Shown: positions 1 to 64,000 of the stretch, piece after piece | Layout of the letters: the number at the start of each line of letters is the position of its first letter | Position numbering within the stretch: position 1 is the stretch's first letter | NCBI GenBank assembly: GCA_045541795.1 | Contig: JAZQJV010000010.1 | Span: 72,333 to 136,332, forward strand | Length of the DNA stretch: 64,000 nucleotides | Source: Patescibacteria group bacterium | GTDB taxonomy: Bacteria > Patescibacteriota > Microgenomatia > UBA1400 > PJMF01 | Direction of reading: 5' to 3' | Notes under the pieces: model-generated | Database searches by the model: none | Told to the model about the DNA's origin: nothing | The model's input: the letters and a program-made list of their open reading frames with translations, nothing else | Program-made: the position numbers and the translations under genes

Positions 1-804
1 GGCCTCGCTGCCGGGGTAAAAAACCATCACCTTGCCATCTGGTACGGGTCTTGTGCTTTCTACATATTTACAATAGGCCACCAAATGATGCCAACCGCTA
101 AAGGTGGCAAAAAGAAATCCCGCCAAACCGTCTACATAACCACGGTGGCGCAAATAAATACTCCAAAAAGTACAAAAAGGTTTCCAAAAACAATACTTCC
201 ACAAATTCCAGCCATTTATCGGCACTTTTTGTTCGGCAAGCTGCATTGCTTTAAAACTCGTGTAGGTGTTAAACTTGCGCCAATAACTTTCTAAATCCGG
301 ATTAGCAAAATGCAACAAATGGCCATCAGCCGTCCCGATTTTTCCTTTTACTTTCATCTGTTCATGCACGTCTTTGCCGGGCAGATAAGCCTTACCTGCA
401 TAAAAAAGCCGGATCACGCTATCTGGATATTGCCCACCTTTTTGCAGCCAACGGCGCAAAAATAAATTTTTCCGCCGGATCTGCCACGCCGCGTATTTAT
501 CTGGTTTTTCGCGGTTTATCCGGATGACAAATTCCCGTAAACTGTTATCCACTACCTCATCCGCATCTAATTGTAAAATTACATCGCCGGCGGCGGCGTC
601 AATTGCCATTTGTTTATTGATGTGAAAGTTCGCTTTATTGGTAGTATTGATCACTCGTGCTCCAAAGCCTGCTGCAATCTCCACTGTTTTGTCGCTGGAC
701 TCTCCATCTACAATTACAATTTCATCTGCCCACTCACTCACGCTCGCTAAAGAATGAGCCAACGTTTTTTCTTCATTGTGGACTGCATACACGACACTGA
801 TCAT
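1..804 (-). CDS. Glycosyltransferase family 2 (polyprenol-phosphate sugar synthase-like); partial, C-terminus runs off the window start
   Basis: My own reverse-strand translation from the ATG (rc) at 802-804 reads MISVVYAVHNEEKTLAHSLASVSEWADEIVIVDGESSDKT...QLDADEVVD, with the GT2 DXD/DAD signature. It is not in the ORF track because no stop codon falls inside the window. Its start overlaps the stop of the downstream gene in an ATGA arrangement. Confidence 0.6.
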   Translation of the reverse strand, partial: MISVVYAVHNEEKTLAHSLASVSEWADEIVIVDGESSDKTVEIAAGFGARVINTTNKANFHINKQMAIDAAAGDVILQLDADEVVDNSLREFVIRINREKPDKYAAWQIRRKNLFLRRWLQKGGQYPDSVIRLFYAGKAYLPGKDVHEQMKVKGKIGTADGHLLHFANPDLESYWRKFNTYTSFKAMQLAEQKVPINGWNLWKYCFWKPFCTFWSIYLRHRGYVDGLAGFLFATFSGWHHLVAYCKYVESTRPVPDGKVMVFYPGSEA

Positions 805-2438
805 CTCACCCTTTCCCACGCCTGCGTTTCCTCATTATACCATATCACTTGCGAATAGCTACTATCATCAAAATCTAGATCACTAAAATGATACTGTAAC
901 AAATCGCTGCCAGCTTTTATGCCTGCCAGATCAGCATTTTCTCGTGAGAGTGTCGTCCAAAAAAGCTGAGGATCTAATTTTAAAAGCCACGCGAGTTTGA
1001 TATACTCATATTGTCTTTCCGCCGTCCGGACCAAAACCGGCCGGTTATTATCAAGCTCGCTCAAGACTTTTTCCATCCCCGTGTGATAAATATTCGTTTG
1101 GGGCAGCTCAGTAAAATACCGATAAACATACATTCCTGTTTCCGCCAGTTGTACGCCCACAATTACGCCCACCGCAATCAGTATGTACTTTTGCTTTATC
1201 TGTTTTTTTAACTTCCGAAATAAGTGACAAACGGTCACTGCGCTCATCACTGTCAAAAGATAAAAAAACTCTAAGCTCCGGGTAGCATGAGGACTATCAG
1301 TCGTAATCACGCTCGGCACCAGCGCGCCAAACAATACAAAGGCCAGCACTAAATACGGCGATGTCAAAAATGACCGCCAACTTTTCTTCCTCCAAGAGGT
1401 GGCCATATCACGTACCACCATTCCCAAAAAATAAAGCAGCGCCACATATATTATCACCGTTGTCATCAGCGTCAGATGGCCGCTACCAGCCAGTTGATGC
1501 CACGGATGAGTCCCGCCTCGCCACCAAAAACCAGGTGCCAAGCTCGAGAGAGTATTGCCGGCCAGCCGTCCGGCCAAATACACATATTTGCTTCCGGCAA
1601 ACGCCCGCAGCCATCCTGGTAAATTTTCCCGGTAAATCAAGTAAAAATGATGCACAGTGGGATCAGAAAAAAGCGTAATCCCGCCTTTTTGTGCCGTCAC
1701 CGGCAAAAGAATACTCCAGCACAAAATGACGCTCACGCTCATTGTCACAAGTAGCGGCAGCCACCACTGCCAGCCTCGCTGCCAACCGCACCAGACTACT
1801 ATTATTAATAGTACACTCGTGATCAAAAGCGGCGCATTATATGTCAAAAAACTTGCAACCAACAGCACAAAAATAGTCACGAGCTGCCACAACGTCCAGC
1901 TCTTTTGACTCCTCCACGCTTTTGCAACCAAATACACTGCCGCCACCCACAAGCACATGCCCACGTTTGCCTCCCAAGCTCCACGGCTATACCAAATAAA
2001 AATCGGATTAGCGCTCACCAATAATGCACTGATGAGCCCTGCAATTTTGCCATTTTTTTGTCCACCAAATAGCTGCCCCAGCGCATATGCCAAGATGATC
2101 AGCACCGTCCCAGAAATTACAGACGGCAGCCGTACCAACAAATCAGGTTTTATATACCGATCAAGGCCAAGGCGGTATAAGCCCACTAAAAGATATGGAT
2201 ACCCCGGCAATTTTTGGTCGCCAAAGCTTTCCAAAAAAATCGGCCACACCCGCCGCCACTCGTCCATCCCCGTGTGCGAGAGCAAATATGCATTATAAGC
2301 CAGCGCTGCTTCATCACGATTGAGTCCTGCCGGCAGCTCGCCCACTTGATGTAGGCGGATGATCAATCCCGCCATCACTATCAGCGCCAACAGAAATTTT
2401 TGCCAATAAGCCGCAAAAAATTGTCGCCATTTATTCAT
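801..2438 (-). CDS. GT-C fold membrane glycosyltransferase, PMT/ArnT-like (dolichyl- or polyprenyl-phosphate-sugar dependent)
   Basis: 545 aa with many TM segments. N-terminal loop motif LNRDEAALAYNAYLL...FGDQKLPGYPYLL, typical of the PMT_2/GT39/GT83 family. Confidence 0.7.
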   Translation of the reverse strand: MNKWRQFFAAYWQKFLLALIVMAGLIIRLHQVGELPAGLNRDEAALAYNAYLLSHTGMDEWRRVWPIFLESFGDQKLPGYPYLLVGLYRLGLDRYIKPDLLVRLPSVISGTVLIILAYALGQLFGGQKNGKIAGLISALLVSANPIFIWYSRGAWEANVGMCLWVAAVYLVAKAWRSQKSWTLWQLVTIFVLLVASFLTYNAPLLITSVLLIIVVWCGWQRGWQWWLPLLVTMSVSVILCWSILLPVTAQKGGITLFSDPTVHHFYLIYRENLPGWLRAFAGSKYVYLAGRLAGNTLSSLAPGFWWRGGTHPWHQLAGSGHLTLMTTVIIYVALLYFLGMVVRDMATSWRKKSWRSFLTSPYLVLAFVLFGALVPSVITTDSPHATRSLEFFYLLTVMSAVTVCHLFRKLKKQIKQKYILIAVGVIVGVQLAETGMYVYRYFTELPQTNIYHTGMEKVLSELDNNRPVLVRTAERQYEYIKLAWLLKLDPQLFWTTLSRENADLAGIKAGSDLLQYHFSDLDFDDSSYSQVIWYNEETQAWERVR

Positions 2439-4179
2439 GACTACTTTCTAGTGGCACCCAGTGCCCTACCGCGAGCACTGGTTTGCCACCTACATCCTCG
2501 ATCACTGCTGCTTCTGGCGTCGCTGTCAGCTGTGTCGATTCTGCCATCGTCAGCACAAAAAGTTGTTCCTTTTCTTCCCAACCCGGGCCAAACTTGATTT
2601 TATCTGGTGTATAAGTAATGTATTCAGCCTGATCATAGCCCTGTTCACCGGCTATCGCTTGCAAACTCGCCGGCGCGATCTGCCGATACCAAAAATAATA
2701 AACCGCCGGCCGCCCCAGCTCACGCGTCACGTACACCGGTAGCTGAGGATATTTTTCCTGCCACGCCGCCAATTCACGGTAAGCCGCCTCATATCCGTCT
2801 TGCCAGTCACCAGCAAAAGCGCGCGGATAATAGACGTGATAATAATAAAGCCAGGCTGCCAACATGCCAACGTAAATCAGCGTGACAACCATCACCAGCC
2901 ATGGCCGCCATCTTTTTCCCACCAAGTTCATTACTTCCACCCAGCCAGCAGCCACCACCATCAGCAGTAGCGGCAGCAATGTCAGCGTCCGCAGCAAATG
3001 CGGTGTCGCTCGAGTGAAGCTGGCCGGCAAGACCGCGATCACTAGCCAAAAAAGCAGCCACGCTAGCCGTTCTTGACGACGGCGCCAATTCTTACTTAAA
3101 TACACGACACCCAAAAACAGCGCGATCATTTCTACCGGATACAGCACACCAAAAAGCCCCACACTATGGCGGCGATTTACATCTCCATGGAAGAATAAAT
3201 AATCCCAAGTGAAATGATCGCCAAAATTTTGTAAAATCTGCCGCGCAAAAAACCAGTAGCGATGACACCACCACCGAGCCAATAAACCCTCGCCTCCCAG
3301 CTGCCGGCACTGATTACTCTGTTTGATAATCTCCACGTCACTAAAAATCGACGTTTCGCTAAAGCGATTTGTCAGTGAACGCTTACTATCTAATACAAAA
3401 GGCGTCAACGCCACCATCGCCAGTATCGACATTACACCTAGACTACGCCAGATCTTGCGCCATCGTTGTGGCGCCTCCCGCGCCAGCTTATGCCAACGCC
3501 ACCACAATAAATAAATGCCTGCCAGAGGGGCAATCACCCGCAAAGAGTGATAAGTATAAAAACTCAAAAGTAAACACACTTCACCACCTACAGCCGGCCA
3601 ATCAAACTTCGGCATAAATTTTTTTTCACTTTTTTCAGTTTTGCGGTCCGCTGAAGGATAAAGTAAATACACACCGCCCAAGAAAAAAGCCGTCGCCAAC
3701 ACTGTCTCAAAACCTACATGCCCCAAATGTATAAAACTCGGATTGATCGCCACCAAAAGCATCACTAAGTTTTCCCACCACCAATATTTATTTTTTAATT
3801 CTGGGAAAACTTTTCCCGCTAGTCTCCCAGCCAGCCACACGATCATGACACTTGCAAGCAAACTCGGCACTTTGACCGCCAAAAGCTGCGGCCCTATTAC
3901 CATCATGACTAAGGCCACCGCATAAAAATAACCACTAGGCTTGTAATCACCAAAACTCACCAGTGCGCTCGCCGGCAAAAAATTACCATGCATGTCGCGC
4001 GCGGTAGTCGCCAGTGACCAACCATCGTAAGCTAAAGCCATCTCATCCCAATAAACACTCGGCGGGACTTGGCCCAAACCCCACACGCGCAGCAAAAAAG
4101 CCACAAATAAAATCAAAATACTCAAATAAAAAGGATGCTGTCGTATTTTCCTCCACCAGTTAGCAGCTACCTTCATCAT
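2431..4179 (-). CDS. GT-C fold membrane glycosyltransferase, PMT/ArnT-like, with C-terminal soluble domain
   Basis: 582 aa. VYWDEMALAYDGWSL...FGDYKPSGYFYAV loop-1 DE motif, multi-TM N-terminal half, soluble C-terminal 150 aa. Paralog of 801-2438. Confidence 0.7.
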   Translation of the reverse strand: MMKVAANWWRKIRQHPFYLSILILFVAFLLRVWGLGQVPPSVYWDEMALAYDGWSLATTARDMHGNFLPASALVSFGDYKPSGYFYAVALVMMVIGPQLLAVKVPSLLASVMIVWLAGRLAGKVFPELKNKYWWWENLVMLLVAINPSFIHLGHVGFETVLATAFFLGGVYLLYPSADRKTEKSEKKFMPKFDWPAVGGEVCLLLSFYTYHSLRVIAPLAGIYLLWWRWHKLAREAPQRWRKIWRSLGVMSILAMVALTPFVLDSKRSLTNRFSETSIFSDVEIIKQSNQCRQLGGEGLLARWWCHRYWFFARQILQNFGDHFTWDYLFFHGDVNRRHSVGLFGVLYPVEMIALFLGVVYLSKNWRRRQERLAWLLFWLVIAVLPASFTRATPHLLRTLTLLPLLLMVVAAGWVEVMNLVGKRWRPWLVMVVTLIYVGMLAAWLYYYHVYYPRAFAGDWQDGYEAAYRELAAWQEKYPQLPVYVTRELGRPAVYYFWYRQIAPASLQAIAGEQGYDQAEYITYTPDKIKFGPGWEEKEQLFVLTMAESTQLTATPEAAVIEDVGGKPVLAVGHWVPLESSHE

Positions 4180-6887
4180 TCACTTTCTTCTAATTCTGTC
4201 TCCAACGTCGTGACAGGCGCCGTCTTCGTAATGCACCAAGCCAAATGATGCCACGGCCCAAAATAATAATTGTTGGTATGAGCACACTGACTAGCAATCA
4301 TCGCTTTCATATGTTCATCAATCTCCAGTGGCGAGTAAATTACTGCCGTCTTACTTTTTTGTAAGTGACTACTTGTCAGTTTACCTGTAAACATATATTT
4401 TTCCGAAAGCTTACCAAAGCGATAGGCTTCCGGGCTCAAATGCTCAGCCAGCAAAGCATAAATGTAAGGTTGTTCCAGACTGCTTGCAAAAATAATTTGA
4501 TCAAATTCACTATTTTTTACCGATAAATCAGCAAAAACATCCAGCAAATTTACCGCAAACAAATACGCGGCGTCCTTTTGCAACTCGCCAATCCGGCCAG
4601 CGCGTACCTGTTCACCAGTCGTGACTGTCACCTGCGACACCGGCGCAAAAATCTGCTGATAATGAACCCATGCTACCATCCATTCCAGAGTAATAATCAC
4701 CATCGTCATCATCACACAGCTTGGATAATACATCGCGCGCGCACGCCACCAGCGCCGCCACGCCACCAAAGCCAATACATCCAAAATGACCACACCTACC
4801 ACCACCGGCAGCGCTTGGTTACTATGCGGGATCTGATCAGTGATCGCTGCTGGGACCAGCCCACCAAAAAATAAAGCCAGGCCCAGTAAGGCAACTTTAC
4901 CATATTGCCGGCGCCAATCGGCAAAAATCACCACTGTCGCCAAAAGAATCAGCAGTAGCGGCAATTCTGCCCACCAGAGCACGCCAAAAGTTGCATCGCC
5001 ATGTCGCACGTTTGCCGCTTGCCGGCCGTAAACTTGCGCGTCAATCGTCGCTCCGCCCCAGAGGAAATCCGGACTCAAGTACTGTCCATAGTGCTGACTA
5101 AATCGTGACCATTTCTCACCCACGCTCAAGCTCTCATCGCTCAAAAAAGAAGAACTGCCGCGCGAAAGACCCAAGCCTTTACCAGTGAGCTGTCCGTCAC
5201 CGCAAACCCCACCCTGCCAGTGCGGCTGGCCGTCTACACTTTGTGACCACGCCAGCAAGGTAAATGGCCGCTCTGGCGCCACCTCACAAAAACTATCCTG
5301 GAGTAGGGGAGTAAGCAAAACCACACCGGCCGCCACTGGTGCCAGCAAAACCCGCCGGCACCGCCACAGTCGACGGCCAAAAAGCACCGCCACCGCCAGC
5401 AAAATCAAAAACACCGTAATTTTGGCCGAGTGATAGCTATAAAGCGCCGCCACCAAAGCCAGCATACTCCCCACAAGCGGCCCGCACCACCATTTATCCG
5501 CCCAGTAATTACCATTGTCATCAGTCTCACTGGCCCCAAACTTTGCCAACCCATAAATGGCCGCCAACTGGAAAACAAGTGCCAGCCCACTTTCAAATCC
5601 CAGATGTGAAAAATGGAAATGCCACCAAGAAAGCGTCAGTAACGCGCCTGCCAAAGCCGCATACGTCAGGTGATGCTTATTTTTTTCGCGCAAAAGCAAA
5701 TCCGTCAATTTCATCACCAACCACACGCTCATCACACCGGCCAGCGCAAAAGGCAAACGCACAGCCCAAATCTGCCGACCAAGCATCAGCTGGAAAGCAC
5801 CCACCAAATACACCGCCAACGGCGCTTTATAATCACCAAAAGACCGAAACGTCACCGGTAAAAAATTCAGCCATTCATCACGTCTGGTCTCCCACACGCT
5901 GATACCATTATAAGCCAGCGCCGCCTCATCTACTGTCAGTCCGCGCGGCATCTCTAACAGACCCAAACGAGTGACCAGTGCTGCTATCAAGACGACAGCC
6001 CATAAGCGTAGTGCCGGGAATTGCTTGAGCTGCCAATACCAGTAAAAAAACAAAAATTGCCATTTCTGCCGTCCACGGGCGTGTTTCCAAGCGAACTTCG
6101 TGCCGCCCCGCCAGCTCATCGCCGCAATTTTCTCCTCACCAAAAACATCTTTGTTTGTGGTCTCATGTACGTGCTCCACCACGGCTTTGTGGCAGTAAAG
6201 CACCTGCCAGCCGCGCGCTCGCGCTGAGTATGAAATATCTATATCTTCCCAATAAGCCGGGTAAAACTTAGTGTCAAACCCGCCCAAAAGCCGCCACTTG
6301 GTGATGTCAAAAAGACTGCTGCCACCGCACGCCCACGCCGTCTCGCCCGAATGATCCAGATTATCATCGCGCCGGTGCCAAAATCTACCCTTACTCCACC
6401 AAAGCTGATTACGCCCGCTTACCTGGCTGCCATGATTGACGTCAATTTCGCACGCGCTCACCGCAAAAACACTGTCGCCATTTTGCATCATCGCCCACAA
6501 ATTGTCTCGCACTCCCGCTCTGGGGCGCACGTCATTATTGAGCAACAAAAAATAGTCATTGTCTATCAGCGCTACTGTATCATTGACATTACGCGCAAAC
6601 CGCCCACACCGGTAGCGCTGAAAAAAAGAAATGGTAATCGGCTTGCCGTGCTCACTAATCCGCGCCCGGTACAACTGCCCCGCCGCACTCACATCTGGGA
6701 TCAGCTGTAAATCATACTTTTGGCGGAAATAGCGTAAATTTTCCAAATTGCCCGCCGCATCCTCACTGATGAGTAGTTCATCTCCGGCTTGCATCTGCGC
6801 CAGCACACTCGGCAAATTTTTCTCCAGCAAATGTTTTCCATTATAGGTAGGGATTAAAAAAGTAATTGCCGTGTGTTTTTTTGCCAT
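4176..6887 (-). CDS. Bifunctional fusion: N-terminal GT2 domain fused to C-terminal PMT/ArnT-like GT-C membrane domain
   Basis: N-terminus MAKKHTAITFLIPTYNGK...LLLNNDVRP...YWEDID gives a GT-A/GT2 fold. From about residue 320, LTVDEAALAYNGISVWETRRDEWLNFLPVTFRSFGDYKAPLAVYLV plus about 10 TM helices give a GT-C fold. I prefer the start at the internal Met at 6887, which leaves 1 nt before the upstream GT4 stop codon at 6889-6891. The longest ORF start at 6938 would overlap the GT4 gene by 50 nt. Confidence 0.65.
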   Translation of the reverse strand: MAKKHTAITFLIPTYNGKHLLEKNLPSVLAQMQAGDELLISEDAAGNLENLRYFRQKYDLQLIPDVSAAGQLYRARISEHGKPITISFFQRYRCGRFARNVNDTVALIDNDYFLLLNNDVRPRAGVRDNLWAMMQNGDSVFAVSACEIDVNHGSQVSGRNQLWWSKGRFWHRRDDNLDHSGETAWACGGSSLFDITKWRLLGGFDTKFYPAYWEDIDISYSARARGWQVLYCHKAVVEHVHETTNKDVFGEEKIAAMSWRGGTKFAWKHARGRQKWQFLFFYWYWQLKQFPALRLWAVVLIAALVTRLGLLEMPRGLTVDEAALAYNGISVWETRRDEWLNFLPVTFRSFGDYKAPLAVYLVGAFQLMLGRQIWAVRLPFALAGVMSVWLVMKLTDLLLREKNKHHLTYAALAGALLTLSWWHFHFSHLGFESGLALVFQLAAIYGLAKFGASETDDNGNYWADKWWCGPLVGSMLALVAALYSYHSAKITVFLILLAVAVLFGRRLWRCRRVLLAPVAAGVVLLTPLLQDSFCEVAPERPFTLLAWSQSVDGQPHWQGGVCGDGQLTGKGLGLSRGSSSFLSDESLSVGEKWSRFSQHYGQYLSPDFLWGGATIDAQVYGRQAANVRHGDATFGVLWWAELPLLLILLATVVIFADWRRQYGKVALLGLALFFGGLVPAAITDQIPHSNQALPVVVGVVILDVLALVAWRRWWRARAMYYPSCVMMTMVIITLEWMVAWVHYQQIFAPVSQVTVTTGEQVRAGRIGELQKDAAYLFAVNLLDVFADLSVKNSEFDQIIFASSLEQPYIYALLAEHLSPEAYRFGKLSEKYMFTGKLTSSHLQKSKTAVIYSPLEIDEHMKAMIASQCAHTNNYYFGPWHHLAWCITKTAPVTTLETELEESE

Positions 6888-6888
6888 G

Positions 6889-7983
6889 CTACATTTCCAA
6901 CATTTGCCAACATCTTTTTTCAAAGTTGGCCAAATCAAATTTCTCGGCCCGCTCGCGCACCTGCAGACTCACCTCGCGGCGCATCTTCTCACTTTTGATA
7001 AATTTGCGCGTGATTTTGAGGCACTCAGCTTCTGTGAGCCAACCAAGATACCGCAGTTTATTGCCCAAAATTTCTTTTTGTCCACCCTTGGCGATCACCA
7101 CTGGCACGCAACCTGCTGCCATCGCTTCTACGGTAGAAATACCGAAGTGTTCCATTTTTTCTGGGTGGACGTTTTCGTCATCCGTCGCGCCAGTAGCGTG
7201 CCAATAAATCGCGGCGCGCGCGTAATAATCCAAAAGTTTTGCCCGGTCCACATCAGTAATTATTTCCACCGGCAAATCCCTAGCTATCGCTTGCACTTTT
7301 TGCAGATAATCCATACTCTCCACCGAGCCAATCAGTACCAATTTCCAGCCAGCCAGCAGCTGCGGATTTCTATCCCGCAAACGGCGGAAAGCTTCCACCA
7401 GCAAATGTTGATTTTTTGTATGCAAACTATCAAAAAAACGGCCTACATTCAAAATAATTTTTTCTTTCTCTACCGTCTTTTCTTGCAAAGCCTTCACGTC
7501 TACTCCTGGCTGGCATACCAAATCCACCTTGATCTGCCAAAATTTTTCCACTACTTTTTTGGTAAAAAGTGAATTCGTATTGATTACCTGGAAACGTTTA
7601 AATTTGGCTTTTTCCCGGCCTGAGCGCGGAGCTAGGGTCAGCGGCACCTGGATATGCATGATGTTACGCCTGGCCAAAGAAAAAAAAGCACTACCATCCG
7701 TCACGAAGTAAAGACAATCATACCCTCTCGTCCACCACAATTTCCTGAGCCGTCGGCCTTTCATGCCCAAAGGTGTCGCCACAAAATGTAATTTATCCAG
7801 TTTCCGGCCCAAAAAGTGTTCGTACTTTTTTTTGATCGCGTCCAAATCCGTCTTGATGCGCCCGGCGCAAATAGCGATCGTCACGTCATGTTTGCTGGCA
7901 TAAACAAGCGCTGTATCCAGCAAATACTTCTCTCCACCTCCAAAATGATCTGGTAAGTATGGTGAATAAAAAGCTATTTTCAT
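6889..7983 (-). CDS. Glycosyltransferase family 4 (GT-B fold, retaining)
   Basis: 364 aa. C-terminal EX7E-type motif HFGISTVEAMAAGCVPVV. N-terminal MKIAFYSPYLPDHFGGGEKY is typical of GT4. Confidence 0.75.
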   Translation of the reverse strand: MKIAFYSPYLPDHFGGGEKYLLDTALVYASKHDVTIAICAGRIKTDLDAIKKKYEHFLGRKLDKLHFVATPLGMKGRRLRKLWWTRGYDCLYFVTDGSAFFSLARRNIMHIQVPLTLAPRSGREKAKFKRFQVINTNSLFTKKVVEKFWQIKVDLVCQPGVDVKALQEKTVEKEKIILNVGRFFDSLHTKNQHLLVEAFRRLRDRNPQLLAGWKLVLIGSVESMDYLQKVQAIARDLPVEIITDVDRAKLLDYYARAAIYWHATGATDDENVHPEKMEHFGISTVEAMAAGCVPVVIAKGGQKEILGNKLRYLGWLTEAECLKITRKFIKSEKMRREVSLQVRERAEKFDLANFEKRCWQMLEM

Positions 7984-8000
7984 AAATTTTCTGTATTATA

Positions 8001-8825
8001 CTATACTTTTCCTGGTTTTAATGAAGCAATCACTTGCTGTTCTAGGTCCTCATATTTTTCACTTATCGTGGGTCGCTGCTGCAATTCCCAGATCTGGATA
8101 AAAACAAACGCCCGGTTGCAGGCTTGTACCAGTGCTTCCACAAAACCCACCATCCCGTCGCGGTATCCTTTTTGCCGACAATAACGCCGATAAAATTCCA
8201 TCACCATTTTGCGCAAGATCGTCCCGGGCGTGACCAGCGGCCAGCCGTCGGCGACGTAAGCCTCCGCCTCCTTGATCGTCCAGCGGCTACTTTTAGCTAA
8301 ATTAGCCGCCGTATCCCGGTGGGTAAAATGTAGTAAGGGATTACTCAAATCTCCTGTTTTACCTTCATATATAGGACTTTCATGAATAGCACCTTTCCAG
8401 CCAGTCAGCGCCCCGCGCCGGAAAATCCTAGTCACGTAGTCTTCTTGCCAGCCGCCAGCCGTCATCGCCTCACCATAATGATAATCTTGCCGGCGCGCTC
8501 TCCAAGCACTAATTTGCGGATCAGCCAGCTTGTCGCGCATCTCCGCCAGCAGGGCACCATTTACCCGCTCGTCAGCATCCAAGTAAAAAACCCATTCAGT
8601 CTGTACCTCAGCCAAAAACTCACTCCGGATCGCAGCGAAATCCTCACTAGCAGTTTCCCGCCACGAAGCACCATTTTCCCGGGCCACCTGCTCGCTTTCA
8701 TCCCGGCAATGATTGCCGACCACCCACACAGCCTGCGCCCAAAAAAGCTGAGGCAAAAGATGGCGCAAATTGGCGGCCTCATCACGGGCGATAATGATCA
8801 GTGTCACTGACAATTGATTCGTCAT
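8001..8825 (-). CDS. Glycosyltransferase family 2
   Basis: 274 aa with VTLIIIARDEAANL and YLDADERV (DXD) motifs. The extended -10 TGGTATAAT (rc of 8833-8841) lies 7 nt from the start codon. Confidence 0.75.
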   Translation of the reverse strand: MTNQLSVTLIIIARDEAANLRHLLPQLFWAQAVWVVGNHCRDESEQVARENGASWRETASEDFAAIRSEFLAEVQTEWVFYLDADERVNGALLAEMRDKLADPQISAWRARRQDYHYGEAMTAGGWQEDYVTRIFRRGALTGWKGAIHESPIYEGKTGDLSNPLLHFTHRDTAANLAKSSRWTIKEAEAYVADGWPLVTPGTILRKMVMEFYRRYCRQKGYRDGMVGFVEALVQACNRAFVFIQIWELQQRPTISEKYEDLEQQVIASLKPGKV

Positions 8826-8912
8826 GTGGGTATTATACCACAGGTGCCAACGAGTCCCAAACTACAAACTAACTAATGACAGTTGGTAATAATTAGTTAC
8901 CAGCAATTTATA

Positions 8913-9013
8913 ATTGAGTATTTATTGTATACAATAAATTAATTTAATACCTATACATCAGCATTTTTAAAATACGTTATTTTCATTAGCAGACGGAGTG
9001 TGAGACTGCTAAT
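8913..9013 (+). repeat. Copy A of a roughly 100-bp dispersed intergenic element, about 80% identical to 15652-15751
   Basis: Contains a perfect 20-bp palindrome ATTTATTGTATACAATAAAT (8920-8939) and a hairpin ATTAGCAG-N13-CTGCTAAT (8985-9013). Aligned by eye to copy B. Confidence 0.7.
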
Positions 9014-9033
9014 CATTGCGTCACAATTGCCAC

Positions 9034-9061
9034 TTGCATTTTTGCGGAAGGAGAGTATAAT
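9034..9061 (+). promoter_or_regulatory. Sigma70-like promoter for cassette 1: TTGCAT, 16-nt spacer, TATAAT
   Basis: TTGCAT at 9034-9039 and TATAAT at 9056-9061, about 18 nt upstream of the ATG at 9079. Confidence 0.5.
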
Positions 9062-9078
9062 GATCACAGAAAGTAATT

Positions 9079-9780
9079 ATGGAGAGTGAGAGCAAAAAAA
9101 CTAACCAGTTTCTCAATCAGCATCAAATTAGTATTGCAATTGTAGTCGTGGCAATTGTGAGTGTAATCATGTTTATTTGCTGGGAAGTAACAAAAAAAAA
9201 GAAATCAACATATGAACTAGCTCAAAACCCCGTCATTATCAGTAACAACTCTGAACAAATAGTACAAGCCAATCCTGAAGTCGGTATCCGCGGCGACGAA
9301 CCTACAACTACCGACCTTTACGAACAAATCGGAACACAAGAAGTCGACACTGATCATGAACTCAATCAACTTTTAGCTGGTCTCGGCATCGAATTGGAAC
9401 AAGTCTGGGATAACTCCAATCTCCAAGCCCATACAGCACTAGAAAACTATCTTGCTGAGCATCCAGAAAGCCCAATGGTTCCCCCAGGAACCTACGAAGC
9501 CTATGCTATCTATGAGGGTTCGCAAGAAAAAGATTTGGCAGCTTTACAAAACGCTGGCTACACAGTCGGCGGCAAAATTTACCCCGATGGCACTTATGAT
9601 GCCACCTTTTTGGGATTCAACTACAAGATGAAATACGATCAACATCACGTTTATTTTGATGACAATGCTAACGATGGCATTAGTGCCTGGAATGAAGCAC
9701 CGTATGTATGGGACGGCGAAGTGCTTCATATTGCTGTGCATGCAATCGACGTTTACTTGGTCAGAACAGGAGATGTCTAG
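9079..9780 (+). CDS. Cassette 1 protein A: N-terminally membrane-anchored hypothetical protein, paralog of 27388-28035
   Basis: 233 aa. TM segment ISIAIVVVAIVSVIMFICW. The C-terminal region PPGTYEAY...YDQHHVYFDD aligns with PPAGTYQAV...YDDHYLYLED in the 215-aa protein. Confidence 0.6.
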   Translation: MESESKKTNQFLNQHQISIAIVVVAIVSVIMFICWEVTKKKKSTYELAQNPVIISNNSEQIVQANPEVGIRGDEPTTTDLYEQIGTQEVDTDHELNQLLAGLGIELEQVWDNSNLQAHTALENYLAEHPESPMVPPGTYEAYAIYEGSQEKDLAALQNAGYTVGGKIYPDGTYDATFLGFNYKMKYDQHHVYFDDNANDGISAWNEAPYVWDGEVLHIAVHAIDVYLVRTGDV

Positions 9781-9789
9781 GATATAACC

Positions 9790-10887
9790 ATGTCAGAGCC
9801 GATACTAAAAAAAATAAACTTTCAAACTATCACTATTTTTAGTATTGTCCTTGTAGTTATTGTTGCAGCCGCCGGAGTGTGGCAAAATATCAACTTGTCT
9901 CATCAACAATCACCAGCAAATGTCAGTCATGAAAATGTCGATGCCGACGATTTCGTTTATCAAGATCCCACTCTCACCACAAGCAATGAGCTATTAGAAG
10001 AAATCACACCGCAAAACTTCAACGAACAGCTCGCCTACAGCTGGGCCTGGCATCAATATTATGCCAGCACCAGTCTTCCAGAAGCTAAAAGTAGGACCAT
10101 AACTGAGCTAGCAAATGCCAAAAAAATGTTTGACGCTGGTGATCAAAATGCCACCTTAAACTGTTTTTTTATGTGGGATATCATCGGTGATGAAACATTA
10201 GATGCTGACAGCCGCAATCTTGCCCGTGAACTTTGTCATAACGGCAAGCAAAACGTTGTTTACGACTCTAGTTTCAGCCAATACTGGGAGCGCCTCCAAA
10301 AAGGACAGGAACAAATCGAAAGCGAACAAGGAGCATTCTGGTACTATTACCCAGATCGTGTCGTCGAGGATTATACCTTAGAATTAGGTGAAAAATATCA
10401 AAATTACATCTCCGGCAATGCAAACATCACACCAGAACAAGATAACACCGCTGCCGCTAGACAGTTGAAAGACTATGCTCTCGTGATGATTGATAAGTCA
10501 GATCTCGCTTACGGCGTCGCTAATCCAAACTACACCAAAGACCTAAGACTCAAAAATGAAAGTCAGCTGCAATTTATGGCCCTGGGCGAAAAACTCTTTT
10601 CTTGGTATATTGCTTACGGTGACCAGAATTTTGATACTGAAAGCAAGTGTTTACTGCGTGAAGCGTTGACACTTTATTATGATCGATTCACTTCCGCCTT
10701 GGAAGAAAGTTTCCTCACTCGCCTACCAATATGTAATGAACCATCAACTTACTTAGTACAACTTGTAAATCGCGGGCATTATGATAAAATAGAAATTAAT
10801 CCTGTCTTGGTATTGGAAGATGTCCGAGCAGGTGAGGCAACAGATAATTACGAAAAAATAATTATAGCGGGACTACTAAGTCAATGA
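9790..10887 (+). CDS. Cassette 1 protein B: N-terminally anchored hypothetical protein, paralog of 20226-21713
   Basis: 365 aa. TM segment TITIFSIVLVVIVAAAGVW. The block AYSWAWHQYY aligns with AYTWAHHQYY in the 509-aa protein. Confidence 0.6.
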   Translation: MSEPILKKINFQTITIFSIVLVVIVAAAGVWQNINLSHQQSPANVSHENVDADDFVYQDPTLTTSNELLEEITPQNFNEQLAYSWAWHQYYASTSLPEAKSRTITELANAKKMFDAGDQNATLNCFFMWDIIGDETLDADSRNLARELCHNGKQNVVYDSSFSQYWERLQKGQEQIESEQGAFWYYYPDRVVEDYTLELGEKYQNYISGNANITPEQDNTAAARQLKDYALVMIDKSDLAYGVANPNYTKDLRLKNESQLQFMALGEKLFSWYIAYGDQNFDTESKCLLREALTLYYDRFTSALEESFLTRLPICNEPSTYLVQLVNRGHYDKIEINPVLVLEDVRAGEATDNYEKIIIAGLLSQ

Positions 10888-13800
10888 GGAAGGCAAATAA
10901 AACTTACCAGCTCTTCATCAAAGTCGTATTGCCGATTATCGCTTTTGTGTTTATCAGCTTTTTTGCCGCCAAAACCATACTTCAAACTGTCGATGCTAAA
11001 GGCGGGAGCGGACCAGGCAGTGCTCTCGATCCTCAAAATCCAAGCGGACCGATTACTTGTACCACAGGAGATGGACATGGAAATCCTAGCGAATGGGATG
11101 CTGTCACTCCAGCTTGGCGGCCTAGACTAAAAGAAGTCATCCAAAAATGTCGAAATTCTGATGGATACTATAACTATGATCAGCAATGGCTATTTGTGCG
11201 CAATGCAATCGTCTATCCGTATTCAGAATACAAGTCTACTAGCTATTGGGACGTAATCCCTGATAAGATTGCTCCTAGTGCCAGCGTCTACGGCAAAGAA
11301 ACTGGCTACAGAATGCATTGGTTTTACACCACCAATAATTCAGGAAGCTGTAGCGATCATAAGTATTGGAATCTCTGGATCCGTGATTTTGACTGTGATG
11401 GTGTCACTCACCAATGTAGTGAGCTAAATAACGGCAAAAACGTCTTTAAATCTGGACCAGATATCTTCAACGAAGTTTGTGAGCGAGCTTGTAATTATTA
11501 TGAACAGCTCACCAATATGGCATGTAAAAACGTCGTCAGTCAAAACTGGTCGCCAATGGGCACACTTCCCGAAGACCTCGCAAAAAGTGCTCTCACATTT
11601 GACACCACCAATCTAGAAGGAATAATGGATGATGCTGCTTCATATGCAACACTCATCAACAAAGAATTATCAGCATACACTGAATACATTATGAACTATC
11701 TCACTCCAGATAGCAAGTTTATGGTAATCCCAGATAGCGCCAACAGTCTCGAAACTGCACGTTCACAACTTGCTAACCTTGATGCAGTGATCAATACTAT
11801 CCGTAACACACATACAAATTACTCTACTCAGGCTCAGCAAAAAATCAATTCGGCCAATAGTGTGATTAGCTCGCTCACTAGTCAACTCTCCAGTGTTGAT
11901 TATAACGTCAACACTCAGTGTGGGTTTTATGCATCCAACAGGTGCTATACTTCAGGCAATCTGGACAGTAGTTGTAGTGATGCTAGGACTTATCGCTCAC
12001 AACTTGCCAACAGGCGTAGCCAGTATTACAGCTTATTAGATAGTCTCTCCACCAGTACCAGCACTATTGAATATTATGAAAGCGAAGTCAAAAAGCTTCA
12101 ATCTTACCTCAATACATCGATGCAAAACTGTGCCAGCAAAACTAAAAGCGGCTATGGATGTGACTATGCGACAGCCTGTCATCAATACATAAGTATCGAA
12201 CAAACTATAGATGGAGCAAAAGATAGTCTACAAGAAGCCAAAGAACAGTTGTGGGCTGTCAAAACCGATAAAGTTGATTTTGACGACAATACTGAAGCAA
12301 AACTGCGTGAATACGCTAAACAATTTACTCGAGCTTATAACAGCTATAAAGTCGCCGCCGGTAATACCAAAATAGACTGGACGTTTGGTTACTGTTCCGC
12401 CGACGGCTCCGGTGATAGCCCAATGTGTAATAATATCAAGATCATGCAAGGCTGTCTCGAGTTTGTCGGCAAAGCAGAAGCCCAGCTCGCTTCAGAAGGA
12501 AAAGTCAATGCTGTCACCAAAGGGTCACTAAGCGTACATATTGAATCACACAGTTGCGATACCCGCTCAGACTTCATCGACGTCAACTGTTCCATTAAGG
12601 GCTGTTATCAGACTAGAGAGTGGTGCCGTAACATCAATCAATTCTACGTTGAACCAGATGAAAAATGTCCATTGGGAGGTAATGGCCGGATCGCTTACGT
12701 GAATTCTATCCAAAATCCTGGTAGTACTCTGCGATGCCGTAAATGCAATACCTCATTTACTACCTGTGAAGAAGCAGCTAAGTACGCATGGCTTTATGAT
12801 TCCAGCGAACCAAAGGGAAGCGGCAAAAACAATGAAGTTAAAAACTGGGTAGAAGGTTACTACGACAGCAGTTTTGATGCTAAGCGTTATTGGGCCATCC
12901 GTACCAATTGTGAAGCCGACGAAGATCATCAGATCAAAAAATGGATCCAAGATGAAGACGGTCATGCACCCATCCAATGTACGGTCGCTTGTGTACAAAA
13001 CTGTGACGAGATCCGCGATCCCGATACTCAGCAATACATGGAAGAACCAGACCGTGAACCTTTCGTTAATAGTTCTAGCAAATATTATCATACCAGCAGC
13101 TGTTATCGCAAAGGCTGGAATCCAGTTATCAAAGTCGTCGAAGACATTCACGGAATTCAGACCACATGTATTGGCGGCTGTCTCGAGCCTTGCGGAGATG
13201 TACGTCAGTTACAATGGGGTGCAGTACGCAACTATACAGTGAACGGTTATACCTATAAAGACTATGCTCAAAGCACTCGAGATAAATATTTCTTACCAGA
13301 AGACACCAATTGTACCGCTGCTCAATTAGCAACCAAGACTAGCGTCAGCATTCGCGATCACTACAATCGGAGTTACAGCAAGAAATGCTACTCTGACAAA
13401 TGTCGTAAAGACTGTAAATCCATTTGTGAAGCCAGAGGGTGGAAGACTTCAGACTATGACTGCGGATCCGGTATACCCAACTACGCCAGCGTCGACGGCT
13501 GTACTTGTGTAGCAAACTGTTCTGGGGATGCTTGTCGCAATCAAGGTTACTGGCCAGCCAGTCACGTCTGTGCACCAAATGAAGAATCACTCGGCACAGA
13601 GACCATCATTGATAAAAACGGTCACTCAATTGTTTGTCACAAAGGATGCAAAGCCAAAACTCCAGGTGACGAACTTAAGTGTGCTCCAGGCGTACCAGTA
13701 TATAATGGCAGCAGTGTCACGGTTAATGGTGTGACACAAACCGATTTTGTCGGTGATGTTTATATCAACAGTGATGAAACCTTCTATAATGAGCGCAATG

Positions 13801-15644
13801 CCTGGCTTATCACCAGAGACCAAAGAAGATATCCTGCCTATACACTGTCAGGCGAATCACGGGTGCGCAACGTGATTATTTCACCGCTCGGCTATGAGAA
13901 AAAAGAAAGAACCAGCCCATATCAAATCTGTCGTTGGGGTGAGTGTCTCGTCAATGACGCTGCTGAGCGCGCAGATGAACTTAATGCCCGTAATCAATGC
14001 GATAAAAAATACAAGTATTACAGCGCCATCGACGATGGCTGCCGTCGACACTACCAATATATAAGCTACTGCTTTGACGATCCGCCGCCAAATAACTGTC
14101 ATTCGACCTCTTGTGGCCAACAATGCCGCTGCGGTAGGCAGTATTATAGTGGTAGCGATGATGACTCATGTCACTATGCTGGCTGTGTCACCTGTGTGCC
14201 TACCTGCTATACAGAATCAGATCTCGGCTTTGGCATCCGTGAGGTTCCTTGTGTCGGACCAGGTGGAGAAAGAACCCATTCAGATTTCTGTTCCACTAAC
14301 AAATACACCAGCTATGAAGCCTGCAAAGTGCCTACATGTAATAACGTTGATGATGTCCTCGATGTCATGGATCGTACCAATTTCAAAAAATGTGGTGTCG
14401 AGAACCCCAAAGATAGAATTACCCAACTCGATCAAGCGCATGAATATCTAGGTGAGCAAGCGTATGGTGTTGGTGGTATCTACCAGTGCACCGATAGAAT
14501 TCCCAACGCTCCTGACGCTATCGCATATCCAGATGAATGTACAGGTTTAGAAAACCACTGTTTCCACGTCTTACCTTGTGGAGAAGTGCAAGTTGCGGAG
14601 TCCAAAGGACAAATCGGTTCCAAAGTCAGTGCCACTCACAAGGATGAATTCGGACAAGTAACGGGTACTGGCGGACTGCTTTGCGGTGGCGGCGCATGCA
14701 AAGAAAGCGATCATTACATCTTTATCCCTGGTACAGAATCCACCAATTATCAAGTTGGTGTCGCCGGCCAACGTTGTGGACGTTATTGGGAAGTCTCAGA
14801 ACCGCAATGGTCGATGGCTGGGGGCACATCCAATATTTACACCGCAGAAGGCTCATCTAAGCGTAGTAAAGAAAAGGGAGTAACTACTGACCGTTGTGGC
14901 AACGCTAATGGTGTCGAACTCACTAGAGGTAGCTTCAAACTTGAAGATAGCGTACCGCTAACATACGAATTCTTTGAACAAGCCATGGATATTTCTAAGC
15001 TTCCCAGATGTAGTGATGTTACCATAGATACAGACGAGTTTTACATCTGTAAAGAAAACGGTGACTTTAGTACTTCCGATCTTAATCCCGACCTACTTCG
15101 TGCCGACCGCAATCTCGTAGTTTTCATGGACTCGGAAAGTGGTACTTTCACCATTGATACTCAAATAGAAACTGCCCGTGATTACTTCAAAGCCTTTATC
15201 AGTCGCGGTAAAATGGTGATCGACTGGGGCGTAGGCACCTGGCCAGAAGCAGCCTACGAACGCAACCTTGGTTGTGCTGATACCGACACCGCTGACTTAC
15301 AAGGCTTCTTTGCCGCTGATGAAATTACTTTCCCCAGCAAATTGGTAGCAGATTCTCAAGCAAATGCCTTTAACGAAAACCTGCGCTGTGATCGGCAACT
15401 TGTCATCGCTGGCAACCTTATCCAGTGGGGAGATAAGGCGCTCAATCTCACCCGTACATTCCGTGGTTGCGTCGGTGGCAATGAAGACCTTGCTGCTTGG
15501 AAAGCAGCCGAACAAAATCCAGCTGTTTACCGTGATTTCAATAAGATCATGTCACCGTATGTGTTCTACCAACGCCCCGACTTCCAAAATTCCGCTCCCG
15601 AATGGATGAAAACGAGCAATACCGAAAGAATTGAGGTAAATTAA
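10884..15644 (+). CDS. Cassette 1 protein C: giant secreted cysteine-rich protein (1586 aa), paralog of 21710-27388
   Basis: N-terminal signal anchor. More than 100 Cys in CxxC and C-x-C patterns. The C-terminal roughly 400 aa are conserved with the 1892-aa paralog: TADLQGFFAA...VIAGN(L/I)(I/V)QWG...RTF(R/K)GCVGGN...YQR(P/S)DF(Q/N)(N/S)S(A/V)P(E/N)W(M/L)KT. The start overlaps the upstream stop (ATGA), implying translational coupling. Confidence 0.7.
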   Translation: MRKANKTYQLFIKVVLPIIAFVFISFFAAKTILQTVDAKGGSGPGSALDPQNPSGPITCTTGDGHGNPSEWDAVTPAWRPRLKEVIQKCRNSDGYYNYDQQWLFVRNAIVYPYSEYKSTSYWDVIPDKIAPSASVYGKETGYRMHWFYTTNNSGSCSDHKYWNLWIRDFDCDGVTHQCSELNNGKNVFKSGPDIFNEVCERACNYYEQLTNMACKNVVSQNWSPMGTLPEDLAKSALTFDTTNLEGIMDDAASYATLINKELSAYTEYIMNYLTPDSKFMVIPDSANSLETARSQLANLDAVINTIRNTHTNYSTQAQQKINSANSVISSLTSQLSSVDYNVNTQCGFYASNRCYTSGNLDSSCSDARTYRSQLANRRSQYYSLLDSLSTSTSTIEYYESEVKKLQSYLNTSMQNCASKTKSGYGCDYATACHQYISIEQTIDGAKDSLQEAKEQLWAVKTDKVDFDDNTEAKLREYAKQFTRAYNSYKVAAGNTKIDWTFGYCSADGSGDSPMCNNIKIMQGCLEFVGKAEAQLASEGKVNAVTKGSLSVHIESHSCDTRSDFIDVNCSIKGCYQTREWCRNINQFYVEPDEKCPLGGNGRIAYVNSIQNPGSTLRCRKCNTSFTTCEEAAKYAWLYDSSEPKGSGKNNEVKNWVEGYYDSSFDAKRYWAIRTNCEADEDHQIKKWIQDEDGHAPIQCTVACVQNCDEIRDPDTQQYMEEPDREPFVNSSSKYYHTSSCYRKGWNPVIKVVEDIHGIQTTCIGGCLEPCGDVRQLQWGAVRNYTVNGYTYKDYAQSTRDKYFLPEDTNCTAAQLATKTSVSIRDHYNRSYSKKCYSDKCRKDCKSICEARGWKTSDYDCGSGIPNYASVDGCTCVANCSGDACRNQGYWPASHVCAPNEESLGTETIIDKNGHSIVCHKGCKAKTPGDELKCAPGVPVYNGSSVTVNGVTQTDFVGDVYINSDETFYNERNAWLITRDQRRYPAYTLSGESRVRNVIISPLGYEKKERTSPYQICRWGECLVNDAAERADELNARNQCDKKYKYYSAIDDGCRRHYQYISYCFDDPPPNNCHSTSCGQQCRCGRQYYSGSDDDSCHYAGCVTCVPTCYTESDLGFGIREVPCVGPGGERTHSDFCSTNKYTSYEACKVPTCNNVDDVLDVMDRTNFKKCGVENPKDRITQLDQAHEYLGEQAYGVGGIYQCTDRIPNAPDAIAYPDECTGLENHCFHVLPCGEVQVAESKGQIGSKVSATHKDEFGQVTGTGGLLCGGGACKESDHYIFIPGTESTNYQVGVAGQRCGRYWEVSEPQWSMAGGTSNIYTAEGSSKRSKEKGVTTDRCGNANGVELTRGSFKLEDSVPLTYEFFEQAMDISKLPRCSDVTIDTDEFYICKENGDFSTSDLNPDLLRADRNLVVFMDSESGTFTIDTQIETARDYFKAFISRGKMVIDWGVGTWPEAAYERNLGCADTDTADLQGFFAADEITFPSKLVADSQANAFNENLRCDRQLVIAGNLIQWGDKALNLTRTFRGCVGGNEDLAAWKAAEQNPAVYRDFNKIMSPYVFYQRPDFQNSAPEWMKTSNTERIEVN

Positions 15645-15651
15645 AAAAAAT

Positions 15652-15751
15652 ATTGAGTATTTATTGTGCACGATAAATGATTTTATACCGGTGCATCAAT
15701 ATTTTTAAAATACCTTAATTTTATTAGCAGACAATGGCCGCGACTGCTAAT
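15652..15751 (+). repeat. Copy B of the roughly 100-bp element, forming a direct repeat with copy A and flanking cassette 1
   Basis: ATTGAGTATTTATTGT... near-palindrome ATTTATTGTGCACGATAAAT, then hairpin ATTAGCAG-N13-CTGCTAAT at 15723-15751. Confidence 0.7.
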
Positions 15752-15761
15752 TTCTCCGCAC

Positions 15762-16949
15762 TCACATCCTTCCCGTCACGTACAGCAAACCGTTTTCGTC
15801 TCGCCGTCCCCAATCACCAGTCCGATACCAGCCGCCCTGCAATACTGCCGCTGTGCGCCCGCGGTCTTGATAATACCCACTCATCACTTGCGGACCGCGC
15901 ACCCAAATCTCACCCTCATTTTCATTGCTGCCGCCCACAAATTTCACTTCTATATTTGCCAGCGCTCGGCCAACGCTCGCCGACACACCTAAGTGACGGT
16001 AACCGCTAGCAATGCCCGGCGCGCATTCCGTGCAACCGTATGTGGCCAGCACTTCTATCCCGGCCAAAGCCCACTTCTCTTGTATACTCACCGGTACTGC
16101 CTCGCCGCCACAGATGATCTGATTAAGCGCCCCACCAAAATACTGCCGCCAGCTATTCTGGTCGCCGTGCTCACTGCTGGCTCTTTCCAATTTGCCTGTC
16201 AATTTTTGCAGTATCAGCGTGGGCATTACTACTACCGTCGGCCGAGCAGCCTGCAATAAGCCTTCCGGATGTCGCCAATCCAGCGGAAAAAATATCTGCG
16301 CTCCGCAACTGCACCACCACAAAAGGACTGACAGTCCCAAAATATGCTCACCCGGCAGCCACGAGAATACCGCGCGATCACCACGAAAATCATGCAAAAA
16401 TTGCCCGCCCCAAATCACGGCCAACACATTTTTTTGCGTGAGGGCCACCACTTTGGGCTGACCCGTAGTGCCAGAAGTGGTGATCAAGACAGCCAAATCA
16501 TCACCTTGAGGCTGGAAGCACGTGAGCCTCTGCCGCGCTTCAGGCCGAGCAGGGGAGTGCTCTACTGTCTGGATTACCGTATCCGGCTGGCACTTGTCAC
16601 TATCACTTACCAAGCAAACCGCTTGGCGGAGCCGCCAGGCCGCCAAAATGCTCACCAACCACCAGTAACCAGGCTCCAGCCGCAAGCTCACTTTTTGCGG
16701 CCGTTCGGGATCAAATTTTTCCTGCCAAGCTGCAGCCGTGTTTTCTACGTCGGCCACCAGCCCGTCATACGTCACTGTCCTCGTTTTCCCGTCCTCATCA
16801 GTGTAAACGCCAGCCAGCTGCCCACCGTATTCTTGCCGTAAAAAATCCAAAAACTCACTAATCTGTACATGTGCGCGCGGACAAAAAGCACGCTGTGGAT
16901 AATCACCAAGATTTACCCCAGGCGCTAGCCCCTCATACACCATGCTCAT
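15762..16949 (-). pseudogene. AMP-dependent synthetase/ligase (acyl-CoA ligase family), 3'-truncated; C-terminal subdomain missing
   Basis: TSGTTGQPK (A3 motif) and YRTGD (A8 motif) are present. The ORF ends at ...YVTGRM, directly before the conserved GRxDDxIK region. The stop codon lies 11 nt from the copy B hairpin. Confidence 0.55.
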
Positions 16950-16952
16950 ATC

Positions 16953-17813
16953 TTACAAAATTTCTTCCGTCTCTTCATCACTCTGCCACGGGATCAAGTA
17001 ATTATCCCGGCGCATCGCTTTATTTTCGCCGACTTTTTTCGCCTCACCCCGCAAAATTTTCTCAAAAGGCTCGCAGTGCGGGCAGCCGCCATGCGGGCAC
17101 TTAAAAGCATTTAGCTTCCTGGCCGTCGCGATCCGCCGCCCGGCTTCTAGCACTCGGGCACGAGCTTCATCGAGTGACGGCAGCGCCTTTGGCGTCAGTT
17201 CATTACTCCATTCCAGATACCAGTAACTCGCCGCGGCTACCGTGTACTTTTGACAGTTGACCGCCAAAAGTAAATAAATCGGCAGCTGCAGTGACTTCGG
17301 ATCTTCTTCGCTTTTGCTGGTTTTAAAGTCGATGATGTGTACCGTCTTGGCGTGCGAGTCATACTGCAGCCAGTCAAGTTTGCCGCACAAAATTATATTT
17401 TCCTCTTCACTGATCCAGTAATTGGGCAGATCGCCCTTGATTTTTACGGCCAGCTGTTTGAGCGGCCCGGGATGTTCCATCACCCGCTCCAGCATTGCCT
17501 GGCCGCGGTCATGGTATGCTTTTTCTGCATGCTCACTTGTAAATCCTCCCGCCTCGCCGTGTACCTTTTTCCAGACTTCCTCATACCGTACCAGTAAGCT
17601 TTGTCTAAAACGTTCTGCCGTAGGCAGCGTCGACAGTCCTTCCAGCACGTCGTGTACACTGATCCCCAGAGAAAGAGCCGGCGACACTATCTGGATTTTG
17701 TGCTTCGTCACCGGGTCTTTATACATGTTTTTGAGGTAATACGCCCGCGGACAAGCGAGATAGTCGCTGATACTACTGTGTGAAATCCAAGTGGCACTAA
17801 ACTTATCTGGCAT
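16953..17813 (-). CDS. PD-(D/E)XK nuclease superfamily protein with Fe-S Cys cluster (Cas4/RecB-nuclease-like)
   Basis: 286 aa. N-terminal Cys in CPRAYYLK, a GKLDWL Asp motif, IIDFKTSK (D-x-K), QLPIYLL (QxxxY) and a C-terminal CPHGGCPHC cluster. Confidence 0.6.
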   Translation of the reverse strand: MPDKFSATWISHSSISDYLACPRAYYLKNMYKDPVTKHKIQIVSPALSLGISVHDVLEGLSTLPTAERFRQSLLVRYEEVWKKVHGEAGGFTSEHAEKAYHDRGQAMLERVMEHPGPLKQLAVKIKGDLPNYWISEEENIILCGKLDWLQYDSHAKTVHIIDFKTSKSEEDPKSLQLPIYLLLAVNCQKYTVAAASYWYLEWSNELTPKALPSLDEARARVLEAGRRIATARKLNAFKCPHGGCPHCEPFEKILRGEAKKVGENKAMRRDNYLIPWQSDEETEEIL

Positions 17814-17911
17814 GACGTCATTATATCACACTCATCACCAATTATTCCCGCAATTTATGCCAAAAACCCGGCTCCTTAGAGCCGGGCTTGTCTTTTTACT
17901 TCAAAAAAGAA

Positions 17912-18874
17912 TTAATAGCGATGGCAGACAAAGCGGAAAGTATCGGACCAATCGCCGAAATCACCGCCTTCCATCCGCACCCGGTAGCGTACAAAGTACT
18001 CTTTTTCGTTGTCGATACCGATACCAAATACCACCCGATCCCGTTGCTCATAGCGGTGTGAGTGGACATCGCTGCCACCATTACTGGTACCAACGTTTAC
18101 TTCGTATTCCACCGCATCTTTGCCGTCACGGCTAAATTTTGGTAACACAATCTTGGCATCATTGAAACGATCACCGTCAGCATTACCACAAGTCTCGATG
18201 TAAGGCGTAAACGGTTTATTGTTATTGCCGTAGGAATAATTATTGTAGTAATAAGTACCCGGTACGTAATTATAATTGTAATTTGCCGGTACCTGGATCA
18301 CTTGAGGTACAGTCTGTACAGTTTGCACCGTCTTTACTACTGGTGCTGCAGCCTGGACGGCATTAGTTTTTGGCGTTTGTGCCACCGGATTGATATTGAT
18401 ATTGATGACGCTGGCGGTGGAACCGTCTGCATTTACCAGGCGGGAAGCCGGGATCGTCACGCTCTGATCACCAGAAACAATATTGATCTTGGCGTCTGCC
18501 GGTAAGGTCACTGTCTCACCAGCTACTGCTTCATTACTACCTGCCGTCTCGCCGGCATCAGTCAAGCGCTGACCAACATTGGTATTGGTAGGAGTGCTGC
18601 TGGCAATAATGCTCTCAGCCACCGGAGAAAGTTCACTCTCGCTGGTCTGGCGGGGCGCATGATTTGTCTGGCGATAATTATAAAAAGCCAAAGCACCCAC
18701 CACTATAAATGCACACAGCACCGCCGCCGGCACAAAGCGAAACTTCCGCTGCTCTGGATACATTGCCGGATTAGTTACGGCTGTCTTATAGGCATTACTG
18801 GTAGTATTTGTAGCCACATTGGCTGTATAGCGTCCCTGACGCTCATTTTCTTGATGTAATTGTCTGTCCGTCAT
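17912..18874 (-). CDS. Hypothetical membrane-anchored protein with Asn/Tyr-rich low-complexity region
   Basis: 320 aa. TM segment VPAAVLCAFIVVGALAFY. NYNYNYVPGTYYYNNYSYGNNN repeat. C-terminal globular domain. Confidence 0.45.
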   Translation of the reverse strand: MTDRQLHQENERQGRYTANVATNTTSNAYKTAVTNPAMYPEQRKFRFVPAAVLCAFIVVGALAFYNYRQTNHAPRQTSESELSPVAESIIASSTPTNTNVGQRLTDAGETAGSNEAVAGETVTLPADAKINIVSGDQSVTIPASRLVNADGSTASVINININPVAQTPKTNAVQAAAPVVKTVQTVQTVPQVIQVPANYNYNYVPGTYYYNNYSYGNNNKPFTPYIETCGNADGDRFNDAKIVLPKFSRDGKDAVEYEVNVGTSNGGSDVHSHRYEQRDRVVFGIGIDNEKEYFVRYRVRMEGGDFGDWSDTFRFVCHRY

Positions 18875-18993
18875 ATATCTTTCTATTGTTCGTTCCTTTA
18901 TCTTTCTGCCGTGACATCAACTTTTTCTGTATTAACTATGTCACAACTGTTTACATTATATCACATATAGGCTATTTTGTCAAGACCCAATTT

Positions 18994-19002
18994 CTTATTC
19001 CC
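18994..19002 (+). promoter_or_regulatory. Extended -10 element TGGTATAAT, about 16 nt upstream of the LCP start codon
   Basis: TGGTATAAT at 18994-19002; ATG at 19019. Confidence 0.5.
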
Positions 19003-19018
19003 GTGGTATAATACGCCT

Positions 19019-20191
19019 ATGCTAAAAAAGTGGTACTTCTGGCTGCTAATGAGCGTCGTTTTTTTCTTGACGGCCTTCCTTACGGTGGTTATGGGTCTAT
19101 TTTTTGCCCATCCGGTAGTCATCATCGGCTCAGGCGAAAAACTCATCCAGCTAGAACTCGCACCGGTAGCCGAAGACCCGCTCAGACCTGTCCACATCTT
19201 GCTGCTCGGGCATGGTGGCGGCAGTCATTCTGGCGGCAGCCTGGCAGATACTATCATTTTAGCGCAGATCATCCCCAAAAAACGCCAAATCAACCTCTTT
19301 AATATCCCCCGTGATTTATGGGTGGAATTACCATTTCCCGCCCGTGATGGGGGAGAGGAACTCATGCACGCCAAGGTCAATACCACTCTCGCCATCGGCA
19401 GCAGTGAGCGCCAATACACTTGGCGTAGTGAGCAATTTAAAGGCGAGCACGGCGGCGGCGCCCTTGCCAAATACGTTATCGGCCAGATTACGGACTTGCC
19501 TATAGATTATTATGTGGCCGTGGATTTTAGTGGTTTTGTGAAAGTTATAGAGACTATTGCCGGTAAACAGGGTCTCAAAATTGACGTGCCGTATTCCTTT
19601 GTAGACGAATTTTACCCGATAGAAGGACTAGAAGACGATCCATGCGGGTTTAGTGAGGAAGACATCGCCACAATGTCGGCTACGCTCACCGGCTATGAGC
19701 TGGAAAAACAGTTCACCTGTCGCTACGAAAGGCTAGAATTTACCCGGGGTACCCAGCTAATCGCCCCCGACCAACTGCTTAAATTTGTCCGTTCTCGTCA
19801 TTCTGGCACTCATGGCGGGGATTTTGGCCGCTCGCAGCGCCAACAAGTAGTAATTGAAGCCCTCAAACAAAAAATTTTCTCGGCCAGCATGATCGCCAAA
19901 GTCCCTGAGCTCATCCGTCAAGTGCTGCGCCTGGTGCGCACCGACCTTGACTATGAAATGCTCAGCTCTGTGCTTTTGGCTTACGACGGGATTGAAGATT
20001 TTCAGATCACCAGTTTTGTCTTGACCAATCAGAATTTATTGGCAGACGGACGCAGTAGTGATGGCCAGTATGTCTTGCGGCCACGGCTGGGCTTGGATGA
20101 TTACCGCCAGATCCAAGATCTGGTCAGCTGGACACTCGAGGCCACTGGCGAAGCCACGCTAGACGATTTCATGTCACTAATCGGTGAATAA
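19019..20191 (+). CDS. LytR-CpsA-Psr (LCP) family cell-envelope glycopolymer transferase
   Basis: N-terminal TM segment. LGHGGGSH...LADTIILAQI and FVRSRHSGTHGGDFGRSQRQQVVIEAL match LCP-family motifs. I prefer the start at the Met after the promoter, not the ORF-track start at 18977. Confidence 0.7.
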   Translation: MLKKWYFWLLMSVVFFLTAFLTVVMGLFFAHPVVIIGSGEKLIQLELAPVAEDPLRPVHILLLGHGGGSHSGGSLADTIILAQIIPKKRQINLFNIPRDLWVELPFPARDGGEELMHAKVNTTLAIGSSERQYTWRSEQFKGEHGGGALAKYVIGQITDLPIDYYVAVDFSGFVKVIETIAGKQGLKIDVPYSFVDEFYPIEGLEDDPCGFSEEDIATMSATLTGYELEKQFTCRYERLEFTRGTQLIAPDQLLKFVRSRHSGTHGGDFGRSQRQQVVIEALKQKIFSASMIAKVPELIRQVLRLVRTDLDYEMLSSVLLAYDGIEDFQITSFVLTNQNLLADGRSSDGQYVLRPRLGLDDYRQIQDLVSWTLEATGEATLDDFMSLIGE

Positions 20192-20198
20192 TTGCCAC

Positions 20199-20227
20199 TT
20201 GACAAGCTTCCTCCGGCATGATTTAAT
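20199..20227 (+). promoter_or_regulatory. Putative sigma70-like promoter inside the 3' end of the LCP gene: TTGACA, 17-nt spacer, TTTAAT
   Basis: TTGACA at 20199-20204 and TTTAAT at 20222-20227, upstream of the cassette 2 protein B start. Confidence 0.35.
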
Positions 20228-21713
20228 GGAGCGAGATTATAACGCAGAAACTATGACAGCAAAACAAAAGGGCACGAGTTTGTCCACACCAGATAAAAGT
20301 TGGCAGATTATAATTTGCACTGTCATTGTTACTGTCGCCATAAGTGTCATTTTTTCATTGATTTACCGGTATTTTTCCCGCAAGGCACAGCCAGGGGATT
20401 ACGTAGTAAGTAGTGATCTGCATCCGCGCGAGGTGGAAGCGCCATACCTGCAGGCCGCCAGCAAACTGCTTGAGAGCGCAAGCCGCGATCAAGCCTTTGC
20501 CAATCTGGAGACCACGCTCGCTTATACCTGGGCGCATCACCAATACTACCTTGCCACCGGTCAAAAAGAAGCCATAAACGACGTCGCCGCCGGGATTGAT
20601 CACGCGAGCACGATTATGGAACAAAAAAGCGATTTTGGCCCCAGCAGTGACATGTTGCCCGAACAATTAAAAATCGACCCGGCAAAAATTGGTCTTTTTT
20701 GCGCGATGTATCAAGATATTTACCAAGATCACACCCTACACAGTTCCCTGCGTGAAAGCACTCTAGCACTGTGTGATCAGGCCAGTGAAGATTTCTACCT
20801 CACACCCCAGATGCAAGAGTTTCACGATCGCCTCGAGCAAGGCCAAGCCAAAATGAATAGTGAAGCCAGCGCTTTGTATACCTACAATCCGGAGTACATC
20901 ATCAAGGAAGTCACCGAGCGCCTCCAAAGTGAACTGCAAAAATTCTCCCGCGGCGGCGATTTCTCATGGTATGATGACGCCTCGATAGACATGCCCACTG
21001 CCCGCGACAATCTCGCCCGGCATTTGGCGGCCACCAGTAATAAATATTACCGCCGCCAAGTTTTTCACTCAGTCTCGCCAACAGACGACGACGCCAGTAT
21101 CAAGCGGTTGCAAGCCCAAAACACGCGCGATCAGTTTGACTGGCTCTATTTGCTCGGTCAGACTTTATCCTGGTATGCTCACTATGGCGTCAGCCAAGAA
21201 GAAGAAAAATGCCTACTCCAGCAAAACCTCATCACTTATCTGCATTCCAGCTCTGCCGGCGACGTGGGGGCAGGAGAAATTTTGGCTTATGCCTCACCTC
21301 TATCAGGCACGATGTCTCCTGAGTGCCAAGTGCTAGCATTTTATAATTATCACCCCGATACGGATACCTTTAACCGGCAGCTCAATCTCGCCAGCAGTGA
21401 ATTTGTAGACGAATACACGCCCACGGCGGAAAAACTGTATTTAGCGGGCCTACTGACACAAGAGGAACAAGAGCAAACCGATCACTTAGAGCGGCTCGGC
21501 GGTGTAGACATTTCTCTGCCGGAAGGCTTTGAAAATATCTATGACGAACTGACCCAAGAAGACTTAGACGCCGTACCAGATATTTTTGACACCGCCACTT
21601 GGGAAGAAGTATCCTCAGCACCAGCAAACACAACTGTAAGCGATGAAGAACTCTACCGGCAAGCGGAAGAATATTACCAGATGTTACAGGAACATGAGGA
21701 GGCTACACCATGA
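20226..21713 (+). CDS. Cassette 2 protein B: anchored hypothetical protein, paralog of 9790-10887
   Basis: TM segment IIICTVIVTVAISVIFSLIY, then AYTWAHHQYY and other blocks shared with the 365-aa protein. The start is ambiguous: GTG at 20184, ATG at 20226 or ATG at 20253. Confidence 0.55.
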   Translation: MERDYNAETMTAKQKGTSLSTPDKSWQIIICTVIVTVAISVIFSLIYRYFSRKAQPGDYVVSSDLHPREVEAPYLQAASKLLESASRDQAFANLETTLAYTWAHHQYYLATGQKEAINDVAAGIDHASTIMEQKSDFGPSSDMLPEQLKIDPAKIGLFCAMYQDIYQDHTLHSSLRESTLALCDQASEDFYLTPQMQEFHDRLEQGQAKMNSEASALYTYNPEYIIKEVTERLQSELQKFSRGGDFSWYDDASIDMPTARDNLARHLAATSNKYYRRQVFHSVSPTDDDASIKRLQAQNTRDQFDWLYLLGQTLSWYAHYGVSQEEEKCLLQQNLITYLHSSSAGDVGAGEILAYASPLSGTMSPECQVLAFYNYHPDTDTFNRQLNLASSEFVDEYTPTAEKLYLAGLLTQEEQEQTDHLERLGGVDISLPEGFENIYDELTQEDLDAVPDIFDTATWEEVSSAPANTTVSDEELYRQAEEYYQMLQEHEEATP

Positions 21714-24700
21714 AACTTTTTGCCCGTTCCCTCACCAAACTCACCCACTGCCTCACACTAATAGCCATGTGCGCCTTTATCTTTACTAGCCGTTCTGATG
21801 CCGTCTGGTGCGCCGCTCTCAATAAAGACATCACCTGCCCCAATGGCGATCATCCGCCAGGCTCCACGCCTCATCTAGGCAATCTTTTCACGATCAATCG
21901 TACCACTCTGCGCGCCGCCATCCGTTGTTGTGGCGGCAGTGTCAACTTTGACCGTCTCTGGGTACGCGAGGAAAGCCAAAGCGGCTGGCCGGGTTTTCAT
22001 GTCCACTGGGATTATGATACCAATAGTTCTGCCAGCTGTTACACCAAAAATTTTAACCTCCACATCCTCAATGACGACTGCCCAGGCTTAGGTAAAGTCA
22101 GCTCATGCCCCAAATCCGGCTCAAAATCTTATTTAAGCGGCGCGGATTATTTTGAATATTTATGCCGTGATGCTTGTCAATTGTATGAAGGTATGACTGG
22201 TCGCTCTTGTAGTGAAATTGTCGATCAGGTCAGCTCCCCCTTAGGTACAGCTGATACAGACCTGGGACGTAATGACGTCGCTTTTGCTCTCGGTGATCCC
22301 GATCGGCGCAAAATCTTGCAAGGTGCCGTGGACGGACTCAATGAATTACTACCATATGCCAACGTAGAGCATTGTGGCCTTACTAAGGTGAGCTCGCTCA
22401 ATCTCGGCCGGGTGGACTCTCAAATTGACTATTTATTTGACCGCGGCACTGGCGATAATTTTTGTCTGGAAGGTGAGCTTTGCTGGGCCAGACGAGAAAC
22501 TGCCTACTCGCAAGCCAAACGTGACCAAATGCGTATCCAGATGGATTACACCTGTGAGGCTTACAAATATGCCTATTACACGCCACAAGCTTCTGATAGA
22601 TTTTTGGAAGAATGGAAAAGTATCTATAGTAAAACTAAAAGCAAAACTTTTTATTATGACCGCAAATACGCCTCTGGCGACAGTGTTTACTCTTCTCGCA
22701 CTAGTGGTAGCGCCTCGGTGAGCTTTAGTGAAAGCGGACTTTGCCGCATGGCTGGCGACAAATGGATTTGCCAAAACGAGCCCAGTGGTGAGTATCCCGG
22801 CAGTCTACAAGGAGCCAAAAATAATATGAACAGCGCTGCTGACTACTACCGTAATTCTGCCAATCAAGATGCCAACTGGTACAGCAGTGAGGTCGGCAAA
22901 ATGGAAGGTTATATCCGAGGCAATACTTCTTGCCGCAATAATGCCAATAATAAAATTAACTCCAACTGTCCTTACGTCGACTCCGCCTACAGTTCTTACC
23001 GATCTGCCTACAACAGTTATTCTTCCTGTTATTCTTCTTGCCGCAACCAAAAAAACGCCGACGGCAAATATAAAAGTAGCAGTGAATGTGACAGCCAATG
23101 CAATTACGGTCACGTCCAGTCGCTCTACAATACTTACAGCAACTATTCCAGTAATTGTTCCTCTGGTCGCTCCGAGTATAATACTTGTGTCAGTAATTAT
23201 AATTATGCCGTCAATAATATCGGCGATTACTCGTACCGAGCGGCCTTTTACCGTGCCCGTGCTGAGCTATATGATGAGCACAAACAAGACTACAACAACA
23301 ATAATGATTACTTCCAGTACCGTATCTACTACCGGGTGGGGCAGATCACCGCTTCCTACGGCAACATCAATTGCGCCAACAACAAGTATTACGAAGGGCA
23401 AAAATTTGGCGATGATCACTGGAAACCTTACTATACACAGTGGTACTCTCACTCATACAATCGCGATACTGCTGTCAGCAACTGCCGCAGCATTACGCGG
23501 TCTAAAGGCTACGATCATTGTATTGAGGCGATTGACGAGCTCCCACGTCAAGTAAGACTTTACAAATATTCCCGTGAATGGTCTGAGCAGACTGGCAACG
23601 ACAATTACTACTGCACCAATACCAGTACCACTGTCTGCTCTCCTTCCACCAAAAACGGTGGCTGTCACACCAATCCGGAACGCTCCTACATCAATATCGG
23701 CGGCAACTATTACTACACCAACGGCCTCACCAAGCGTACCGACGATAAAACTCCGCACACCTGGAGCTATAACGGCACCACCATGAACGTGCGCTGCTAT
23801 AAAAAAAGCCGACTGGAAACAAATGATGACATCGAATGGATGAAATCACACATTTCGCTACCAGGTTTCATCGAGTCGTATATCAAGCCGCAAGTTGCCC
23901 TGATCATAAAACGCAAAGACGCCTACTACAAAACTATTCCGGCTAAAAGTGGCGGCGGCGATCCCAGCAATGCTTGGTTTGAGTCTTGGCGCAAAGCCGG
24001 CGGCACCAATCTATGTTCAAACAAAACCAGCATCAATACTCGCGGTTGTGTCGCTGTCAACCTGCTGCAAAGTTGTCTTAATAAAGCCAACTCCATGATG
24101 CAATCCAATACTTCAGACGTCACTCATAAATCCGAAGGCATCCTCACCACTTACCAAGATAACCATGCCTGTACCGGCGATAATGATGCCGTCTCCTCCT
24201 CACGCTGTTATAAATTTGGTTGCTACGTGCAGCGGGAAACCTGCCGCAACGTCGACCAGTTCTTCGTTGACTACGATGAAGTCTGTAGTGTGGGTACTTA
24301 CGCCGGCAGTAAGAGCCCGGATATTTATTACAATCAAGGAACCAATAAAAACCTTACCTGCCGCAATTGCGCTGCCGCAAATTCTTGTAGTCAGGCAGCG
24401 GCACAAGGTTACCGCTATGATCCGCTGGCTTCTAATCCCAATAATACTAATGTCATCATGGGCTTTTTGATCGATGATAAAAACGCCTCCCGCTATAAGA
24501 CGATCCTCACCAGCTGTCCGGCTGGGCAGCACTGCGAGACAAAAACTTTGAGATATAAAGGCAAAACCATCGGCAACTGTCTCGTCGTCACCGACTCTGG
24601 TGTCACCTGTGCCAGTAACGGACTCAAAGACTTCTCTTCCAACGCTTGCGCTTACAGGAGCGACGGCCACAATACTCCGGTGCCACGCTATATTAATGAA

Positions 24701-27388
24701 TACGACACCAGTGGTAACATCATCAAAACTCACAAATGCTGGACTGGCGAATGTGTGGACTCATGCGTGGCTGCTGGCTATTACACTTGGTCGCCTGTCA
24801 ACACCACTAACTGTACCAGTACTTACCAATGTATTGACGGTAGCGGCTATTTCTACGCCACCAATGACCCCCGCAATGGTTGTGCTTATGCTGATACTCT
24901 CGCCGCTCACGCTCTCCCGAATGCGGCAAAACTTTTTTACAACCGTGTCTATCCGGGATACTGTTTTAACGCTCACTGCCGTGCTACACCGCCTGGCGGT
25001 GCCAGTATCTCCAAAAACATTTGTATCGAACACGGCTATGCGGCCATAGTCGGTGATCCTTTCTCCTGCGGACCACGAGAAACCTCTCTAGGAATCGAGA
25101 CGATTACTTACTACGAAAATGGTAGTGCTAAAACTCAGGATTGTTATATCGGCTGCCGGCTCAATATCGCCAATAATACCGAGCAGTGCACTGCTAACAC
25201 TGTCACTGGTAACAATACTCCTGACGCCGGTGCGATGCTGTGGTTTAATCACCAAGAAGACCGCTATCAGCGCCTGCCCACTTACTTGATCAAAGTCGGG
25301 GAGCGTACTTGGTGCTACGCCGATAAAGCCGGGCACAACGGTTGCTCTGCGGCCGCTTATAGAGCGTCACACTTATACCAGGTGGCCGCCAAAAACGGTA
25401 TGTTTACCCCAGCCAGCATCAATAAAGTCTCTGTGTGCCGTTTTGATCGCTGTGCACCCAGTGATGCCAGTATCACCGCCCAAGGCCTCAATGAAGAATA
25501 CGAAAAAACCGTCTGCGCTAGTCTCGGCCTCGACCCCAAATCTACCATCACTAGCAATAATGAGTACCCACAAAAAACTTACGGCCGTAGTGGCGGTAGC
25601 GTCTACATCGCTGAGGTCGGCGGTCTGTATGATAGCTGTGATGGCATTTACCTGTACAACCGCTGCGTCCGCCAAAACAATAGCTGCGCTCCGCGCTGCC
25701 GCAAAGATACAGATCTGGGATACGGTACTTATGAAGCTTACTGTCAGCATTACAACATCAACTCTCGTGCCCGCGGTCAAGACGGCAAATATATAGATAC
25801 CACCAGAGATAGCTCTGGGGCTTGGTGGACGCGCACCGATACCTGCGACGATGGCAGCTATAGTACTCAAACAGATTATCACTCCGAAATTGCTTGCAAC
25901 GTGCCCACTTGTGCCGACGGCTGGACGCTCGCCATCGACAAAAACGAGACGCTCAAGCCTACCGACACCAACGGTCACACTAATGCTGTCCGCTGTGGCC
26001 AGACGTATGACTTAGACTGCAATCATTCTGCCTTCCTCACCACTCGCTCCAGCACTACACTCACTCTACACACCGGTGTCTGCTATGGCCAAGGCGGTAC
26101 CATCCAGTGTGCGCCCAATGCTCCCGCCCCACAGCGCTCGCCAAATAGAGCCGGCTGTCACACTGGCAATACCAGCTGCTACAAGCTAGAAGGCTGTGCT
26201 ACAGAATACGACAATAACGGTAACATCAAGACATCCACTCATCCCACCGAATTTGGCCAACCCAATGAATCCGGACTGTATACCTGTGGCAATAGTACCG
26301 ATCCCCGTTGCAATATCAATAATGACTTCATCTTTATCCCCGCCGGCCGCAGTGATACCCGGGAAGCTTACCTCGCCAATTACGGCGCCGGCAACGCTCA
26401 TTACAAAGCCGGCACCAACGGCCGCCGTTGCGGGCGCTATATGCACGTCTCCGCACCCAAATGGGCTACCGCCACCCAAAATCCGGCCACTCAGGGTGCG
26501 CAAAACATCTATGTCAACAGTACTAGTGGTACCGCCACCGATCGTTGCCCGGGAGCAGTACAACCGTTTAACTCCAGCTCTTTCACGCTCGCTGGTGACC
26601 TCAAACTTGATTGGAATTACTTTAACACCTTAGTGGACGTCTCCAAACTGGAGCCATGCGCCAATATTTCAGGCTTCAATGAAGCCGCCTGGAAAACTAA
26701 AACCGCCAATATGGATGGTTACTATGCTTGCCGCGAATATGACAGCGTCGTCACTTCTAGCTCCTTGCTAAACAAAGGTCTGCTTGACGCCAGCCGCAAT
26801 GTGATCGTCTTCTTTGACGATCCCAATGCCACCTTCCGTATTGACACCAATATCGTCACCGATATTGGTAGTTTCAAGGCATTCATTTCTCGCGGCAGCA
26901 TCGTCATTGATCCCAATGTCGGCAAATTCCCCAAAGCAGCCATGAATGACCACGGTGGCTGTTCATCAGAAACTACTGCCGATTTACAGGGATTTTTCGC
27001 CGCCAAACAGATCAGATTTGATCATATGGATTATTCCGGCAGCTCAGTAAAAGAAATCAGTCGTATCGGCCTCAATCCTCAACTCGTACCTTTCAACGAC
27101 GTCACTTCATTATACTGCGATAAGCAAGTGGTCATCGCCGGCAACATTGTCCAGTGGGGAGGTGGCGGCATCCAGATGAATCGTACCTTCAAAGGTTGCG
27201 TGGGCGGCAATGCCACCACCGACGGTGAAAGCAGCCTTGACTGGGAATACGTCATCGCCAATCCTGCTGCTTATCCAGATTACAACGCCTTCCTCTCGCC
27301 GGTAATTATTTATCAGCGCTCCGATTTCAATAGCAGTGTGCCCAACTGGCTCAAGACCAACAGTACTCAGAGAATAGAAAGTCGCTAA
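21710..27388 (+). CDS. Cassette 2 protein C: giant secreted cysteine-rich protein (1892 aa) with internal Ser/Tyr/Asn-rich low-complexity insert
   Basis: Signal peptide MKLFARSLTKLTHCLTLIAMCAFIFTSRSDA. Homologous along its length to the 1586-aa protein, for example CRDACQLYEG vs CERACNYYEQ and GCYVQRETCRNVDQFFVDYDE vs GCYQTREWCRNINQFYVEPDE. The start overlaps the upstream stop (ATGA). Confidence 0.7.
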   Translation: MKLFARSLTKLTHCLTLIAMCAFIFTSRSDAVWCAALNKDITCPNGDHPPGSTPHLGNLFTINRTTLRAAIRCCGGSVNFDRLWVREESQSGWPGFHVHWDYDTNSSASCYTKNFNLHILNDDCPGLGKVSSCPKSGSKSYLSGADYFEYLCRDACQLYEGMTGRSCSEIVDQVSSPLGTADTDLGRNDVAFALGDPDRRKILQGAVDGLNELLPYANVEHCGLTKVSSLNLGRVDSQIDYLFDRGTGDNFCLEGELCWARRETAYSQAKRDQMRIQMDYTCEAYKYAYYTPQASDRFLEEWKSIYSKTKSKTFYYDRKYASGDSVYSSRTSGSASVSFSESGLCRMAGDKWICQNEPSGEYPGSLQGAKNNMNSAADYYRNSANQDANWYSSEVGKMEGYIRGNTSCRNNANNKINSNCPYVDSAYSSYRSAYNSYSSCYSSCRNQKNADGKYKSSSECDSQCNYGHVQSLYNTYSNYSSNCSSGRSEYNTCVSNYNYAVNNIGDYSYRAAFYRARAELYDEHKQDYNNNNDYFQYRIYYRVGQITASYGNINCANNKYYEGQKFGDDHWKPYYTQWYSHSYNRDTAVSNCRSITRSKGYDHCIEAIDELPRQVRLYKYSREWSEQTGNDNYYCTNTSTTVCSPSTKNGGCHTNPERSYINIGGNYYYTNGLTKRTDDKTPHTWSYNGTTMNVRCYKKSRLETNDDIEWMKSHISLPGFIESYIKPQVALIIKRKDAYYKTIPAKSGGGDPSNAWFESWRKAGGTNLCSNKTSINTRGCVAVNLLQSCLNKANSMMQSNTSDVTHKSEGILTTYQDNHACTGDNDAVSSSRCYKFGCYVQRETCRNVDQFFVDYDEVCSVGTYAGSKSPDIYYNQGTNKNLTCRNCAAANSCSQAAAQGYRYDPLASNPNNTNVIMGFLIDDKNASRYKTILTSCPAGQHCETKTLRYKGKTIGNCLVVTDSGVTCASNGLKDFSSNACAYRSDGHNTPVPRYINEYDTSGNIIKTHKCWTGECVDSCVAAGYYTWSPVNTTNCTSTYQCIDGSGYFYATNDPRNGCAYADTLAAHALPNAAKLFYNRVYPGYCFNAHCRATPPGGASISKNICIEHGYAAIVGDPFSCGPRETSLGIETITYYENGSAKTQDCYIGCRLNIANNTEQCTANTVTGNNTPDAGAMLWFNHQEDRYQRLPTYLIKVGERTWCYADKAGHNGCSAAAYRASHLYQVAAKNGMFTPASINKVSVCRFDRCAPSDASITAQGLNEEYEKTVCASLGLDPKSTITSNNEYPQKTYGRSGGSVYIAEVGGLYDSCDGIYLYNRCVRQNNSCAPRCRKDTDLGYGTYEAYCQHYNINSRARGQDGKYIDTTRDSSGAWWTRTDTCDDGSYSTQTDYHSEIACNVPTCADGWTLAIDKNETLKPTDTNGHTNAVRCGQTYDLDCNHSAFLTTRSSTTLTLHTGVCYGQGGTIQCAPNAPAPQRSPNRAGCHTGNTSCYKLEGCATEYDNNGNIKTSTHPTEFGQPNESGLYTCGNSTDPRCNINNDFIFIPAGRSDTREAYLANYGAGNAHYKAGTNGRRCGRYMHVSAPKWATATQNPATQGAQNIYVNSTSGTATDRCPGAVQPFNSSSFTLAGDLKLDWNYFNTLVDVSKLEPCANISGFNEAAWKTKTANMDGYYACREYDSVVTSSSLLNKGLLDASRNVIVFFDDPNATFRIDTNIVTDIGSFKAFISRGSIVIDPNVGKFPKAAMNDHGGCSSETTADLQGFFAAKQIRFDHMDYSGSSVKEISRIGLNPQLVPFNDVTSLYCDKQVVIAGNIVQWGGGGIQMNRTFKGCVGGNATTDGESSLDWEYVIANPAAYPDYNAFLSPVIIYQRSDFNSSVPNWLKTNSTQRIESR

Positions 27389-28035
27389 TGCCCGTCACCC
27401 GCCAAAAACCAGTTCATCAAAGTTCTCAGGTTTACGTCATCATTGCCGTCATTGCAATCGTGATTTTGCTGATCGTCAGTGTCTTGGTAGCTATGCATAG
27501 TCAGGCCACTAGCGGTCAACTCACACCTGGGTCTTTACTTGTCTCTCATCACCAAGCCGCATCTTCGCCAGACAGTTTGACCCCATCCACCGCCTACACC
27601 AACGACTCGCCGGTCACCCAAGAAATGCTTGAGCACGAAATTACTGATTTGATGATCGCTTTTGGCATTGATGATGCCAGTACTCAGTCCACGCCAGAGC
27701 CGGAAGTATTCGCCGAGACAGACGTAGAAATGCTGTCGGCCGCCAATACTACTCAAATTGCTCCCCCAGCTGGCACTTACCAGGCCGTCAACCTCTTTGA
27801 ACGCGGCATCCAAAAAAACCTCGCCGCGATCCAGGATCAAGGCTATAATATCACTATCACCTTAGACGGCGCTGGCCGGGCTCAAGTTAATTTCTTTGGT
27901 TTGGAGTTTACAGCTACTTATGATGACCATTATTTATACTTAGAAGACCAGACCCGCGTCCCTTACTATTATGATGGCGTCACAATCACTGCCGCTGCCC
28001 ACCGTATCGAGCTTGACTTACAAAAAACACTGTAA
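27388..28035 (+). CDS. Cassette 2 protein A: anchored hypothetical protein, paralog of 9079-9780
   Basis: 215 aa. TM segment VIIAVIAIVILLIVSVLVAM. The start overlaps the stop of the giant gene (TAATG). Confidence 0.55.
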   Translation: MPVTRQKPVHQSSQVYVIIAVIAIVILLIVSVLVAMHSQATSGQLTPGSLLVSHHQAASSPDSLTPSTAYTNDSPVTQEMLEHEITDLMIAFGIDDASTQSTPEPEVFAETDVEMLSAANTTQIAPPAGTYQAVNLFERGIQKNLAAIQDQGYNITITLDGAGRAQVNFFGLEFTATYDDHYLYLEDQTRVPYYYDGVTITAAAHRIELDLQKTL

Positions 28036-28039
28036 TTCT

Positions 28040-30460
28040 TTACTGCCCCTCGTGGCTGTCTCCAGGATTATCTCCTTCTGGATTTTGCGCGATTACCCGC
28101 CGGCAAACTTCACGCGGTACCGCCCCCTCTTTGAAATATTCCTCGCGACCACAATAAGCCACTTTCACAATCCCTGCCGGCACCTCAAAATGCGCCGGAT
28201 TTTCTGGATCTAAAAGCTGTAGCATAATTTTTTGCCACATTGGCGATGCACCCGTGATGCCAGAGGCGATGTAACTCATAGGCGTGTTGTTATTATTACC
28301 TACCCAAGTGCCTACCACGTAGTCATTAGTATAGCCAAAAGTCCAATTATCCCGCAAACTGTTGGTCGTCCCTGTTTTCACTGCCACCTCCTGACCAGGG
28401 ATATTGAGTACGCTATTGACGCCAAAAGCCGGCGCCCGGGCATCGTTGTCACTAAGGATACTATCTATTTGGTAAGCTGTTGCTGCTGACAAAGAACGGT
28501 GTTGACGGTTGGCACACTCGCCAAAAAGTGCACAGGTATTTTGGTAAATCGTCCGCCCTTTATAATCCAAAATCTCCAAAAACGGATCTTGTTCCACCGT
28601 CACACCAGCATTGGCAAAAGTAGAGTAGACACTCATCATATCGGTCATGCGCACTTCACCGCCACCTAGCGTCAGCGACAACCCAAACCGGCTCCTATCT
28701 TCCCAAGTAGTAATGCCCATTCTCTCCGCTTGATCAATCATGGCGTCCATACCGATCTCGTTGAGTACTTTGACTGCCGGGATATTATAAGAACAGCCCA
28801 ATGACTGGCGCAGCGTCACATTACCATGATAGCTGCCGTCATAATTTTTGGGCGCGTAAGACTGTCCCCACTGATTACGATAGACAATTGGCTGATCCAA
28901 AATGAGCGTCGCCGGCGTGAAACCGTTATATTCCATCGCCGTGGCATATGTCACCGGTTTGATAGATGAGCCCGGTTGACGCAGACGTGTGGTCACATTC
29001 ACCTGGCCATCGTTTTCAAAATCAAAATAATCACGTGAGCCTACCATCGCCAAAATCTCGCCAGTGCCAGGCTTGACCACCATCGCCGCACCATTAGATA
29101 CTCTCATCCCCGTCAGGCCGTCTACTTCTGCCGTCACGATCTTCTGGACCACATTTTGCAATTCCAGATCTAGTGACGTGCGCACCACCATCCCGCCAGT
29201 ATTGACCATGTCTTCGCCGTAAATATCCGCCAAAAGTGAACGTACATACATCACAAAATGCGGCGCCTCGATTTTCACCCGGCTCTTATTAAATACCAAT
29301 TCTTCCGCATCGGCCTGCGCTCGTTGCTCAGATGTAATATAGCCGTCTTCTTCCATCCGGCGCAGCACTTCGCTGCGGCGCTTGTACGAGCCTTCCAAGT
29401 CATTGGCATAAGGCGAGTAACGGCTCGGCGCCTGCGGCAGACCCGCCAAAAAAGCGCTTTCCGCCAACGTCAAATCCTTGGCATTTTTGCCAAAAAACGT
29501 CACTGCCGCCTGCTCCACACCGTATACCGGCCCACCGTAATTAACTTGATTAAGATACATTTCCAAAATTTGCTGTTTGGTGTAATTTTCCTCCACCAGT
29601 ACCGAAAGCACGACTTCCCGCATTTTGCGAATAAACGTTTTTTCCGGGCTCAAAAGGCGCTGCTTGACTAATTGTTGCGTAATGGTCGACGCACCCTGAG
29701 AAATCGTACCGCTTTCTTGATTGGCCAAAAAAGCCCGTACGATCGCCTTTAAATCAAAACCTTTATGTTCATAAAAAGTCCGGTCTTCAATCGCGATCGT
29801 TGCATTGATCAAATCTGGGGACACTTCGCTTAAAGCGATCGGGATCCGATTTTCATCCTCATAAATTTCAAAAAGCAAGTGATTATTCCGGTCCAAAATC
29901 TTTGTGGTCATGTTTTGTTTGCCGTATTCTAGCTGGCCAATATCTGGCAAATCCACAAATACATTTTGGTACAACCACCAAGAACCAAAAAGAATCCCAA
30001 AACTCACGCCAAAAGAAAACGTCGCCCAAAAAACCTGCACCCCTCGCCCCAACGTCCGGCGCAAGACCACACTTTCACGTCGCTTTTGGTAACGACGGAT
30101 CTTTTTAGGATTGGCGCGACGGATATGAGATTTTTTGTGAGCCAAATGATGACGGCTCATCAGCACCAGACGCCATTTTTCCCGCCAGACACGACGCCTG
30201 CGGAAATGCGTGCGCTGCGGCCACACCCAATAAAAACGGATACGCGCCCGCTGCTTAGGCACTGCTGGTCCCATCCAAAATAAATCATCTAAACGTAAAT
30301 GAGAGTCCACCACTGTCCGCCTAGCCTGGCGAGCGCGGATGTAAGCGATCAAATCGCGCCAGTCACGCTGGATTTGCTTTTGCGTCCACCACCAGCGTGC
30401 CAAAAGTTTTGCACTATAAGTTGCCATCTTTTGTCGCCAGTAGTTATAGTTCTTGTCCAT
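28040..30460 (-). CDS. Class A penicillin-binding protein (PBP1A-type bifunctional transglycosylase/transpeptidase) with long Arg/Trp-rich N-terminal extension
   Basis: GT51 motif ATIAIEDRTFYEHKGFD. Transpeptidase SSIKP (SxxK), SYN and KTGT motifs. About 150 aa of cytoplasmic R/W-rich sequence precedes the TM segment. Confidence 0.85.
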   Translation of the reverse strand: MDKNYNYWRQKMATYSAKLLARWWWTQKQIQRDWRDLIAYIRARQARRTVVDSHLRLDDLFWMGPAVPKQRARIRFYWVWPQRTHFRRRRVWREKWRLVLMSRHHLAHKKSHIRRANPKKIRRYQKRRESVVLRRTLGRGVQVFWATFSFGVSFGILFGSWWLYQNVFVDLPDIGQLEYGKQNMTTKILDRNNHLLFEIYEDENRIPIALSEVSPDLINATIAIEDRTFYEHKGFDLKAIVRAFLANQESGTISQGASTITQQLVKQRLLSPEKTFIRKMREVVLSVLVEENYTKQQILEMYLNQVNYGGPVYGVEQAAVTFFGKNAKDLTLAESAFLAGLPQAPSRYSPYANDLEGSYKRRSEVLRRMEEDGYITSEQRAQADAEELVFNKSRVKIEAPHFVMYVRSLLADIYGEDMVNTGGMVVRTSLDLELQNVVQKIVTAEVDGLTGMRVSNGAAMVVKPGTGEILAMVGSRDYFDFENDGQVNVTTRLRQPGSSIKPVTYATAMEYNGFTPATLILDQPIVYRNQWGQSYAPKNYDGSYHGNVTLRQSLGCSYNIPAVKVLNEIGMDAMIDQAERMGITTWEDRSRFGLSLTLGGGEVRMTDMMSVYSTFANAGVTVEQDPFLEILDYKGRTIYQNTCALFGECANRQHRSLSAATAYQIDSILSDNDARAPAFGVNSVLNIPGQEVAVKTGTTNSLRDNWTFGYTNDYVVGTWVGNNNNTPMSYIASGITGASPMWQKIMLQLLDPENPAHFEVPAGIVKVAYCGREEYFKEGAVPREVCRRVIAQNPEGDNPGDSHEGQ

Positions 30461-30577
30461 ATGCTATATTATACCACACTTTTTGGCATTTTATGGGGCA
30501 ATTTATAGCAAAATATATCAATTTTCACTTTTCTCGATCATAAATAACTATTTTTACCGGTGTATCGACAAAAATCT

Positions 30578-31495
30578 TCAAATCGCCACCTGCTTGCCCC
30601 AGCGTCTCGTCAAAAATCTAGTAGCCGCTAGTTTTTCTACCGGGGACCCATGACGCCACAGCCTCCAGGCTAGACGCAAAGTCCGCAGCTTTTCGCGCCA
30701 CTGGCCATAAGTAAAAAAGAAAAGAAGACGATTGCGCGTCTGGTAAAAAGTCTGTAAGTCACTACCGGCGCCGGCCGTAGAACTGCCGTTTTTGTGCCAA
30801 ATCACCGCCTCGGGCACCCAGCCGATCTGGAAACCATGAGCCACCAGCCGTCTGCTCAAATCACAATCCTCAAAGTAAAGAAAATAGCGTTCATCAAAAA
30901 CGCCCACACTTGCTAGGACTTCACGCCTGATCAAAAAACAGCAACCAGTGGCAAAATCCACCGTCTTTTCGAGAGAAAACTGTCCTCGATCTACCTCATC
31001 CACGCCGATATGCAGCGTCAACAAATTATTCCAGTCGATACTGCCACCCGCATACCAGATCACTTTGCCTTGATCTGCTTGAGCGTAACTGTCTTGATGG
31101 AACTCACAGCCGGGAGCAAAATACATCTTAGGCACAGCCACGCCCCAATCATGATGTCTGGCAAGCGCGCGATAAAGTCTCCCCAAAAATGGCGGATCTA
31201 TCAATGTATCTGAGTTAAGCAGCAAAAAGTAATCCGGATCAAAATCACGGCTAGCCGCCTCAAAGCCTAGATTATTGCCGCCCGTAAAACCCAAATTAGA
31301 GTCAGAACGCACAATCTGCACGTCATGGATAAATTTGTCATCTTTTTTGAGAGAAAACGGCTCTTTGGAGGCATTGTCCACCACGAACACTTTAACGCTC
31401 AAACCAGCATCATCAAGGCTATCCAGCGATGCCAAAGTCGCCCGCGTATCTTCATCGGTATTGTAATGGACTATAATAATCGCCACCTTATCCAT
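30578..31495 (-). CDS. Glycosyltransferase family 2 (WbbL/rhamnosyltransferase-like)
   Basis: VAIIIVHYNTDEDT, VVDNAS and LLLNSDTLI motifs. Confidence 0.7.
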   Translation of the reverse strand: MDKVAIIIVHYNTDEDTRATLASLDSLDDAGLSVKVFVVDNASKEPFSLKKDDKFIHDVQIVRSDSNLGFTGGNNLGFEAASRDFDPDYFLLLNSDTLIDPPFLGRLYRALARHHDWGVAVPKMYFAPGCEFHQDSYAQADQGKVIWYAGGSIDWNNLLTLHIGVDEVDRGQFSLEKTVDFATGCCFLIRREVLASVGVFDERYFLYFEDCDLSRRLVAHGFQIGWVPEAVIWHKNGSSTAGAGSDLQTFYQTRNRLLFFFTYGQWREKLRTLRLAWRLWRHGSPVEKLAATRFLTRRWGKQVAI

Positions 31496-31503
31496 TTTGC
31501 CCT

Positions 31504-32790
31504 CTAAGCCTTCATTTTCGGCCTTATTTCTTCAAAACCGACATACGGCACTAATACTTCCGGCACCCGGATACTACCATCTTCTTGCTGATAGTTTTCG
31601 ATGATACAGGCCAGCAGGCGCGGCGATGCTGCCATGGTGTTATTGAGCGTGTAGACAAATTTAGTCTGACCGTCACGGTCTTTATAGCGGATACCCAGGC
31701 GGATCGCTTGGAAATCATTAAAGTAACTGGCCGAATGCGTCTCACGATAACGGTCTTGACCCGGAAACCAGCTTTCAATGTCGTATTTTTTGCGCTGGCC
31801 AGCCCCAATGTCTCCCGTACACATGAGCAATACCTGATAAGCAATGCCGAGATTTTGCAGTAATTTTTCCGAATAACCCAGCATCTTTTGGTGCCAACGG
31901 CGAGTTTCCTCTTCATCAGCCACCGTATAAACTACTTGCTCGATCTTATTAAATTGATGTACCCGCACAATTCCCTGGGTATCCTTACCATAAGTGCCCA
32001 CTTCCCGGCGGAAACAAGGCGAAATACCCGCCATCTTGATCGGCAAATCCTTATAACTAAGTGTCTCACCTTGATAATAACTCGTCAGTGCCACCTCAGC
32101 CGTACCCGCCAAAATTTGCTCATCTTGAGTGTAGTAATGATCTTGTTGCCCCCATGGGAAATAGCCGGTGCCCACCATCGCCTCACGATGGACGAGTGAC
32201 GGCGCGCTCATCGGCGTAAAACCTTCTTTTACCAGCAATCCCAAGGCATAATTAAGCAACGCTTGTTCCAGCAGTACGGCTTCATTTTTGAGCATATAAG
32301 TGCGGAAACCGCCAATTTTCACGGCCCGTTTGGTATCCAGCAAATCAAGTGCTTCCATCAGTTCGCCGTGCGCTTTCGGTTTGAAAGTAAAATTTGGTTT
32401 CGTCCCTTCCTGGCGAACCACTTGGTTACCGCTTTCATCTGGACCCACCGGCACATCATCAGCCGGTACATTGGGGATCGCCAAACTCGCTTCATCCAGC
32501 TGCGACTTTGCCGCTGCTAGCTGTTCTTCTAATTGCTTGAGTTGAGTCTTAAGCTGCTTCCCCCTGGCCACGAGTTCTGGCGACGGTTTTTTATTATCTT
32601 GAACTTGTGCCTTTATTTCATCTACATTTTGATTGATAGATGAGCGTAATTTCTCAGTTTGAGTAAGAATTGTCCTCCAATTCTTATCGGCTTTCAACCA
32701 CTCATCCACGACTACGGGATCAAGTTGTTTATTGCTCGCCGCCCGGCGGACAAGATCTGGATTTTCACGGATAAATTCACTTTTAAGCAT
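31504..32790 (-). CDS. serS: Seryl-tRNA synthetase
   Basis: N-terminal coiled-coil arm. Class II motifs GISPCFRREVG and RETHSASYFNDFQAIRLGIRYKD. Confidence 0.9.
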   Translation of the reverse strand: MLKSEFIRENPDLVRRAASNKQLDPVVVDEWLKADKNWRTILTQTEKLRSSINQNVDEIKAQVQDNKKPSPELVARGKQLKTQLKQLEEQLAAAKSQLDEASLAIPNVPADDVPVGPDESGNQVVRQEGTKPNFTFKPKAHGELMEALDLLDTKRAVKIGGFRTYMLKNEAVLLEQALLNYALGLLVKEGFTPMSAPSLVHREAMVGTGYFPWGQQDHYYTQDEQILAGTAEVALTSYYQGETLSYKDLPIKMAGISPCFRREVGTYGKDTQGIVRVHQFNKIEQVVYTVADEEETRRWHQKMLGYSEKLLQNLGIAYQVLLMCTGDIGAGQRKKYDIESWFPGQDRYRETHSASYFNDFQAIRLGIRYKDRDGQTKFVYTLNNTMAASPRLLACIIENYQQEDGSIRVPEVLVPYVGFEEIRPKMKA

Positions 32791-34270
32791 TTTGCTCCTT
32801 TGGCATGTCCTTAGTAGCTTTGAGAGTGGGGAAGGCGATCACTTCTTTGATCGACCAAGTATTGGTCAAAAGCATCACTAGCCGGTCTATGCCCAGGCCA
32901 ACTCCGCCCAAGGGCGGCATCCCGTATTCCATCGCTTCCAAAAAATCTTCATCATAAGGCTGAGCTTCATCATCGCCAGCACGCATCCGCTTCTGCTCAT
33001 TTTCAAAACGAGAGCGTTGCTCCAGCGGATCAGTAATCTCGCTCCAGCCGTCAGAAATTTCCTTACCGCCGATATAAAGTTCATAACGTTCTGTGAGTTC
33101 TGGATTATCACGATGAGTTTTCGCCAGTGGCGAGACGTCTTTGGGATAATCAATGATCCAGGTGGGTTCGATCAAAAGCTTAGTCACCAGATGATCAAAA
33201 AGCGAAAACACGGCCTTGCCGCGGCTAAAACCGCCCACCGGAGACAAATTGTTATCATCCAACCATTGTTGCAGCTCGTCATCGGTCATTTGATCTACAT
33301 CCAAGCCGACGCATTCCAAAAGCGCCGTCTTCATGGTCATTTTTTTCCAGGGCTGCTCACCGTCGAGTTCCACTTGCTGCTCGCCGATCATTAGAGTAGG
33401 GGAGTCATTGATTTGGCGATGCAGATAGCGGATCAACCCTTCCACCTCACTCATCATCACCGTATAATCAGACCAGGCATGATACCACTCGATCATCGTA
33501 AATTCTGGCAAATGAGTTTGATCAATCCCTTCATTACGGAAATTACGTGCAATCTCAAAAACCTTCTCCATTCCGCCCACAATTAATCTTTTGAGGTATA
33601 ATTCAGGAGCGATACGCAAATAAAATAATTCATCATCCAAGGCCTTCATGTGTGTCACAAACGGCCTCGCATTGGTACCGCCATATAAAGGCTGCAATAT
33701 CGGCGTTTCTACCTCTGTATAGCCGAGATTATCTTGTAAATAAGTACGCACACCTTTGATGATCTGCCAGCGTTTTTGTAAAATCCCCCAAGACTTACTA
33801 TTGATCAAAAGATCCAAATAGCGCTGACGGAAACGGCTTTCTTTATCAGAAGCATTATTAAATGCCGACGGCAAAGGCCGCAATGCCTTACCTAAAAACT
33901 CTGTCTGCTGGGCGATGATTGTCACCTCGCCAGTGCGCGTTTTTTCGACCTTACCCGCCACACCCAAAAAATCACCAGGATCAGCCAGTTCGAGGATTTT
34001 ATATGCCTCACTGCCCAACCTATCCACATGACACATTACCTGGATCTTGGCTGATTCATCGCCTAAATCTAAAAAAATCACTTTGCCGTGTTCACGCAAA
34101 GCGAAAATCCGGCCGGCCGTGCGCACCAGCGTCTCAGTGTCAAGCAGTTCCCGACACTGTGCAACCGTGTGAGTTTTATCAAAAATATATGGACTAACAT
34201 TGACCCCTAATGACTCCAGCTCTTCCCGCTTCGCTTTCTTTGCACTGATTGTTTGCTCTATTCTCGACAT
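32783..34270 (-). CDS. lysS: Lysyl-tRNA synthetase, class II
   Basis: OB-fold N-domain, then EVETPILQP...ARPFVTH...FYLRIAPELYLKRL...FRNEGID and GIDRLVMLLT. Confidence 0.9.
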   Translation of the reverse strand: MSRIEQTISAKKAKREELESLGVNVSPYIFDKTHTVAQCRELLDTETLVRTAGRIFALREHGKVIFLDLGDESAKIQVMCHVDRLGSEAYKILELADPGDFLGVAGKVEKTRTGEVTIIAQQTEFLGKALRPLPSAFNNASDKESRFRQRYLDLLINSKSWGILQKRWQIIKGVRTYLQDNLGYTEVETPILQPLYGGTNARPFVTHMKALDDELFYLRIAPELYLKRLIVGGMEKVFEIARNFRNEGIDQTHLPEFTMIEWYHAWSDYTVMMSEVEGLIRYLHRQINDSPTLMIGEQQVELDGEQPWKKMTMKTALLECVGLDVDQMTDDELQQWLDDNNLSPVGGFSRGKAVFSLFDHLVTKLLIEPTWIIDYPKDVSPLAKTHRDNPELTERYELYIGGKEISDGWSEITDPLEQRSRFENEQKRMRAGDDEAQPYDEDFLEAMEYGMPPLGGVGLGIDRLVMLLTNTWSIKEVIAFPTLKATKDMPKEQNA

Positions 34271-34358
34271 CTTAAATGCCCCTCAATTCTCAAATTTTCG
34301 TATTTTCTTCGCCTTTTTTACGGATTATTTTCGTATTTATTACGGAAATATTTCGGTT

Positions 34359-34844
34359 TTAATCATTACTGAAATCAACGATTTCAAATTCTCGCACTCC
34401 GGCTGGCGTCTCCACACTGATGGTGGCTTTACCACTTTTCCCCATCAGAGCTTTACCAATTGGTGACACGGCGGAAATCGTATCTCCAGTAGCGGCCGAC
34501 TTATCGTATTCGGCAATAATGGTATAGGTAGCTTTATTGCCGCCTTTTGCCTTGAGCGTCACTTTAGAACCGATACGGATCGCATTTTCGTCTTCTTCTT
34601 CATCCACGATCTGCGCACTACCCAAAATCTTATTGATCTCACCAATGCGGACTTCCAAAAATTCCTGTTGATCTTTCGCGTCTTTATACTCACTATTTTC
34701 AGACAAATCACCTTGTTCACGCGCGTGAGCGATCCGCTCTACCACTGCTGGCAGTTGCACTTCTTCTAGATCATGCAACTCGGCGATCAAATTGTCATAG
34801 CTTTTTTTTGAGAGTTGAGTTTTTTTCGTTTGTTTTGCTTTCAT
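34359..34844 (-). CDS. greA: Transcription elongation factor GreA
   Basis: LSENSEYKDAKDQQEFLEVRIGEINKIL motif and C-terminal FKBP-like domain. Confidence 0.9.
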   Translation of the reverse strand: MKAKQTKKTQLSKKSYDNLIAELHDLEEVQLPAVVERIAHAREQGDLSENSEYKDAKDQQEFLEVRIGEINKILGSAQIVDEEEDENAIRIGSKVTLKAKGGNKATYTIIAEYDKSAATGDTISAVSPIGKALMGKSGKATISVETPAGVREFEIVDFSND

Positions 34845-34899
34845 AAGACCTCTATTATACCACCAAAAAAGGCATTTTTCCCGGGCAATTTTTGGCTCG

Positions 34900-34928
34900 T
34901 TGTCCTTGACAAGGTTTCATTTTTGAGC
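34900..34928 (+). promoter_or_regulatory. Promoter TTGACA, 17-nt spacer, TAAAAT upstream of the 34941 gene
   Basis: TTGACA at 34900-34905; TAAAAT at 34923-34928. Confidence 0.45.
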
Positions 34929-34940
34929 TAAAATGGAAAT

Positions 34941-35726
34941 ATGAAGACCCAAAAAGGACGACAACCGGCACAAATCGGGATGACTACTGTCCTTTTATCG
35001 GTAATCCTTCTTTTTATCGGGATCTCAGTTTCTTGGCGGATCATCCAGCAAACTCGCCAGGAACTAACCCGCATGGAATCCACTACTGCGCTCAACGTGG
35101 CGGAAAATATCGCCAATATTGAAGGTAGGGACACAGATAAAGAAAGTGGTCTTGGCAGCAACAGCGCTGTCAAATATATCGCCGCCACCGAAGATATGGT
35201 GTACATGAAAAAGGGAGAAACGATTACCGTAATTATTGATGACCAAAATGTTAGTGGCGGTATTCTCATATCAGGGCACTTACCAAATATTTATTACGGC
35301 CAACCAGGTATTTCGCCCAAACTTTTAATTAGAAGAATTAGATCGTGCTATAACAATGCCACTAGCAAAGACCTTCTTTCAACGAGTGTGCAGCAAGTGT
35401 ATGGACCTCCTGGTAGTTTTTCTTGTTCTGGCAGCACTAGTGGTATGTGTGGGAATGGTTTTACCAACTACTATCAACCTACTGCACTCGACGTCAAAGC
35501 TCCAGGGTATGAATCAAGCAGTTGCCCTTATCGTGAAGACCGTGTCGTCATCATGATGCTCGAAGCCGACTCTTACATCGGCATGAAAGGTCTCGCCCGC
35601 CATTACCGTGCCGCCTCTTACTCCAGCGAAAATGAAGCCCGTATCATCGAGCAAGCTGAAACCGATCCCTCTGCTCCCGGGCTTTTCCAATTCGGCATTT
35701 TGGTCAACGGTGACATTAGTTATTAA
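34941..35726 (+). CDS. Hypothetical N-terminally anchored protein, possibly pilin/pseudopilin-like (non-canonical)
   Basis: 261 aa. The N-terminus KGRQPAQIG/MTTVLLSVILLFIGISVSW resembles a prepilin leader plus hydrophobic helix but lacks the Glu at +5. It lies directly upstream of pilM/N/O. Confidence 0.4.
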   Translation: MKTQKGRQPAQIGMTTVLLSVILLFIGISVSWRIIQQTRQELTRMESTTALNVAENIANIEGRDTDKESGLGSNSAVKYIAATEDMVYMKKGETITVIIDDQNVSGGILISGHLPNIYYGQPGISPKLLIRRIRSCYNNATSKDLLSTSVQQVYGPPGSFSCSGSTSGMCGNGFTNYYQPTALDVKAPGYESSSCPYREDRVVIMMLEADSYIGMKGLARHYRAASYSSENEARIIEQAETDPSAPGLFQFGILVNGDISY

Positions 35727-35759
35727 GGAAGAAAAACTAAACAACACAAGGAAAAAATT

Positions 35760-36818
35760 ATGCCAAATCAACCAAAAATATCAATGCCTCGTCTATCAAA
35801 TAAGTCCCAGATCCCCGTGGTAGCCGTAGATCTTGGCAGCAATCTCATAAAAATTGCTGTCACCGGCTCACAAGGAGAAATCGTACAAACTCTCACTGCT
35901 GTCAACACCCTCGGCTACACTGTCCCTTCCAAAACTACCCAGATAGAACCGCTCGCCGCCATGCTCAAAGATATTTTTGACACCAATCACTTGCCAAAAA
36001 CCAATCTCGCTCTGGCCATGCCGGAGCAATTCGTCTCCACTCAAGTGATCTCTATCCCCACTCTCACCGATTCGGAGCTTGCTTCCTCTATCAACTGGCA
36101 GGCCCAACAATACATCCCGATCCCAGCCGAGCAACTCGTACTCAATTACCAGGTCCTTTTCCGCCCTGAAAAAAAAGATGCCGCCACCCAAGAAATGCGG
36201 ATCCTACTGGCGGGTCTCAAAAAAGACGACTTTGACAATCTCACCGCCACTTACAAGCAAGCAGGACTCGAACCAACAGTGCTCGAGACCGAAAGCATTT
36301 CTATCCTCCGTCACTTACCAGGCGACCTCGCTCCCGATTCCTCTAGCATGATCCTCAACTTTGGCGCCGGCGGGATAGACATCGTGATCGTGCGCGGCAG
36401 CGAAATTGCCATGGCTATTTCGCACCAGACAGGCAGTCTCATGATCACCAGAGCACTCATGAATACCTTCAATCTCACCTATGACAAAGCCGAAGAATAC
36501 AAAAAAGCTTACGGTCTTGACGCCAGACAAGCTGAGGGCAAAATCGCCCAAGCCATCGTTCCCATCATCCAGACAATTTTGGGTGACATCAAAAATACGC
36601 TCACTTTTTATAATCAAAAAAATCCTGCACAAGCGATCAATCGCATCTTTTTAGGCGGCGGCGGTTCGCAAATGCCTGGCTTCCCCGAATTACTCGCTGC
36701 CAACCTCAACCTTGAAATTAGAGCCTTAAATGTATTTGACGGCCTCACCGGCGAAATCCCAGCCGAAAACCAATTAATCCACACCATCACTAGTGGCTTG
36801 ATCAAAAGAAAGCAGTAA
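35760..36818 (+). CDS. pilM: Type IV pilus assembly protein PilM (actin-like ATPase fold)
   Basis: IPVVAVDLGSNLIKIAV, ILNFGAGGIDIVIV and IFLGGGGSQMPGF motifs. A good SD (AAGGAA) lies 8 nt upstream. Confidence 0.75.
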   Translation: MPNQPKISMPRLSNKSQIPVVAVDLGSNLIKIAVTGSQGEIVQTLTAVNTLGYTVPSKTTQIEPLAAMLKDIFDTNHLPKTNLALAMPEQFVSTQVISIPTLTDSELASSINWQAQQYIPIPAEQLVLNYQVLFRPEKKDAATQEMRILLAGLKKDDFDNLTATYKQAGLEPTVLETESISILRHLPGDLAPDSSSMILNFGAGGIDIVIVRGSEIAMAISHQTGSLMITRALMNTFNLTYDKAEEYKKAYGLDARQAEGKIAQAIVPIIQTILGDIKNTLTFYNQKNPAQAINRIFLGGGGSQMPGFPELLAANLNLEIRALNVFDGLTGEIPAENQLIHTITSGLIKRKQ

Positions 36819-37453
36819 TGTCTGATATTAATTTTCTAGCTAAACAGCAAGAAATTCATGAATCTCGGGTAGAAGTGGATCGCAAAGCCACTTGGTGGTT
36901 AATCGCCCTGATCGCCGTCACCGCTATAGTCTGGGGCACGGCTTGGGGCTTCAATTATTATTTCCGCACGCGCATTACCAGCGCCAATAAGCAAACTGAG
37001 CAAATCAAAGCCGCTATCGCGGCCAACGCCAACAGCGAGCAAGAATACCTAAACTTTTACGAAAAAATCGAGCGCTTGCGCGAGTTGCTTGATTTACGTC
37101 AGGGCGGTACTGATTCCATCGTCTACACATACGCTTATTTTGGTCAAAATCCCGCCCACAATAGCACTCTCATTAGTACTTCATATGAGTATAATTCCAA
37201 AGAACTGCAAGTAGTAATCGGCTGTAGCAATGTTTTTTGCGTCTCAGACATCCTCAAGCTCATCAATAATGATAATTTCCAAAAAACCTACCCTCAGCAC
37301 CTGATCGCCGGGTTATCGCGTACAGATACCGGCAGCTATCAAATCACTTTGAATATCACTCTGCAGGGGGGGGTAATACAAGACACCACAGACGATCAAG
37401 CGAAGGAGGAGGGACTTAGCGATTATTCACAAGAATTTGTCGGAGACACTTGA
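36818..37453 (+). CDS. pilN: PilN-like type IV pilus assembly protein
   Basis: Begins MSDINFLAKQQ (compare the INLLP motif), followed by a single TM segment and a coiled coil. Its ATG overlaps the pilM stop. Confidence 0.55.
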   Translation: MSDINFLAKQQEIHESRVEVDRKATWWLIALIAVTAIVWGTAWGFNYYFRTRITSANKQTEQIKAAIAANANSEQEYLNFYEKIERLRELLDLRQGGTDSIVYTYAYFGQNPAHNSTLISTSYEYNSKELQVVIGCSNVFCVSDILKLINNDNFQKTYPQHLIAGLSRTDTGSYQITLNITLQGGVIQDTTDDQAKEEGLSDYSQEFVGDT

Positions 37454-38505
37454 TTATGGCAAATACAGACACACTCAAGCAAAAACTAACTCTTGATATG
37501 AGCATTCCTGGCGTAGACGAACGTCAACTGCCTACCAATCAATTTTTGATTTTCTCGATCGTCTTTGTTGCGATTTATTTCATGGTAGTTTTTTACTTTA
37601 TTTACCCCGAAGTCAAAAAAATCCGCTCTACATACAACCGTATGACTAGGGCCGAGGCGGAATTAGATAAGTACCAAGCCCGCCGCAAAAAAGTCACTGA
37701 AATCCTCAATAACGAATATTATTCTGATGAAATGGTAGAAACTATCGACGGTATCTTGTATGACTCCAATCCTTATCTGGAAGTCTTACTCTCTATCAAC
37801 GAGTTGGCCGAGCAATACAATCTCAAAGTCTCCAACCTTGAATATTCGCCTGGTATCGTGGCTACGCCGTCCGCCGAGCTCGCCTCCCGCATGGAAGAAA
37901 ATTACCCCATCAAATTTAATCTCACCGGCACTTACGGCAATATCGCTCTTTTCTTAAAAGAACTTGAAATGCACGCGCCTTTTAATTCTGTCTCCAGCGT
38001 CAAGCTTTCCAATAACCTAGAAATGGGATCTGCCAGCGCCCAGGTAGAAATTCTGGCCCAATATCATTTACCAGAAATTTACCTGTCTCAAAAGACCATC
38101 AGTGCCGATCAAGCCCTACCGGAGATCGCCTACCCGCAACAAGAGGCGCTCGCCACCCTGCAAAAAATGATCCGCAAAAATTTTGGCCTCTCCCAAATGA
38201 CTCTGGCGGAAACCAGCCCCAAACTTAATCTTTTTGCTCTTGACGATCTCGGCATCACACTCGCCAGCGAGCAGGAAACCAACAAATATTATTATGATCC
38301 TACCTCTGGTGACATCTTCACTTATACGGACGCTGGCGTGCCCATCGTCATCTCTCCCGAAAACCTCCCGCCAGATACGCCGCTCTATCAAGAAATTATG
38401 GGACAAGTGGCGCCAACATCGGAAACCTACATCCAGCTTGACGAAAACGGCAATCAGGAAGCAGAAATAATCTATGCCCAGCCCGTGCCCATCACAGCCG
38501 AGTAG
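37450..38505 (+). CDS. PilO-like type IV pilus assembly protein (tentative)
   Basis: Single TM segment FLIFSIVFVAIYFMVVFYFIY, a coiled coil and a periplasmic domain. Operon position is after pilN, with a 4-nt overlap. Confidence 0.4.
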   Translation: MIMANTDTLKQKLTLDMSIPGVDERQLPTNQFLIFSIVFVAIYFMVVFYFIYPEVKKIRSTYNRMTRAEAELDKYQARRKKVTEILNNEYYSDEMVETIDGILYDSNPYLEVLLSINELAEQYNLKVSNLEYSPGIVATPSAELASRMEENYPIKFNLTGTYGNIALFLKELEMHAPFNSVSSVKLSNNLEMGSASAQVEILAQYHLPEIYLSQKTISADQALPEIAYPQQEALATLQKMIRKNFGLSQMTLAETSPKLNLFALDDLGITLASEQETNKYYYDPTSGDIFTYTDAGVPIVISPENLPPDTPLYQEIMGQVAPTSETYIQLDENGNQEAEIIYAQPVPITAE

Positions 38506-38532
38506 AGGAGACTGACAAAATTAAAGCTCATG

Positions 38533-38560
38533 AAAAATGCCCTTATACAGGGCATTTTTA
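38533..38560. terminator. Bidirectional rho-independent terminator
   Basis: AAAAATGCCC-ttataca-GGGCATTTTT lies between the convergent pilO-like and KH genes. Confidence 0.6.
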
Positions 38561-38587
38561 GTGCATAATTCAAACTGTTGCTTTGAT

Positions 38588-38923
38588 TTAAACTAAGTTG
38601 TCATCCAAAGCTTGTTCGTCCACTACGTCTTCCACACTGGAAGTCTCCACAGCGGCGGTTTCTTCGGTCTTTTTTACCGGAGCTTCGTCCTCAGTCAAAA
38701 CGCGTACCATCACCCGTTGATGCTCTTTGATCGCGCGAGCCTTCGCAATGGTGCGGATCGCTTGAATCAAATTACCACGCCGACCAATAATGCGGCCGTA
38801 ATCTTCAGCGTTGGCAGTCACGGAATACACCGTCACGCCCTCATTATCCTCACTGACGTCGATCGCAATGTCATCGGGATGATTGGCCAAACTCTTCAAG
38901 ATATATTCGATGAGTTCTTTCAT
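38588..38923 (-). CDS. KH-domain RNA-binding protein (YlqC/UPF0109 family) with acidic C-terminal tail
   Basis: GRIIGRRGNLIQAIRTIAKA is a KH GXXG-like loop. Located downstream of rpsP, as in many bacteria. Confidence 0.75.
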   Translation of the reverse strand: MKELIEYILKSLANHPDDIAIDVSEDNEGVTVYSVTANAEDYGRIIGRRGNLIQAIRTIAKARAIKEHQRVMVRVLTEDEAPVKKTEETAAVETSSVEDVVDEQALDDNLV

Positions 38924-38988
38924 ATCTTCTTGCCTTCAGCCGATCGAGTCCTGTAAGCGCTCCCAGTCCGACCGACTCTGGTTAATAA

Positions 38989-39387
38989 CTACTTCTCTGC
39001 TGATTCATTCTCAGCAGGCGCTTCTGGTTGATTTGCCTGTGCTTTTTCACTCGCCTCAGCTTCTTTCGCTGCCTGAGCTTGTGCCGCGGCGGCTTCTTGT
39101 TTTGCTTTCGCTTTCCGGCTCAAAGTGGGTTTTTTCTCTGGGAACTTACCACCATCGACAGCAATTTTGTGTAAAAAGTCTACCGTAGCTGTCGGCTGTG
39201 CACCACGAGCGATCCATTCATCATAAGCCTTGAGATCCAATTTAAGCCCCTTAGGAGTGGCTGCCGGGTGATAATAACCCAAATTGGCAATATAACTGCC
39301 ATCACGTTTATCACGCCGTTCATTCACCACGATCCGATAGCGCGGCTCTTTTTTCTTACCCAATCTCGTTAATTTAATTTTTAGCAT
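38989..39387 (-). CDS. rpsP: 30S ribosomal protein S16 with Ala/Glu/Lys-rich C-terminal extension
   Basis: MLKIKLTRLGKKKEPRYRIVVNERRDKRDGSYIANLGYYHP. Confidence 0.9.
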   Translation of the reverse strand: MLKIKLTRLGKKKEPRYRIVVNERRDKRDGSYIANLGYYHPAATPKGLKLDLKAYDEWIARGAQPTATVDFLHKIAVDGGKFPEKKPTLSRKAKAKQEAAAAQAQAAKEAEASEKAQANQPEAPAENESAEK

Positions 39388-39430
39388 GTCTGCTTTCTTT
39401 TATCCTGTCAAGATTCCCTATTATACCACA

Positions 39431-40255
39431 TCAAACCGAGGTTTGCACAGGCAATTTCTCATCTACTTCTTCCTCTATAATTCGCGGCCGGGGAGAAACC
39501 TCATAAGCGAGCATCGACTCATCTGTCGCTCCCTCCAGTAGTCCAGCCTTAAAATCCGCCGCGGCAGCCATCACTTTGGCTGCCAATTCATCGTTTTCCA
39601 GCCGCTCCAAGGCAATTTCTGCTGCTTCTTGTTGCGCCTGTTGTTTATTTTTCGCCGAACCTTCAGAAATCACATACGGGCCGATCGCCACCCGCACTGT
39701 AAAATGTTTATTGTGATCTGGCCCAATTTCGTGCAAGACGTCATAAATCGGCGTTTCGTAGCCCAAAGCCTGCACCAATTCCTGGAACAAGCTCTTAGAG
39801 TCCTTATAAGTGCCTTGCTCCATTATTTCTTCAAACTGATTTAAAATCGCCTCATAAATGAATGCTCGCGCCGTTTCAAAACCGCGATCCAGATATAACG
39901 CCCCCAAAATCGCTTCCATCGTGTCTGCTAGCAAAGCCTCATTGTCACGCCCGCCGCTCGCTTCCTCGCCTCGGCTAAGGTAAAGCATTTCCCCCAGCCC
40001 TAGCTCCCGGGCAACGTCACTTAAAGTGGTCGTTTTCACCAGCGTGGAGCGGATCGCTGTCAGCTTTCCTTCTGGCGCATCTGGCAGCTGATTATACAAA
40101 AACTCCGTCGTCACCAATTCCAGCACGGCGTCACCCAAATACTCCAACCGTTCATTGGATTCTCGAGCGGCCGTGGCATGTTCGTTGATGGCGCTGCGGT
40201 GCGTCAAAGCGGTCAAAAGCAAAAGTTTATTTTTGAAATCCGGGATTTGCATCAC
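39431..40255 (-). CDS. rnc: Ribonuclease III
   Basis: Signature ERLEYLGDAVLELV plus a C-terminal dsRBD. Confidence 0.9.
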   Translation of the reverse strand: MMQIPDFKNKLLLLTALTHRSAINEHATAARESNERLEYLGDAVLELVTTEFLYNQLPDAPEGKLTAIRSTLVKTTTLSDVARELGLGEMLYLSRGEEASGGRDNEALLADTMEAILGALYLDRGFETARAFIYEAILNQFEEIMEQGTYKDSKSLFQELVQALGYETPIYDVLHEIGPDHNKHFTVRVAIGPYVISEGSAKNKQQAQQEAAEIALERLENDELAAKVMAAAADFKAGLLEGATDESMLAYEVSPRPRIIEEEVDEKLPVQTSV

Positions 40256-40560
40256 CCTAAATCCTTTTCTTCCAGCACCAATTCTAGTAAATCGGCGACA
40301 GTCTGGCCTTCATCATTTTCTAATATCTCCTCATACAAAGACTCGCCGTTGAGCTCGTATTTACCCGCTAACTCATGGGACAGCCGCTTCAAATCATACT
40401 CGGTCAGATTTAAGTCATTATAAAGTTGAGAGTCTTCCCGGATGTCCTCCAGACGGTTACCAGTCGAATCACTCAGTAGGGTACGCAGCTCGCCCAAGAC
40501 TTCCTGCCGCTCAGCCAGTGACGCTTTATCTTCTGGTAATTGACTAATCTCATCCCTCAT
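40252..40560 (-). CDS. Hypothetical acidic protein (ACP-like spacing but no phosphopantetheine Ser)
   Basis: 102 aa. DLNLTEYDLKRL resembles the ACP DLGADSLDTVEL helix II, but the Ser is replaced. Confidence 0.4.
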   Translation of the reverse strand: MRDEISQLPEDKASLAERQEVLGELRTLLSDSTGNRLEDIREDSQLYNDLNLTEYDLKRLSHELAGKYELNGESLYEEILENDEGQTVADLLELVLEEKDLG

Positions 40561-41062
40561 GATTATCTCCTGGCGTTACAGCTTCACTCACTTCACCGGC
40601 CGGCGTCTCCTCCTTGGCCTGATCGTCTGAGATCATGATTTTTTCCAGCACGGCGTTGACAAAAGCGTAAGAGTTTTCGGCGCCAAAATCTTTAGCTAGT
40701 TCCACACCTTCATCAATCAAAACTTTTATCGGCGTATCTTTGGTGGCGTGTTCGTGCAAGATCAGCCGTAAAATTGCCAGATCTATCTTGGCCAGATCAG
40801 CCACCGGACGCTCTGTCGCTACCGCTTGGATTTGCTCATCATAAATGTGTTTTTTCTCCCGGATCTCATCCAGAAGTTTCTGGTCATAATCTACCAATTC
40901 CATATCTGACCAGCTCTGACCGGGGAACTCATCGACAAACAAGGCCTGCACCATCGCCATCCGCTCATGATGACGAGCGTCATCTTTGATGACATTTAAA
41001 CTCGGATCATCTTCGATGACAGTCTTGACTTGTGCATCATCGTCAGGAGAACTATAAAGCAT
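40550..41062 (-). CDS. nusB: Transcription antitermination factor NusB
   Basis: ARHHERMAMVQALF...ILRLILHE...VLIDEGVELAKDFGAENSYAFVNAVLEKI. Confidence 0.7.
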   Translation of the reverse strand: MLYSSPDDDAQVKTVIEDDPSLNVIKDDARHHERMAMVQALFVDEFPGQSWSDMELVDYDQKLLDEIREKKHIYDEQIQAVATERPVADLAKIDLAILRLILHEHATKDTPIKVLIDEGVELAKDFGAENSYAFVNAVLEKIMISDDQAKEETPAGEVSEAVTPGDNHEG

Positions 41063-41094
41063 AAAACCTTACCGTTGCAAATGCATTTTGTCAA

Positions 41095-41370
41095 TTATGA
41101 TTTTTTGCTGGCTACAGCCGCCTTTTTGGCGGGCTTGGCCGCCGGCTTTTTGCTGCCTTTTTTGCTCATTTTCTCCGCCAAGGCTTTCTTCGCTGCCGTT
41201 TCATCCACGCTGGGGCGGGGTGCCAAAATCATCAAGAGTTTTTGGGCAATTTTTTCTTTGTGCAAAGGCGTTTTGGCCGTTTTGATGTTTTTTATCAACT
41301 TGGGCGTATTGCCTTGACGACGTTTGCCGCGTTCTGCTCTGGTGATCTTATTTTTTGGCAGTGGTGTCAT
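41095..41370 (-). CDS. Small basic Lys/Ala-rich protein (histone-like or RNA/DNA-binding tail), function unknown
   Basis: 91 aa. The C-terminus KKGSKKPAAKPAKKAAVASKKS is strongly basic. Confidence 0.4.
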   Translation of the reverse strand: MTPLPKNKITRAERGKRRQGNTPKLIKNIKTAKTPLHKEKIAQKLLMILAPRPSVDETAAKKALAEKMSKKGSKKPAAKPAKKAAVASKKS

Positions 41371-41623
41371 AATTTCTTTCCGTTTTTTGTATTTCTTAAT
41401 TTTGTGTCAGCCGCGAAAGCTGGTCAACCCTCCTATTATATCACACTTTTGGCTAATTTCCACAGGCAAAAACCGCTAAATTGGCGCTATTTAATTATAA
41501 TATTATAGGACTTTAACCACTTTTTACAATAATTTTCCAGGCGAAAAACCAGCATAATATCCTATAATATATTTTTATGATTGAAAAAAGTCTGGAACAT
41601 TAAAAATATTATAGGATTAGAAA

Positions 41624-42016
41624 TTAGCGTTCCACGCCGCTTTGCCCAGCTTCCGGATTGATCAGTCTATAAGAAAGATTATCACTAGCTAAGCTGACAT
41701 CGCCCAAAAGCACCACTGCCGCTGACGGGATGCCATCCACCCGCCAAAAATTCTCCCGCCAGGCAGTCGCCTGTACCCATAATTTTCGAGCCAAGCCACC
41801 CTGAGCCAGCCAGACGTAAGCCCGCTCACCTTGTATATGCACGCTGTCAGCCGGCAAAATTACTTGTGTCTCACCTTCGCGAGCGTACACTTTTAAGGCT
41901 GGAATCCAAGATAAGACCGGGGAAAGCAGCGTCCGGCAGTTGCACCAAAACGAAAATGCCCAGATGACGCTCATCCAGACAGCCAATAAATGCCAGCCGC
42001 TTGCATTTTTAGACAT
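41624..42016 (-). CDS. Hypothetical exported/membrane protein
   Basis: 130 aa. N-terminal hydrophobic segment HLLAVWMSVIWAFSFW. Confidence 0.4.
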   Translation of the reverse strand: MSKNASGWHLLAVWMSVIWAFSFWCNCRTLLSPVLSWIPALKVYAREGETQVILPADSVHIQGERAYVWLAQGGLARKLWVQATAWRENFWRVDGIPSAAVVLLGDVSLASDNLSYRLINPEAGQSGVER

Positions 42017-42087
42017 AATGTAACTTATTATATCACACTATCTCAAAATGTCAAGTCTAGCTGGCATTACATCTAATAAGTAGAAAG

Positions 42088-43032
42088 TTAAGTAGTTGTC
42101 ATTACTCCAGAGTAAACTTCCCGCAGTGCCGCCAGGCTGGCTGTCATTTGTCCGCGTTCGGTCTCGTCCATATCAATATCCACCTGCTGGATCACACCAG
42201 CGCGTCCCACCACACAAGGCAGTGAGGCGTTCATCGGCGTTTGGCCATCATGAGCGTCAATGGTGACACTGACTGGAAGCACACTGCGTGCATCACTCCA
42301 AATAGTCCTCACGATCTTGGTGATACTCGCACCGATCCCATAATAAGTAGCTCCTTTAGAGTCAATAATCGCGTAAGCGGCATCCCGAGCTTTTTGGTAT
42401 GCTTCCAGCGCCTTTTCGCGTGAAAATCCTGGGAAATCCACTAATTTTTGCCCGCCGATGCTACTGCTAGAAACTACCGGGAAGCTGTGATCACCATGCT
42501 CGCCCAACACATAAGCATGGATAGAACGTGGATTGACCGGCAAAAACTCGCTCAGGTGGAAACGGAAACGGGCGGTATCCAAAAGCGTGCCGCTACCAAA
42601 AATCTGTCCGGGGCGAGCCGCTGGATAGACTTGAGTTGCTCTGTAGGTCATCAGGTCACAAGGATTGGCTACCATCAGCAGGATCGCTTCTGGCGCTGCG
42701 GCCATCAATTGCGGCACCATGCTGTCGACGATACTCAAGTTTTTGGCCGCCAGTTGTAAACGGCTCTCGCCTGGCTCTTGCGCCGCACCCGAACAAAATA
42801 CGAACACATCCGTACCAGCTAGATCATTATAATCATCGCTGATCGTGATTTTGGTCTTTTTTGAAAGCGTCATCGCGTGCTCTAGATCTAGTTTTTCGCC
42901 AATAAGTTTTTCTTTGTGACGGCCAAAAAGCGTAATTTCCTGACAAAAACCCGCCAGGACCAGAGCGTACGCCGCCGTCGCCCCCACTTTACCTGCGCCC
43001 ACCACGGTCACTCGAAAATAATCTGTCTGCAT
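42088..43032 (-). CDS. ldh: L-lactate dehydrogenase (LDH/MDH superfamily)
   Basis: VTVVGAGKVGATAAYAL Rossmann fold. Catalytic-loop motif LGEHGDHSF. Confidence 0.8.
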   Translation of the reverse strand: MQTDYFRVTVVGAGKVGATAAYALVLAGFCQEITLFGRHKEKLIGEKLDLEHAMTLSKKTKITISDDYNDLAGTDVFVFCSGAAQEPGESRLQLAAKNLSIVDSMVPQLMAAAPEAILLMVANPCDLMTYRATQVYPAARPGQIFGSGTLLDTARFRFHLSEFLPVNPRSIHAYVLGEHGDHSFPVVSSSSIGGQKLVDFPGFSREKALEAYQKARDAAYAIIDSKGATYYGIGASITKIVRTIWSDARSVLPVSVTIDAHDGQTPMNASLPCVVGRAGVIQQVDIDMDETERGQMTASLAALREVYSGVMTTT

Positions 43033-43033
43033 T

Positions 43034-44077
43034 TTACCTTTCTGCAGGGGTCAACACCCCATAATACTCCAACATTCGTGCTAGTCCCTCACGAAACGGC
43101 ACGACAGGCTCCCAGCCCAAAAGCGTTTTGGCTTTAGTAATGTCTGGCTGGCGCCGCAGCGGATCATCGGCCGGCAAGGGCTTATAATCTATCATCTCGC
43201 TATCACGGCCAGTGATCTGGTTGACGATCTGCGCTGTCTGCAAGACAGTAAATTCGCCCGGATTACCCAAGTTGACCGTCTCGCCGGCCAAATCACTACT
43301 GATAAATCTGATGATCCCCGCCACCAGATCGTCAATATAGCAATAAGAACGAGTTTGGCTACCATCACCGTAAACCGTTAATTTTGTGCCCGCCTTCACT
43401 TCACTGATAAATTGCGGTAAAATCCGCCCATCGTGCAAATCCATGCGCGGCCCGTAAGTATTAAAGATCCGGATAATTCTCGTATTTAAACCAAAATCCC
43501 GGTAGAAAACACCGCAAATCGTCTCGCCTAGACGTTTGGCTTCGTCATAACAGCTGCGGATACCGTTAGGATTGACATTACCCCAATAAGTTTCTACCTG
43601 GGGATGTATCTGCGGATTGCCATAAGCTTCACTAGTACCGGCAAAAAGCAAGCGCGCTGCGGGTGCATTGGCCGTCAACCACTGACAAATATTATGCAGC
43701 GCCCAGGTATTGACCAAATAAGTCTCCACCGGGTGTGCTTGATAACCTGGCGGTGATGCTGGTGAGGCAAAATGTAAGACTACATCCACCTGACCGTAAG
43801 TTTTTTTGATCTCATCCAAGTGCTGGAGCAACAAGGCTTGGTCATTAAGATCAAACTCCAAAAACTGAAAGCGTTCATGACTGCGGACCGCCCGCAAATT
43901 GTCTTTGTGACCCGTAATATAATTATCAATACCGATCACCTGAGCGCCAGCACTCAGGATTCGTTCCACTAAATGCGAACCAATAAATCCTGCTGCACCA
44001 GTAATAATTACTACTTTTGAGTTAAAAAATTGCTCATCTTGCATCTGTCCCTTCTTATAGCAATCTTGCTCTTTCAT
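43034..44077 (-). CDS. NAD-dependent epimerase/dehydratase, UDP-glucuronate decarboxylase (UXS)-like
   Basis: ITGAAGFIGSHLVERIL...YDEAKRLGETICGVFYRDFGLNTRIIRIFNTYGPRM matches the UXS/ArnA decarboxylase family. Confidence 0.7.
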   Translation of the reverse strand: MKEQDCYKKGQMQDEQFFNSKVVIITGAAGFIGSHLVERILSAGAQVIGIDNYITGHKDNLRAVRSHERFQFLEFDLNDQALLLQHLDEIKKTYGQVDVVLHFASPASPPGYQAHPVETYLVNTWALHNICQWLTANAPAARLLFAGTSEAYGNPQIHPQVETYWGNVNPNGIRSCYDEAKRLGETICGVFYRDFGLNTRIIRIFNTYGPRMDLHDGRILPQFISEVKAGTKLTVYGDGSQTRSYCYIDDLVAGIIRFISSDLAGETVNLGNPGEFTVLQTAQIVNQITGRDSEMIDYKPLPADDPLRRQPDITKAKTLLGWEPVVPFREGLARMLEYYGVLTPAER

Positions 44078-46394
44078 TCATTTCTGCTTCTATTTCTTCC
44101 CGATCGCGGCCGTATTTGAGCCTGGAGATTTGTTTGATCGCGGCCGCCAGTTGCGGATTCATCCTAGCCTGCACTTGCGCCATATCTTTTTCCAGCGACA
44201 TTGAAAAAGGCGGTACCGGCTCATTTTTGACGATCGTTTTCACATAGACATGATATTTTTCAATATTGGTCAGGTCAGTCTCAGTAAATATCGGGGCAAA
44301 TTCATGCTCGAGGTACTGCGCATCCGTCACTCCCACCCGGAAACTCACAATCGTCCCCACATTACCAAAGACGGCGTTGCGGATCTCATCATCTATTTGA
44401 GCAATAAACTGATTAGCGACAATCAGATTTAAACGGTACTTGCGGGCTTCAGACAAAATGGTGGCAAAATCCTCCGTGGCGTAATTTTGGAACTCATCCA
44501 CGTACAAGAAGAAATCTTCACGCTGATCCATCGGCACATCCTGACGACTCATCGCTGCCGTGAGCACTTTGGGTACCAAAATCAAACCCAAAAACTTCGC
44601 GTCCTCCTCACCCAAAATACCCTTAGATAAATTGCACAAAATGATCTTTTTCTCATCCATCGCCCGGCGGAAATTAAAGGCGGACACCGGCTGGCCGATA
44701 ATATTGCGCATCGTTTTATTGGTCACAAACCGGCCAAACTTAGAAACAATATAATCCAACACCTCTGATTTGTGGAAATCTGATGTCTGAGCCATCTGAT
44801 CTGTCCAGTAACGTTTTACCATTGGATCATCAATCTGCGGCAGCAATTCCTCAACAAATTTATTATCAGTGATAGCCCGGACTAATTCAATAAACGTCGC
44901 TCCCGGACGATACATGATCGTCAGCATCACGTTGCGGATCGCGTGTTCAAAACGAGGGCCGATAATACCTTGATGATGCGGATCATAAAGTTTATACATC
45001 AAGCCAATCACGCTCCCGACGACAAACTGTTTTTGTTCTTCGGTCTCGGCTTCCATGATATTCATCCCCAAAGGCCGAGCTAAGTCTGAAGGATTAAAAT
45101 AAATCACGTCTTCCGCTCTCTCTGGCGGGATCATCTGCAAAATATCCTCCACAAACTCACCATGCGGATCAATGGCGCACACGCCCGAGCCGGCTTCAAT
45201 GTCTTGCAAAATCATTTCTTTCAAAAATTCTGATTTACCAGTACCAGTTTTACCGATAATGTACATATGCCGACGCCGATCTGGCAGCGACATGTAAATA
45301 TTGCGCACATCGCCTCGATAAATTGATTTACCCAAAAATAAACCGCTTTCGGGAATTTCCCGCGGTGCAGGGGCATTTTTGGCATACAAAAACCGGATAT
45401 GATGCGTTTCTACCGTTTTATTGGGGAAATGAATAATGGTCGCCAGCTCTTCAGAATTAAAAGTCAGCATCCCGCTGTCGCCAAAAAAAGCCGGATAACG
45501 ATAAACAAAATCCTTCATGAACAGACGTTTAAAAGGCACGAGCGCTTTTTGTAAACCCGTATAAGCAGTATCAAACTGCGAGAAACTAGCGATGATGTTT
45601 TTGAGATGTGACTCCGCCGAGTAGCGATCAGGACTACACACGCACACACGGATGATGACCTTAAAGATGGATTTATCCACCTTAGCCAGCATTGATTGAT
45701 CTTCCTTAGACTCCGTCTCATCGTGGACGCGAGCCGTGCTTTCAGACTGACGATCTTTGCGTTTTTCGATCTGGCGGATCACACGCCGCCGGAAACGGTC
45801 GCCTGCAGGCTGGATCACAAACTGGACAATTGCTCCTTCATCCGTATTCATTTTGGACAGTGCAGACGTGAGGCCTTGCAAGCCATCATTAGCTAACTCT
45901 TTGTAAGTCTTGATCGGCATGCGATTATCCAAAGCTTTTAGCCTAGCAAATGCCACCTGGCCGGTCTTCGTCCAGATATTTGGAGACACCACCGGCATAA
46001 TATCGGCTTCGGGGTAGCTGGCGTGAATACTTTTTTCGATCAAATCACGAAGTTCCCGCGGTAAATTCACATAAAAAGCAATGTCTTCTTTTTTTGCCAC
46101 CACTTCAATCGTAAAAAACGGCGGTCTTTTAATCAGCGATTCCCAAGTAGTCAGCTGTAAAGAATGCAGCATATCAAACATCTGCTCAGCGGCTTCAATT
46201 TTCACCTCATTATCCTTCGGCAAACGGATCAGCAGCGTCTCCATTTCCTCAGATATTCGCCGCCGGCCGCGCGCGCGCCATAAATGGTATAAATAATAAA
46301 TAGTAAAACAAAAAACAGCGATATATCCAAATATAATAAGCACCCAGCTTACCAGTGCCCAAGTGTCAATATAGAAGTTAGGTTCCACTTGCAT
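44055..46394 (-). CDS. Membrane-anchored P-loop NTPase of the HerA/FtsK/TraD-VirD4 (DUF87-like) superfamily
   Basis: N-terminal TM helix. Walker A IIGKTGTGKSEF, Walker B FFLYVDEFQ, and a LNLIVANQ arginine-finger region. Confidence 0.55.
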   Translation of the reverse strand: MQVEPNFYIDTWALVSWVLIIFGYIAVFCFTIYYLYHLWRARGRRRISEEMETLLIRLPKDNEVKIEAAEQMFDMLHSLQLTTWESLIKRPPFFTIEVVAKKEDIAFYVNLPRELRDLIEKSIHASYPEADIMPVVSPNIWTKTGQVAFARLKALDNRMPIKTYKELANDGLQGLTSALSKMNTDEGAIVQFVIQPAGDRFRRRVIRQIEKRKDRQSESTARVHDETESKEDQSMLAKVDKSIFKVIIRVCVCSPDRYSAESHLKNIIASFSQFDTAYTGLQKALVPFKRLFMKDFVYRYPAFFGDSGMLTFNSEELATIIHFPNKTVETHHIRFLYAKNAPAPREIPESGLFLGKSIYRGDVRNIYMSLPDRRRHMYIIGKTGTGKSEFLKEMILQDIEAGSGVCAIDPHGEFVEDILQMIPPERAEDVIYFNPSDLARPLGMNIMEAETEEQKQFVVGSVIGLMYKLYDPHHQGIIGPRFEHAIRNVMLTIMYRPGATFIELVRAITDNKFVEELLPQIDDPMVKRYWTDQMAQTSDFHKSEVLDYIVSKFGRFVTNKTMRNIIGQPVSAFNFRRAMDEKKIILCNLSKGILGEEDAKFLGLILVPKVLTAAMSRQDVPMDQREDFFLYVDEFQNYATEDFATILSEARKYRLNLIVANQFIAQIDDEIRNAVFGNVGTIVSFRVGVTDAQYLEHEFAPIFTETDLTNIEKYHVYVKTIVKNEPVPPFSMSLEKDMAQVQARMNPQLAAAIKQISRLKYGRDREEIEAEMNERARLL

Positions 46395-46438
46395 ACCTTC
46401 CTATTATACCGCACCCGCGGGCAAATTGCCAACCGATT

Positions 46439-46930
46439 TTAAGACGAGCGCAAATTTTCACTGCTCACGCCATATCGCGCCAAGCGCGCTTCGCGTCGAT
46501 ACAGTCTCGCCACGCTCAGTCCCGCCCATGTAGACGCCGCTTTAATCGCTCCGCCGCTCATCTTTTTGGCATCCGGCTCCGCATAAAAAGGATAACCGCT
46601 TTCATTTAAACGTCTCTGGAGTACACTCAAAGTCGGCTTAAGCGTTGCTTCCGTATATTTTTGGACTTCTTCCAGGCTATCATTGGCTGGAGCGCTCTCC
46701 CGGACGAGCTGCTGCCGGGCGGATGCAAGTTCTTGCGCGCTCGTTTGCTCGATTTGGGCTTGACGGGCGGCCTCATTTCCTGCGTTTACCGTCACTTCCG
46801 GCAAGCCAGTACCCGCAGTTTTTTCCACTTCACCAGGAAATACTTCCTGTGACACCATTTCTGGTGCCACCATACCGCCCATTTCTTGGTTTACACCGCT
46901 GCCGATCTGTCCACCCGCCAAATTATTCAT
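46439..46930 (-). CDS. Hypothetical protein
   Basis: 163 aa, Gly/Gln-rich N-terminus. Sits in an operon between pheT and the ATPase. Confidence 0.4.
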   Translation of the reverse strand: MNNLAGGQIGSGVNQEMGGMVAPEMVSQEVFPGEVEKTAGTGLPEVTVNAGNEAARQAQIEQTSAQELASARQQLVRESAPANDSLEEVQKYTEATLKPTLSVLQRRLNESGYPFYAEPDAKKMSGGAIKAASTWAGLSVARLYRREARLARYGVSSENLRSS

Positions 46931-48890
46931 GATTATCCTCTAAGCTGCCCACTAACTCACCACCACATTTACTCACTGCCGCCACAATTGCTTGGCGCAG
47001 AGGCTTAACTTCCTCCGTACTCAAGCTGCCGGCCTCTTTTTGATACTGGAAATGAAAAGTATAATGATCTTGGTAAATCTCGCCCAAGCTTACAGCCACA
47101 ACCAGATCAGACACCTGCTTAATTTTTGTCATCACCTCGCCGACGGCCGGCACCTGGTCAAAAGCAAAAGTCAGATCTTCACGGACTACCCCTCCTGTGC
47201 GCAGTTTCCCGCTGATCTGTACTGGCCCGGAAGCAGCCACCAATGTGGACATATCTATTTCGGCCGCGATCAGTTTTTGGTCAGTCTGGCTCACTTGCCC
47301 AAGCTCTTGCCCACCTACATAAATTTTCCCTGATTTATCCACATTTATTTCAATATTTGCCGCTTTGGCGATCAGCTGTAGCCACAAGCGCACTTGCCGG
47401 TAGGGAACAGGGGAGAGCAGACCCAAGCGTAATTTTTCCACCACCTTATCGGCAGTTGCGCCTGGAAAATAGACATTAGCCAGCTCAAAAATCCCAGCAG
47501 TACTATTATTACTGTCGCGGTTTTCCTGCCACACAGCCTCCAGACTTGGGATTAAGCTCTGGCGCAAATAAACTTTGTCTTCTGTCAGCGGATTTTCCAG
47601 CCGCAAGTACTTTTTTTCATCACCGATTTGCTCGCGGCTGACCGTAGAGTACGTATACACTTCACTCAAACCTTTGTCCACAAGCAAATGTTTTAACCGG
47701 TTTTCCAGAACAAAATCAAATTGCTCTTGACGCGGGATCTCCACTACCCGAAAATCCGTCCGGCTTGGCAACAAATGATAACCATAAATCCGTGCCACCT
47801 CTTCTATCAGATCTTCTTGGATCGTCACATCATGAGCCCGAAAAGAAGGCGCCGTCACCTGCCAGTATAATTCCTCTGTTTTATCCACCTGGAAACCTAA
47901 ATCCGTCAAAATTTTCTCTATGCGCGCCGGCGCAATTTCTACTCCCAGATAACGATACAGCCTTGACACATCAAAACCAATCGGCTCACGGGTCTGGCGT
48001 AGCCGCTCATTTTCGTAAGTATACACGCTGCTGGCAATTTTGGCTCCGGCCTCGCGCTGCAAAATCTGGGTGCCGAGCGCTAGCACTTCATCCGTCAAGA
48101 AAGGATCGACGTTTTTTTCATTTAAAATCGCGGCCACCGTACGGATCGCGTGGCTCATACTGGCCCGGCGCACTGTGGGTGCATCCATATTTTCCAGCCA
48201 AAAAAGCACCCGAGTAGTCTCTGGAGAAATCGCGGTATTAGCCGTCCCTTTTATTGCCGGCAAATCAATAATTTCTCCCTTATCATTTTCAAAAACTACC
48301 TCGCCGCCCACGGTCTCATGCTCCTCACCGTCTAGCGTTACAAATTTTTTGCCTTTCTCCGCTTGCTTGACGATAATTTTCCCGCCTAAGGCCATAATTT
48401 TATCGTAATCAAAAGTATGGCACGGATGCCCGAGTTCGTGAGTGACGTAGTTGGACATGTCGATAATAATGCCGTGACTATTTTGACCGATTTGGTGCAA
48501 ACGCTTGCGCATCCATTCTGGCGAATCAACGTTTTTTACATTATCTAGCACTACGCATGAAATTTTGTTGACGGCAAGAGTCTCCACTTGTATTTCTGGA
48601 AGAGGTAATTCTAAAGTCTGAGCTTTCCAGTCCATTTCCCGCTGCTGGGTCAATTTTTTGGGTTTCACTTTGTCGCCGGCGATCGCTGCTAGTTCCCGTG
48701 CTAGTCCCTTGATACACATGGAATCCACCCGGTTAGTAGTGATTTCGATGTCAAATACTTTTTCGCCGTCAATTTCCTCAATCCGCTCAAAAGAAGGCCC
48801 ATGCAAAGAGCCCAAAGCCGCCAGCTCTTCGCTCGTCATCGACGTCTCCAAATACTCACCCAACCAAGTCACCGGTACTAAAATGTTCAT
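46923..48890 (-). CDS. pheT: Phenylalanyl-tRNA synthetase beta subunit, short form lacking the N-terminal tRNA-binding OB domain
   Basis: B3/4 domain, B5 domain (DVTIQEDLIEEVARIYGY) and a C-terminal FDX-ACB-like domain. 655 aa. Confidence 0.75.
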   Translation of the reverse strand: MNILVPVTWLGEYLETSMTSEELAALGSLHGPSFERIEEIDGEKVFDIEITTNRVDSMCIKGLARELAAIAGDKVKPKKLTQQREMDWKAQTLELPLPEIQVETLAVNKISCVVLDNVKNVDSPEWMRKRLHQIGQNSHGIIIDMSNYVTHELGHPCHTFDYDKIMALGGKIIVKQAEKGKKFVTLDGEEHETVGGEVVFENDKGEIIDLPAIKGTANTAISPETTRVLFWLENMDAPTVRRASMSHAIRTVAAILNEKNVDPFLTDEVLALGTQILQREAGAKIASSVYTYENERLRQTREPIGFDVSRLYRYLGVEIAPARIEKILTDLGFQVDKTEELYWQVTAPSFRAHDVTIQEDLIEEVARIYGYHLLPSRTDFRVVEIPRQEQFDFVLENRLKHLLVDKGLSEVYTYSTVSREQIGDEKKYLRLENPLTEDKVYLRQSLIPSLEAVWQENRDSNNSTAGIFELANVYFPGATADKVVEKLRLGLLSPVPYRQVRLWLQLIAKAANIEINVDKSGKIYVGGQELGQVSQTDQKLIAAEIDMSTLVAASGPVQISGKLRTGGVVREDLTFAFDQVPAVGEVMTKIKQVSDLVVAVSLGEIYQDHYTFHFQYQKEAGSLSTEEVKPLRQAIVAAVSKCGGELVGSLEDNHE

Positions 48891-49306
48891 AATGTCACTT
48901 CTTTCGTCTCAATTTCTTCTATTTTACCACAGTTTGCTTGAGTTTGGCCGCTCAATTTTACGCTTACAAACCGCTGGATCTCCTCCATCATCTGCTGATT
49001 ATGCATTACATTAATACTAGGGCGCAAGACAAAAACATAGTCGCCAGGCTGCAATAAATCCTGAGCCAAGGCTTGACTGATGACCGCCGTCGCGCGTCTT
49101 TTTGCCTGGTGACGCCGCACGCTTAAGGGAAACGTCCTTTTGCGAGCAATCACAGCCACTTTGGCGCTTTCGCGGCCAACAACCCAAAAAATGCGGGCCC
49201 AGCGCATCCCCCAGCTACAACTGGTCTCAAAAAAGCTATCATCAATCCGGCTCGTGATGCGCCGCGCGCGTGCTAACATATAGCGTATTATACCAGATAA
49301 AATCAC
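48887..49306 (-). CDS. rnpA: Ribonuclease P protein component
   Basis: RITSRIDDSFFE...AKVAVIARKRTFPLSVRRHQAKRRATAV...GDYVFVLRP matches the RnpA basic motif. 4-nt overlap with pheT. Confidence 0.65.
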   Translation of the reverse strand: MILSGIIRYMLARARRITSRIDDSFFETSCSWGMRWARIFWVVGRESAKVAVIARKRTFPLSVRRHQAKRRATAVISQALAQDLLQPGDYVFVLRPSINVMHNQQMMEEIQRFVSVKLSGQTQANCGKIEEIETKEVTL

Positions 49307-49610
49307 TTTTTGCAGTCTGGCTTTGGACTATCACGCCAACACTAATATTTACTAAATCAAATAATATCTAAAAATCAATAATCAGCGCACAGTCAATCAT
49401 ATTTTGCCAGTAAAATACCTGGCAGCTGCGCCCAGTGAGTGCCAAAAATTGCCTTGCTTACCTGGGTGGGCGGCGGGGGAGAAAAGCCATGAGACGATAC
49501 CACGAGGGTCACACCAACTACTCAAACTATATTTTTGTGTACGTTTTTGCTCTCATTTTGTGAACACCTAGCGAGAAATGACCAAAAAGAGAAAATAGAG
49601 GGGTAAAATT

Positions 49611-49653
49611 CGTGAAAGTCCTATAATATTTTAAATATTATAGGACTTTCACG
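49611..49653. repeat. 43-bp near-perfect palindrome (21-bp arms) built around the TCCTATAATAT motif
   Basis: CGTGAAAGTCCTATAATATTT-T-AAATATTATAGGACTTTCACG, checked base by base. Confidence 0.8.
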
Positions 49654-49800
49654 TAAACATCCTATAATGTTTGCGGTAATATTATAGGATTTTCACCTTA
49701 AAGACCTATAATATTTCCAAAAAATTATAGGGACTTTAGGTTAAAATCCTATAATATTCTACCTCGAGTGAGCGTTAACATCCCATAATAAGATAATTAT
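49611..49800. promoter_or_regulatory. Cluster of about 8 copies of the (G/A)TCCTATAATAT(T) motif in alternating orientation within the rnpA/gyrB intergenic region (candidate oriC or regulatory array)
   Basis: Copies begin near 49617, 49637 (rc), 49668, 49682 (rc), 49703, 49728 (rc), 49755 and 49785. Confidence 0.5.
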
Positions 49801-50135
49801 CAAAATTCCAGGTGTGGCCCTGCTATTTTTGGTCACTCACAGCGTCAACAGCCCATAGTTTGCGCCGCCGTCCCCAAACCCCTCAAATTTTGCGGAGAAA
49901 AATTACGCGCCGCCCGCCCCGCCGCGCGTCCCGCGCGTCGTGATCACCGCATATTTTGCAATATTAATTAATAGTAAAGTCGATTTTGTCATCGTTATTA
50001 ACGCAAAATTTGCGGTAATAACTGTGTCAATTCTCGTTCTCCTTATACTGTCTATTTTCTCACGAAATGCCCCATTTCCGGCCGCAAAAGCCCGAGCTTG
50101 ACAAAATCCCACATCAATGATAAAATCATGATCCT

Positions 50136-52157
50136 ATGGCAAGTAATGAATACAAAGCATCACAAATTAAAGTGTTGGAGGGTCTCGAACCAGTACGCAA
50201 GCGCCCCGGCATGTATATCGGTAGCACTGACGCCAAAGGTTTGCATCACCTTGCCCGTGAAATCTTAGATAATGCCGTCGATGAGGCCATCGCCGGTTTT
50301 GGCCACACCATCCAGCTTTTCCGCCAGAGCGTCCCAGAGAGCTACCGTCACATCGTCACCGGTAAAGACAATGCTTGGGGAGAAGAGGAGATTATCGTGG
50401 TAGATAATGGCCGCGGTATCCCGGTAGACATGCACGCCAGCGGTGTTTCTGCCCTCGAAGTTGTCCTGACCAAACTCCATGCCGGCGGCAAATTTGAAGA
50501 AACCGCTTATCAGGCTTCCGGCGGCTTGCACGGGGTGGGTAGCTCGGCCGTCAATGCTTTATCCGTGATCATGCAAGTCGTCGTCAAACGTGACGGCAAA
50601 TATTACTACTTAGCCCTTTCTCAAGGGGAAATTTTGGATCACGTGGCCGTCATCAGCGAAGAAGACTTCCGGCAAAAATTCCCGGTGGCGTGTGAATCCT
50701 TGATTACCAAGTATGATACCGGCACGCTTGTCAGTTTCGTGCCCGATAAAACTATTTTTTCGACCACCAAATTTTCCTTAAATGAGCTGGTTTCTACCCT
50801 AAAAGATCGCGCTTATTTGATGGCTCGCATTTATTTTGAGCTCAACGACAGTATCGCCCACATCAATCGTCACTATTACTTTGAAAACGGTATCCGTTCA
50901 CTCGTGGAGCATATCAACCGTTCCAAAAAACCGCTCCATGACGTTTTTTACGTCAATAAAGCCTGGTCAGATCAGGAAACCGGCAAGCACATCGGCGTAG
51001 AAGTGGCTCTCCAATACAATGACAGTTTCACCGAAAAACTCGAGTCTTACGTCAACGTCATCCCCACCCCCGATGCTGGTACTCACGTCACTGGCTTCCG
51101 GGCTGCTTTGCTCAAAGTCCTCAAAGATTACGCCGATAAAAACAAACTTCTCAAGGAAAAAGAAAACTTCACCAGTGAAGACCTCAAGGAAGGTTTGACA
51201 GCAGTGGTATTTGTGAAAATGCCCGCCAATGACCTCCAATTTGAAGGTCAGACTAAATCTCGGCTCAACAACTCAGAAGCGCACACCGCCGTCTATCAAG
51301 TCATGAAAGATGCGCTCAATGATTTCCTCGAGGAAAACCCCAAAATCGGCAAAATTATCATCGAAAAAGTAGTCATTGCCGCCAACGCTCGCCTGGCAGC
51401 TCGCGCCGCCAAAGACGCCGTGATCCGTAAGAGTGCTTTTGAGGGTGGCGGTCTCCCGGGTAAGCTCGCTGATTGTCAGTCCAAACACCCCGAAGAATGT
51501 GAGATTTACATCGTTGAGGGCGACTCAGCCGGCGGCAGTGCCAAACAAGGCCGCGATCGCAAATTCCAGGCAATTTTCCCCCTGCGCGGCAAAATCCTCA
51601 ATACTGAGCGGGCACGCTTACACAAAGTGATCGAAACCGAAGAACTCAAAAATTTGATTATTGCCCTAGGCGCGGGGATAGGGGAGACCTTCAAAGCAGA
51701 AAAATTACGGTATCACCGCATTATTTTGATGACGGATGCTGATGTAGACGGCGAACACATCACGACCCTCGGCTTGACTTTCTTTTACCGGCACTTGCCA
51801 GAAATCATCAAGGGAGGTTATCTTTACGTGGCCATGCCGCCACTTTATAAAGTCAGCGACGGCAAAACTACCGAATACACGTATACCGAAGCCGAACGTG
51901 ACGCTGCTGTGGCCAAAATCAAGGAAAAACGGCCTAATGCCAATATTTATATCCAACGCTATAAAGGCTTGGGCGAAATGAACGCCGAGCAATTATGGGA
52001 AACGACCATGAATCCCGCCAACCGGATGCTCAAGAGAATTACTCTAGACGAAGTGGAAGCCATGAATAATACTTTCTCCGTGTTGATGGGTGACGAAGTG
52101 GCACCACGCAAAAAATTCATCCAGTCTCACGCCCGGCTTGCAAACTTAGATATATAA
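50136..52157 (+). CDS. gyrB: DNA gyrase subunit B
   Basis: ATPase domain LEPVRKRPGMYIGSTD...HLAREILDNAVDE. Toprim motifs EGDSAGGSAKQGRDR...PLRGKILN and ILMTDADVDGEHI. Confidence 0.9.
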   Translation: MASNEYKASQIKVLEGLEPVRKRPGMYIGSTDAKGLHHLAREILDNAVDEAIAGFGHTIQLFRQSVPESYRHIVTGKDNAWGEEEIIVVDNGRGIPVDMHASGVSALEVVLTKLHAGGKFEETAYQASGGLHGVGSSAVNALSVIMQVVVKRDGKYYYLALSQGEILDHVAVISEEDFRQKFPVACESLITKYDTGTLVSFVPDKTIFSTTKFSLNELVSTLKDRAYLMARIYFELNDSIAHINRHYYFENGIRSLVEHINRSKKPLHDVFYVNKAWSDQETGKHIGVEVALQYNDSFTEKLESYVNVIPTPDAGTHVTGFRAALLKVLKDYADKNKLLKEKENFTSEDLKEGLTAVVFVKMPANDLQFEGQTKSRLNNSEAHTAVYQVMKDALNDFLEENPKIGKIIIEKVVIAANARLAARAAKDAVIRKSAFEGGGLPGKLADCQSKHPEECEIYIVEGDSAGGSAKQGRDRKFQAIFPLRGKILNTERARLHKVIETEELKNLIIALGAGIGETFKAEKLRYHRIILMTDADVDGEHITTLGLTFFYRHLPEIIKGGYLYVAMPPLYKVSDGKTTEYTYTEAERDAAVAKIKEKRPNANIYIQRYKGLGEMNAEQLWETTMNPANRMLKRITLDEVEAMNNTFSVLMGDEVAPRKKFIQSHARLANLDI

Positions 52158-52176
52158 GCTGACTAGAAAGGAAAAC

Positions 52177-52671
52177 ATGTCAGATTTAAAAGTTTACATC
52201 GAAATTCCCGAAGGCTCACGCGTCAAATACGAACTTGACGAGGAAACTGGGGAATTATGTATCGATCGGCTCATGCCTACGGCTATGGGTTATCCCATCA
52301 ATTACGGTCTCATCCAAGGCACACTGGGCCAAGACGGCGACGCACTCGACGCCTTAGTTTTTATCAATCAGCCCGTAATGCCAGGCGTGGTAATCAAATG
52401 CAAGCCGATTGGCGTCCTGGGAATGGAAGATGAAGAAGGTATTGACCACAAAATTTTGTGCGTCCCGGCCAAAACCAAAATTGACCCCGTCTGTGGCGCT
52501 TGGGAATCACTTGACGACATCACTCCCGCCAAAAAGGCTGAAATTAAGCACTTTTTTGAGCATTACAAAGACTTAGAAGAGGGCAAATGGGTGAAGCTTT
52601 CTGGCTGGCACGATGTCGCCATGGCACAAAAACTCATCGAAGAATCAATCAAAAGATTTGAACAAAAATAA
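52177..52671 (+). CDS. ppa: Inorganic pyrophosphatase (family I)
   Basis: YIEIPEGSRVKYE...DGDALDALVF. Confidence 0.9.
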   Translation: MSDLKVYIEIPEGSRVKYELDEETGELCIDRLMPTAMGYPINYGLIQGTLGQDGDALDALVFINQPVMPGVVIKCKPIGVLGMEDEEGIDHKILCVPAKTKIDPVCGAWESLDDITPAKKAEIKHFFEHYKDLEEGKWVKLSGWHDVAMAQKLIEESIKRFEQK

Positions 52672-52731
52672 TAAATATTGACGAATAGGTAAAATAAAGG
52701 AATAATCAAGGCACCTAGTCAGAAAGTAATT

Positions 52732-55485
52732 ATGGCAAATGAAAACGAAGCGGACATCACGATAGAAAATCTCGAGGCCGACCAAGCTACAGACGTTGGT
52801 GTGACCAACACCACAGTGTCTGCCGAGACTGCTGGTGCCGCTGCGGAATCCGCCGAAATTGCCACTCTAGGTGACCTTGATCGTTCCCAGATCGTCAAAT
52901 CCGAATACGGTCAACTGTGGAATCGCAGCATTATCCGTGAAATGGAAATGTCCTACCTTGACTATGCCATGAGCGTTATCGTCGCTCGGGCTCTTCCTGA
53001 TGCTCGTGACGGATTAAAACCGGTACATAGGCGTATTTTATATTCCATGCACCGCTCCGGCATCCATTACAACACTCCTTACAAAAAATCTGCCCGCATT
53101 GTCGGCGATGTGCTCGGTAAATATCACCCTCACGGTGATGCTTCCGTATATATGGCGCTCGTCCGTCTGGCGCAGCCATTTAGTATGCGCTATCCACTCA
53201 TTGATGGCCAGGGAAATTTTGGTAGTGTCGATGGTGATGCTCCTGCCGCCATGCGTTACACGGAAGCACGCATGGCCAAAATCACCAGTGAAATCTTAGC
53301 TGATATTGACAAAAATACCGTCCCCATGATCGACAACTTCGACGGCTCACTCAAAGAACCGGCCGTCTTGCCTGGTAAAATCCCCAATCTCCTCCTTATG
53401 GGCTCGGAAGGTATCGCCGTGGGTATGGCGACCAAAATCCCGCCTCACAACCTTACCGAAGTCGGCCACGCCATCATCAACATGATCAAAAAAGGCCAGG
53501 TAGACAATGCCGAAACCATTAATGCCGACAACATCGTCAAGGCCACTGACAAAGATTCATTGGCAGCCAATCACGAGATCATCGAGGAAGCCATTCATCG
53601 TGACGCCAAACGAATTGCCGGTCATTTTGTCAGCAGTATCAGTTTTGAGGAAATCATGAGCGACATCAAAGGACCAGATTTTCCCTCTGGTGGGCTGATT
53701 TTTGACGAAAAAGCCATCGCTGAAGTCTACCGCACCGGCAAAGGCCGGATTGTCAATCGCGCCCAAGCCGAAATCGTCGATGACGGCAAAGGCCACGTCC
53801 AGATCATTTCCAACGCCGTCCCGTATCAATGTAGCGGCGACAAAATCGTTGCCCGGATCGTAGAATTGGCTAAAGCCAAAAAACTCATCGGCATCAAAGA
53901 CGCCAATAACCACTCTGACCGCCACGGTTTCCAGATCACCATTGATCTCAAAAAAGACGCTCAGCCAAAAGTGATCCTCAATAAACTCTATCAACTCACA
54001 GAATTCCAGGTCAATTTCCCTGTCAACATGGTGGCCCTCAATGCTGATGGCGTACCGCAATTAATGAACATCAAGCAAGTCCTTCGTGAATACATTCTCC
54101 ATCGCCAGCTAGTGGTGATCCGGCGAGCACAATTTGACCTCATCAAAGCTCGTGACCGAGCCCACATCTTGGAAGGATTAATTATCGCCCTCGACAATAT
54201 TGATGCTGTCATCAAAGTTATCCGCGAATCCAAAGATATTCCGGTCGCCAAGGCTGCATTAATGGAAAACTTTGGCTTGAGCGAAATCCAGGCTACAGCT
54301 ATCGTCGAACTGCGTCTAGGACGTCTCGCCGCTCTCGAGAGGCTCAAAATCGAACAAGAATACAGCGAAATCCAAAAAACTATCAACGACCTGCTCTCAA
54401 AAATTGCCCATCCGCAATCGATTTTGGACACTATCATCTCTGAAATGGAAGAACTGATTGCCAATTACGGTGATGAGCGGCTAACCAAAGTTATCCCCGG
54501 CAAAGTGGGCGAGTTTTCACAAGAAGACCTCATTCCTGATCAAGAAACCATTATCACGCTCACCAGGACCAATTACATCAAGCGTCTCCCGCCGGACACT
54601 TTCCGCGCCCAATCACGTGGCGGTAAAGGTACGGCCGGGGTAAAAATGAAAGAAGATGACCTAGTCAAATGCATCCTTTCTGTCAATACCCATGACAATC
54701 TATTACTTTTTACCAATCTCGGCCGGGTTTTCCAGCTCAAAGCTCACGAAATTCCTGAAGTCAGCAAAGGTGCCAAAGGTACCGCTGTGGTCAATCTCAT
54801 TAACCTCAAATCAGGCGAAAAAGTGGAGTTTATCCTCAAAATCAATCTGGAAGAAAATCGCGATCAGCACATTGCCCTCATCACCAAAGCCGGTCTCGTC
54901 AAAAAGACTGCCGTCTCGCAATTTGACAATATCCGCGGCAATGGTATCATTGCCATTTCTCTCAATAGCGGTGACGAACTTGTCTGGGGACAACTAGTCA
55001 ATAAAAACGACGACATCCTCTTGGTAACCCACCACGGTATGTGTATCCGTTTCAACGAAGATCAGGTAAAAGCCACTTCTCGTGACACCAAAGGTGTGAA
55101 AGGCATTACTTTGCGCGGTGATGAAGTGGTAGATGTGGAAATCATCAAGCCAGAAGATCAAAACGCCCAACACTACTTACTCACGATCACTGAAGGTGGC
55201 ATGGGCAAAATGACCTCCATCGAGCAGTATCCACGTCAAAATCGCTCTGGTACCGGTCTCAAAGTTGCTGTGGTTAATGATAAAACCGGCCCTATCGCCA
55301 AAGCTTTCCTCATTAAAGACAAAACCCAAGAAATCATTATTTCCACCAAAGCAGGGCAGACAATCAAAATGAGCCTGAATGATGTCCCCACGCCGGCTCG
55401 CGTCTCGCAGGGCGTAATCCTCATTCGTCTCGATGCCGACGATAGCGTCGCCACTGCCACCCTAACTGGCGACAAGATAGAGTAG
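52732..55485 (+). CDS. gyrA: DNA gyrase subunit A (with about 45-aa N-terminal extension)
   Basis: [38 protein letters not shown], and a GyrA-box-like QSRGGKG. Confidence 0.9.
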
Positions 55486-55507
55486 GGGAGAGCCAAGAGT
55501 CATCTTA

Positions 55508-55531
55508 CCGCCCCAAAAGGGGCGGTTTTTC
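55508..55531 (+). terminator. Rho-independent terminator after gyrA
   Basis: CCGCCCC-aaaa-GGGGCGG followed by TTTTT. Confidence 0.7.
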
Positions 55532-55603
55532 GTGAACGGCAGCTGTAGTCTGATGTATTTCGTGCTATTTTGTAAATAAAAAGCAGACATTAGTGAATAA
55601 GGG

Positions 55604-55663
55604 CTGTATATCAGCATTTTTCTCGAGCGTAAATCATTAGCAGTCATCTGTAATGACTGCTAG
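55604..55663 (+). repeat. Copy C (partial) of the dispersed element seen at 8913-9013 and 15652-15751
   Basis: TGTATATCAGCATTTTT...CATTAGCAGTCAT-ctgta-ATGACTGCTAG hairpin with 10-bp arms. Shares the TATACATCAGCATTTTT and CATTAGCAG/ACTGCTA blocks. Confidence 0.55.
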
Positions 55664-55768
55664 CATGATGTCTTATAATCCATTTTTGCCGAGTTATTCG
55701 CACTTATACGGCTACTTTTTGCAATTTTACAGCCGTTTCACAATTCACCACGCAAAACGCTCAAAAGT

Positions 55769-55777
55769 GTGGTATAA
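55769..55777 (+). promoter_or_regulatory. Extended -10 TGGTATAAT promoter for tRNA-Ala
   Basis: About 21 nt upstream of the tRNA 5' end. Confidence 0.5.
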
Positions 55778-55798
55778 TACCCACATTAACAATTTAAG

Positions 55799-55871
55799 GG
55801 CCGTTGGCACAGTTGGTAGCGCGCTTCTATGGCATAGAAGAGGTCAGGGGTTCGACTCCCCTACGGTCCAC
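55799..55871 (+). tRNA. tRNA-Ala (anticodon GGC); CCA not encoded
   Basis: Manually folded cloverleaf. 7-bp acceptor stem with the G3:U70 Ala identity pair. Anticodon loop aTGGCAt. T-arm AGGGG-TTCGACT-CCCCT. Discriminator A73. Confidence 0.85.
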
Positions 55872-55982
55872 AACTTATTCCCGCAAAAATTGCAAGAATA
55901 ATTTCCCCATAATTAATTACCGCATAATTACCGCAAAGTGAATTTTCGCTCCTGCCCCGCCGCTATAAGAGTAGAGGAGAGC

Positions 55983-56918
55983 TCATTTTTTGAGCGAATG
56001 AAACTGCTCATGCGCCTTTTTCAGCTGCGGCTTGGTGACATGAGTATAAATTTGCGTCGTGACTACTGATTTATGACCTAGCATTTCCTGCACATCGCGC
56101 AAATTAGCCCCATTACTGATCAAATCAGTCGCAAATGAATGCCGCACTCCGTGCGGAGAAAGTTTGACTGGCAATTTTGCCCGGCGTGAATATTTATCCA
56201 CAATCCGCTGCACACTTCTAGCCGTCAAACGCATTTGTTCACCATCGCCCAACGGATTTTTCTCCTTTTTACCGCCAAAATGCACAAATAGGGGAGACCA
56301 CTCATCTTCCCTACTCCCCAACCACTGTTTGATCCAAAATTTAGCCCGTTCACTAATAAAAACCACTCGTGGCCGGCGACCTTTACCAATCACCCCCAGT
56401 TCACCAGATTCCAGATCTAGTTGTTCACGATTAAGCGCTACCAGTTCGCTTACCCGTAATCCCGTAGAATACAAAAGCTCCAAAATTGTCCGGTCGCGAA
56501 GGCCCGCCTTTGTCGTCAGATCTGGAGTTTCCAGTAATTTCAGGATATGTTCACTATCTGTATATCTCATGGGCAAAGGATCTGCCTTTGGCAACTCGAT
56601 TTTCTCTGGAGCCAGCGTTTTCACGTCATTTAGGGCCAACCACTTGAGCAGACTGCGGATGGCAATTAGATAGTAGCCTTGAGTTTTCTTTGACAGCGGA
56701 TCGCCGTTTTCTGTTTTAATCCGGCTTAAAGCCAACCTATAACTGCGCATCCCGTCCAAATCCAAACGTCCGATATTATCTATCCCTTTACGCTCCAACC
56801 AGTCTACAAAATGGTTTAAATAGTGCCGATAGTTGCGTACTGTCAACCGGCTGACATTGCGCTCAACTTCCAAATGTTCCAAAAATAATTCTTTGACAAC
56901 GACTGGTTTTGTTTCCAT
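55983..56918 (-). CDS. Tyrosine site-specific recombinase, XerC/XerD family (could be chromosomal Xer or an island integrase)
   Basis: 311 aa. C-terminal catalytic region ...RHSFATDLISNGANLRDVQEMLGHKSVVTTQIYTHV (R-H-R-Y residues). N-terminal SAM-like core-binding domain. Confidence 0.8.
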   Translation of the reverse strand: METKPVVVKELFLEHLEVERNVSRLTVRNYRHYLNHFVDWLERKGIDNIGRLDLDGMRSYRLALSRIKTENGDPLSKKTQGYYLIAIRSLLKWLALNDVKTLAPEKIELPKADPLPMRYTDSEHILKLLETPDLTTKAGLRDRTILELLYSTGLRVSELVALNREQLDLESGELGVIGKGRRPRVVFISERAKFWIKQWLGSREDEWSPLFVHFGGKKEKNPLGDGEQMRLTARSVQRIVDKYSRRAKLPVKLSPHGVRHSFATDLISNGANLRDVQEMLGHKSVVTTQIYTHVTKPQLKKAHEQFHSLKK

Positions 56919-57749
56919 AGTGCCATTGTACCACCAAAATCACGTTAAAATTGACGATTATTTGCGGCCGTGATTAATTTTAGACTAAACAACTATCATT
57001 TATAAAGTTCTAAGCCGTTTTTGGGGCATTTAAATCAATTCTGCCTGGAAACAAGATTAAAAGCCTAATATCACAGCTATCATTACGATGATTCTCACGC
57101 ACAGTTCAAATCATTCCACACTACAGCCACTGCCAACGTCACTACTGTCCGTCACCGCAAAAGTCACCCCTCTCTCCTCTCCAGGCTAAAAGGGGACGGC
57201 AGGGGAGACAATTGGAGCCGTCACGCCTGGTAAGCCAAGACCGATACCCAGAACTGATCACATTTGTAAGACCTTATAACGATATAAGCTAATTTTGGCC
57301 TCTCTCGACTGGGGAATAAGGGCCACCGTCCAGGCAAACTCGAAAAAAAAGATATTTACAAATTAAAAATTTACGTCGTCAAAAATCCCACAAATCCGTG
57401 ATTTCCAGGCAAAGTGTCGTAAAAGTTATATTGTGCGACACTCTCAAAACCCTACTCTTGAACATATTTTGCTTAAAAACGCTATTGCTGTCAGGAGAGG
57501 AGACAAGCAGACGTCCCTCTCTGAATGACAATTAAATTAGCGATCACGACGACACTATTTTGCAACTATAAAAACTAATGCAGACGGCTCTAAAAAGCTC
57601 AGGCCGCTATAACACGCCGTCACCAGGCGTAAATCAAGAGAAATCAGCCCAGTCCCAATAAGTTAATCTACCCTTCTCGAAACAAGTACCGGATAACATT
57701 CCAGAGGTAAACCGAGACGATTTCGGGTTATTTTTGCATAATTATCGCA

Positions 57750-58020
57750 AATTACTATATCAAACTATATCAATTTTAGACCAAATAAGAGTTTTCCACG
57801 GGGTGGAAAACTATATCAAACTATATCATTTCTCCAAACAAGAGCCTGTCACCAGGCAGAAGGCCATCAAGAACCCATCGATTCACACATCAACTTCTGG
57901 CCGTAAATCCGTATATTCTTGTTCGGGTTTTAATCGCTAAATTACTATAATTTACTATATCAAACTATATCATTTTCCATAGTGTCACTATATCAAACTA
58001 TATCATTTTTGTCACATTAT
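57750..58020. repeat. Iteron array: 19-mer ACTATATCAAACTATATCA (itself a doubled CTATATCA 8-mer) in 4 copies, flanking the 21-bp palindrome GTTTTCCAC-ggg-GTGGAAAAC (57791-57811)
   Basis: Copies at 57754-57772, 57811-57828, 57964-57982 and 57997-58015. Lies inside a roughly 2-kb ORF-free AT-rich region (56919-58877). Confidence 0.7.
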
Positions 58021-58861
58021 AGGCATTCTTGCCTGGAGAGCAATAATTACCGCAAAATTATCGCAGTCCTCTACTCTGTCTCCCCTCACCTACCAAAATT
58101 CACTACACTTAGTCCAGATCAACACCAAAATTTATAATTATTTGACTATTACCGCACGGCAATTATGCAAAGATATTAACTTTTGACTCTAAATACAGCC
58201 GCCAAATATCAAGTCTCACAGTACCTTTTCCAGGCGTTACTCCCCTACTTCACCAGATATACGCTACCATCTACCCGCCTTCTAACAATTTATTTACGCA
58301 CTATTGCTGCGGGACTGACTCGATTATTGCATGATTCCTATATTAATAATTATTAGTAATTATGCAATAATTAAATTCCGCAGTTTCGCCAAAACTGATA
58401 ATAGTTTTACACCACAAGAGTAATTTCTATTAAGTCCTTACAAAACACTCATAAGTACTCAAAAGTGCTAAAATTATAAATTTTAAAATTTTACCGATAT
58501 ATAGCTATTTTTTCATCACTTAAAAATTTAGCAGCGATTCCGCATGAGTGATAAAATTGGCCATTTATATCTGGAAATGACCTAATAAGTGAAAAGTAAG
58601 TTAATCATTGCTATTTTTTAGCTTTTCAGCCTAATTTTCTAGTATCCTAAAAATTTTTATTATTAATTTTATCAAACATTAAAAAATTCAATTTTCGCAT
58701 AAATGTAAGAAAAAAAATACTATATTCACGCACTATTACCGCAGATCTCAAGAAATTACCTGCTTCTGAAATTGCGCATTAATTAATTACCGCTTTTTAG
58801 CCCGTATATCGCCATCTTGCCGCAATTGCGCAAATTACTCCCCATCATCTCTTCCAAACGG

Positions 58862-58870
58862 TGTTATAAT
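58862..58870 (+). promoter_or_regulatory. Extended -10 TGTTATAAT 7 nt upstream of the ATG at 58878 (leaderless-type)
   Basis: gtgTTATAATagccgatATG. Confidence 0.45.
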
Positions 58871-58877
58871 AGCCGAT

Positions 58878-59648
58878 ATGCGTGAACGTGAACGTTTTGT
58901 CATTAGTGCCGTCTTTTTAGGTTTAGTTTTTTGGCTCACCCAACTCGTGCCGATTTCTTGGCGTTATCTCGGCATTGCTGGCTTTACGCTGATCACCTAC
59001 TTCGTCAGCGCCTGGACTTTACATAAATATCTCAAGTTCCACCACTGGGTGCTCTATCTCCCCCTCCCCGCTCTTTACTCCCTATTCATCGGCTGTTTTT
59101 ACTTTCTGCTGCCTACCAATTTCTGGAGTATGATTACCGTTTTGGGCCTTTTTTCTTTAGGCATGTACGCCCTCTTCCTTTCGGGGAACATTTTTTGTGT
59201 CGCCGAGCATGACAAAAAAATCCCGCTCACCCGTGTCGCGCAAAATATTATCCTCTTTTTTGCTATCATTATTTCTCTACTCGGCTGTCAAGTGATTTAC
59301 TCATTTTCCTGGCCGCTTTATGTCACTTTCCCGCTCGTCTTTTTGCTTCACTTTCACCTGTGTCTCACTACTGCCTGGTCCGTTGAACTTCAACCCCGCA
59401 TCTCCTTAGAGCTTTTCCAGCTAAGTTTTTTTGCCGCACTCTTAGTGGGTGAATTTGCGCTCGCCCTCTCCTTCCTACCGCTTGAAGGCTGGCATATTGC
59501 TCTACTGATCATGTCTACTTTTTACCTGATTCTAGGTATTTTGCAGGTTTTTATCGGCGATAAACTATATCGGCGTACTTTGCGGGAATACAGTTTTTTA
59601 GTCATCCTGATCATCTTAATGTACATTGCCATCTTTCCTGGCAAGTAA
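58878..59648 (+). CDS. Hypothetical polytopic integral membrane protein (about 8 TM)
   Basis: 256 aa, strongly hydrophobic throughout. No recognizable motifs. Confidence 0.5.
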   Translation: MRERERFVISAVFLGLVFWLTQLVPISWRYLGIAGFTLITYFVSAWTLHKYLKFHHWVLYLPLPALYSLFIGCFYFLLPTNFWSMITVLGLFSLGMYALFLSGNIFCVAEHDKKIPLTRVAQNIILFFAIIISLLGCQVIYSFSWPLYVTFPLVFLLHFHLCLTTAWSVELQPRISLELFQLSFFAALLVGEFALALSFLPLEGWHIALLIMSTFYLILGILQVFIGDKLYRRTLREYSFLVILIILMYIAIFPGK

Positions 59649-59662
59649 TCGATTATTAACGC

Positions 59663-59692
59663 AAAAAATGCGGTAATAATTATTACCGCAAA
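59663..59692. terminator. Palindromic hairpin TGCGGTAAT-aatt-ATTACCGCA preceded by an A6/T6 tract; likely terminator for yebC (minus), possibly bidirectional
   Basis: 22-bp perfect palindrome at 59669-59690. The T6 tract on the minus strand is 59663-59668. Confidence 0.5.
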
Positions 59693-59717
59693 TTATGCAA
59701 TAATTTATTTCTCTCCC

Positions 59718-60257
59718 CTACTCTACAGCAGCAAATACGCCTTCCACGCCTTCTACCTCAGAGAGTTTTTGGATCAGTTCATCAAGCTGAGCATGCGTCG
59801 CCTCATCAATTTCCAGCGGCATCGTCACTTTGTATTCTTGAGTTTGCTTATCAAAACTAAACATATACCCAGCCGCCCCAGGGCCAGCCATACTACCACC
59901 GCCACGGACTAGTATTGCTTTTAATTCACTACTGGTGCGATTAGTGTTATCTGTGACCGCCATGATCATCATTCCGACCCCACCAGGACCAAAAGCCTCA
60001 TAAGTTATTTCTTGCATCGCACCGCCAGCAATTTTGCCGCAACCTATATCAATCGCTCTTTGGATCTTATCTTTCGGCATATTGGCCGCTTTAGCCTTTT
60101 CTACCCACAACCTTAAAGTGGGATTAGAATTGACATCGCCGCCGTTTTTGGCGGCAATCCTGATATTTTTTACGAGTCCTGTAAAAATCTGAGCGCGCTT
60201 GGCGTCTTCAGCTCCTTTTTTATTTTTGATATTATTCCATTTACTATGTCCAGACAT
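59718..60257 (-). CDS. yebC: YebC/PmpR family DNA-binding regulator (short, 179 aa)
   Basis: MSGHSKWNNIKNKKGAEDAKRAQIFTGL...NPTLRLWVEKAKAANMPKDKIQRAI. Confidence 0.8.
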   Translation of the reverse strand: MSGHSKWNNIKNKKGAEDAKRAQIFTGLVKNIRIAAKNGGDVNSNPTLRLWVEKAKAANMPKDKIQRAIDIGCGKIAGGAMQEITYEAFGPGGVGMMIMAVTDNTNRTSSELKAILVRGGGSMAGPGAAGYMFSFDKQTQEYKVTMPLEIDEATHAQLDELIQKLSEVEGVEGVFAAVE

Positions 60258-60352
60258 ATCTTCCGTTCTATTTTGTACTACTGCCCTATTATACCCCCAA
60301 ATTGCTCCAAATTGCTCTCAAAATGAGTTTAGTTTGTGGTATAATGCAGCAC

Positions 60353-61063
60353 ATGTCAACAATCAGTAATCTAGAAACTCAAGCAATTAATGCGGCTAAG
60401 AAAGCCGACTGGGATCAGGCAATTCTCGCCAACAGTAACATCCTCAAAGATCATCCAGCCGACATCGGCGCACTCAACCGCACTGGTTTTGCCTACATGC
60501 AGGCTGGCGATATTGATCGCGCTATCGAGTACTATAAACGTACTCTCGAAGTCGAAAAAGACAATCCCATCGCTTTGCGCCAACTTGAAAATATCCGCCA
60601 AAATCACGTTAAAACCCCGCAATTTGAGGCCGAAAACTTTGTCGAAGAGCCCAGTAAATCCAAGATCATCTCTCTCCTGCGCCTCGCCAATAAAGACGTC
60701 CTGGAAAATCTCTGTATTGGCCAAAAACTCACTTTACGCCCCAAAGGACGCTTTATTTCCGTAGAAGCTCAAGATAAAACTTATATCGGCTCTTTGCCAG
60801 AAGATATTTCCTTGCGTTTAAGCCATTTGATTGAGCGCGGCAATGAGTATTTATGCCAGCTCCACTCGGCCAGCAGCAAACACATCAGCGTCTTTATCCG
60901 CGAGACTTACCAGTCACCAGCAAATCGCAATTTGCACTCATTTATCAGTAATTTCCAGCCTGGTAGCGATGACAGCATCGGAGAAGATCTACTCCTTTTG
61001 GCTGACGAGTCCCCACTCAATCTCGAGACAGAAGATACCGACAGCGACGGTGGTAATGACTAA
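60353..61063 (+). CDS. TPR-repeat protein
   Basis: TPR-like helices (GFAYMQAGDIDRAIEYYKRTLEV). Start placed at the ATG 8 nt after TGGTATAAT (60336-60344), not at the ORF-track start 60302. Confidence 0.5.
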   Translation: MSTISNLETQAINAAKKADWDQAILANSNILKDHPADIGALNRTGFAYMQAGDIDRAIEYYKRTLEVEKDNPIALRQLENIRQNHVKTPQFEAENFVEEPSKSKIISLLRLANKDVLENLCIGQKLTLRPKGRFISVEAQDKTYIGSLPEDISLRLSHLIERGNEYLCQLHSASSKHISVFIRETYQSPANRNLHSFISNFQPGSDDSIGEDLLLLADESPLNLETEDTDSDGGND

Positions 61064-62172
61064 TTTGCCAATTCTTCACCCAGGTATAAAACCGCACCTG
61101 CACGCTGCGCCCGCGCTACACTACCGCCATCTGCCACTCCAATTACCCCTTTAGGCAAGTTGTCTTGCAACAGTTGTACCAATTTCACGCAGTCTTCTTG
61201 CGTTTCGTCGTAATAAATCGTTGATTGCTTGATCTTTTCACTGGCAGTCTCCAGTTTGATCACACTCACGCCGTCCAAAGCCAGCATATCGCTCACGCGC
61301 CTGGCCAGTCCATTAGCTGTAGCCGCATTATAGACGCGCAGCTGGCAGTGCACCAGCTGCCTGGTATTGGTAGTCAGCGCACCAGCGTGAAGTTTGGCCA
61401 CATCTTCTACCGGCGTAATAGTAAAATACTTACTCGAACGCAAAGCAAAATAATCAGCCAATAAATCACGGTTAAACTCACTTGTGCGCTGCCAGTCATC
61501 CAGGGTCAAATCTTTGAAAGCTGTCTGTAAATCTGCACGTGTTGTCAGCTCTCCCAAATTCGGCACAAAATAAAATTCATCTAATACTGTCCCAAGAGCA
61601 AAATTATAAGACGCTTTCACTTCTTGTAAATCCTCACTATAGCGATATACTAGAGGGCTTACAGAAGAAAGCGGATAACGTTTATACTGCCCTACCAAAT
61701 TCACCTCCAAACTCCCCGGCAAAAGGAAAACCGTTGCCCGACTGGCAACTGGATCCAGACGAACCAGATACAGTTTTTCGGCTCTTTCATTAATACTTGC
61801 TCCCACCAGCAAGATATTTTTTTCATCAGTTAGCGCAAACTGCCGGGGAAAGTAATTATTCATCAAGATCACATATATTCCCGCAACTAATACCACTAAA
61901 AAAAGTGTCGCCAGCAAGATCGTAACCAGCGTTGAAGCGCGATCTAGTAAAAAAGCCATCCGCCTGGCTTTTTGTTGTTTTTGTTGCACCTGTCGCGCCA
62001 AAAGCGCTGTTTTACTGACCACTTTTCTTGCAGATTTTGCGTTTTTTGGCCGTGGGGAAGCAGACGGTGCCGACTTGCGAGCAGCGGTTTTGACACCCTG
62101 ACGAGCCTGACGCCTAGCCGCCTGCTTTTTATTGGCTTGCTGATTCTTTTTTTCCGTATAACGATACATCAA
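61060..62172 (-). CDS. Membrane-anchored LCP-like (LytR-CpsA-Psr-related) protein with K/R-rich cytoplasmic N-terminus (tentative)
   Basis: TM segment LVTILLATLFLVVLVAGIYVILM. NILLVGASINE...LYLVRLDPVASRATVFLLPGSLEV resembles the LCP core strands. Confidence 0.4.
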   Translation of the reverse strand: MMYRYTEKKNQQANKKQAARRQARQGVKTAARKSAPSASPRPKNAKSARKVVSKTALLARQVQQKQQKARRMAFLLDRASTLVTILLATLFLVVLVAGIYVILMNNYFPRQFALTDEKNILLVGASINERAEKLYLVRLDPVASRATVFLLPGSLEVNLVGQYKRYPLSSVSPLVYRYSEDLQEVKASYNFALGTVLDEFYFVPNLGELTTRADLQTAFKDLTLDDWQRTSEFNRDLLADYFALRSSKYFTITPVEDVAKLHAGALTTNTRQLVHCQLRVYNAATANGLARRVSDMLALDGVSVIKLETASEKIKQSTIYYDETQEDCVKLVQLLQDNLPKGVIGVADGGSVARAQRAGAVLYLGEELAN

Positions 62173-63549
62173 TCACAGTATAGCAAATTTAGACAAAAAC
62201 TGCAATACCTCACCCAATAAATAAAACGATCCTGTCACCAAAAGCGGCTCTCCAGCACTATTCGCTTCAAAAAACGCCTGACGTATCGCCAAGTCAGTTT
62301 CACCGATACAAGCAACTTTTGCCCCTTGCTCCGCAAATGCCTGCGCCAAACCTGGTAAATCAGACTTCTTGAACTCACCAGGCTTAGTCAGTATTATTTC
62401 CGCAAGATTTGCGGTAATAATTTGTGCTAGTTGCTTCATCTCCTTATCAGCCGCACAGGCAAAAAGTACCCGCCCCCACTTACCGCTACTCTCCCCTCTC
62501 CCCTGCCCAACCGGCCCAAAAAGGCGTCGCCAGGTAGCTAATGTCAATTCCAGACTGCGCGGAGTATGGGCGCCGTCCAATACCAAAGCCGGTATACCAG
62601 GAAAATCAGGGATTTTATCTATAATCTGGAATCTTCCGGGCAGTCGTACCTGACTCAAACCCTGACTAATTATTGTCGCAGGAAATGCCGGGAAAATCGT
62701 CCGTACAGCTAAAGTCGCCAAGGCTGCATTTTCTGCCTGGATCTCTCCTAATAGCGGTAATTGTGCGGTAATAATTTCCCCAGTTTTTTTATCTTCTAGT
62801 TCTATATCCATACCAGTCTGCGTCAATTGCTTGACACCCACCTCCATCATCGTGGGCACATCTGCCAATCTACACTGGCGCTCGCGTGCTGTCTTCGCAA
62901 TCACAGCCTGCACGCTTACATCTTGCCGACTAGTCACCACTGGTACTTTTTCCTTGATGATGCCGCATTTTTCCCGCGCTATTGCCTGCAAATCAGGGCC
63001 TAAATATTGTGTATGCTCTCGTTCTATCGGCGTAATCACGCTGATCACTGGTTGGATAATGTTAGTCGCATCCAGGCGGCCACCCATACCTACCTCAAAA
63101 ACCACACGTCTCACGCCTGCATTGCGGAATGTCAGCATCCCCAGCAGTGTCACTAACTCAAACCAGCCCACTGCCATCCCGATCTGTTGACATAAACTTT
63201 GGATCTCACCACGTCGACTATATAATTCCTGCATTGCTTGCAAATATAGTTCATCAGTAAAAAATCCTGCTGATGTCCGGATCCGTTCTCGCCAATCGCT
63301 CACATGCGGCGACTGGTACACACCTACACTCTCCCCCGCTCCAGCAAGGATAGCAGCAATCATCGCGCTCACTGATCCCTTGCCCTTAGAACCGGCCACA
63401 TGCCAGCACTCATAACTTTTTTGGGGATTGTCAAAAAGCAAACACAACTCCTGCATCACTTGTAGGTGTGCCGCCCGCCGTACTGGCGTCGAAGGAAACA
63501 GCAAAAACGTATCTATCCACTGCCAGTAATCTTCCAAAGTCATGCTCAT
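62173..63549 (-). CDS. folC: Folylpolyglutamate synthase / dihydrofolate synthase (Mur ligase family)
   Basis: WHVAGSKGKGSVSAMIAAIL P-loop, plus YQSPHVSDWRERI. Confidence 0.8.
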   Translation of the reverse strand: MSMTLEDYWQWIDTFLLFPSTPVRRAAHLQVMQELCLLFDNPQKSYECWHVAGSKGKGSVSAMIAAILAGAGESVGVYQSPHVSDWRERIRTSAGFFTDELYLQAMQELYSRRGEIQSLCQQIGMAVGWFELVTLLGMLTFRNAGVRRVVFEVGMGGRLDATNIIQPVISVITPIEREHTQYLGPDLQAIAREKCGIIKEKVPVVTSRQDVSVQAVIAKTARERQCRLADVPTMMEVGVKQLTQTGMDIELEDKKTGEIITAQLPLLGEIQAENAALATLAVRTIFPAFPATIISQGLSQVRLPGRFQIIDKIPDFPGIPALVLDGAHTPRSLELTLATWRRLFGPVGQGRGESSGKWGRVLFACAADKEMKQLAQIITANLAEIILTKPGEFKKSDLPGLAQAFAEQGAKVACIGETDLAIRQAFFEANSAGEPLLVTGSFYLLGEVLQFLSKFAIL

Positions 63550-64000
63550 GGGCCGTATTATAGCGAGGATGGCGCAAAAGTCAACTCCAAATTTTATAGA
63601 CCTATAATATAATTATTAACATTGCAAATTCTGCGGTAATTTTTTGCTTCCTCTCATTTCTTAGAAATTAATATTTGTAATTATCAAGATAACTAACTCT
63701 ATAAGATAGATACTAAATGCATCAATAATTTTAATTATTATCAATTAATTGCGACTATTTTGCCGTCCAAACGAGCGTCACGAGGCCGTCATCATGCCGC
63801 ATTTTTCACACTTTTTTAAAGACATTTATAATATTTTTTAATGTCTAAATTTACGCACAAAAAGCTACTTTCCTCAAGCTAACCGATCAAAAATAATCAC
63901 TTTAGGTCATATATGCTCAAATTACACCTATATATCAAGTCTTTTTTCGACCCTCTTAATTTAGCAGTCTTAACACTACTCTGCTAACGATCATTTAATT

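Follow-up and report, generated by a model that had tools for sequence, protein, structure and literature searches.

The first 8,825 positions of the window, by which we mean the whole 64-kb stretch of DNA that was analysed and which takes in only one flank of the cluster, are filled by six co-directional minus-strand glycosyltransferase genes whose ends overlap or abut (Table 1). All six ORFs had been reported in the first-pass annotation, whose domain calls (GT2, GT-C, GT4 and a GT2::GT-C fusion) were correct. The gene order that it gave holds in plus-strand coordinates but not as transcription, which runs GT2 (g6), GT4 (g5), GT2::GT-C fusion (g4), GT-C (g3), GT-C (g2) and GT2 (g1). The g1/g2 overlap is 3 nt (802–804 versus 801–803), g2 and g3 overlap by 8 nt and g3 and g4 by 4 nt; gaps of 1 nt and 17 nt separate g4 from g5 and g5 from g6, respectively. 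With respect to g4, translation likely begins at the ATG at 6887, since the resulting 903-aa product has the same length as its homologs. The promoter-like site at g6 scores 10/12, is one of the four best in the region and alone among them has an extended −10 TG; it is a consensus match only, and the region's total of such sites is not above shuffled expectation. Because the genes are co-directional and overlapping and this site lies just upstream of g6, they likely form one operon, as already proposed, which extends past position 1, where g1 is cut by the window edge.

Table 1. Coordinates of the cluster genes and of associated features in the window
Feature	Position	Strand	Description
g1	1..804	−	268 aa, no stop before window edge; N-terminal part of GT2
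g2	801..2438	−	545 aa; GT-C paralog, last GT-C gene before g1
g3	2431..4179	−	582 aa; GT-C paralog
g4	4176..6938 as ORF-listed; 4176..6887 from likely start	−	GT2::GT-C fusion
g5	6889..7983	−	364 aa; GT4 (GT-B fold) cytoplasmic glycosyltransferase
g6	8001..8825	−	274 aa; soluble GT2 (GT-A fold), first gene of operon in this genome
Promoter-like site	8832..8860	−	TTGGGA, 17-nt spacer, TG-extended TATAAT; immediately upstream of g6 start codon
LytR-CpsA-Psr (LCP) gene	18977..20191	+	Pfam LytR_cpsA_psr, E 1e-28
Rhamnosyltransferase/GlfT1-like GT2	30578..31495	−	305 aa; adjoins class A PBP

Three results mark g2, g3 and the C-terminal part of g4 as GT-C proteins: their mutual BLASTP matches, the Pfam matches of g3 homologs and the structural match of AlphaFold models to ArnT. 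Specifically, the three proteins match one another with E values of 8e-15 to 2e-28 at 28–30% identity (28% between g2 and g3, 30% between g2 and the g4 GT-C half) and, judged from these alignments, are true paralogs. In Pfam, g2 matches PMT_2 at 26.8 bits (gathering score 26.1) and g3 itself has no match, while 39 of 58 g3 homologs match PMT_2 and 21 match PMT (PF02366), the latter a family without a match among the window proteins. The g3 model (pLDDT 94.6, pTM 0.94) combines a polytopic membrane domain with a C-terminal alpha/beta domain, and its best Foldseek match is ArnT (E 4e-8, TM 0.48/0.51), followed by AglB, STT3, AftA, ALG12 and Pmt4; every significant match is a GT-C enzyme. The g4 model (pLDDT 91.2) joins a cytoplasmic GT2 domain (approximately residues 1–245) to an ArnT-like GT-C domain (approximately 290–903), for which ArnT is again the best match (5f15, E 2e-9). 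The TM-scores against ArnT, taken on the ArnT length, are only about 0.5, an observation that weighs against an ArnT-like transferase reading.

Across the g3 and g4 families the catalytic-loop motifs show little or no variation. In g3 the motifs are D45-E46, FGDYK (76–80), E158, YH (210–211) and R397, and in the GT-C half of g4 they are D320-E321, FGDYK (350–354), E432, YH (485–486) and PHSNQ (687–691); the acidic pair of g2 is D42-E43. Among the 58 g3 homologs E46 is invariant and position 45 is always D or E, and both D320 and E321 are invariant in 65/65 g4 homologs. The loop that carries the DE motif would lie outside the membrane. With a polytopic domain of the kind seen in the g3 and g4 models and the first-loop acidic motif, the proteins belong to the GT-C fold class.

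Within this class the three proteins are closest to ArnT, yet they fall firmly into none of PMT, ArnT, STT3 and Agl23. Membership of PMT (GT39) was rejected, as the PMT_4TMC domain occurs in 0/58 homologs and the NCBIfam Pmt model matches two of them; the suggestion of three PMT/ArnT-like paralogs thus stands for ArnT/PMT_2-like paralogs and not for PMT members. Membership of ArnT (GT83) by sequence was likewise rejected, the window proteins having no NCBIfam match and PRK13279 matching 4/58 homologs (best E 5.7e-6). When put to profile HMMs, the choice between PMT_2 and ArnT/GT83 gave a match of g2 to the former and none of the window proteins to the latter, although ArnT was the only PDB profile match with an E value below 0.1 (5ezm, E 0.026). 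The NCBIfam model matched by most g3-family members is TIGR03663 (Agl23), with 23/58 matching by E value and a best E of 1e-17; g2, g3 and g4 themselves do not match it. This nearest curated GT-C family has flippase activity (PMC11182771), an observation that speaks against a transferase role.

The remaining domains are those of cytoplasmic glycosyltransferases. Pfam places g1 in Glycos_transf_2 (67 bits), g5 in Glycos_transf_1 (68 bits) and the N-terminus of g4 in Glyco_tranf_2_3 (32.7 bits); g6, which carries a DADE motif, matches Glycos_transf_2 below threshold only (17 bits) and is a paralog of g1 (26% identity, E 1e-16). In profile comparisons the g1 family (A3) has GmaR as its best match (E 1.2e-25), with SunS/ThuS also among the best, and for the g6 family (A5) the E values are 1.5e-22 to GmaR and 6e-14 to SunS, while DPMS, GtrB and ArnC score weakly. 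On this basis g1 and g6 resemble GmaR/SunS-like GT2s. These best solved relatives glycosylate proteins or peptides, an observation that runs against a lipid-linked glycan role. The g4 GT2 domain resembles GT-A enzymes of the ppGalNAc-T and chondroitin-synthase type, chondroitin synthase being the best match of its profile (A4) and ppGalNAc-T2 and chitin synthase its Foldseek matches.

In terms of the first-pass assignment of these GT2s as polyprenol-phosphate sugar synthases (Ppm1/ArnC type), the best matches named above contradict it. For g1, g6 and the g4 GT2 domain, DPMS, GtrB and ArnC align over the first ~100–120 positions only, that is, over the generic N-terminal nucleotide-binding half; the DPMS alignment to g4 is confined to positions 4–123, and that of PpgS to g1 (E 0.004) to residues 4–54. 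By comparison, the PpgS match of small GT2s from related loci spans 2–217 of 226 positions. Neither the cluster nor the rest of the window has a DPM1/Ppm1-type polyprenol-phosphate-mannose synthase.

We compared the cluster with 80 related Microgenomates/Patescibacteria loci, most of which have the same gene order, typically [GT2] [GT2] g6 g5 g4N g4C g3 (g3) g2 g1 [GT4] [~560-aa membrane protein], with g4N and g4C the two halves of g4. This distribution is at odds with the idea that the cluster is special to this genome. Across the loci 529/544 glycosyltransferase ORFs are co-directional and tandem GT-C genes number 1–7 per locus (mean 3.9); g6 is conserved in 61/80 loci and adjacent to g5 in 41/80. 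A GT-C protein encoded directly after g4N has g4C as its best match in 24/32 cases, and one encoded directly before g1 has g2 as its best window match in 28/44, and this position-specific orthology argues for distinct sequential roles of the paralogs. The g4 halves are fused in 11 loci and separate in 32, and the fusion is found in at least 80 protein clusters. The g1 counterparts in the closest relatives are GT2+GT4 fusions of about 600–612 aa, among them a 611-aa protein of L005 with GT2 and Glycos_transf_1 domains (74% identity to g1) and a 600-aa ortholog in L082, and g5 and the g4 GT2 domain form one fusion protein in some genomes (P0165, P0166, P0168 and P0175). Together, these GT2::GT-C, GT2+GT4 and GT4+GT2 fusions place the cytoplasmic and membrane enzymes in a single pathway.

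The surroundings of the cluster extend this gene set. The GT2 at 30578..31495 matches the NCBIfam rhamnosyltransferase model TIGR01556 (E 1e-13) and GlfT1 (2e-7) and is 44% identical to an in-cluster gene of L083; homologs are present in 42/80 loci, and in many related genomes the ortholog lies within the cluster just upstream of g6, whereas here it is displaced by ~22 kb. Within 10 kb of the cluster there is a Wzx-type flippase (Polysacc_synt) in 25/80 loci and a DPM1/PpgS/AglJ-like GT2 in 36/80; a sugar epimerase or dehydratase lies near it in 34 loci, and YfhO, GT87 and further GT-C-like proteins are also present. L005 and L003, the nearest relatives at genome level, have an LCP gene immediately upstream of g6 and in the same orientation; the L005 gene ends 37 bp before g6 and is 59% identical to the window LCP gene. 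Only 8/80 loci have an LCP gene within 10 kb, an observation that weighs against LCP-dependent wall attachment. Type IV pilus genes are near the cluster in L086 and ~27 kb off in the window. Neither the window nor the five neighbourhoods annotated for more distant relatives yielded an initiating phosphoglycosyltransferase, and the 64-kb window, which covers one cluster side, holds neither a flippase nor a polyprenyl-phosphate sugar synthase, an observation that speaks against an envelope-glycan reading.

Next to the cluster lie cassettes encoding giant proteins. The two neighbouring giant proteins, which had been described as Ser/Thr/Asn-rich, are instead Cys-rich (78 and 91 Cys); their Ser+Thr content of 15–17% is only mildly raised over a background of about 11%, and they contain no mucin-like or Ser/Thr-rich tracts. 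None of the 80 loci has a cassette homolog, and the only two ORFs of at least 1000 aa found there are not Cys-rich; out of 5.8 billion proteins only two match C1, and no relatives turned up in a metagenome scan. The tiny size of the C1 family and the presence of the cluster in cassette-free loci indicate that the cluster long predates the giant proteins. This strain and two close relatives are the only ones with a cassette beside the cluster, which it abuts in divergent orientation in the window and L081; in L082 it lies co-directionally 69 bp upstream of g6, an arrangement that makes co-transcription possible. Cassette 2 directly follows the LCP gene in the window. Given these positions, the glycan machinery may have some clade-limited connection to the giant proteins.

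Taken together, these observations lead us to view the cluster, with moderate confidence, as an ancient and widely conserved Microgenomates/Patescibacteria operon that builds a cell-envelope glycan in two stages. In the first, soluble or peripheral enzymes (g6, g5, the g4 GT2 domain, g1, which is GT4-fused in its closest relatives, and the GT2 at 30578–31495) would use nucleotide sugars to make or lengthen a glycan on a carrier lipid at the cytoplasmic side of the membrane, and this glycan would then be flipped across the membrane. In the second, as fold and motifs suggest, the ArnT-like half of g4 followed by g3 and g2 would act outside the membrane, each retaining the motifs FGDxK, E and PH..R/Q along with the extracytoplasmic DE loop, and each presumably using polyprenyl-phosphate-sugar donors to add a sugar or linkage of its own. 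The window encodes no synthase for such donors; many relatives have a DPM1/PpgS-like GT2 within the cluster or close to it. By analogy, and with the acceptor entirely inferred, the product is most likely a wall-attached or membrane-anchored glycopolymer, whose making may be likened to mycobacterial arabinogalactan/LAM assembly or to the decoration of Gram-positive rhamnopolysaccharides; a wall glycan is favoured by the LCP gene directly upstream of g6 in L005 and L003 and by the class A PBP nearby, though proteins may also serve as acceptors. The cluster would thus be an old, widely shared Patescibacteria gene set for a cell-surface glycan that was not made for its giant neighbours, and its position beside their cassettes a rearrangement specific to a small clade and not the reason for the cluster. 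The first-pass interpretation as a whole is partly supported.

In that interpretation the cluster was dedicated to O-glycosylating, by Ppm1/Pmt-like logic, the giant secreted proteins encoded beside it (C1, C2 and partners). The arrangements in the window, L081 and L082, the place of cassette 2 after the LCP gene, the kinship of g1 and g6 with the protein- and peptide-glycosylating GmaR and SunS and the fact that cassettes and GT-C gene count both vary between two compared strains all fit this idea. Against it, the cluster is kept in most of the 80 loci with a cassette in none, is much older than the tiny C1 family, and in L005, the closest genome-level relative, follows the LCP gene with no cassette between; moreover, no Ppm1-type synthase is present, the GT-C proteins lack PMT-specific features, and the giant proteins are rich in Cys and have no Ser/Thr-rich tracts. 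We therefore regard a system dedicated to these proteins as highly doubtful, and glycosylation devoted to them as possible but weakly supported. A broader O-glycosylation of surface proteins, in which exported proteins (type IV pilins, S-layer or other wall proteins, for instance) receive sugars from polyprenyl-phosphate donors through the GT-C paralogs, strikes us as unlikely. Bacterial Pmt and the pilin arabinosyltransferase TfpW are parallels for it, and it draws on the PMT and PMT_2 matches of homologs, the conserved DE loop motif, the pilus genes noted above and the GmaR/SunS-like character of g1 and g6. The lack of PMT_4TMC and the two Pmt-model matches among 58 homologs argue otherwise, as do the C-terminal soluble domain and the ArnT-like fold, and up to seven GT-C genes with six or seven cytoplasmic glycosyltransferases and a Wzx flippase are more in keeping with the building of a complex glycan than with single-sugar protein modification.

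It is also conceivable, if decidedly improbable, that at least one GT-C-like paralog, notably the g4 GT-C half, mainly translocates lipid-linked sugars like archaeal Agl23, with the fused GT2 loading the lipid as in Agl22/Agl23. Purified Agl23 flips lipid-linked glycans, a flippase rather than a transferase activity (PMC11182771), and its model tops the NCBIfam list for the g3 family; almost every locus has the GT2 and GT-C halves either fused or side by side, and no dedicated small flippase is seen in the window. Set against this, the window proteins miss the Agl23 model, the g4 GT2 is closest to chondroitin synthase and ppGalNAc-T and not DPM1/Agl22-like, and the catalytic-type acidic motifs are strictly conserved, as expected of transferases.

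Compared with known systems, the two-stage glycan pathway that we favour shares features with several and coincides with none. The archaeal Agl22/Agl23 system for Dol-P-hexose synthesis and flipping has a similar GT2 and GT-C-like pairing and a model matched within the g3 family, and differs in its DPM1-like GT2 and in the acidic motifs that are kept here. In the ArnC/ArnT system (GT2 and GT83, aminoarabinose modification of lipid A), ArnT shares with the cluster proteins the fold, the polytopic domain followed by a C-terminal soluble domain, and a region (KPP) with which the D-x-K of the conserved FGDYK aligns. Sequence identity to ArnT is only 11–13%, however, the match of its NCBIfam model to four homologs is weak, several tandem paralogs here stand against one enzyme there, and the cluster has no ArnC-type GT2 (ArnC E 0.0025, N-terminal half only), its GT2s lacking a transmembrane hairpin. 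No other arn-family domain occurs in the window ORFs outside positions 58878 to 63549, the set scanned against Pfam. Actinobacterial Ppm1/Pmt (GT39) shares the GT-C fold, the DE motif in the first extracytoplasmic loop and the Pfam matches of many homologs, whereas the cluster has neither PMT_4TMC nor a Ppm1-like synthase and its GT-C proteins carry a C-terminal soluble domain. Bacterial Pmt is not known to carry such a domain.

The three-component systems that decorate O-antigen, teichoic acids and rhamnopolysaccharides (GtrA/B/C, CsbB/GtcA/YfhO and GacI/J/K/L) likewise pair a GT2 with a polytopic GT-C enzyme for extracytoplasmic decoration, and YfhO-family proteins and DPM1-like GT2s occur in related loci. 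Here, in contrast, the window GT2s lack the C-terminal transmembrane hairpin of GtrB, whose match stops at the N-terminal half, no GtrA-like flippase was seen, and the cluster gene set is far larger. In mycobacterial arabinogalactan/LAM assembly, the GT2s WbbL and GlfT are followed by the GT-C enzymes AftA-D, Emb, PimE and Mpt and then by Lcp1. The cluster similarly has rhamnosyltransferase/GlfT1-like GT2s in the cytoplasm, several GT-C enzymes, probably non-redundant and predicted to act outside the membrane, and, in L005 and L003, an LCP ligase gene at its boundary, and AftA is among the Foldseek matches and a GT87-like protein in related loci. The GT-C genes here are tandem paralogs of one family, whereas the mycobacterial enzymes belong to different CAZy families, and the likeness seen is one of logic.

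The six glycosyltransferase genes g1 to g6 fill positions 1-8825 and all lie on the minus strand, with junctions that are either overlaps of 3-8 nt or gaps of 1-17 nt. The gene content given in the first-pass annotation is correct, but its order must be reversed: g6 is transcribed first and g1 last, and the operon exits the window at the left. Just upstream of g6 lies a promoter-like site, recognized solely as a match to the sigma-70-like consensus; of the four best such matches in the region, it alone has an extended -10 TG. For g4, in which a GT2 domain is joined to a GT-C domain, the ATG at 6887 was preferred as the start over the listed TTG at 6938 because the resulting 903 aa equals the length of g4 homologs. 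At the other end of the cluster, g1 is probably the beginning of a GT2+GT4 fusion protein of ~610 aa. Its identity to the orthologs in L082 (a close relative carrying a giant-protein cassette) and L005 (the closest genome-level relative lacking one) is 74-82%, and in the closest relatives it is fused to GT4. In relatives this fusion is followed by a membrane protein of ~545-585 aa, a related ~520-aa family at other loci giving a weak DUF6057 match; with g1 itself incomplete, the operon therefore runs on past window position 1.

Coordinates of the glycosyltransferase cluster, the giant-protein cassettes and other features in the window
Feature	Position	Strand	Description
g1	1-804	-	268 aa, stop-free up to window edge
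g2	801-2438	-	545 aa
g3	2431-4179	-	582 aa
g4	4176-6887/6938	-	903 aa from ATG at 6887
g5	6889-7983	-	364 aa
g6	8001-8825	-	274 aa
Promoter-like site	8860-8832		TTGGGA, 17 nt, TATAAT, extended -10 TG
Cassette A1-B1-C1	9079-15644
C1	10884-15644		78 Cys; no Pfam domain
AMP-binding-domain protein and PD-(D/E)XK nuclease	15762-17813		between both cassettes
LCP (LytR-CpsA-Psr), then B2, C2, D2	18977-28035		one strand, ends overlapping or abutting
C2	21710-27388		1892 aa, 91 Cys; no Pfam domain
Rhamnosyltransferase-like GT2	30578-31495		displaced; adjoins class A PBP; ortholog of in-cluster GT2 of relatives
Sugar epimerase/dehydratase	43034-44077
HerA/TraG/VirD4-like ATPase	44055-46394		779 aa (DUF87, TrwB_AAD_bind, TraG-D_C); adjoins sugar epimerase/dehydratase and lactate/malate dehydrogenase
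Possible mobile element	55798-60000		G+C falling to 0.40-0.43
tRNA-Ala	55798-55871		directly followed by the integrase
Tyrosine integrase	55983-56918	-

Elsewhere in the window, the tRNA-Ala, the adjoining tyrosine integrase and the drop in G+C mark a segment that may be an integrated mobile element.

With respect to the membrane enzymes, g2, g3 and the C-terminal half of g4 (g4C) are mutually paralogous (28-30% identity, E 8e-15 to 2e-28), which, together with the GT-C folds of the g3 and g4 models, bears out the earlier count of three GT-C paralogs. Individually, these sequences are recognized poorly: g2 scores 26.8 bits against PMT_2 in Pfam (gathering score 26.1), g3 has no Pfam match, no family-level NCBIfam match was obtained for g2, g3 or g6, and single-sequence searches of the PDB with g2, g3 and g4 returned nothing meaningful. 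A collection of 5.8 billion proteins holds 81 g3 homologs, whose named sources are Patescibacteria or Microgenomates. Among 58 of these homologs, Pfam assigned PMT_2 to 39 and PMT to 21, and the PMT_4TMC domain to none (0/58); NCBIfam assigned TIGR03663 (Agl23) to 23 (best E 1e-17), archaeal STT3 to seven, ArnT to four and Pmt to two. The very confident AlphaFold model of g3 (pLDDT 94.6, pTM 0.94) matched only GT-C enzymes in the PDB by Foldseek, headed by ArnT (E 4e-8, TM 0.48/0.51) and followed by AglB, STT3, AftA, ALG12 and Pmt4, and the membrane half of the g4 model (pLDDT 91.2) likewise led to ArnT (E 2e-9). Several motifs are invariant or nearly so across the family, specifically D/E-E in the first loop, FGDxK, E, YH..K/R and PH..R/Q, and all three proteins are probably active. 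An inactive g4, considered in view of an R-to-Q change in its PHSNQ motif, was rejected, as Q is present in 16 of 65 family members. Taken together, profiles, folds and motifs place g2, g3 and g4C, all ArnT-like, within the broad PMT_2/COG1807 group; the profile comparison called for in the first-pass annotation does not allow them to be assigned to PMT, ArnT, oligosaccharyltransferase or Agl23.

The cytoplasmic enzymes were classified by Pfam as Glycos_transf_2 (g1), Glycos_transf_1 (g5) and Glyco_tranf_2_3 (g4 N-terminus), with g6 matching GT2 below threshold only; g1 and g6 are themselves paralogous (26% identity, E 1e-16). When GT2 family profiles were each built from 30 orthologs, the best match of both the g1 (E 1e-25) and g6 (1e-22) families was GmaR, the flagellin O-GlcNAc transferase of Listeria, followed by the peptide S-glycosyltransferases SunS and ThuS (about 1e-14), and alignments to DPMS, GtrB and ArnC were restricted to the first ~100 positions. 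The g4 GT2 domain has chondroitin synthase as its top profile match (4e-25) and resembles ppGalNAc-T2 and the chitin synthases in fold. A GtrB-type transmembrane hairpin is absent from all GT2s of the cluster; on these results they are not the polyprenol-phosphate sugar synthases, as in Ppm1/Pmt, for which they were first taken. Small GT2s of 217-287 aa do occur in or near the cluster at 36 of 80 related loci, and the four that were checked gave full-length matches to PpgS, AglJ and Dol-P-hexose transferase models; no such small GT2 was found within the 64-kb window.

These related loci derive from a genome scan, one genome per species, which yielded 134 g3 relatives, and 80 loci were taken with 10-kb flanks and compared by ORF-level BLAST. 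A co-directional order recurs among them, namely a GT2 of ~300 aa, a rhamnosyltransferase-like GT2 of ~305 aa, g6, g5, the two halves of g4 (g4N, g4C), g3 (at times a second g3), g2 and g1, with GT4 and then a membrane protein of ~520-580 aa 3' of g1. Across the 80 loci, 529 of 544 glycosyltransferase ORFs are co-directional, the number of GT-C genes per locus ranges from 1 to 7 (mean 3.9), and g6 and g5 are neighbours in 41. The halves of g4 are encoded separately in 32 loci and as a fusion in 11; the GT2::GT-C fusion is found in at least 80 protein clusters, and in other clusters g5 is joined to the g4 GT2 domain. Near the cluster lie a Wzx-type flippase (25/80 loci), a sugar epimerase/dehydratase (34) or an LCP gene (8), and YfhO-, GT87- and DUF6057-like membrane proteins are frequent neighbours. 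Single-linkage clustering of the locus ORFs merged every glycosyltransferase family because of the gene fusions and was used solely to point out further conserved neighbours; this set probably includes spurious ORFs, namely some of the long antisense ones. Many cluster-bearing MAGs carry the title 'uncultured Pseudomonadales' or 'Gammaproteobacteria', one 'Methylococcaceae' and one 'Limisphaerales'. As the cluster is also present in MAGs labelled Patescibacteria, Microgenomates, Pacebacteria, Woesebacteria and Gottesmanbacteria, these titles are probably taxonomic mislabels or reflect mis-binned contigs.

The giant proteins have a far narrower distribution. C1 matched two entries among 5.8 billion proteins, itself and one 79%-identical relative, and a metagenome scan for relatives returned none; co-occurrence of cassette and cluster could therefore be tested from the glycosyltransferase side alone. 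Cassette-gene homologs were found at none of the 80 loci within the 10-kb flanks, where only two ORFs reach 1000 aa or more, neither Cys-rich. In L081, a conspecific strain with about 96% nucleotide identity, the layout is the same and the cassette abuts the cluster; in L082 (g4 64% identical), a co-directional cassette of D/A-like, B-like and C-like genes ends 69 bp before g6. Cassette and cluster are thus truly associated, but only within one small clade. L005 shows the order PBP, PDDEXK nuclease, ~300-aa gene, LCP and g6 through g1, with no cassette, so that its ortholog of the window LCP gene precedes g6; in the window the glycosyltransferase block is inverted away from LCP and both junctions are taken by cassettes. 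D2 is homologous to A1, and C1 and C2 share 28% identity across about 1200 aa with many Cys invariant. The genes between both cassettes, of which the AMP-binding-domain protein (395 aa) matches only the C-terminal two-thirds of its Pfam model, are conserved in L081, L082 or L005.

An O-glycosylation system dedicated to the giant proteins, as first proposed from three GT-C paralogs adjoining Ser/Thr/Asn-rich products, is very unlikely in light of these observations. C1 and C2 are Cys-rich, with only 15-17% Ser+Thr and no mucin-like tracts, and an adjacency specific to one small clade is not to be read as a dedicated system. We instead favour, at an even chance, a two-stage envelope-glycan pathway. 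Its gene content, folds, conservation and neighbourhood were observed, and its donor, acceptor, topology and product are predicted. A lipid-linked glycan would be made by the cytoplasmic GT-A and GT-B enzymes and flipped, after which the three ArnT-like GT-C enzymes would lengthen or decorate it on the outer side of the membrane using polyprenyl-phosphate sugars; LCP-mediated wall attachment would be its most likely fate. General O-glycosylation of surface proteins, for which the GmaR likeness of g1 and g6 speaks and against which the lack of PMT_4TMC counts, appears rather unlikely. An Agl23-like translocator role for some GT-C paralogs, favoured by the TIGR03663 matches, is improbable; Agl23 flips lipid-linked glycans (PMC11182771).

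Strain-level comparison adds a further dimension. Between the window and L081, g6, g5, g4, g3 and the AMP-binding gene share 94-99% amino-acid identity; the corresponding values for C1, B1 and A1 (L081 741-7328) are 79%, 57% and 60%, a hypervariability suggesting that the giant Cys-rich proteins undergo diversifying selection or cassette exchange. Nucleotide homology ends at 2423, in the g3/g2 junction (2423-2438), where L081 has one more GT-C gene, which is g3-like (14450-15808, 37% identity to g3), so that near-identical strains do not share the same set of GT-C genes. Combining the g4 fusion with these tandem, strain-variable paralogs, one might picture a self-sufficient module, with a single polypeptide that loads the carrier lipid, translocates it and transfers the sugar outside the cell. 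If so, near-identical strains would, by swapping or losing individual paralogs, rewrite a surface glycan code that, in this clade, decorates or anchors the hypervariable giant proteins and governs host attachment or phage evasion of these episymbionts; we consider this extended reading a long shot.

The Patescibacteria (CPR), most of them uncultured, are ultra-small bacteria living attached to other cells, and to our knowledge essentially nothing is established about their envelope chemistry. Our analysis delimits a roughly ten-gene glycan-assembly cluster conserved across Microgenomates-type lineages, whose hallmarks are 1-7 tandem ArnT-like GT-C genes per locus, recurrent GT2::GT-C, GT4+GT2 and GT2+GT4 fusions, and Wzx, DPM1-like GT2 and LCP genes often nearby, and which is a candidate pathway for the major surface glycan of these bacteria. 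A search of the available literature found no description of the conserved cluster, its fusions or the tandem strain-variable GT-C array. Since both the two-stage logic and the enzyme families involved are familiar, the cluster represents an uncharacterised variant of established systems and not a new principle.

Follow-up and report, generated by a model that had tools for sequence, protein, structure and literature searches.

A fusion of a GT2 glycosyltransferase domain to an ArnT-like GT-C domain in a conserved operon of Patescibacteria

ArnT, a GT-C enzyme of family GT83 that transfers aminoarabinose to lipid A, is described with 13 transmembrane (TM) helices. ArnC/ArnT is one of the three-component systems, which also include GtrA/GtrB/GtrC, CsbB/YfhO and GacI/GacL (reviewed in PMC11127046 and PMC7389260); in these, a GT2 gene adjoins a GT-C gene, and cytoplasmic and extracytoplasmic steps form one pathway. 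In Ppm1 (Rv2051c) of Mycobacterium tuberculosis, a polyprenol-phosphate-mannose synthase is fused to a membrane domain (PMC3485146), which is a precedent, within a pathway that supplies GT-C enzymes, for joining a GT2 to a polytopic membrane domain. GT2 domains also occur in multidomain GT4–GT2 polysaccharide enzymes.

The protein described here, encoded in a 64-kb stretch of patescibacterial DNA (the window), combines a GT2 and a PMT/ArnT-like GT-C domain. The two domains are paired as in the three-component systems, with predicted cytoplasmic and extracytoplasmic steps, but its GT2 is not of the GtrB/ArnC type, and the window yielded no GtrA-like flippase. Ppm1 differs in that its GT2 is a genuine donor synthase of the DPM1 type, whereas its membrane domain, which is Lnt/CN-hydrolase-like, is no GT-C. 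Unlike in the GT4–GT2 enzymes, the partner is a GT-C that would act outwards, placing the two active sites on opposite membrane faces; in 5 of 79 related loci, however, the orthologue of this GT2 is joined to the GT4 next to it (forms represented by P0146, P0168 and P0196).

The fusion gene is an uninterrupted ORF on the minus strand (Table 1), a strand that the preliminary description of the locus had not given, and the motifs quoted there (IPTYNG, NND, YWEDID and LTVDEAALAY) are all present in its 903-residue product. The longest ORF that can be called mechanically opens at TTG 6938; homologues, however, start with MAKKHT. A protein of the same length and 98% identity (P0001) is encoded, in identical gene order, on an independent JGI contig. 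Besides this copy, full-length homologues with 33–64% identity number more than 70; the 73 that were aligned extend through the GT2/GT-C junction, with Q274, P314, G316, D320 and E321 invariant. The AlphaFold2 model of the whole protein has a pLDDT of 91.9 and a pTM of 0.91, with pLDDT values of 87–97 in the junction region (residues 251–330). The near-identical copy in an independent assembly and the full-length homologues exclude a frameshift, and read-through, which the preliminary description had left to be verified, is thereby established. The fusion protein is a genuine single polypeptide with a GT2 and an ArnT/PMT-like GT-C domain, as that description had proposed.

Table 1 Features of the fusion gene and its operon in the window
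Feature	Position	Strand	Extent	Remarks
Weak GT2-like protein, first in conserved cluster	8001..8825	minus	274 aa	
GT4 glycosyltransferase (Glycos_transf_1), upstream partner	6889..7983	minus		Pfam
GT2–GT-C fusion gene	4176..6887	minus	903 aa	ATG 6887, stop 4178–4176
GT2 catalytic domain, GT-A fold, predicted cytoplasmic	6153..6887	minus	residues 1–245	
Linker, two long amphipathic aromatic-rich helices, GT2 to TM1	6018..6152	minus	residues 246–290	
GT-C membrane domain, ArnT-like	4647..6014	minus	residues 292–747	11 predicted TM helices
C-terminal α/β soluble domain, predicted extracytoplasmic	4179..4646	minus	residues 748–903	
GT-C paralogue B, downstream	2431..4179	minus	582 aa	no Pfam match
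GT-C paralogue A, downstream	801..2438	minus	545 aa	PMT_2, 26.8 bits (cutoff 26.1)

The preliminary description knew of no characterized fusion of this kind, and full-text searching of the literature likewise gave no paper describing one. In databases, the architecture carries only the generic annotation 'glycosyltransferase' and recurs within one clade; it is hence neither an artefact nor a characterized system.

The N-terminal domain matches Glyco_tranf_2_3 in Pfam (PF13641; residues 98–247, 32.8 bits against a gathering cutoff of 27), and PF00535 and PF13632 are also found in homologues. IPTYNG occupies residues 12–17, NND residues 117–119 and YWEDID residues 212–217. Invariant positions comprise D36, D43, R96, N102, N117-x-D119, W185 and GGS188–190, followed in the C-terminal part by PAYWEDxD (210–217, including E214-D215-x-D217), H239, H241 and T244. 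N117-x-D119 is an NxD variant of the DxD-type metal/nucleotide motif, comparable to the 'LLNSD' of the WbbL-like GT2 of the window. Modelled alone, the domain reaches a pLDDT of 93.7 and displays a β-hairpin insertion at approximately residues 61–91. Its top 50 Foldseek matches are all GT-A enzymes (E values of 1e-12 to 5e-10), the closest solved folds being the peptide- or glycan-acting ppGalNAc-T (ppGalNAc-T2), WrtF and B4GALNT1; no structure of GtrB, DPMS or ArnC is among these 50.

All 28 N-terminal domains compared match the NCBIfam models of MftF, EpsD and PgaC (best E values of 1e-22 to 3.5e-14; 1e-22 for MftF and 5e-20 for EpsD), at scores so far under each family's curated cutoff that the domain is no equivalog of any named enzyme. 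The ArnC model matches 16 of the 28 with a best E value of 1e-4, favouring MftF/EpsD by approximately 18 orders of magnitude. In hhalign, the WbbL-like GT2 covers residues 6–244, including the EDxD and His motifs (E = 5e-14), whereas verified Escherichia coli ArnC aligns with residues 4–134 alone, the nucleotide-binding half. The ArnC family itself is coherent, an ArnC query finding GtrB at 1.6e-50 and DPMS at 3.9e-21. The catalytic domain aligns over its whole length with WbbL/GlfT1/MftF/EpsD-type enzymes, the LLNxD, xEDxD and His motifs included; the hairpin insertion, the amphipathic helix pair and the covalent GT-C partner set the fusion protein apart from these and from ppGalNAc-T-like enzymes. 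By NCBIfam, hhalign and fold neighbours, the GT2 domain is thus WbbL/MftF/EpsD-like and not DPM1/GtrB/ArnC-like, and it does not look like a donor-loading enzyme. Its likeness to polyprenyl-phosphate glycosyltransferases does not extend into the acceptor half, and the earlier assignment to the 'donor-synthase type' is not supported.

The two best PDB matches of the full-length model in Foldseek are both ArnT (5F15 and 5EZM; E values of 2e-9 and 1.4e-8), with a TM-score of 0.51 normalized to ArnT. The likeness includes the N-in topology, the acidic first outer loop and an outer soluble domain at the C terminus in the position of the ArnT periplasmic domain; the fusion protein differs from ArnT in its predicted number of TM helices and its N-terminal GT2. 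No PDB chain showed sequence similarity to the GT-C domain, even with a 35-sequence profile at an E value of 10. The fusion's own C-terminal part has no Pfam match at E < 0.01, although PMT_2 (PF13231) is present in P0002 (64% identity) and in many full-length and stand-alone homologues, and PF02366 in a few.

The loop-1 motif LTVDEAALAY (residues 317–326) lies in the first outer loop (309–372), which contains the invariant D320-E321, D337-E338-W339, D352 and K354; the long outer loop (534–640) contributes G573, R576 and R628-H629. Across 74 fused sequences, approximately 20 positions in the outer loops and the TM core do not vary, R377, E432, H486 and R576 among them, and most are common to free-standing paralogues; D320-E321 is also invariant in a 35-sequence set that includes such paralogues. 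The preliminary description had called for a topology prediction, and the outcome fits its expectation: the GT2 domain is predicted to be cytoplasmic, with the D320-E321 loop and the C-terminal domain facing outwards, and short loops contain 11 Lys and Arg residues inside versus 1 outside, in keeping with the positive-inside rule. To judge from its fold, the GT-C domain would use a polyprenyl-phosphate-linked sugar donor.

The operon, running from 8825 to 801, has the order GT2-like, GT4, GT2–GT-C, GT-C, GT-C, and this order is kept in all 30 loci inspected (L001–L030). Relatives have two or three copies of the GT2-like gene per cluster. The GT4 stop lies 1 nt ahead of the ATG of the fusion gene, the stop of which overlaps the ATG of paralogue B (ATGA arrangement). 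Both downstream paralogues carry the same loop-1 signature as the fusion: YWDEMALAYDG...SFGDYKP in B and LNRDEAALAYNAY...SFGDQKLP in A. An LCP ligase gene (18977–20191) is located near the operon and directly adjoins the cluster in L001–L003 and L009. Beside the operon are two giant proteins of 1,586 and 1,892 residues with N-terminal signal anchors and 15–17% Ser + Thr; a homologue of the first adjoins the cluster in L002.

GT4, GT2 and GT-C constitute a conserved triad in Patescibacteria, occurring in fused and split forms. Besides the GT4 fusions, the 79 species loci include 31 with the GT2 joined to the GT-C and 39 with it standing alone, and approximately 12 representatives at 50% clustering are GT2–GT-C fusions. 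Where the GT2 and GT-C are not fused (44 cases), the distance from the GT2 to the downstream GT-C is below 300 nt in 33. Stand-alone GT2 homologues, which have no TM helix, terminate at the linker (consensus ...QKLxxLLWxPYW..K), the site of fusion or fission; there, the split form has a stop codon and an immediate ATG, so that a single stop codon separates the two states. The amphipathic helices, together with the GT-C domain in the fusion protein, could serve as the membrane partner for a lipid-phosphate site.

Genuine ArnC-type GT2 enzymes are encoded separately near the cluster in 16 of the 79 loci, and none was found in the window. In tblastn searches of the 79 loci and the window, ArnC never matched the fused GT2 domain; as a positive control, L011:3459-4190 matched ArnC over residues 9–231 at 1.7e-15. 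Of the three components of a Gtr-like system (GtrB-type GT2, GtrA-type flippase and GT-C), the GT-C is present, the GT2 is not of the GtrB type, and Pfam scans of approximately 43 window ORFs gave no GtrA, Wzx or ABC exporter families.

On balance, the protein is probably a bifunctional glycosyltransferase of a cell-envelope glycan operon, acting on both faces of the membrane without channelling a donor. The GT2 domain, as a metal-dependent GT-A enzyme, would act together with the adjacent GT4 at the inner face of the membrane and use a nucleotide sugar to glycosylate a hydroxyl group; the likeliest acceptor is a sugar within a lipid-linked glycan intermediate. Following translocation, the GT-C domain and the two paralogues in tandem with it would add further sugars outside from polyprenyl-phosphate sugars supplied by a separate ArnC/DPM1-type GT2. 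Loss of a stop codon between two translationally coupled neighbours may have created the fusion, which would dock a GT2 lacking TM helices on the membrane beside its pathway partner.

The preliminary description had instead envisaged donor channelling, in which the GT2 makes a polyprenyl-phosphate sugar inside for the fused GT-C to consume outside, as in a fused GtrB–GtrC or ArnC–ArnT pair. The GT2 and GT-C orthologues adjoin or are fused in almost every locus, the topology is suitable, the modelled amphipathic helices bring the active site of the GT2 to the membrane, the window lacks an ArnC-type GT2, and the nucleotide-binding half is common to ArnC, DPMS and GtrB. We nevertheless regard this explanation as unlikely, because the acceptor half is unlike that coherent family, the NCBIfam comparison and the fold neighbours point elsewhere, five loci have this GT2 joined to a cytoplasmic GT4 and a bona fide ArnC-type GT2 is a separate gene in 16. 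The donor would still have to be flipped across the membrane, so the fusion alone cannot channel it. That step would be covered by a self-contained 'make, flip, transfer' unit, in which the GT2 glycosylates the lipid carrier or a lipid-linked intermediate inside and the GT-C offers a path through the bilayer, then uses or elaborates the product outside; it would account for the obligatory GT2/GT-C pairing and for an operon with no recognizable flippase, and we consider it a long shot.

Protein O-glycosylation, with the PMT-like GT-C acting on Ser/Thr of secreted or surface proteins such as the giant ORFs while GT2 and GT4 build or extend a lipid-linked glycan, is a rather improbable reading. 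The PMT_2 or PMT matches of paralogue A and many homologues, the invariant loop-1 D-E motif, as in protein O-mannosyltransferases, and the adjoining Ser/Thr-rich proteins speak for it; sequence cannot tell the acceptor, however, the best fold match modifies lipid A and is not a PMT, a MIR domain is absent, and the LCP ligase suggests a wall-linked polymer. It is far less probable that the GT-C part lacks catalytic activity and anchors or scaffolds the GT2 in the membrane, in the manner of Alg14 or GacJ. Stand-alone GT2s without TM helices and a pTM implying fixed docking on the membrane domain would suit such a role, but the invariant residues, among them D320, E321, D337, E338, D352 and K354, are mostly shared with free-standing paralogues, as would be expected of an active GT-C. 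A frameshift or lost stop in the assembly that wrongly joined two genes is scarcely credible: the separate genes of 39 of the 79 related species do have one stop codon at exactly the same junction, but the independent assembly contains the same ORF, another 31 species loci and the clustered representatives are fused, and both conservation and model confidence hold through the junction.

Most Patescibacteria (CPR) are uncultivated and, to our knowledge, almost nothing is known of their envelope glycans. Conservation of the operon extends over MAGs of Paceibacterota, Microgenomates and Woesebacteria, and its three tandem ArnT-like GT-Cs and the nearby LCP ligase make it a good candidate for producing a major glycoconjugate of the wall or surface. 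On present evidence the fusion protein is no donor-channelling machine; with a predicted active site at either membrane face, and found both fused and split, it is a handy object for studying how lipid-linked glycan assembly is organized between its cytoplasmic and extracytoplasmic steps.

The fusion protein is encoded by a single reading frame. The stop codon of the upstream GT4 gene (TAG, 6891–6889) lies one base ahead of its ATG, and its own stop codon overlaps the start codon of the downstream gene (ATG, 4179–4177) in an ATGA sequence. All motifs named in the preliminary description are present in the protein at the residues assigned to them. Database searches recovered P0001, a 903-residue homologue that is 98% identical to the fusion protein and whose gene has the same neighbours as in the window on an independently assembled JGI metagenome contig, as well as approximately 80 more full-length relatives (790–906 residues, query coverage 93–100%, identity 31–64%). 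Both GT2 families and PMT_2 (PF13231) are present in many full-length relatives, and two relatives carry the JGI label ‘GT2 family glycosyltransferase/4-amino-4-deoxy-L-arabinose transferase-like glycosyltransferase’. Invariant residues flank and span the junction (residues 246–290) in an alignment of 74 full-length sequences, and the AlphaFold2 model based on this alignment (pLDDT 91.9, pTM 0.91) retains undiminished confidence across it (residues 251–330). The homologue, the full-length relatives, the alignment and the model bear out the proposal that GT2 and GT-C domains share one polypeptide; the fusion is real, and a frameshift is excluded.

Features of the fusion protein, its window and locus L011 (positions refer to the window unless stated).
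Feature	Position	Strand	Basis or detail
Fusion gene	ATG 6887 to stop 4178–4176	−	903 residues
GT-A domain	residues 8–245		AlphaFold2 model and hydropathy
Two long amphipathic helices	residues 245–289		AlphaFold2 model and hydropathy
11 TM helices	residues 292–747		AlphaFold2 model and hydropathy
α/β domain	residues 765–890		AlphaFold2 model and hydropathy
Three tandem GT-C paralogues	801–4179, with fusion-protein residues 292–903	−	23–24% identity to the fusion-protein C-domain
GT2-like gene	8001–8825	−	274 residues
Giant ORF	10884–15644	+	1586 residues
LCP (LytR-CpsA-Psr) ligase gene	18977–20191	+	10 kb from the operon
Giant ORF	21710–27388	+	1892 residues
WbbL/rhamnosyltransferase-like GT2	30578–31495
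tRNA-Ala(GGC), then opposite-strand tyrosine recombinase/phage integrase gene	55798–56918
YebC/TACO1-family ORF	59718–60257	−	179 residues
ArnC/GtrB-type GT2 and PF10131 protein	L011:1693–4190	−

Pfam supported the expected domain content in part: the GT2 half was recognized (PF13641 at residues 98–247; 32.8 bits, cutoff 27), whereas the C-terminal 600 residues were unmatched. NCBIfam gave a sub-threshold MftF match only. Lysine and arginine together number 11 in the short loops assigned to the cytoplasm and 1 in those assigned to the outside, which places the GT2 domain in the cytoplasm and agrees with the earlier expectation that the first GT-C loop faces outwards. This loop (residues 309–372, predicted outside) carries the invariant residues D320-E321, D337-E338-W339, D352 and K354; the long loop 534–640 and the C-terminal domain are also predicted to be outside. 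In the predicted topology, two intact catalytic modules thus lie on opposite faces of the membrane. Searches of PDB sequences with the GT-C part returned no match, either with the single sequence or, even at E = 10, with a full-length profile and a GT-C-only profile including free-standing paralogues. The best fold matches of the membrane part (Foldseek) were two ArnT structures (E = 2e-9 and 1.4e-8), and the likeness to ArnT is visible by fold comparison only. Whole-model Foldseek alignments to chitin and hyaluronan synthases were discounted as non-superposable (850 columns, rmsd about 30). In function, the membrane half would resemble GT-C enzymes of the ArnT/PMT type.

The soluble half had been taken for a donor synthase, that is, a DPM1/GtrB/ArnC-type GT2 making a polyprenyl-phosphate sugar, an assignment that failed in comparisons of family membership by NCBIfam, ArnC alignment, fold neighbours and ArnC tblastn. 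In an NCBIfam scan of 28 N-domains, the MftF (best E = 1e-22), EpsD (5e-20) and PgaC (3.5e-14) models matched all 28; the ArnC model matched 16 (best E = 1e-4), and those of PgfS and AglJ, which are polyprenyl-phosphate enzymes, reached only 7e-4 and 2e-3. With hhalign, the N-domain profile aligns to a typical WbbL/rhamnosyltransferase-like GT2 encoded in the window over residues 6–244 (210 columns, probability 98.2%, E = 5e-14), taking in LLNxD, YxEDxDLSxR...G and the subsequent His; to ArnC it aligns over residues 4–134 only, the nucleotide-binding half, ending past the DxD position. The E. coli ArnC query, identical to PDB 9HWJ chain A, matches GtrB (1.6e-50) and PfDPMS (3.9e-21), which shows that the polyprenyl-phosphate GT2s are one coherent, easily recognized family; the same query, used in tblastn against 79 related loci and the window, gave zero matches to the fused GT2 domain. 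PDB profile matches to the GT2 part span only the first approximately 60 residues, or up to approximately 135 for SpsA and TagF, and are therefore blind to subfamily. The top 50 PDB neighbours of residues 1–292, modelled separately (pLDDT 93.7), are ppGalNAc-T isoforms, the WrtF fucosyltransferase and B4GALNT1, with GtrB, DPMS and ArnC absent from these 50. As a positive control, similarity to ArnC spans the whole catalytic domain of a 243-residue GT2 from the related locus L011 (PDB phmmer 1.7e-15, residues 9–231; BLASTP 1e-18). The NCBIfam, hhalign and fold-neighbour results, read against this control, place the GT2 domain outside the donor-synthase family. Judged from profiles and predicted fold, it belongs among the GT2s acting on hydroxyl acceptors, and the soluble half would work like WbbL/MftF/EpsD-type enzymes.

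ArnC-type genes were detected by tblastn in 16 of the 79 loci, including L010, L011, L016, L024, L038 and L053. In L011, an ArnC/GtrB-type GT2 without TM helices stands beside a polytopic, GT-C-like membrane protein (PF10131, ‘PTPS_related’), approximately 3.8 kb upstream of the GT4–GT2–GT-C triad, and looks like a true donor-synthase/GT-C pair; the 64-kb window has no such pair. Two candidates for the missing donor synthase, the 274-residue GT2-like gene and the approximately 305–310-residue GT2s of related clusters, were rejected as not ArnC-like.

GT2 is fused to GT-C in 31 of the 79 retained loci (6 of these are truncated at a contig end), stands alone as a gene of 270–320 residues in 39, and is joined to GT4, upstream, in 5. 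The GT-C start lies less than 300 nt downstream of GT2 in 33 of 44 non-fused cases. Stand-alone GT2s have zero TM helices and end in an aromatic amphipathic helix. At the split boundary, TAA, TAG or TGA is followed directly by ATG, exactly at the junction of the fused protein; such contiguous codons (for example, TAA ATG) occur around position 8850 in L010, L011, L016, L026, L027, L075 and others. Stop-codon recoding or frameshifting was rejected: the stops are mixed and the same-frame share is about one in three, as chance predicts, so these are ordinary gene boundaries. As stop and start are contiguous, a single substitution suffices for fusion or fission, which evidently happened repeatedly; fused and split states are interchangeable. 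When 1.84 billion cluster representatives were searched exhaustively, 138 proteins were recovered at E ≤ 1e-30, among them approximately 12 full-length fused proteins, 100 free-standing GT-Cs and 15 free-standing GT2s, and three GT4–GT2 fusions. The architecture recurs within a single clade, is rare in protein space overall and is annotated in generic terms only.

With one genome scanned per species, relatives turned up in 221 genomes, titled Patescibacteria, Paceibacterota, Woesebacteria, Microgenomates or ‘uncultured Pseudomonadales’ of the same MAG series. Cluster-bearing contigs often bear the title ‘uncultured Pseudomonadales bacterium’ (L001, L004, L005 and others), including isolates HK-STAS-PATE-nn. 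Methylococcaceae appears in two titles and Limisphaerales in one, and the taxonomy assigned to these MAGs seems unreliable.

The fusion gene is tightly coupled in an operon with GT4 and two more GT-C paralogues. Gene order was kept in all 30 inspected loci (L001–L030): a 274-residue GT2-like gene, GT4, GT2 and GT-C (fused or not), one to several GT-C paralogues and a second small GT2-like copy. One to four GT-C copies occur per related locus. The three in the window share the loop-1 signature DE[AM]AL.Y...[RG][DM][DE/H]...SFGD.K.P, and the middle one (582 residues) has no Pfam match at all. Two or three copies of the 274-residue GT2-like gene bracket every cluster; its product matches PF00535 weakly (E = 0.005) and no NCBIfam model, and hhalign shows it to be no relation of the fused GT2 domain (probability 6%).

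The window represents a chromosome segment of Patescibacteria type and encodes PBP1a, aminoacyl-tRNA synthetases, GreA, PilM, RNase III, NusB, gyrase, a MurC-like ligase and an LCP ligase. In the closest relatives (L001–L003 and L009, about 4700–6000), the LCP gene sits immediately upstream of the operon, a position that suggests attachment of the operon's product to peptidoglycan. The giant ORFs flank the glycosylation operon and the LCP gene, and have signal-anchor-like N termini, 15–17% Ser+Thr and no Pfam domain; a homologue of the shorter one adjoins the cluster in L002, and both ORFs may encode surface proteins or targets of glycosylation. Around the integrase gene, G+C falls from ~0.47 to 0.40–0.43 over 56–60 kb, a region that may be an integrated element. 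The YebC/TACO1-family ORF covers positions 1–54 of a 160-position second/third-domain profile and may be truncated or frameshifted.

In the reading that we consider moderately probable, GT2 and GT4 would use nucleotide sugars in the cytoplasm to extend a hydroxyl acceptor, lipid-linked or otherwise; outside, sugars would be added by the GT-C domain and its paralogues from polyprenyl-phosphate sugars, supplied by a separate ArnC-type enzyme; and fusion would mainly dock the TM-less GT2 at the membrane next to its partner. The preliminary description had proposed instead that the GT2 domain makes the lipid-linked donor used by the fused GT-C domain. Such channelling would fit the strikingly constant GT2/GT-C pairing and the failure of tblastn to find an ArnC-type gene in the 64-kb window, but it conflicts with the subfamily tests and the GT4–GT2 fusions and would still require a flip between its two steps, and we regard it as unlikely. 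The LCP ligase suggests a wall polymer as a possible acceptor, and the PMT-like features and neighbouring giant secreted ORFs suggest surface proteins.

The GT2/GT-C pair is superficially like three-component GtrB/GtrC systems, but neither a GtrB-type enzyme nor a GtrA flippase was found in the window. In the literature searched, with most subscription journals outside its coverage, no published description was found of a GT-A/GT-C (GT2–GT-C) fusion or of GT-C enzymes of Patescibacteria; matches on ‘fusion’ were GacJ–GacI/WpsB–WpsA and Alg13/Alg14. For work on CPR envelope biology, the fusion protein deserves biochemical study.

What the first reader, a model, noticed from the sequence alone, without database searches (positions are those of the whole stretch)
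8913..15751. Cassette 1 is bracketed by roughly 100-bp direct repeats containing a palindrome and a hairpin
Copy A (8913-9013) and copy B (15652-15751) are about 80% identical and in the same orientation. Each carries a 20-bp palindrome (ATTTATTGTATACAATAAAT in A; a 1-mismatch version in B) and a hairpin ATTAGCAG-N13-CTGCTAAT. Together they flank the A-B-C cassette exactly. This is the signature of an inserted or recombining cassette (recombination sites or insertion footprints), or of a shared operator/leader module. Cassette duplication and gene-order permutation (see the other cassette) could proceed through such repeats.
Basis: seen in the sequence. Interest (0 to 1): 0.7.

Follow-up and report, generated by a model that had tools for sequence, protein, structure and literature searches.

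The report
Heat-shock operator modules flanking a variable cassette
The two 100-bp repeats are real, but their "hairpin" is a CIRCE heat-shock operator (the binding site of the HrcA repressor), so they are copies of a regulatory module at the edges of a fast-changing surface-protein gene cassette in a Patescibacteria (CPR) bacterium, not recombination sites.

Summary
Copy A (8913-9013) and copy B (15652-15751) are direct repeats, 85% identical outside a 9-nt spacer, and they bracket genes A-B-C.

The "hairpin" is TTAGCAGAC-N9-GACTGCTAA, a CIRCE operator (consensus TTAGCACTC-N9-GAGTGCTAA). In 120 metagenome loci this G-variant lies next to groES (34), hrcA (27), clpB (9) and hsp20 (9). A Saccharibacteria hrcA carries it 24 nt upstream of its start.

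The window holds two more copies of the 3' half of the module (55.6 kb and 63.9 kb). Related Patescibacteria carry it before gyrB, queA and tRNA-Ala, and between convergent genes. Relatives keep a cassette at this site without either repeat, or inverted, or lack it. There are no inverted ends or target duplications, no recombinase in the cassette, and the spacers differ (2/9).

The cassette is nevertheless a recombining unit. A second strain has 95-99% identical flanks but A/B/C proteins only 60/57/79% identical. Divergence begins inside copy A's CIRCE and ends about 55 nt before copy B.

Best reading: paralogous promoter/operator modules that probably place the cassette under HrcA control and act as conserved homology at its edges. 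Whether this genome has hrcA, and whether HrcA binds here, are untested.

The parts
8913..9013 (+). Copy A of the ~100-bp module. It lies between the divergent GT2 promoter and the cassette promoter.
   Evidence: 100% identical over 8903-8994 in strain L142
8920..8939 (.). Perfect 20-bp palindrome ATTTATTGTATACAATAAAT. Candidate operator for an unknown dimeric factor; specific to the A/B subfamily.
   Evidence: found only in copies A and B of the window and of L142/L143, in about 950 kb searched
8944..8973 (+). Candidate promoter P1 inside the module: TTAATA, 18 nt, TAAAAT. The -10 ends 12 nt before the CIRCE. The span overlaps the conserved mid box CCTATACATCAG (8950-8961).
   Evidence: consensus scan; mid box shared by copies A and D, L014, L016 and L121, with looser versions in copies B and C, L010 and L012. 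Promoter activity is inferred, not shown.
8986..9012 (.). CIRCE-type operator A: TTAGCAGAC GGAGTGTGA GACTGCTAA
   Evidence: 15/18 to the canonical consensus, 0 expected by chance; the G-variant is tied to groES/hrcA/clpB/hsp20
9034..9061 (+). The cassette's own promoter P2 (TTGCAT, 16 nt, TATAAT); the ATG follows 17 nt later.
   Evidence: read; the same CTTGMW-N17-TATAAT motif precedes gene A in L018/L019 and L142
9079..9780 (+). Gene A: 233 aa, N-terminal membrane anchor, no family match
9790..10887 (+). Gene B: 365 aa, N-terminal membrane anchor, no family match
10884..15644 (+). Gene C: 1586 aa, 78 cysteines (4.9%), N-terminal anchor or signal sequence. A giant surface-type protein.
   Evidence: C-terminal region homologous to C' of cassette 2 (family D5)
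15652..15751 (+). Copy B of the module. It fills the gap between the convergent C and AMP-ligase genes, and no co-directional gene lies downstream.
   Evidence: nearly identical, spacer included, in L142/L143
15659..15678 (.). Palindrome in copy B: ATTTATTGTGCACGATAAAT (one arm mismatch; centre GTGCAC still palindromic)
15724..15750 (.). CIRCE-type operator B: TTAGCAGAC AATGGCCGC GACTGCTAA
55603..55664 (+). Copy C (mid box plus CIRCE TTAGCAGTC ATCTGTAAT GACTGCTAG at 55637-55663). It lies after gyrA and 135 nt before tRNA-Ala.
   Evidence: the same position holds a CIRCE in L009 and L010 and in strain L147
63926..63988 (+). Copy D (CCTATATATCAA box plus CIRCE TTAGCAGTC TTAACACTA CTCTGCTAA at 63961-63987). 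The downstream gene lies beyond the window.
58528..58554 (+). Degenerate CIRCE (3 mismatches) in the AT-rich, ORF-poor region
   Evidence: identical in L147
8832..8860 (-). Promoter of the divergent GT2 gene (extended -10 TGTGGTATAAT, 6 nt before the ATG at 8825). It marks the left edge of sequence shared with L018/L019.

Best explanation
Copies A and B are two paralogous copies of a ~100-bp intergenic regulatory module. They are not recombination sites.

The module has three parts: (i) a 20-bp palindrome, so far seen only in the A/B subfamily; (ii) an AT-rich box (CCTATAYATCA, then a T-run) that includes sigma-70-like hexamers; and (iii) a CIRCE operator, TTAGCAGnC-N9-GnCTGCTAA.

Proposed mechanism (inferred). 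HrcA, the class-I heat-shock repressor whose activity depends on GroEL, binds the CIRCE. In copy A the CIRCE lies 12 nt downstream of a candidate promoter P1 and 21 nt upstream of the cassette's own promoter P2. Transcription of the A-B-C surface-protein cassette from P1 would therefore be repressed when chaperone capacity is sufficient and released under proteotoxic stress, while P2 gives basal expression. Copy B has no gene to drive. It is either the leader module of a neighbouring cassette in the donor arrangement, carried along with the cassette, or a bound-protein or hairpin barrier between two convergent transcription units.

The modules are the only conserved non-coding blocks at the cassette's edges. 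They also serve as homology for allelic replacement of the cassette between strains.

Shown here: the repeat; the identity of the CIRCE; the wider family and its contexts; the absence of the repeats in relatives; the strain-level replacement and where divergence begins and ends. Inferred: HrcA binding in this organism, promoter P1, the regulatory outcome, and use of the modules as homology arms.
For: (1) Operator identity.
- All four window copies have 9-bp arms and a 9-bp spacer. Copies A, B and C match the canonical CIRCE at 15/18 positions, against 0 expected by chance (consensus from PMC7464140 and PMC3842655).
Of 144 ORFs starting within 115 nt of the repeat, 34 are Cpn10/GroES, 27 HrcA, 9 ClpB, 9 Hsp20 and 5 sigma-70 family with RpoH-like N-termini.
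- The exact A/B arm pair (TTAGCAGAC...GACTGCTAA) precedes ORFs whose N-termini read as DnaK (L064), GroES (L072) and Lon (L120).
- In Pacebacteria locus L007 the variant precedes clpB and lon.
- In Saccharibacteria MAG locus L002 it lies 24 nt upstream of a 241-aa HrcA (PF01628, 56.5 bits).

(2) Selection acts on arm sequence, not on pairing.
- Arm sequences are invariant while spacers vary.
- A and B are 85% identical outside the spacer and 2/9 inside it.
- RNA folding of A and B is unremarkable (z = -1.1 and -1.4), and the minimum-energy fold of A does not even use the CIRCE stem.

(3) It is a family, not a cassette-specific pair. Copies C and D in the window, and L014 (before gyrB, with the 5' box as well), L016 and L006 (before queA), L121 (convergent gap), and L009 and L010 (after gyrA) all carry the module.

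(4) Geometry. In metagenome loci with clear promoters the -10 ends 1-12 nt before the CIRCE. In A and B, TAAAAT ends 12 nt before it.

(5) The repeats are not needed for the cassette to sit here. L018/L019 have genes A and B divergent from GT2, with the two promoters about 25 nt apart and no copy A. L001 has gene C convergent with the AMP-ligase, with an unrelated 73-nt spacer.

(6) Edges of a recombining unit.
- Between the window and L142/L143, flanks are 95-99% identical and copy A is 100% identical up to TTAGCAGAC. Then the spacer and everything downstream differ.
- Identity returns at about 15592.
- A, B and C are 60, 57 and 79% identical at the protein level, against 95% and 94% for the flanking GT2 and AMP-ligase.
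- Copy B's spacer is identical and copy C's is 8/9 between strains, so spacers are not intrinsically hypervariable.
Against: - No hrcA, groES or dnaK gene lies in the 64-kb window, and the rest of the genome could not be reached, so the presence of HrcA in this organism is unverified.
- None of the four window CIRCEs adjoins a chaperone gene, which is atypical for CIRCE.
- The region between the T-run and the CIRCE is not conserved across the family, so a shared -10 cannot be assigned. P1 is a weak 9/12 consensus match in AT-rich DNA, where such matches are common.
- The CIRCE-to-P2 distance differs between strains (21 nt against about 40 nt), which argues against direct control of P2.
- Copy B and L121 sit between convergent genes, where a promoter/operator has no obvious target.
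- In strain L147 the mid box of copy C has about 5 changes in 36 nt, against 2.3% genome-wide. At least there, only the CIRCE looks constrained.
- CIRCE positions turn over between close relatives (L144-146), so some copies may be non-functional.
Confidence: 0.6

Rival explanations
1. Footprint of how the cassette arrived. The whole segment 8847-15764, with a module at each end, was imported or rearranged as one unit. Possible routes are replacement from a donor in which cassettes were tandemly arrayed, each behind its own module; Campbell-type integration of a circle through a shared module; or tandem duplication followed by loss of the second gene set. On this view copy B is the orphaned leader of a lost or never-acquired next cassette. 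The flanking arrangement is historical rather than functional.
For: - Compared with L018/L019 and L001, sequence homology stops right after the GT2 promoter (about 8846) and resumes at the AMP-ligase stop codon (15765). The modules therefore lie 57-66 nt and 13 nt inside the substituted segment.
- The window's AMP-ligase is 395 aa against 412 aa in L001, so its C-terminal tail was replaced too.
- The window's cassette proteins are only 25-33% identical to those of L018/L001/L020, although GT2 is 76% and the AMP-ligase 67% identical.
- Cassette GC is 44%, against 49-52% in the flanks.
- The 5' palindrome is confined to copies A and B.
- Copy B has no downstream gene.
Against: - No tandem cassette array was seen in any locus fetched, and cassette 2 has no module.
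- A and B differ by 15% plus a completely different spacer, so any duplication is old. Both copies are then kept almost unchanged between strains, which suggests each is maintained.
- This rival is compatible with the best explanation: it concerns origin, the best explanation concerns function.
Confidence: 0.2
2. Site-specific recombination sites. The 9-N9-9 inverted repeat is the core site of a tyrosine recombinase (for example the XerC/D-like gene at 55983-56918, which sits next to copy C). Direct repeats A and B would then allow excision or exchange of the cassette, as in an integron or a dif-flanked module.
For: - Direct repeats bracket the cassette exactly.
- The strain-to-strain divergence boundary falls at the junction of the left arm and the spacer of copy A.
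- A tyrosine recombinase lies near CIRCE copies in the window, L009 and L010, and in L010 a CIRCE lies 35 nt upstream of the recombinase gene.
Against: - The spacers of A and B share 2/9 positions. From established knowledge of tyrosine recombinases, strand exchange needs matching overlap regions.
- A 9-bp spacer is atypical for such sites.
- The same inverted repeat precedes groES, hrcA, clpB and hsp20 in dozens of unrelated contigs, which identifies it as CIRCE.
- There is no recombinase within or next to the cassette.
- Relatives show the cassette present without repeats, inverted without repeats, or absent with no single-copy scar.
- The recombinase/CIRCE neighbourhood is explained by the conserved gyrA, tRNA-Ala, xerC-like gene order.
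Confidence: 0.06
3. A small non-autonomous mobile element (of MITE, REP or Correia type) that happens to carry a CIRCE and has inserted independently on both sides of the cassette.
For: - There are several copies per 64 kb, all intergenic.
- The relatives L018/L019 and L001 lack the element at both orthologous sites, as expected for insertions.
- CIRCE positions turn over among close relatives.
Against: - Neither copy A nor copy B has terminal inverted repeats or target-site duplications.
- At both sites the local intergenic DNA is replaced rather than interrupted.
- Copies are 55-85% identical, with conservation concentrated in the operator arms, unlike a recently spreading element.
- Zero matches in the viral contig collection.
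Confidence: 0.07
4. A structured RNA (a leader, small RNA or terminator) in which the palindrome and the hairpin act as RNA stem-loops.
For: - The arm mismatch in copy B's palindrome would be a G-U pair on the + strand, and the palindrome's centre changes symmetrically.
- Several family members have a T-run soon after the CIRCE stem (L121, L010, L012).
- From established knowledge, CIRCE in mRNA can also affect transcript stability.
Against: - No Rfam family matches.
- Folding z-scores for A and B on the + strand are -1.1 and -1.4.
- Stems are conserved in sequence with no compensatory changes, and loops are free to vary.
- The symmetric centre change has roughly a 20% chance expectation (my own estimate).
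Confidence: 0.05

Closest known systems
CIRCE, the operator of the HrcA heat-shock repressor (consensus TTAGCACTC-N9-GAGTGCTAA; PMC7464140, PMC3842655)
   Same: The architecture is identical: 9-bp inverted arms and a 9-bp free spacer. Copies A, B and C match 15/18 consensus positions. The G-variant found here is the form that precedes groES, hrcA, clpB, hsp20 and lon in many metagenomic contigs, and hrcA in a Saccharibacteria MAG.
   Different: None of the four copies in the window adjoins a chaperone gene; their neighbours are a giant surface-protein cassette, a convergent gene gap and tRNA-Ala. The density (4 in 64 kb) is far above the 2-5 per genome that I recall as usual, which is my own knowledge. 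The operator is embedded in a larger repeated module that has an extra palindrome. In copy A it lies upstream of the gene's conserved promoter rather than between that promoter and the start codon.
Integron gene cassettes with attC sites (my own knowledge)
   Same: Imperfect inverted-repeat sites, in direct orientation, bound a gene cassette. The central part of the site is variable.
   Different: There is no integrase or attI next to the cassette. The cassette is 6.7 kb with three genes and its own promoter. The inverted repeat is demonstrably a CIRCE. Relatives carry the cassette without the sites.
Intergenic repeat modules that carry regulatory signals, such as Neisseria Correia elements or enterobacterial REP/ERIC (my own knowledge)
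   Same: Short repeated intergenic units, present or absent between relatives, that can bring promoters, terminators or protein-binding sites to neighbouring genes.
   Different: No terminal inverted repeats or target duplications. Copy number in the sampled DNA is low. Conservation is concentrated in a known operator rather than across the whole unit.
Allelic replacement of surface-antigen loci through conserved flanks, for example capsule locus switching in pneumococci (my own knowledge)
   Same: There is a sharp drop from 95-99% to 60-80% or unalignable identity exactly across a surface-protein locus. Divergence begins and ends in conserved sequence at its edges.
   Different: One conserved edge is a 100-bp regulatory module rather than a housekeeping gene. 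The organism is a Patescibacteria member with uncharacterised cysteine-rich giant proteins.

Membership tests
CIRCE / HrcA operator | Inverted repeat with 9-bp arms and a 9-bp spacer | tested here: met
   Copies A, B, C and D all have the 9-N9-9 form
CIRCE / HrcA operator | Arms match TTAGCACTC / GAGTGCTAA | tested here: met
   15/18 in A, B and C, with 0.00 expected in shuffles. The symmetric C-to-G variant is itself associated with groES (34), hrcA (27), clpB (9) and hsp20 (9) among 144 adjacent ORFs.
CIRCE / HrcA operator | Located in the promoter or leader of class-I heat-shock genes (groESL, hrcA-grpE-dnaK) | tested here: not met
   The neighbours are the A-B-C cassette, the AMP-ligase 3' end, gyrA/tRNA-Ala and a Mur-ligase upstream region. 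No chaperone gene lies in the window.
CIRCE / HrcA operator | Operator lies just downstream of a -10 element (overlapping or following the transcription start) | tested here: inconclusive
   TAAAAT ends 12 nt upstream of the CIRCE in A and B. However, this -10 is not conserved in C, D or other family members, and no transcript data are available.
CIRCE / HrcA operator | HrcA repressor encoded in the same genome | not testable with these tools
   Only 64 kb of the genome is available, and its own contig could not be retrieved. HrcA with this CIRCE variant is present in a Saccharibacteria MAG (L002) and in AT-rich metagenome contigs encoding short (232-242 aa) HrcA proteins like that of L002.
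CIRCE / HrcA operator | HrcA binding and heat-inducible de-repression | not testable with these tools
   Requires EMSA or ChIP, and expression data.
Site-specific recombination sites (att / attC / dif type) | Both partner sites share the crossover (spacer) sequence | tested here: not met
   GGAGTGTGA against AATGGCCGC, 2/9 identical
Site-specific recombination sites (att / attC / dif type) | Cognate recombinase encoded in or beside the unit | tested here: not met
   No recombinase lies between 4 and 30 kb. The nearest tyrosine recombinase is at 55983-56918.
Site-specific recombination sites (att / attC / dif type) | Presence/absence polymorphism with a precise single-site empty locus | tested here: not met
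   L021 lacks the cassette and has no module. L018/L019 and L001 have a cassette but no modules. L020 has an inverted cassette and no modules.
MITE / REP-like mobile repeat | Terminal inverted repeats and target-site duplication | tested here: not met
   The ends ATTGAGTATT... and ...GACTGCTAAT are not inverted copies of each other, and the flanks share no duplication.
Structured non-coding RNA | Match to a described family, or stable conserved fold with covariation | tested here: not met
   Rfam finds only tRNA-Ala. z-scores are -1.1 and -1.4. Stems are invariant in sequence.

The most novel reading that the evidence does not exclude
In this Patescibacteria lineage the HrcA/CIRCE switch has been recruited well beyond chaperone genes. 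Dozens of CIRCE-bearing modules per roughly 1-Mb genome would sit at diverse loci, including the hypervariable giant cysteine-rich surface-protein cassettes thought to mediate contact with host cells. Surface-protein expression would then be tied to proteotoxic or host-derived stress. The same portable modules would double as homology arms that let strains swap cassette alleles.
Probability: 0.25. Interest if true: 0.65.

Novelty: new variant of a known kind. Interest (0 to 1): 0.45.

Why it matters
Regulation in Patescibacteria (CPR) is almost unexplored, and three literature searches linking HrcA or CIRCE to this group found nothing relevant.

If the CIRCE copies are functional, one of the best-understood bacterial stress switches controls uncharacterised, strain-variable giant surface proteins in an ultrasmall, probably host-dependent bacterium. 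That gives a concrete and testable handle: HrcA binding, and heat-shock transcriptomics.

The strain comparison also pins down a 6.6-kb hot spot of allelic replacement, with divergence beginning and ending within tens of base pairs of known landmarks. This is useful for population-genomic studies of host-interaction genes.

For genome scanning, the practical lesson is that a "hairpin in a repeat" should be checked against known operator consensus sequences before recombination is invoked.

Tried and rejected
- Rfam gathering scan of the window: only tRNA-Ala.
- RNA folding of A, B, C and D: no strong signal for A or B.
- Sigma-54 reading of the mid box: GG-N10-GC fits only copy C (by eye), so dropped.
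- Intrinsic-terminator reading: no consistent T-tract after the stem on either strand.
- LexA-box reading of the 5' palindrome: the region upstream of lexA in L121 carries a CGAACATG-type motif, not this palindrome, and the palindrome occurs nowhere else in about 950 kb.
- My first genome contigs pattern forced ATCA-N4-TTTT. The hits L002, L015 and L017 turned out to be hrcA's own operator read on the opposite strand, with the "box" lying inside the hrcA coding start. They were therefore removed from the module family. Four hits inside ORFs of non-CPR genomes were treated as chance.
- Viral contig scans: the 16-mer gave only chance hits with no extension, and module plus CIRCE gave 0 hits.
- Exact look-ups of the window's own proteins (AMP-ligase, P0001, P0003) found no record, so the rest of the source contig and genome could not be read.
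- Pfam and NCBIfam found nothing for A, B, C, A', B', C', or for the 113-aa ORF that L142 carries next to copy A.
- Literature searches for TTAGCAGTC, and for HrcA with Saccharibacteria or Patescibacteria, gave nothing relevant.

Full report
**1. The observation**

The two copies are present as described. Copy A is 8913-9013 and copy B is 15652-15751, both on the + strand. The repeat finder reports them as families D18 and D7, and a pairwise alignment joins these with one 1-nt indel. Three sub-patterns of the element each occur exactly twice in the window, against 0.00 expected in shuffles.

The palindrome ATTTATTGTATACAATAAAT is at 8920-8939. Its one-mismatch version is at 15659-15678. The hairpin ATTAGCAG-N13-CTGCTAAT is present in both copies.

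Copy A lies between the divergent promoter of a GT2-like gene (8001-8825, minus strand) and gene A (ATG 9079). Copy B fills the gap between the stop of gene C (15644) and the stop of a convergent AMP-ligase gene (15762).

The cassette encodes two membrane-anchored proteins (233 and 365 aa) and a 1586-aa protein with 78 cysteines. None matches any family.

**2. More copies, and what the hairpin is**

A mismatch-tolerant search with the hairpin found two further sites on the same strand, at 55637-55663 and 63961-63987. Reading their flanks showed that the roughly 35 nt upstream are also related: CCTATAYATCA, then a T-run. A profile built from the four copies retrieves all of them at E below 1e-20, plus a weak fifth at about 58.5 kb.

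Written properly, the hairpin is TTAGCAGnC-N9-GnCTGCTAA. That is the architecture, and nearly the sequence, of CIRCE, the HrcA operator (TTAGCACTC-N9-GAGTGCTAA; PMC7464140, PMC3842655). Copies A, B and C match that consensus at 15/18 positions, with none expected by chance.

**3. Test of the CIRCE identification**

I took the ORFs that start within 115 nt on either side of the repeat and scanned 144 of them against Pfam.
- 34 are GroES.
- 27 are HrcA.
- 9 are ClpB.
- 9 are Hsp20.
- 5 are sigma-70 family, with RpoH-like N-termini.

Many of these loci show the classical layout: TTGACA, 17 nt, a -10, then 1-12 nt, the CIRCE, and a Shine-Dalgarno sequence with ATG. The exact arm pair of copies A and B occurs before ORFs whose N-termini read as DnaK, GroES and Lon (L064, L072, L120).

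In a Pacebacteria genome the variant precedes both clpB and lon. In a Saccharibacteria MAG it lies 24 nt upstream of a 241-aa HrcA. The G-variant is therefore a genuine CIRCE, and it is the form used in Patescibacteria.

**4. The organism and the module family**

GyrB and GT2 homologues place the window in Patescibacteria. The named hits are Patescibacteria group, Microgenomates group, Pacebacteria and Woesebacteria, and some MAGs are evidently mislabelled as Pseudomonadales.

A genome-contig scan found intergenic relatives of the module in several contexts:
- before gyrB (L014, which also has the 5' box ATTGAGCATTTGTTGT);
- before queA (L016, L006);
- after gyrA (L009, next to tRNA-Ala as in the window; L010, where the tRNA is on the opposite strand);
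- in a second metagenome locus, between convergent PduO-type adenosyltransferase and lexA genes (L121).

An alignment of 11 members shows invariant CIRCE arms and free spacers. It also shows a recurring TATAYATCA box, and no conserved -10 between the T-run and the operator.

One caution applies. ATCA and TTTT were imposed by my search pattern on the genome-contig hits. The unbiased support for the box comes from window copies C and D and from L121, which were found through the CIRCE alone.

The 20-bp palindrome is confined to copies A and B, and to their orthologues in a second strain.

**5. Are the repeats cassette boundaries?**

Synteny argues that the cassette does not depend on them.
- L018/L019 (GT2 76% identical) have genes A and B divergent from GT2, as in the window. 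The two promoters are only about 25 nt apart and there is no copy A; the window has about 190 nt between them.
- L001 comes from the same sample as L018 (AMP-ligase 67% identical). It has gene C convergent with the ligase, with an unrelated 73-nt spacer.
- L020 (GT2 66%) has the cassette inverted, with no AMP-ligase.
- L021 (GT2 62%) has no cassette at all.
- None of these loci contains a CIRCE within 3 mismatches.
- No module lies near cassette 2.
- There are no inverted ends or target duplications.
- The A and B spacers match at only 2/9 positions, while the rest is 85% identical. This speaks against a tyrosine-recombinase crossover site. It speaks for selection on the arms and the surrounding module.

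**6. The cassette does recombine**

A cluster look-up led to a 17-kb contig from a second strain, L142, and to L143.
- Flanks are 95-99% identical. GT2 is 95% and the AMP-ligase 94% identical at the protein level.
- Window positions 9013-12164 have no nucleotide match, and the rest of gene C is 60-81% identical.
- A, B and C are 60, 57 and 79% identical as proteins.
- Copy A is 100% identical from 8903 up to the left arm TTAGCAGAC. Then the spacer differs (AAGAAGCGA against GGAGTGTGA), the right arm is kept, and everything downstream is unrelated apart from the CTTGMW-N17-TATAAT promoter motif.
- On the right, identity returns to about 100% at about 15592, which is 55 nt before the stop of gene C, and runs through copy B including its spacer.
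- Copy C's spacer is 8/9 identical in the same strain. Spacers are therefore not intrinsically unstable, and the change in copy A marks where a replaced allele begins.
- Compared with L018/L001, the substituted segment is 8847-15764, with the modules just inside both ends.
- Cassette GC is 44%, against 49-52% in the flanks.

**7. Synthesis**

The repeats are two old paralogues of a promoter/operator module built around a CIRCE. The most likely mechanism is HrcA binding.

In copy A the operator lies 12 nt after a candidate -10 (TAAAAT), and upstream of the cassette's own conserved promoter. That would add a stress-released promoter to a basal one.

Copy B has no target gene. It may be the leader of a neighbouring cassette carried over with the segment, or a barrier between convergent transcription units.

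As the only conserved non-coding blocks at the cassette's edges, the modules also supply homology for allele exchange.

What is shown: the repeat, the CIRCE identity, the family and its contexts, the absence of the repeats in relatives, and the strain-level replacement. What is inferred: HrcA presence and binding in this organism, promoter P1, and the regulatory effect.

The weak points are these.
- No chaperone gene or hrcA lies in the window.
- The -10 is not conserved across the family.
- The CIRCE-to-P2 distance varies between strains.
- Two members of the family sit in convergent gaps.
- CIRCE positions turn over among close relatives.

**8. Verdict**

The recombination-site interpretation is not supported, the operator-module alternative is supported, and the idea of a recombining cassette is partly vindicated in another form.

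The element is a new variant of a known kind: CIRCE in an unusual composite module and an unusual genomic context. Interest is moderate.

Noticed in passing
window 49996-50023, 55876-55903, 59654-59708, 62395-62422, 62749-62776; related motifs 58040-58850: A second recurrent palindrome family, TATTAACGCAAAATTTGCGGTAATAA, with six copies. They lie before gyrB, after tRNA-Ala and between convergent genes. TTACCGCA-type half motifs are scattered through the AT-rich region. It may be another operator or a terminator family.
   Followed up: no
window 49633-49759; also 41492-41537, 41605-41633, 63594-63619: Three tandem 39-44-nt inverted repeats, AATATTATAGGAC...GTCCTATAATATT, in the 830-bp gap between rnpA and gyrB, with related copies elsewhere. 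The GC skew does not switch sign there, so it is not obviously an origin of replication.
   Followed up: no
window 56920-58880: A 2-kb ORF-poor, AT-rich stretch (35-40% GC) beside a tyrosine recombinase (55983-56918) and tRNA-Ala. It carries iteron-like ACTATATCAAACTATATCA pairs at about 57754, 57811, 57953 and 57989, and a degenerate CIRCE at 58528. It is conserved at about 98% in strain L147. It could be a remnant of an integrated element, or a non-coding RNA or regulatory region.
   Followed up: partly
window 8823-8842 (-), 30467-30478, 34852-34863, 39418-39430, 55768-55790: Many genes, and tRNA-Ala, are preceded by the same extended -10, TGTGGTATAAT. It often lies only 6 nt before the ATG, which suggests widespread leaderless transcripts in this organism.
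   Followed up: no
window 8000-30500 compared with L020 and L021: The whole neighbourhood is rearranged among relatives. The cassette is inverted and the AMP-ligase missing in L020. Both cassettes are absent, and the LytR-PDDEXK block inverted, in L021. Cassettes 1 and 2 sit at the two ends of the block that is inverted relative to L021.
   Followed up: partly
L142 8835-9176 (corresponds to an insertion between window 8845 and 8903): The second strain carries an extra 547 nt with a 113-aa ORF (no family match). Its leaderless-type promoter lies about 30 nt from copy A's palindrome and points away from it. The ORF is a candidate for the factor that reads the palindrome.
   Followed up: partly
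L144-L146 (relatives with GyrB 88% identical), e.g. L144 19135-19161: These relatives have no CIRCE after gyrA. They have one 57 nt upstream of the DUF5656 gene, whose window orthologue (58878-59648) has only the degenerate site 324 nt upstream. CIRCE sites are therefore gained and lost quickly in this clade.
   Followed up: partly
L012, L016, L021 (GCA_964418385.1 and similar); P0149, P0154: Contigs and proteins that clearly belong to Patescibacteria, by gene content and by their closest homologues, are labelled Pseudomonadales in public records. This is probably a taxonomy or binning error.
   Followed up: no
window 44055-46394: A 779-aa protein with HerA/TrwB/TraG-type coupling-protein domains, conserved in relatives (DUF8128 plus DUF87). 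It is consistent with the type IV secretion or conjugation-like systems reported for Patescibacteria.
   Followed up: no
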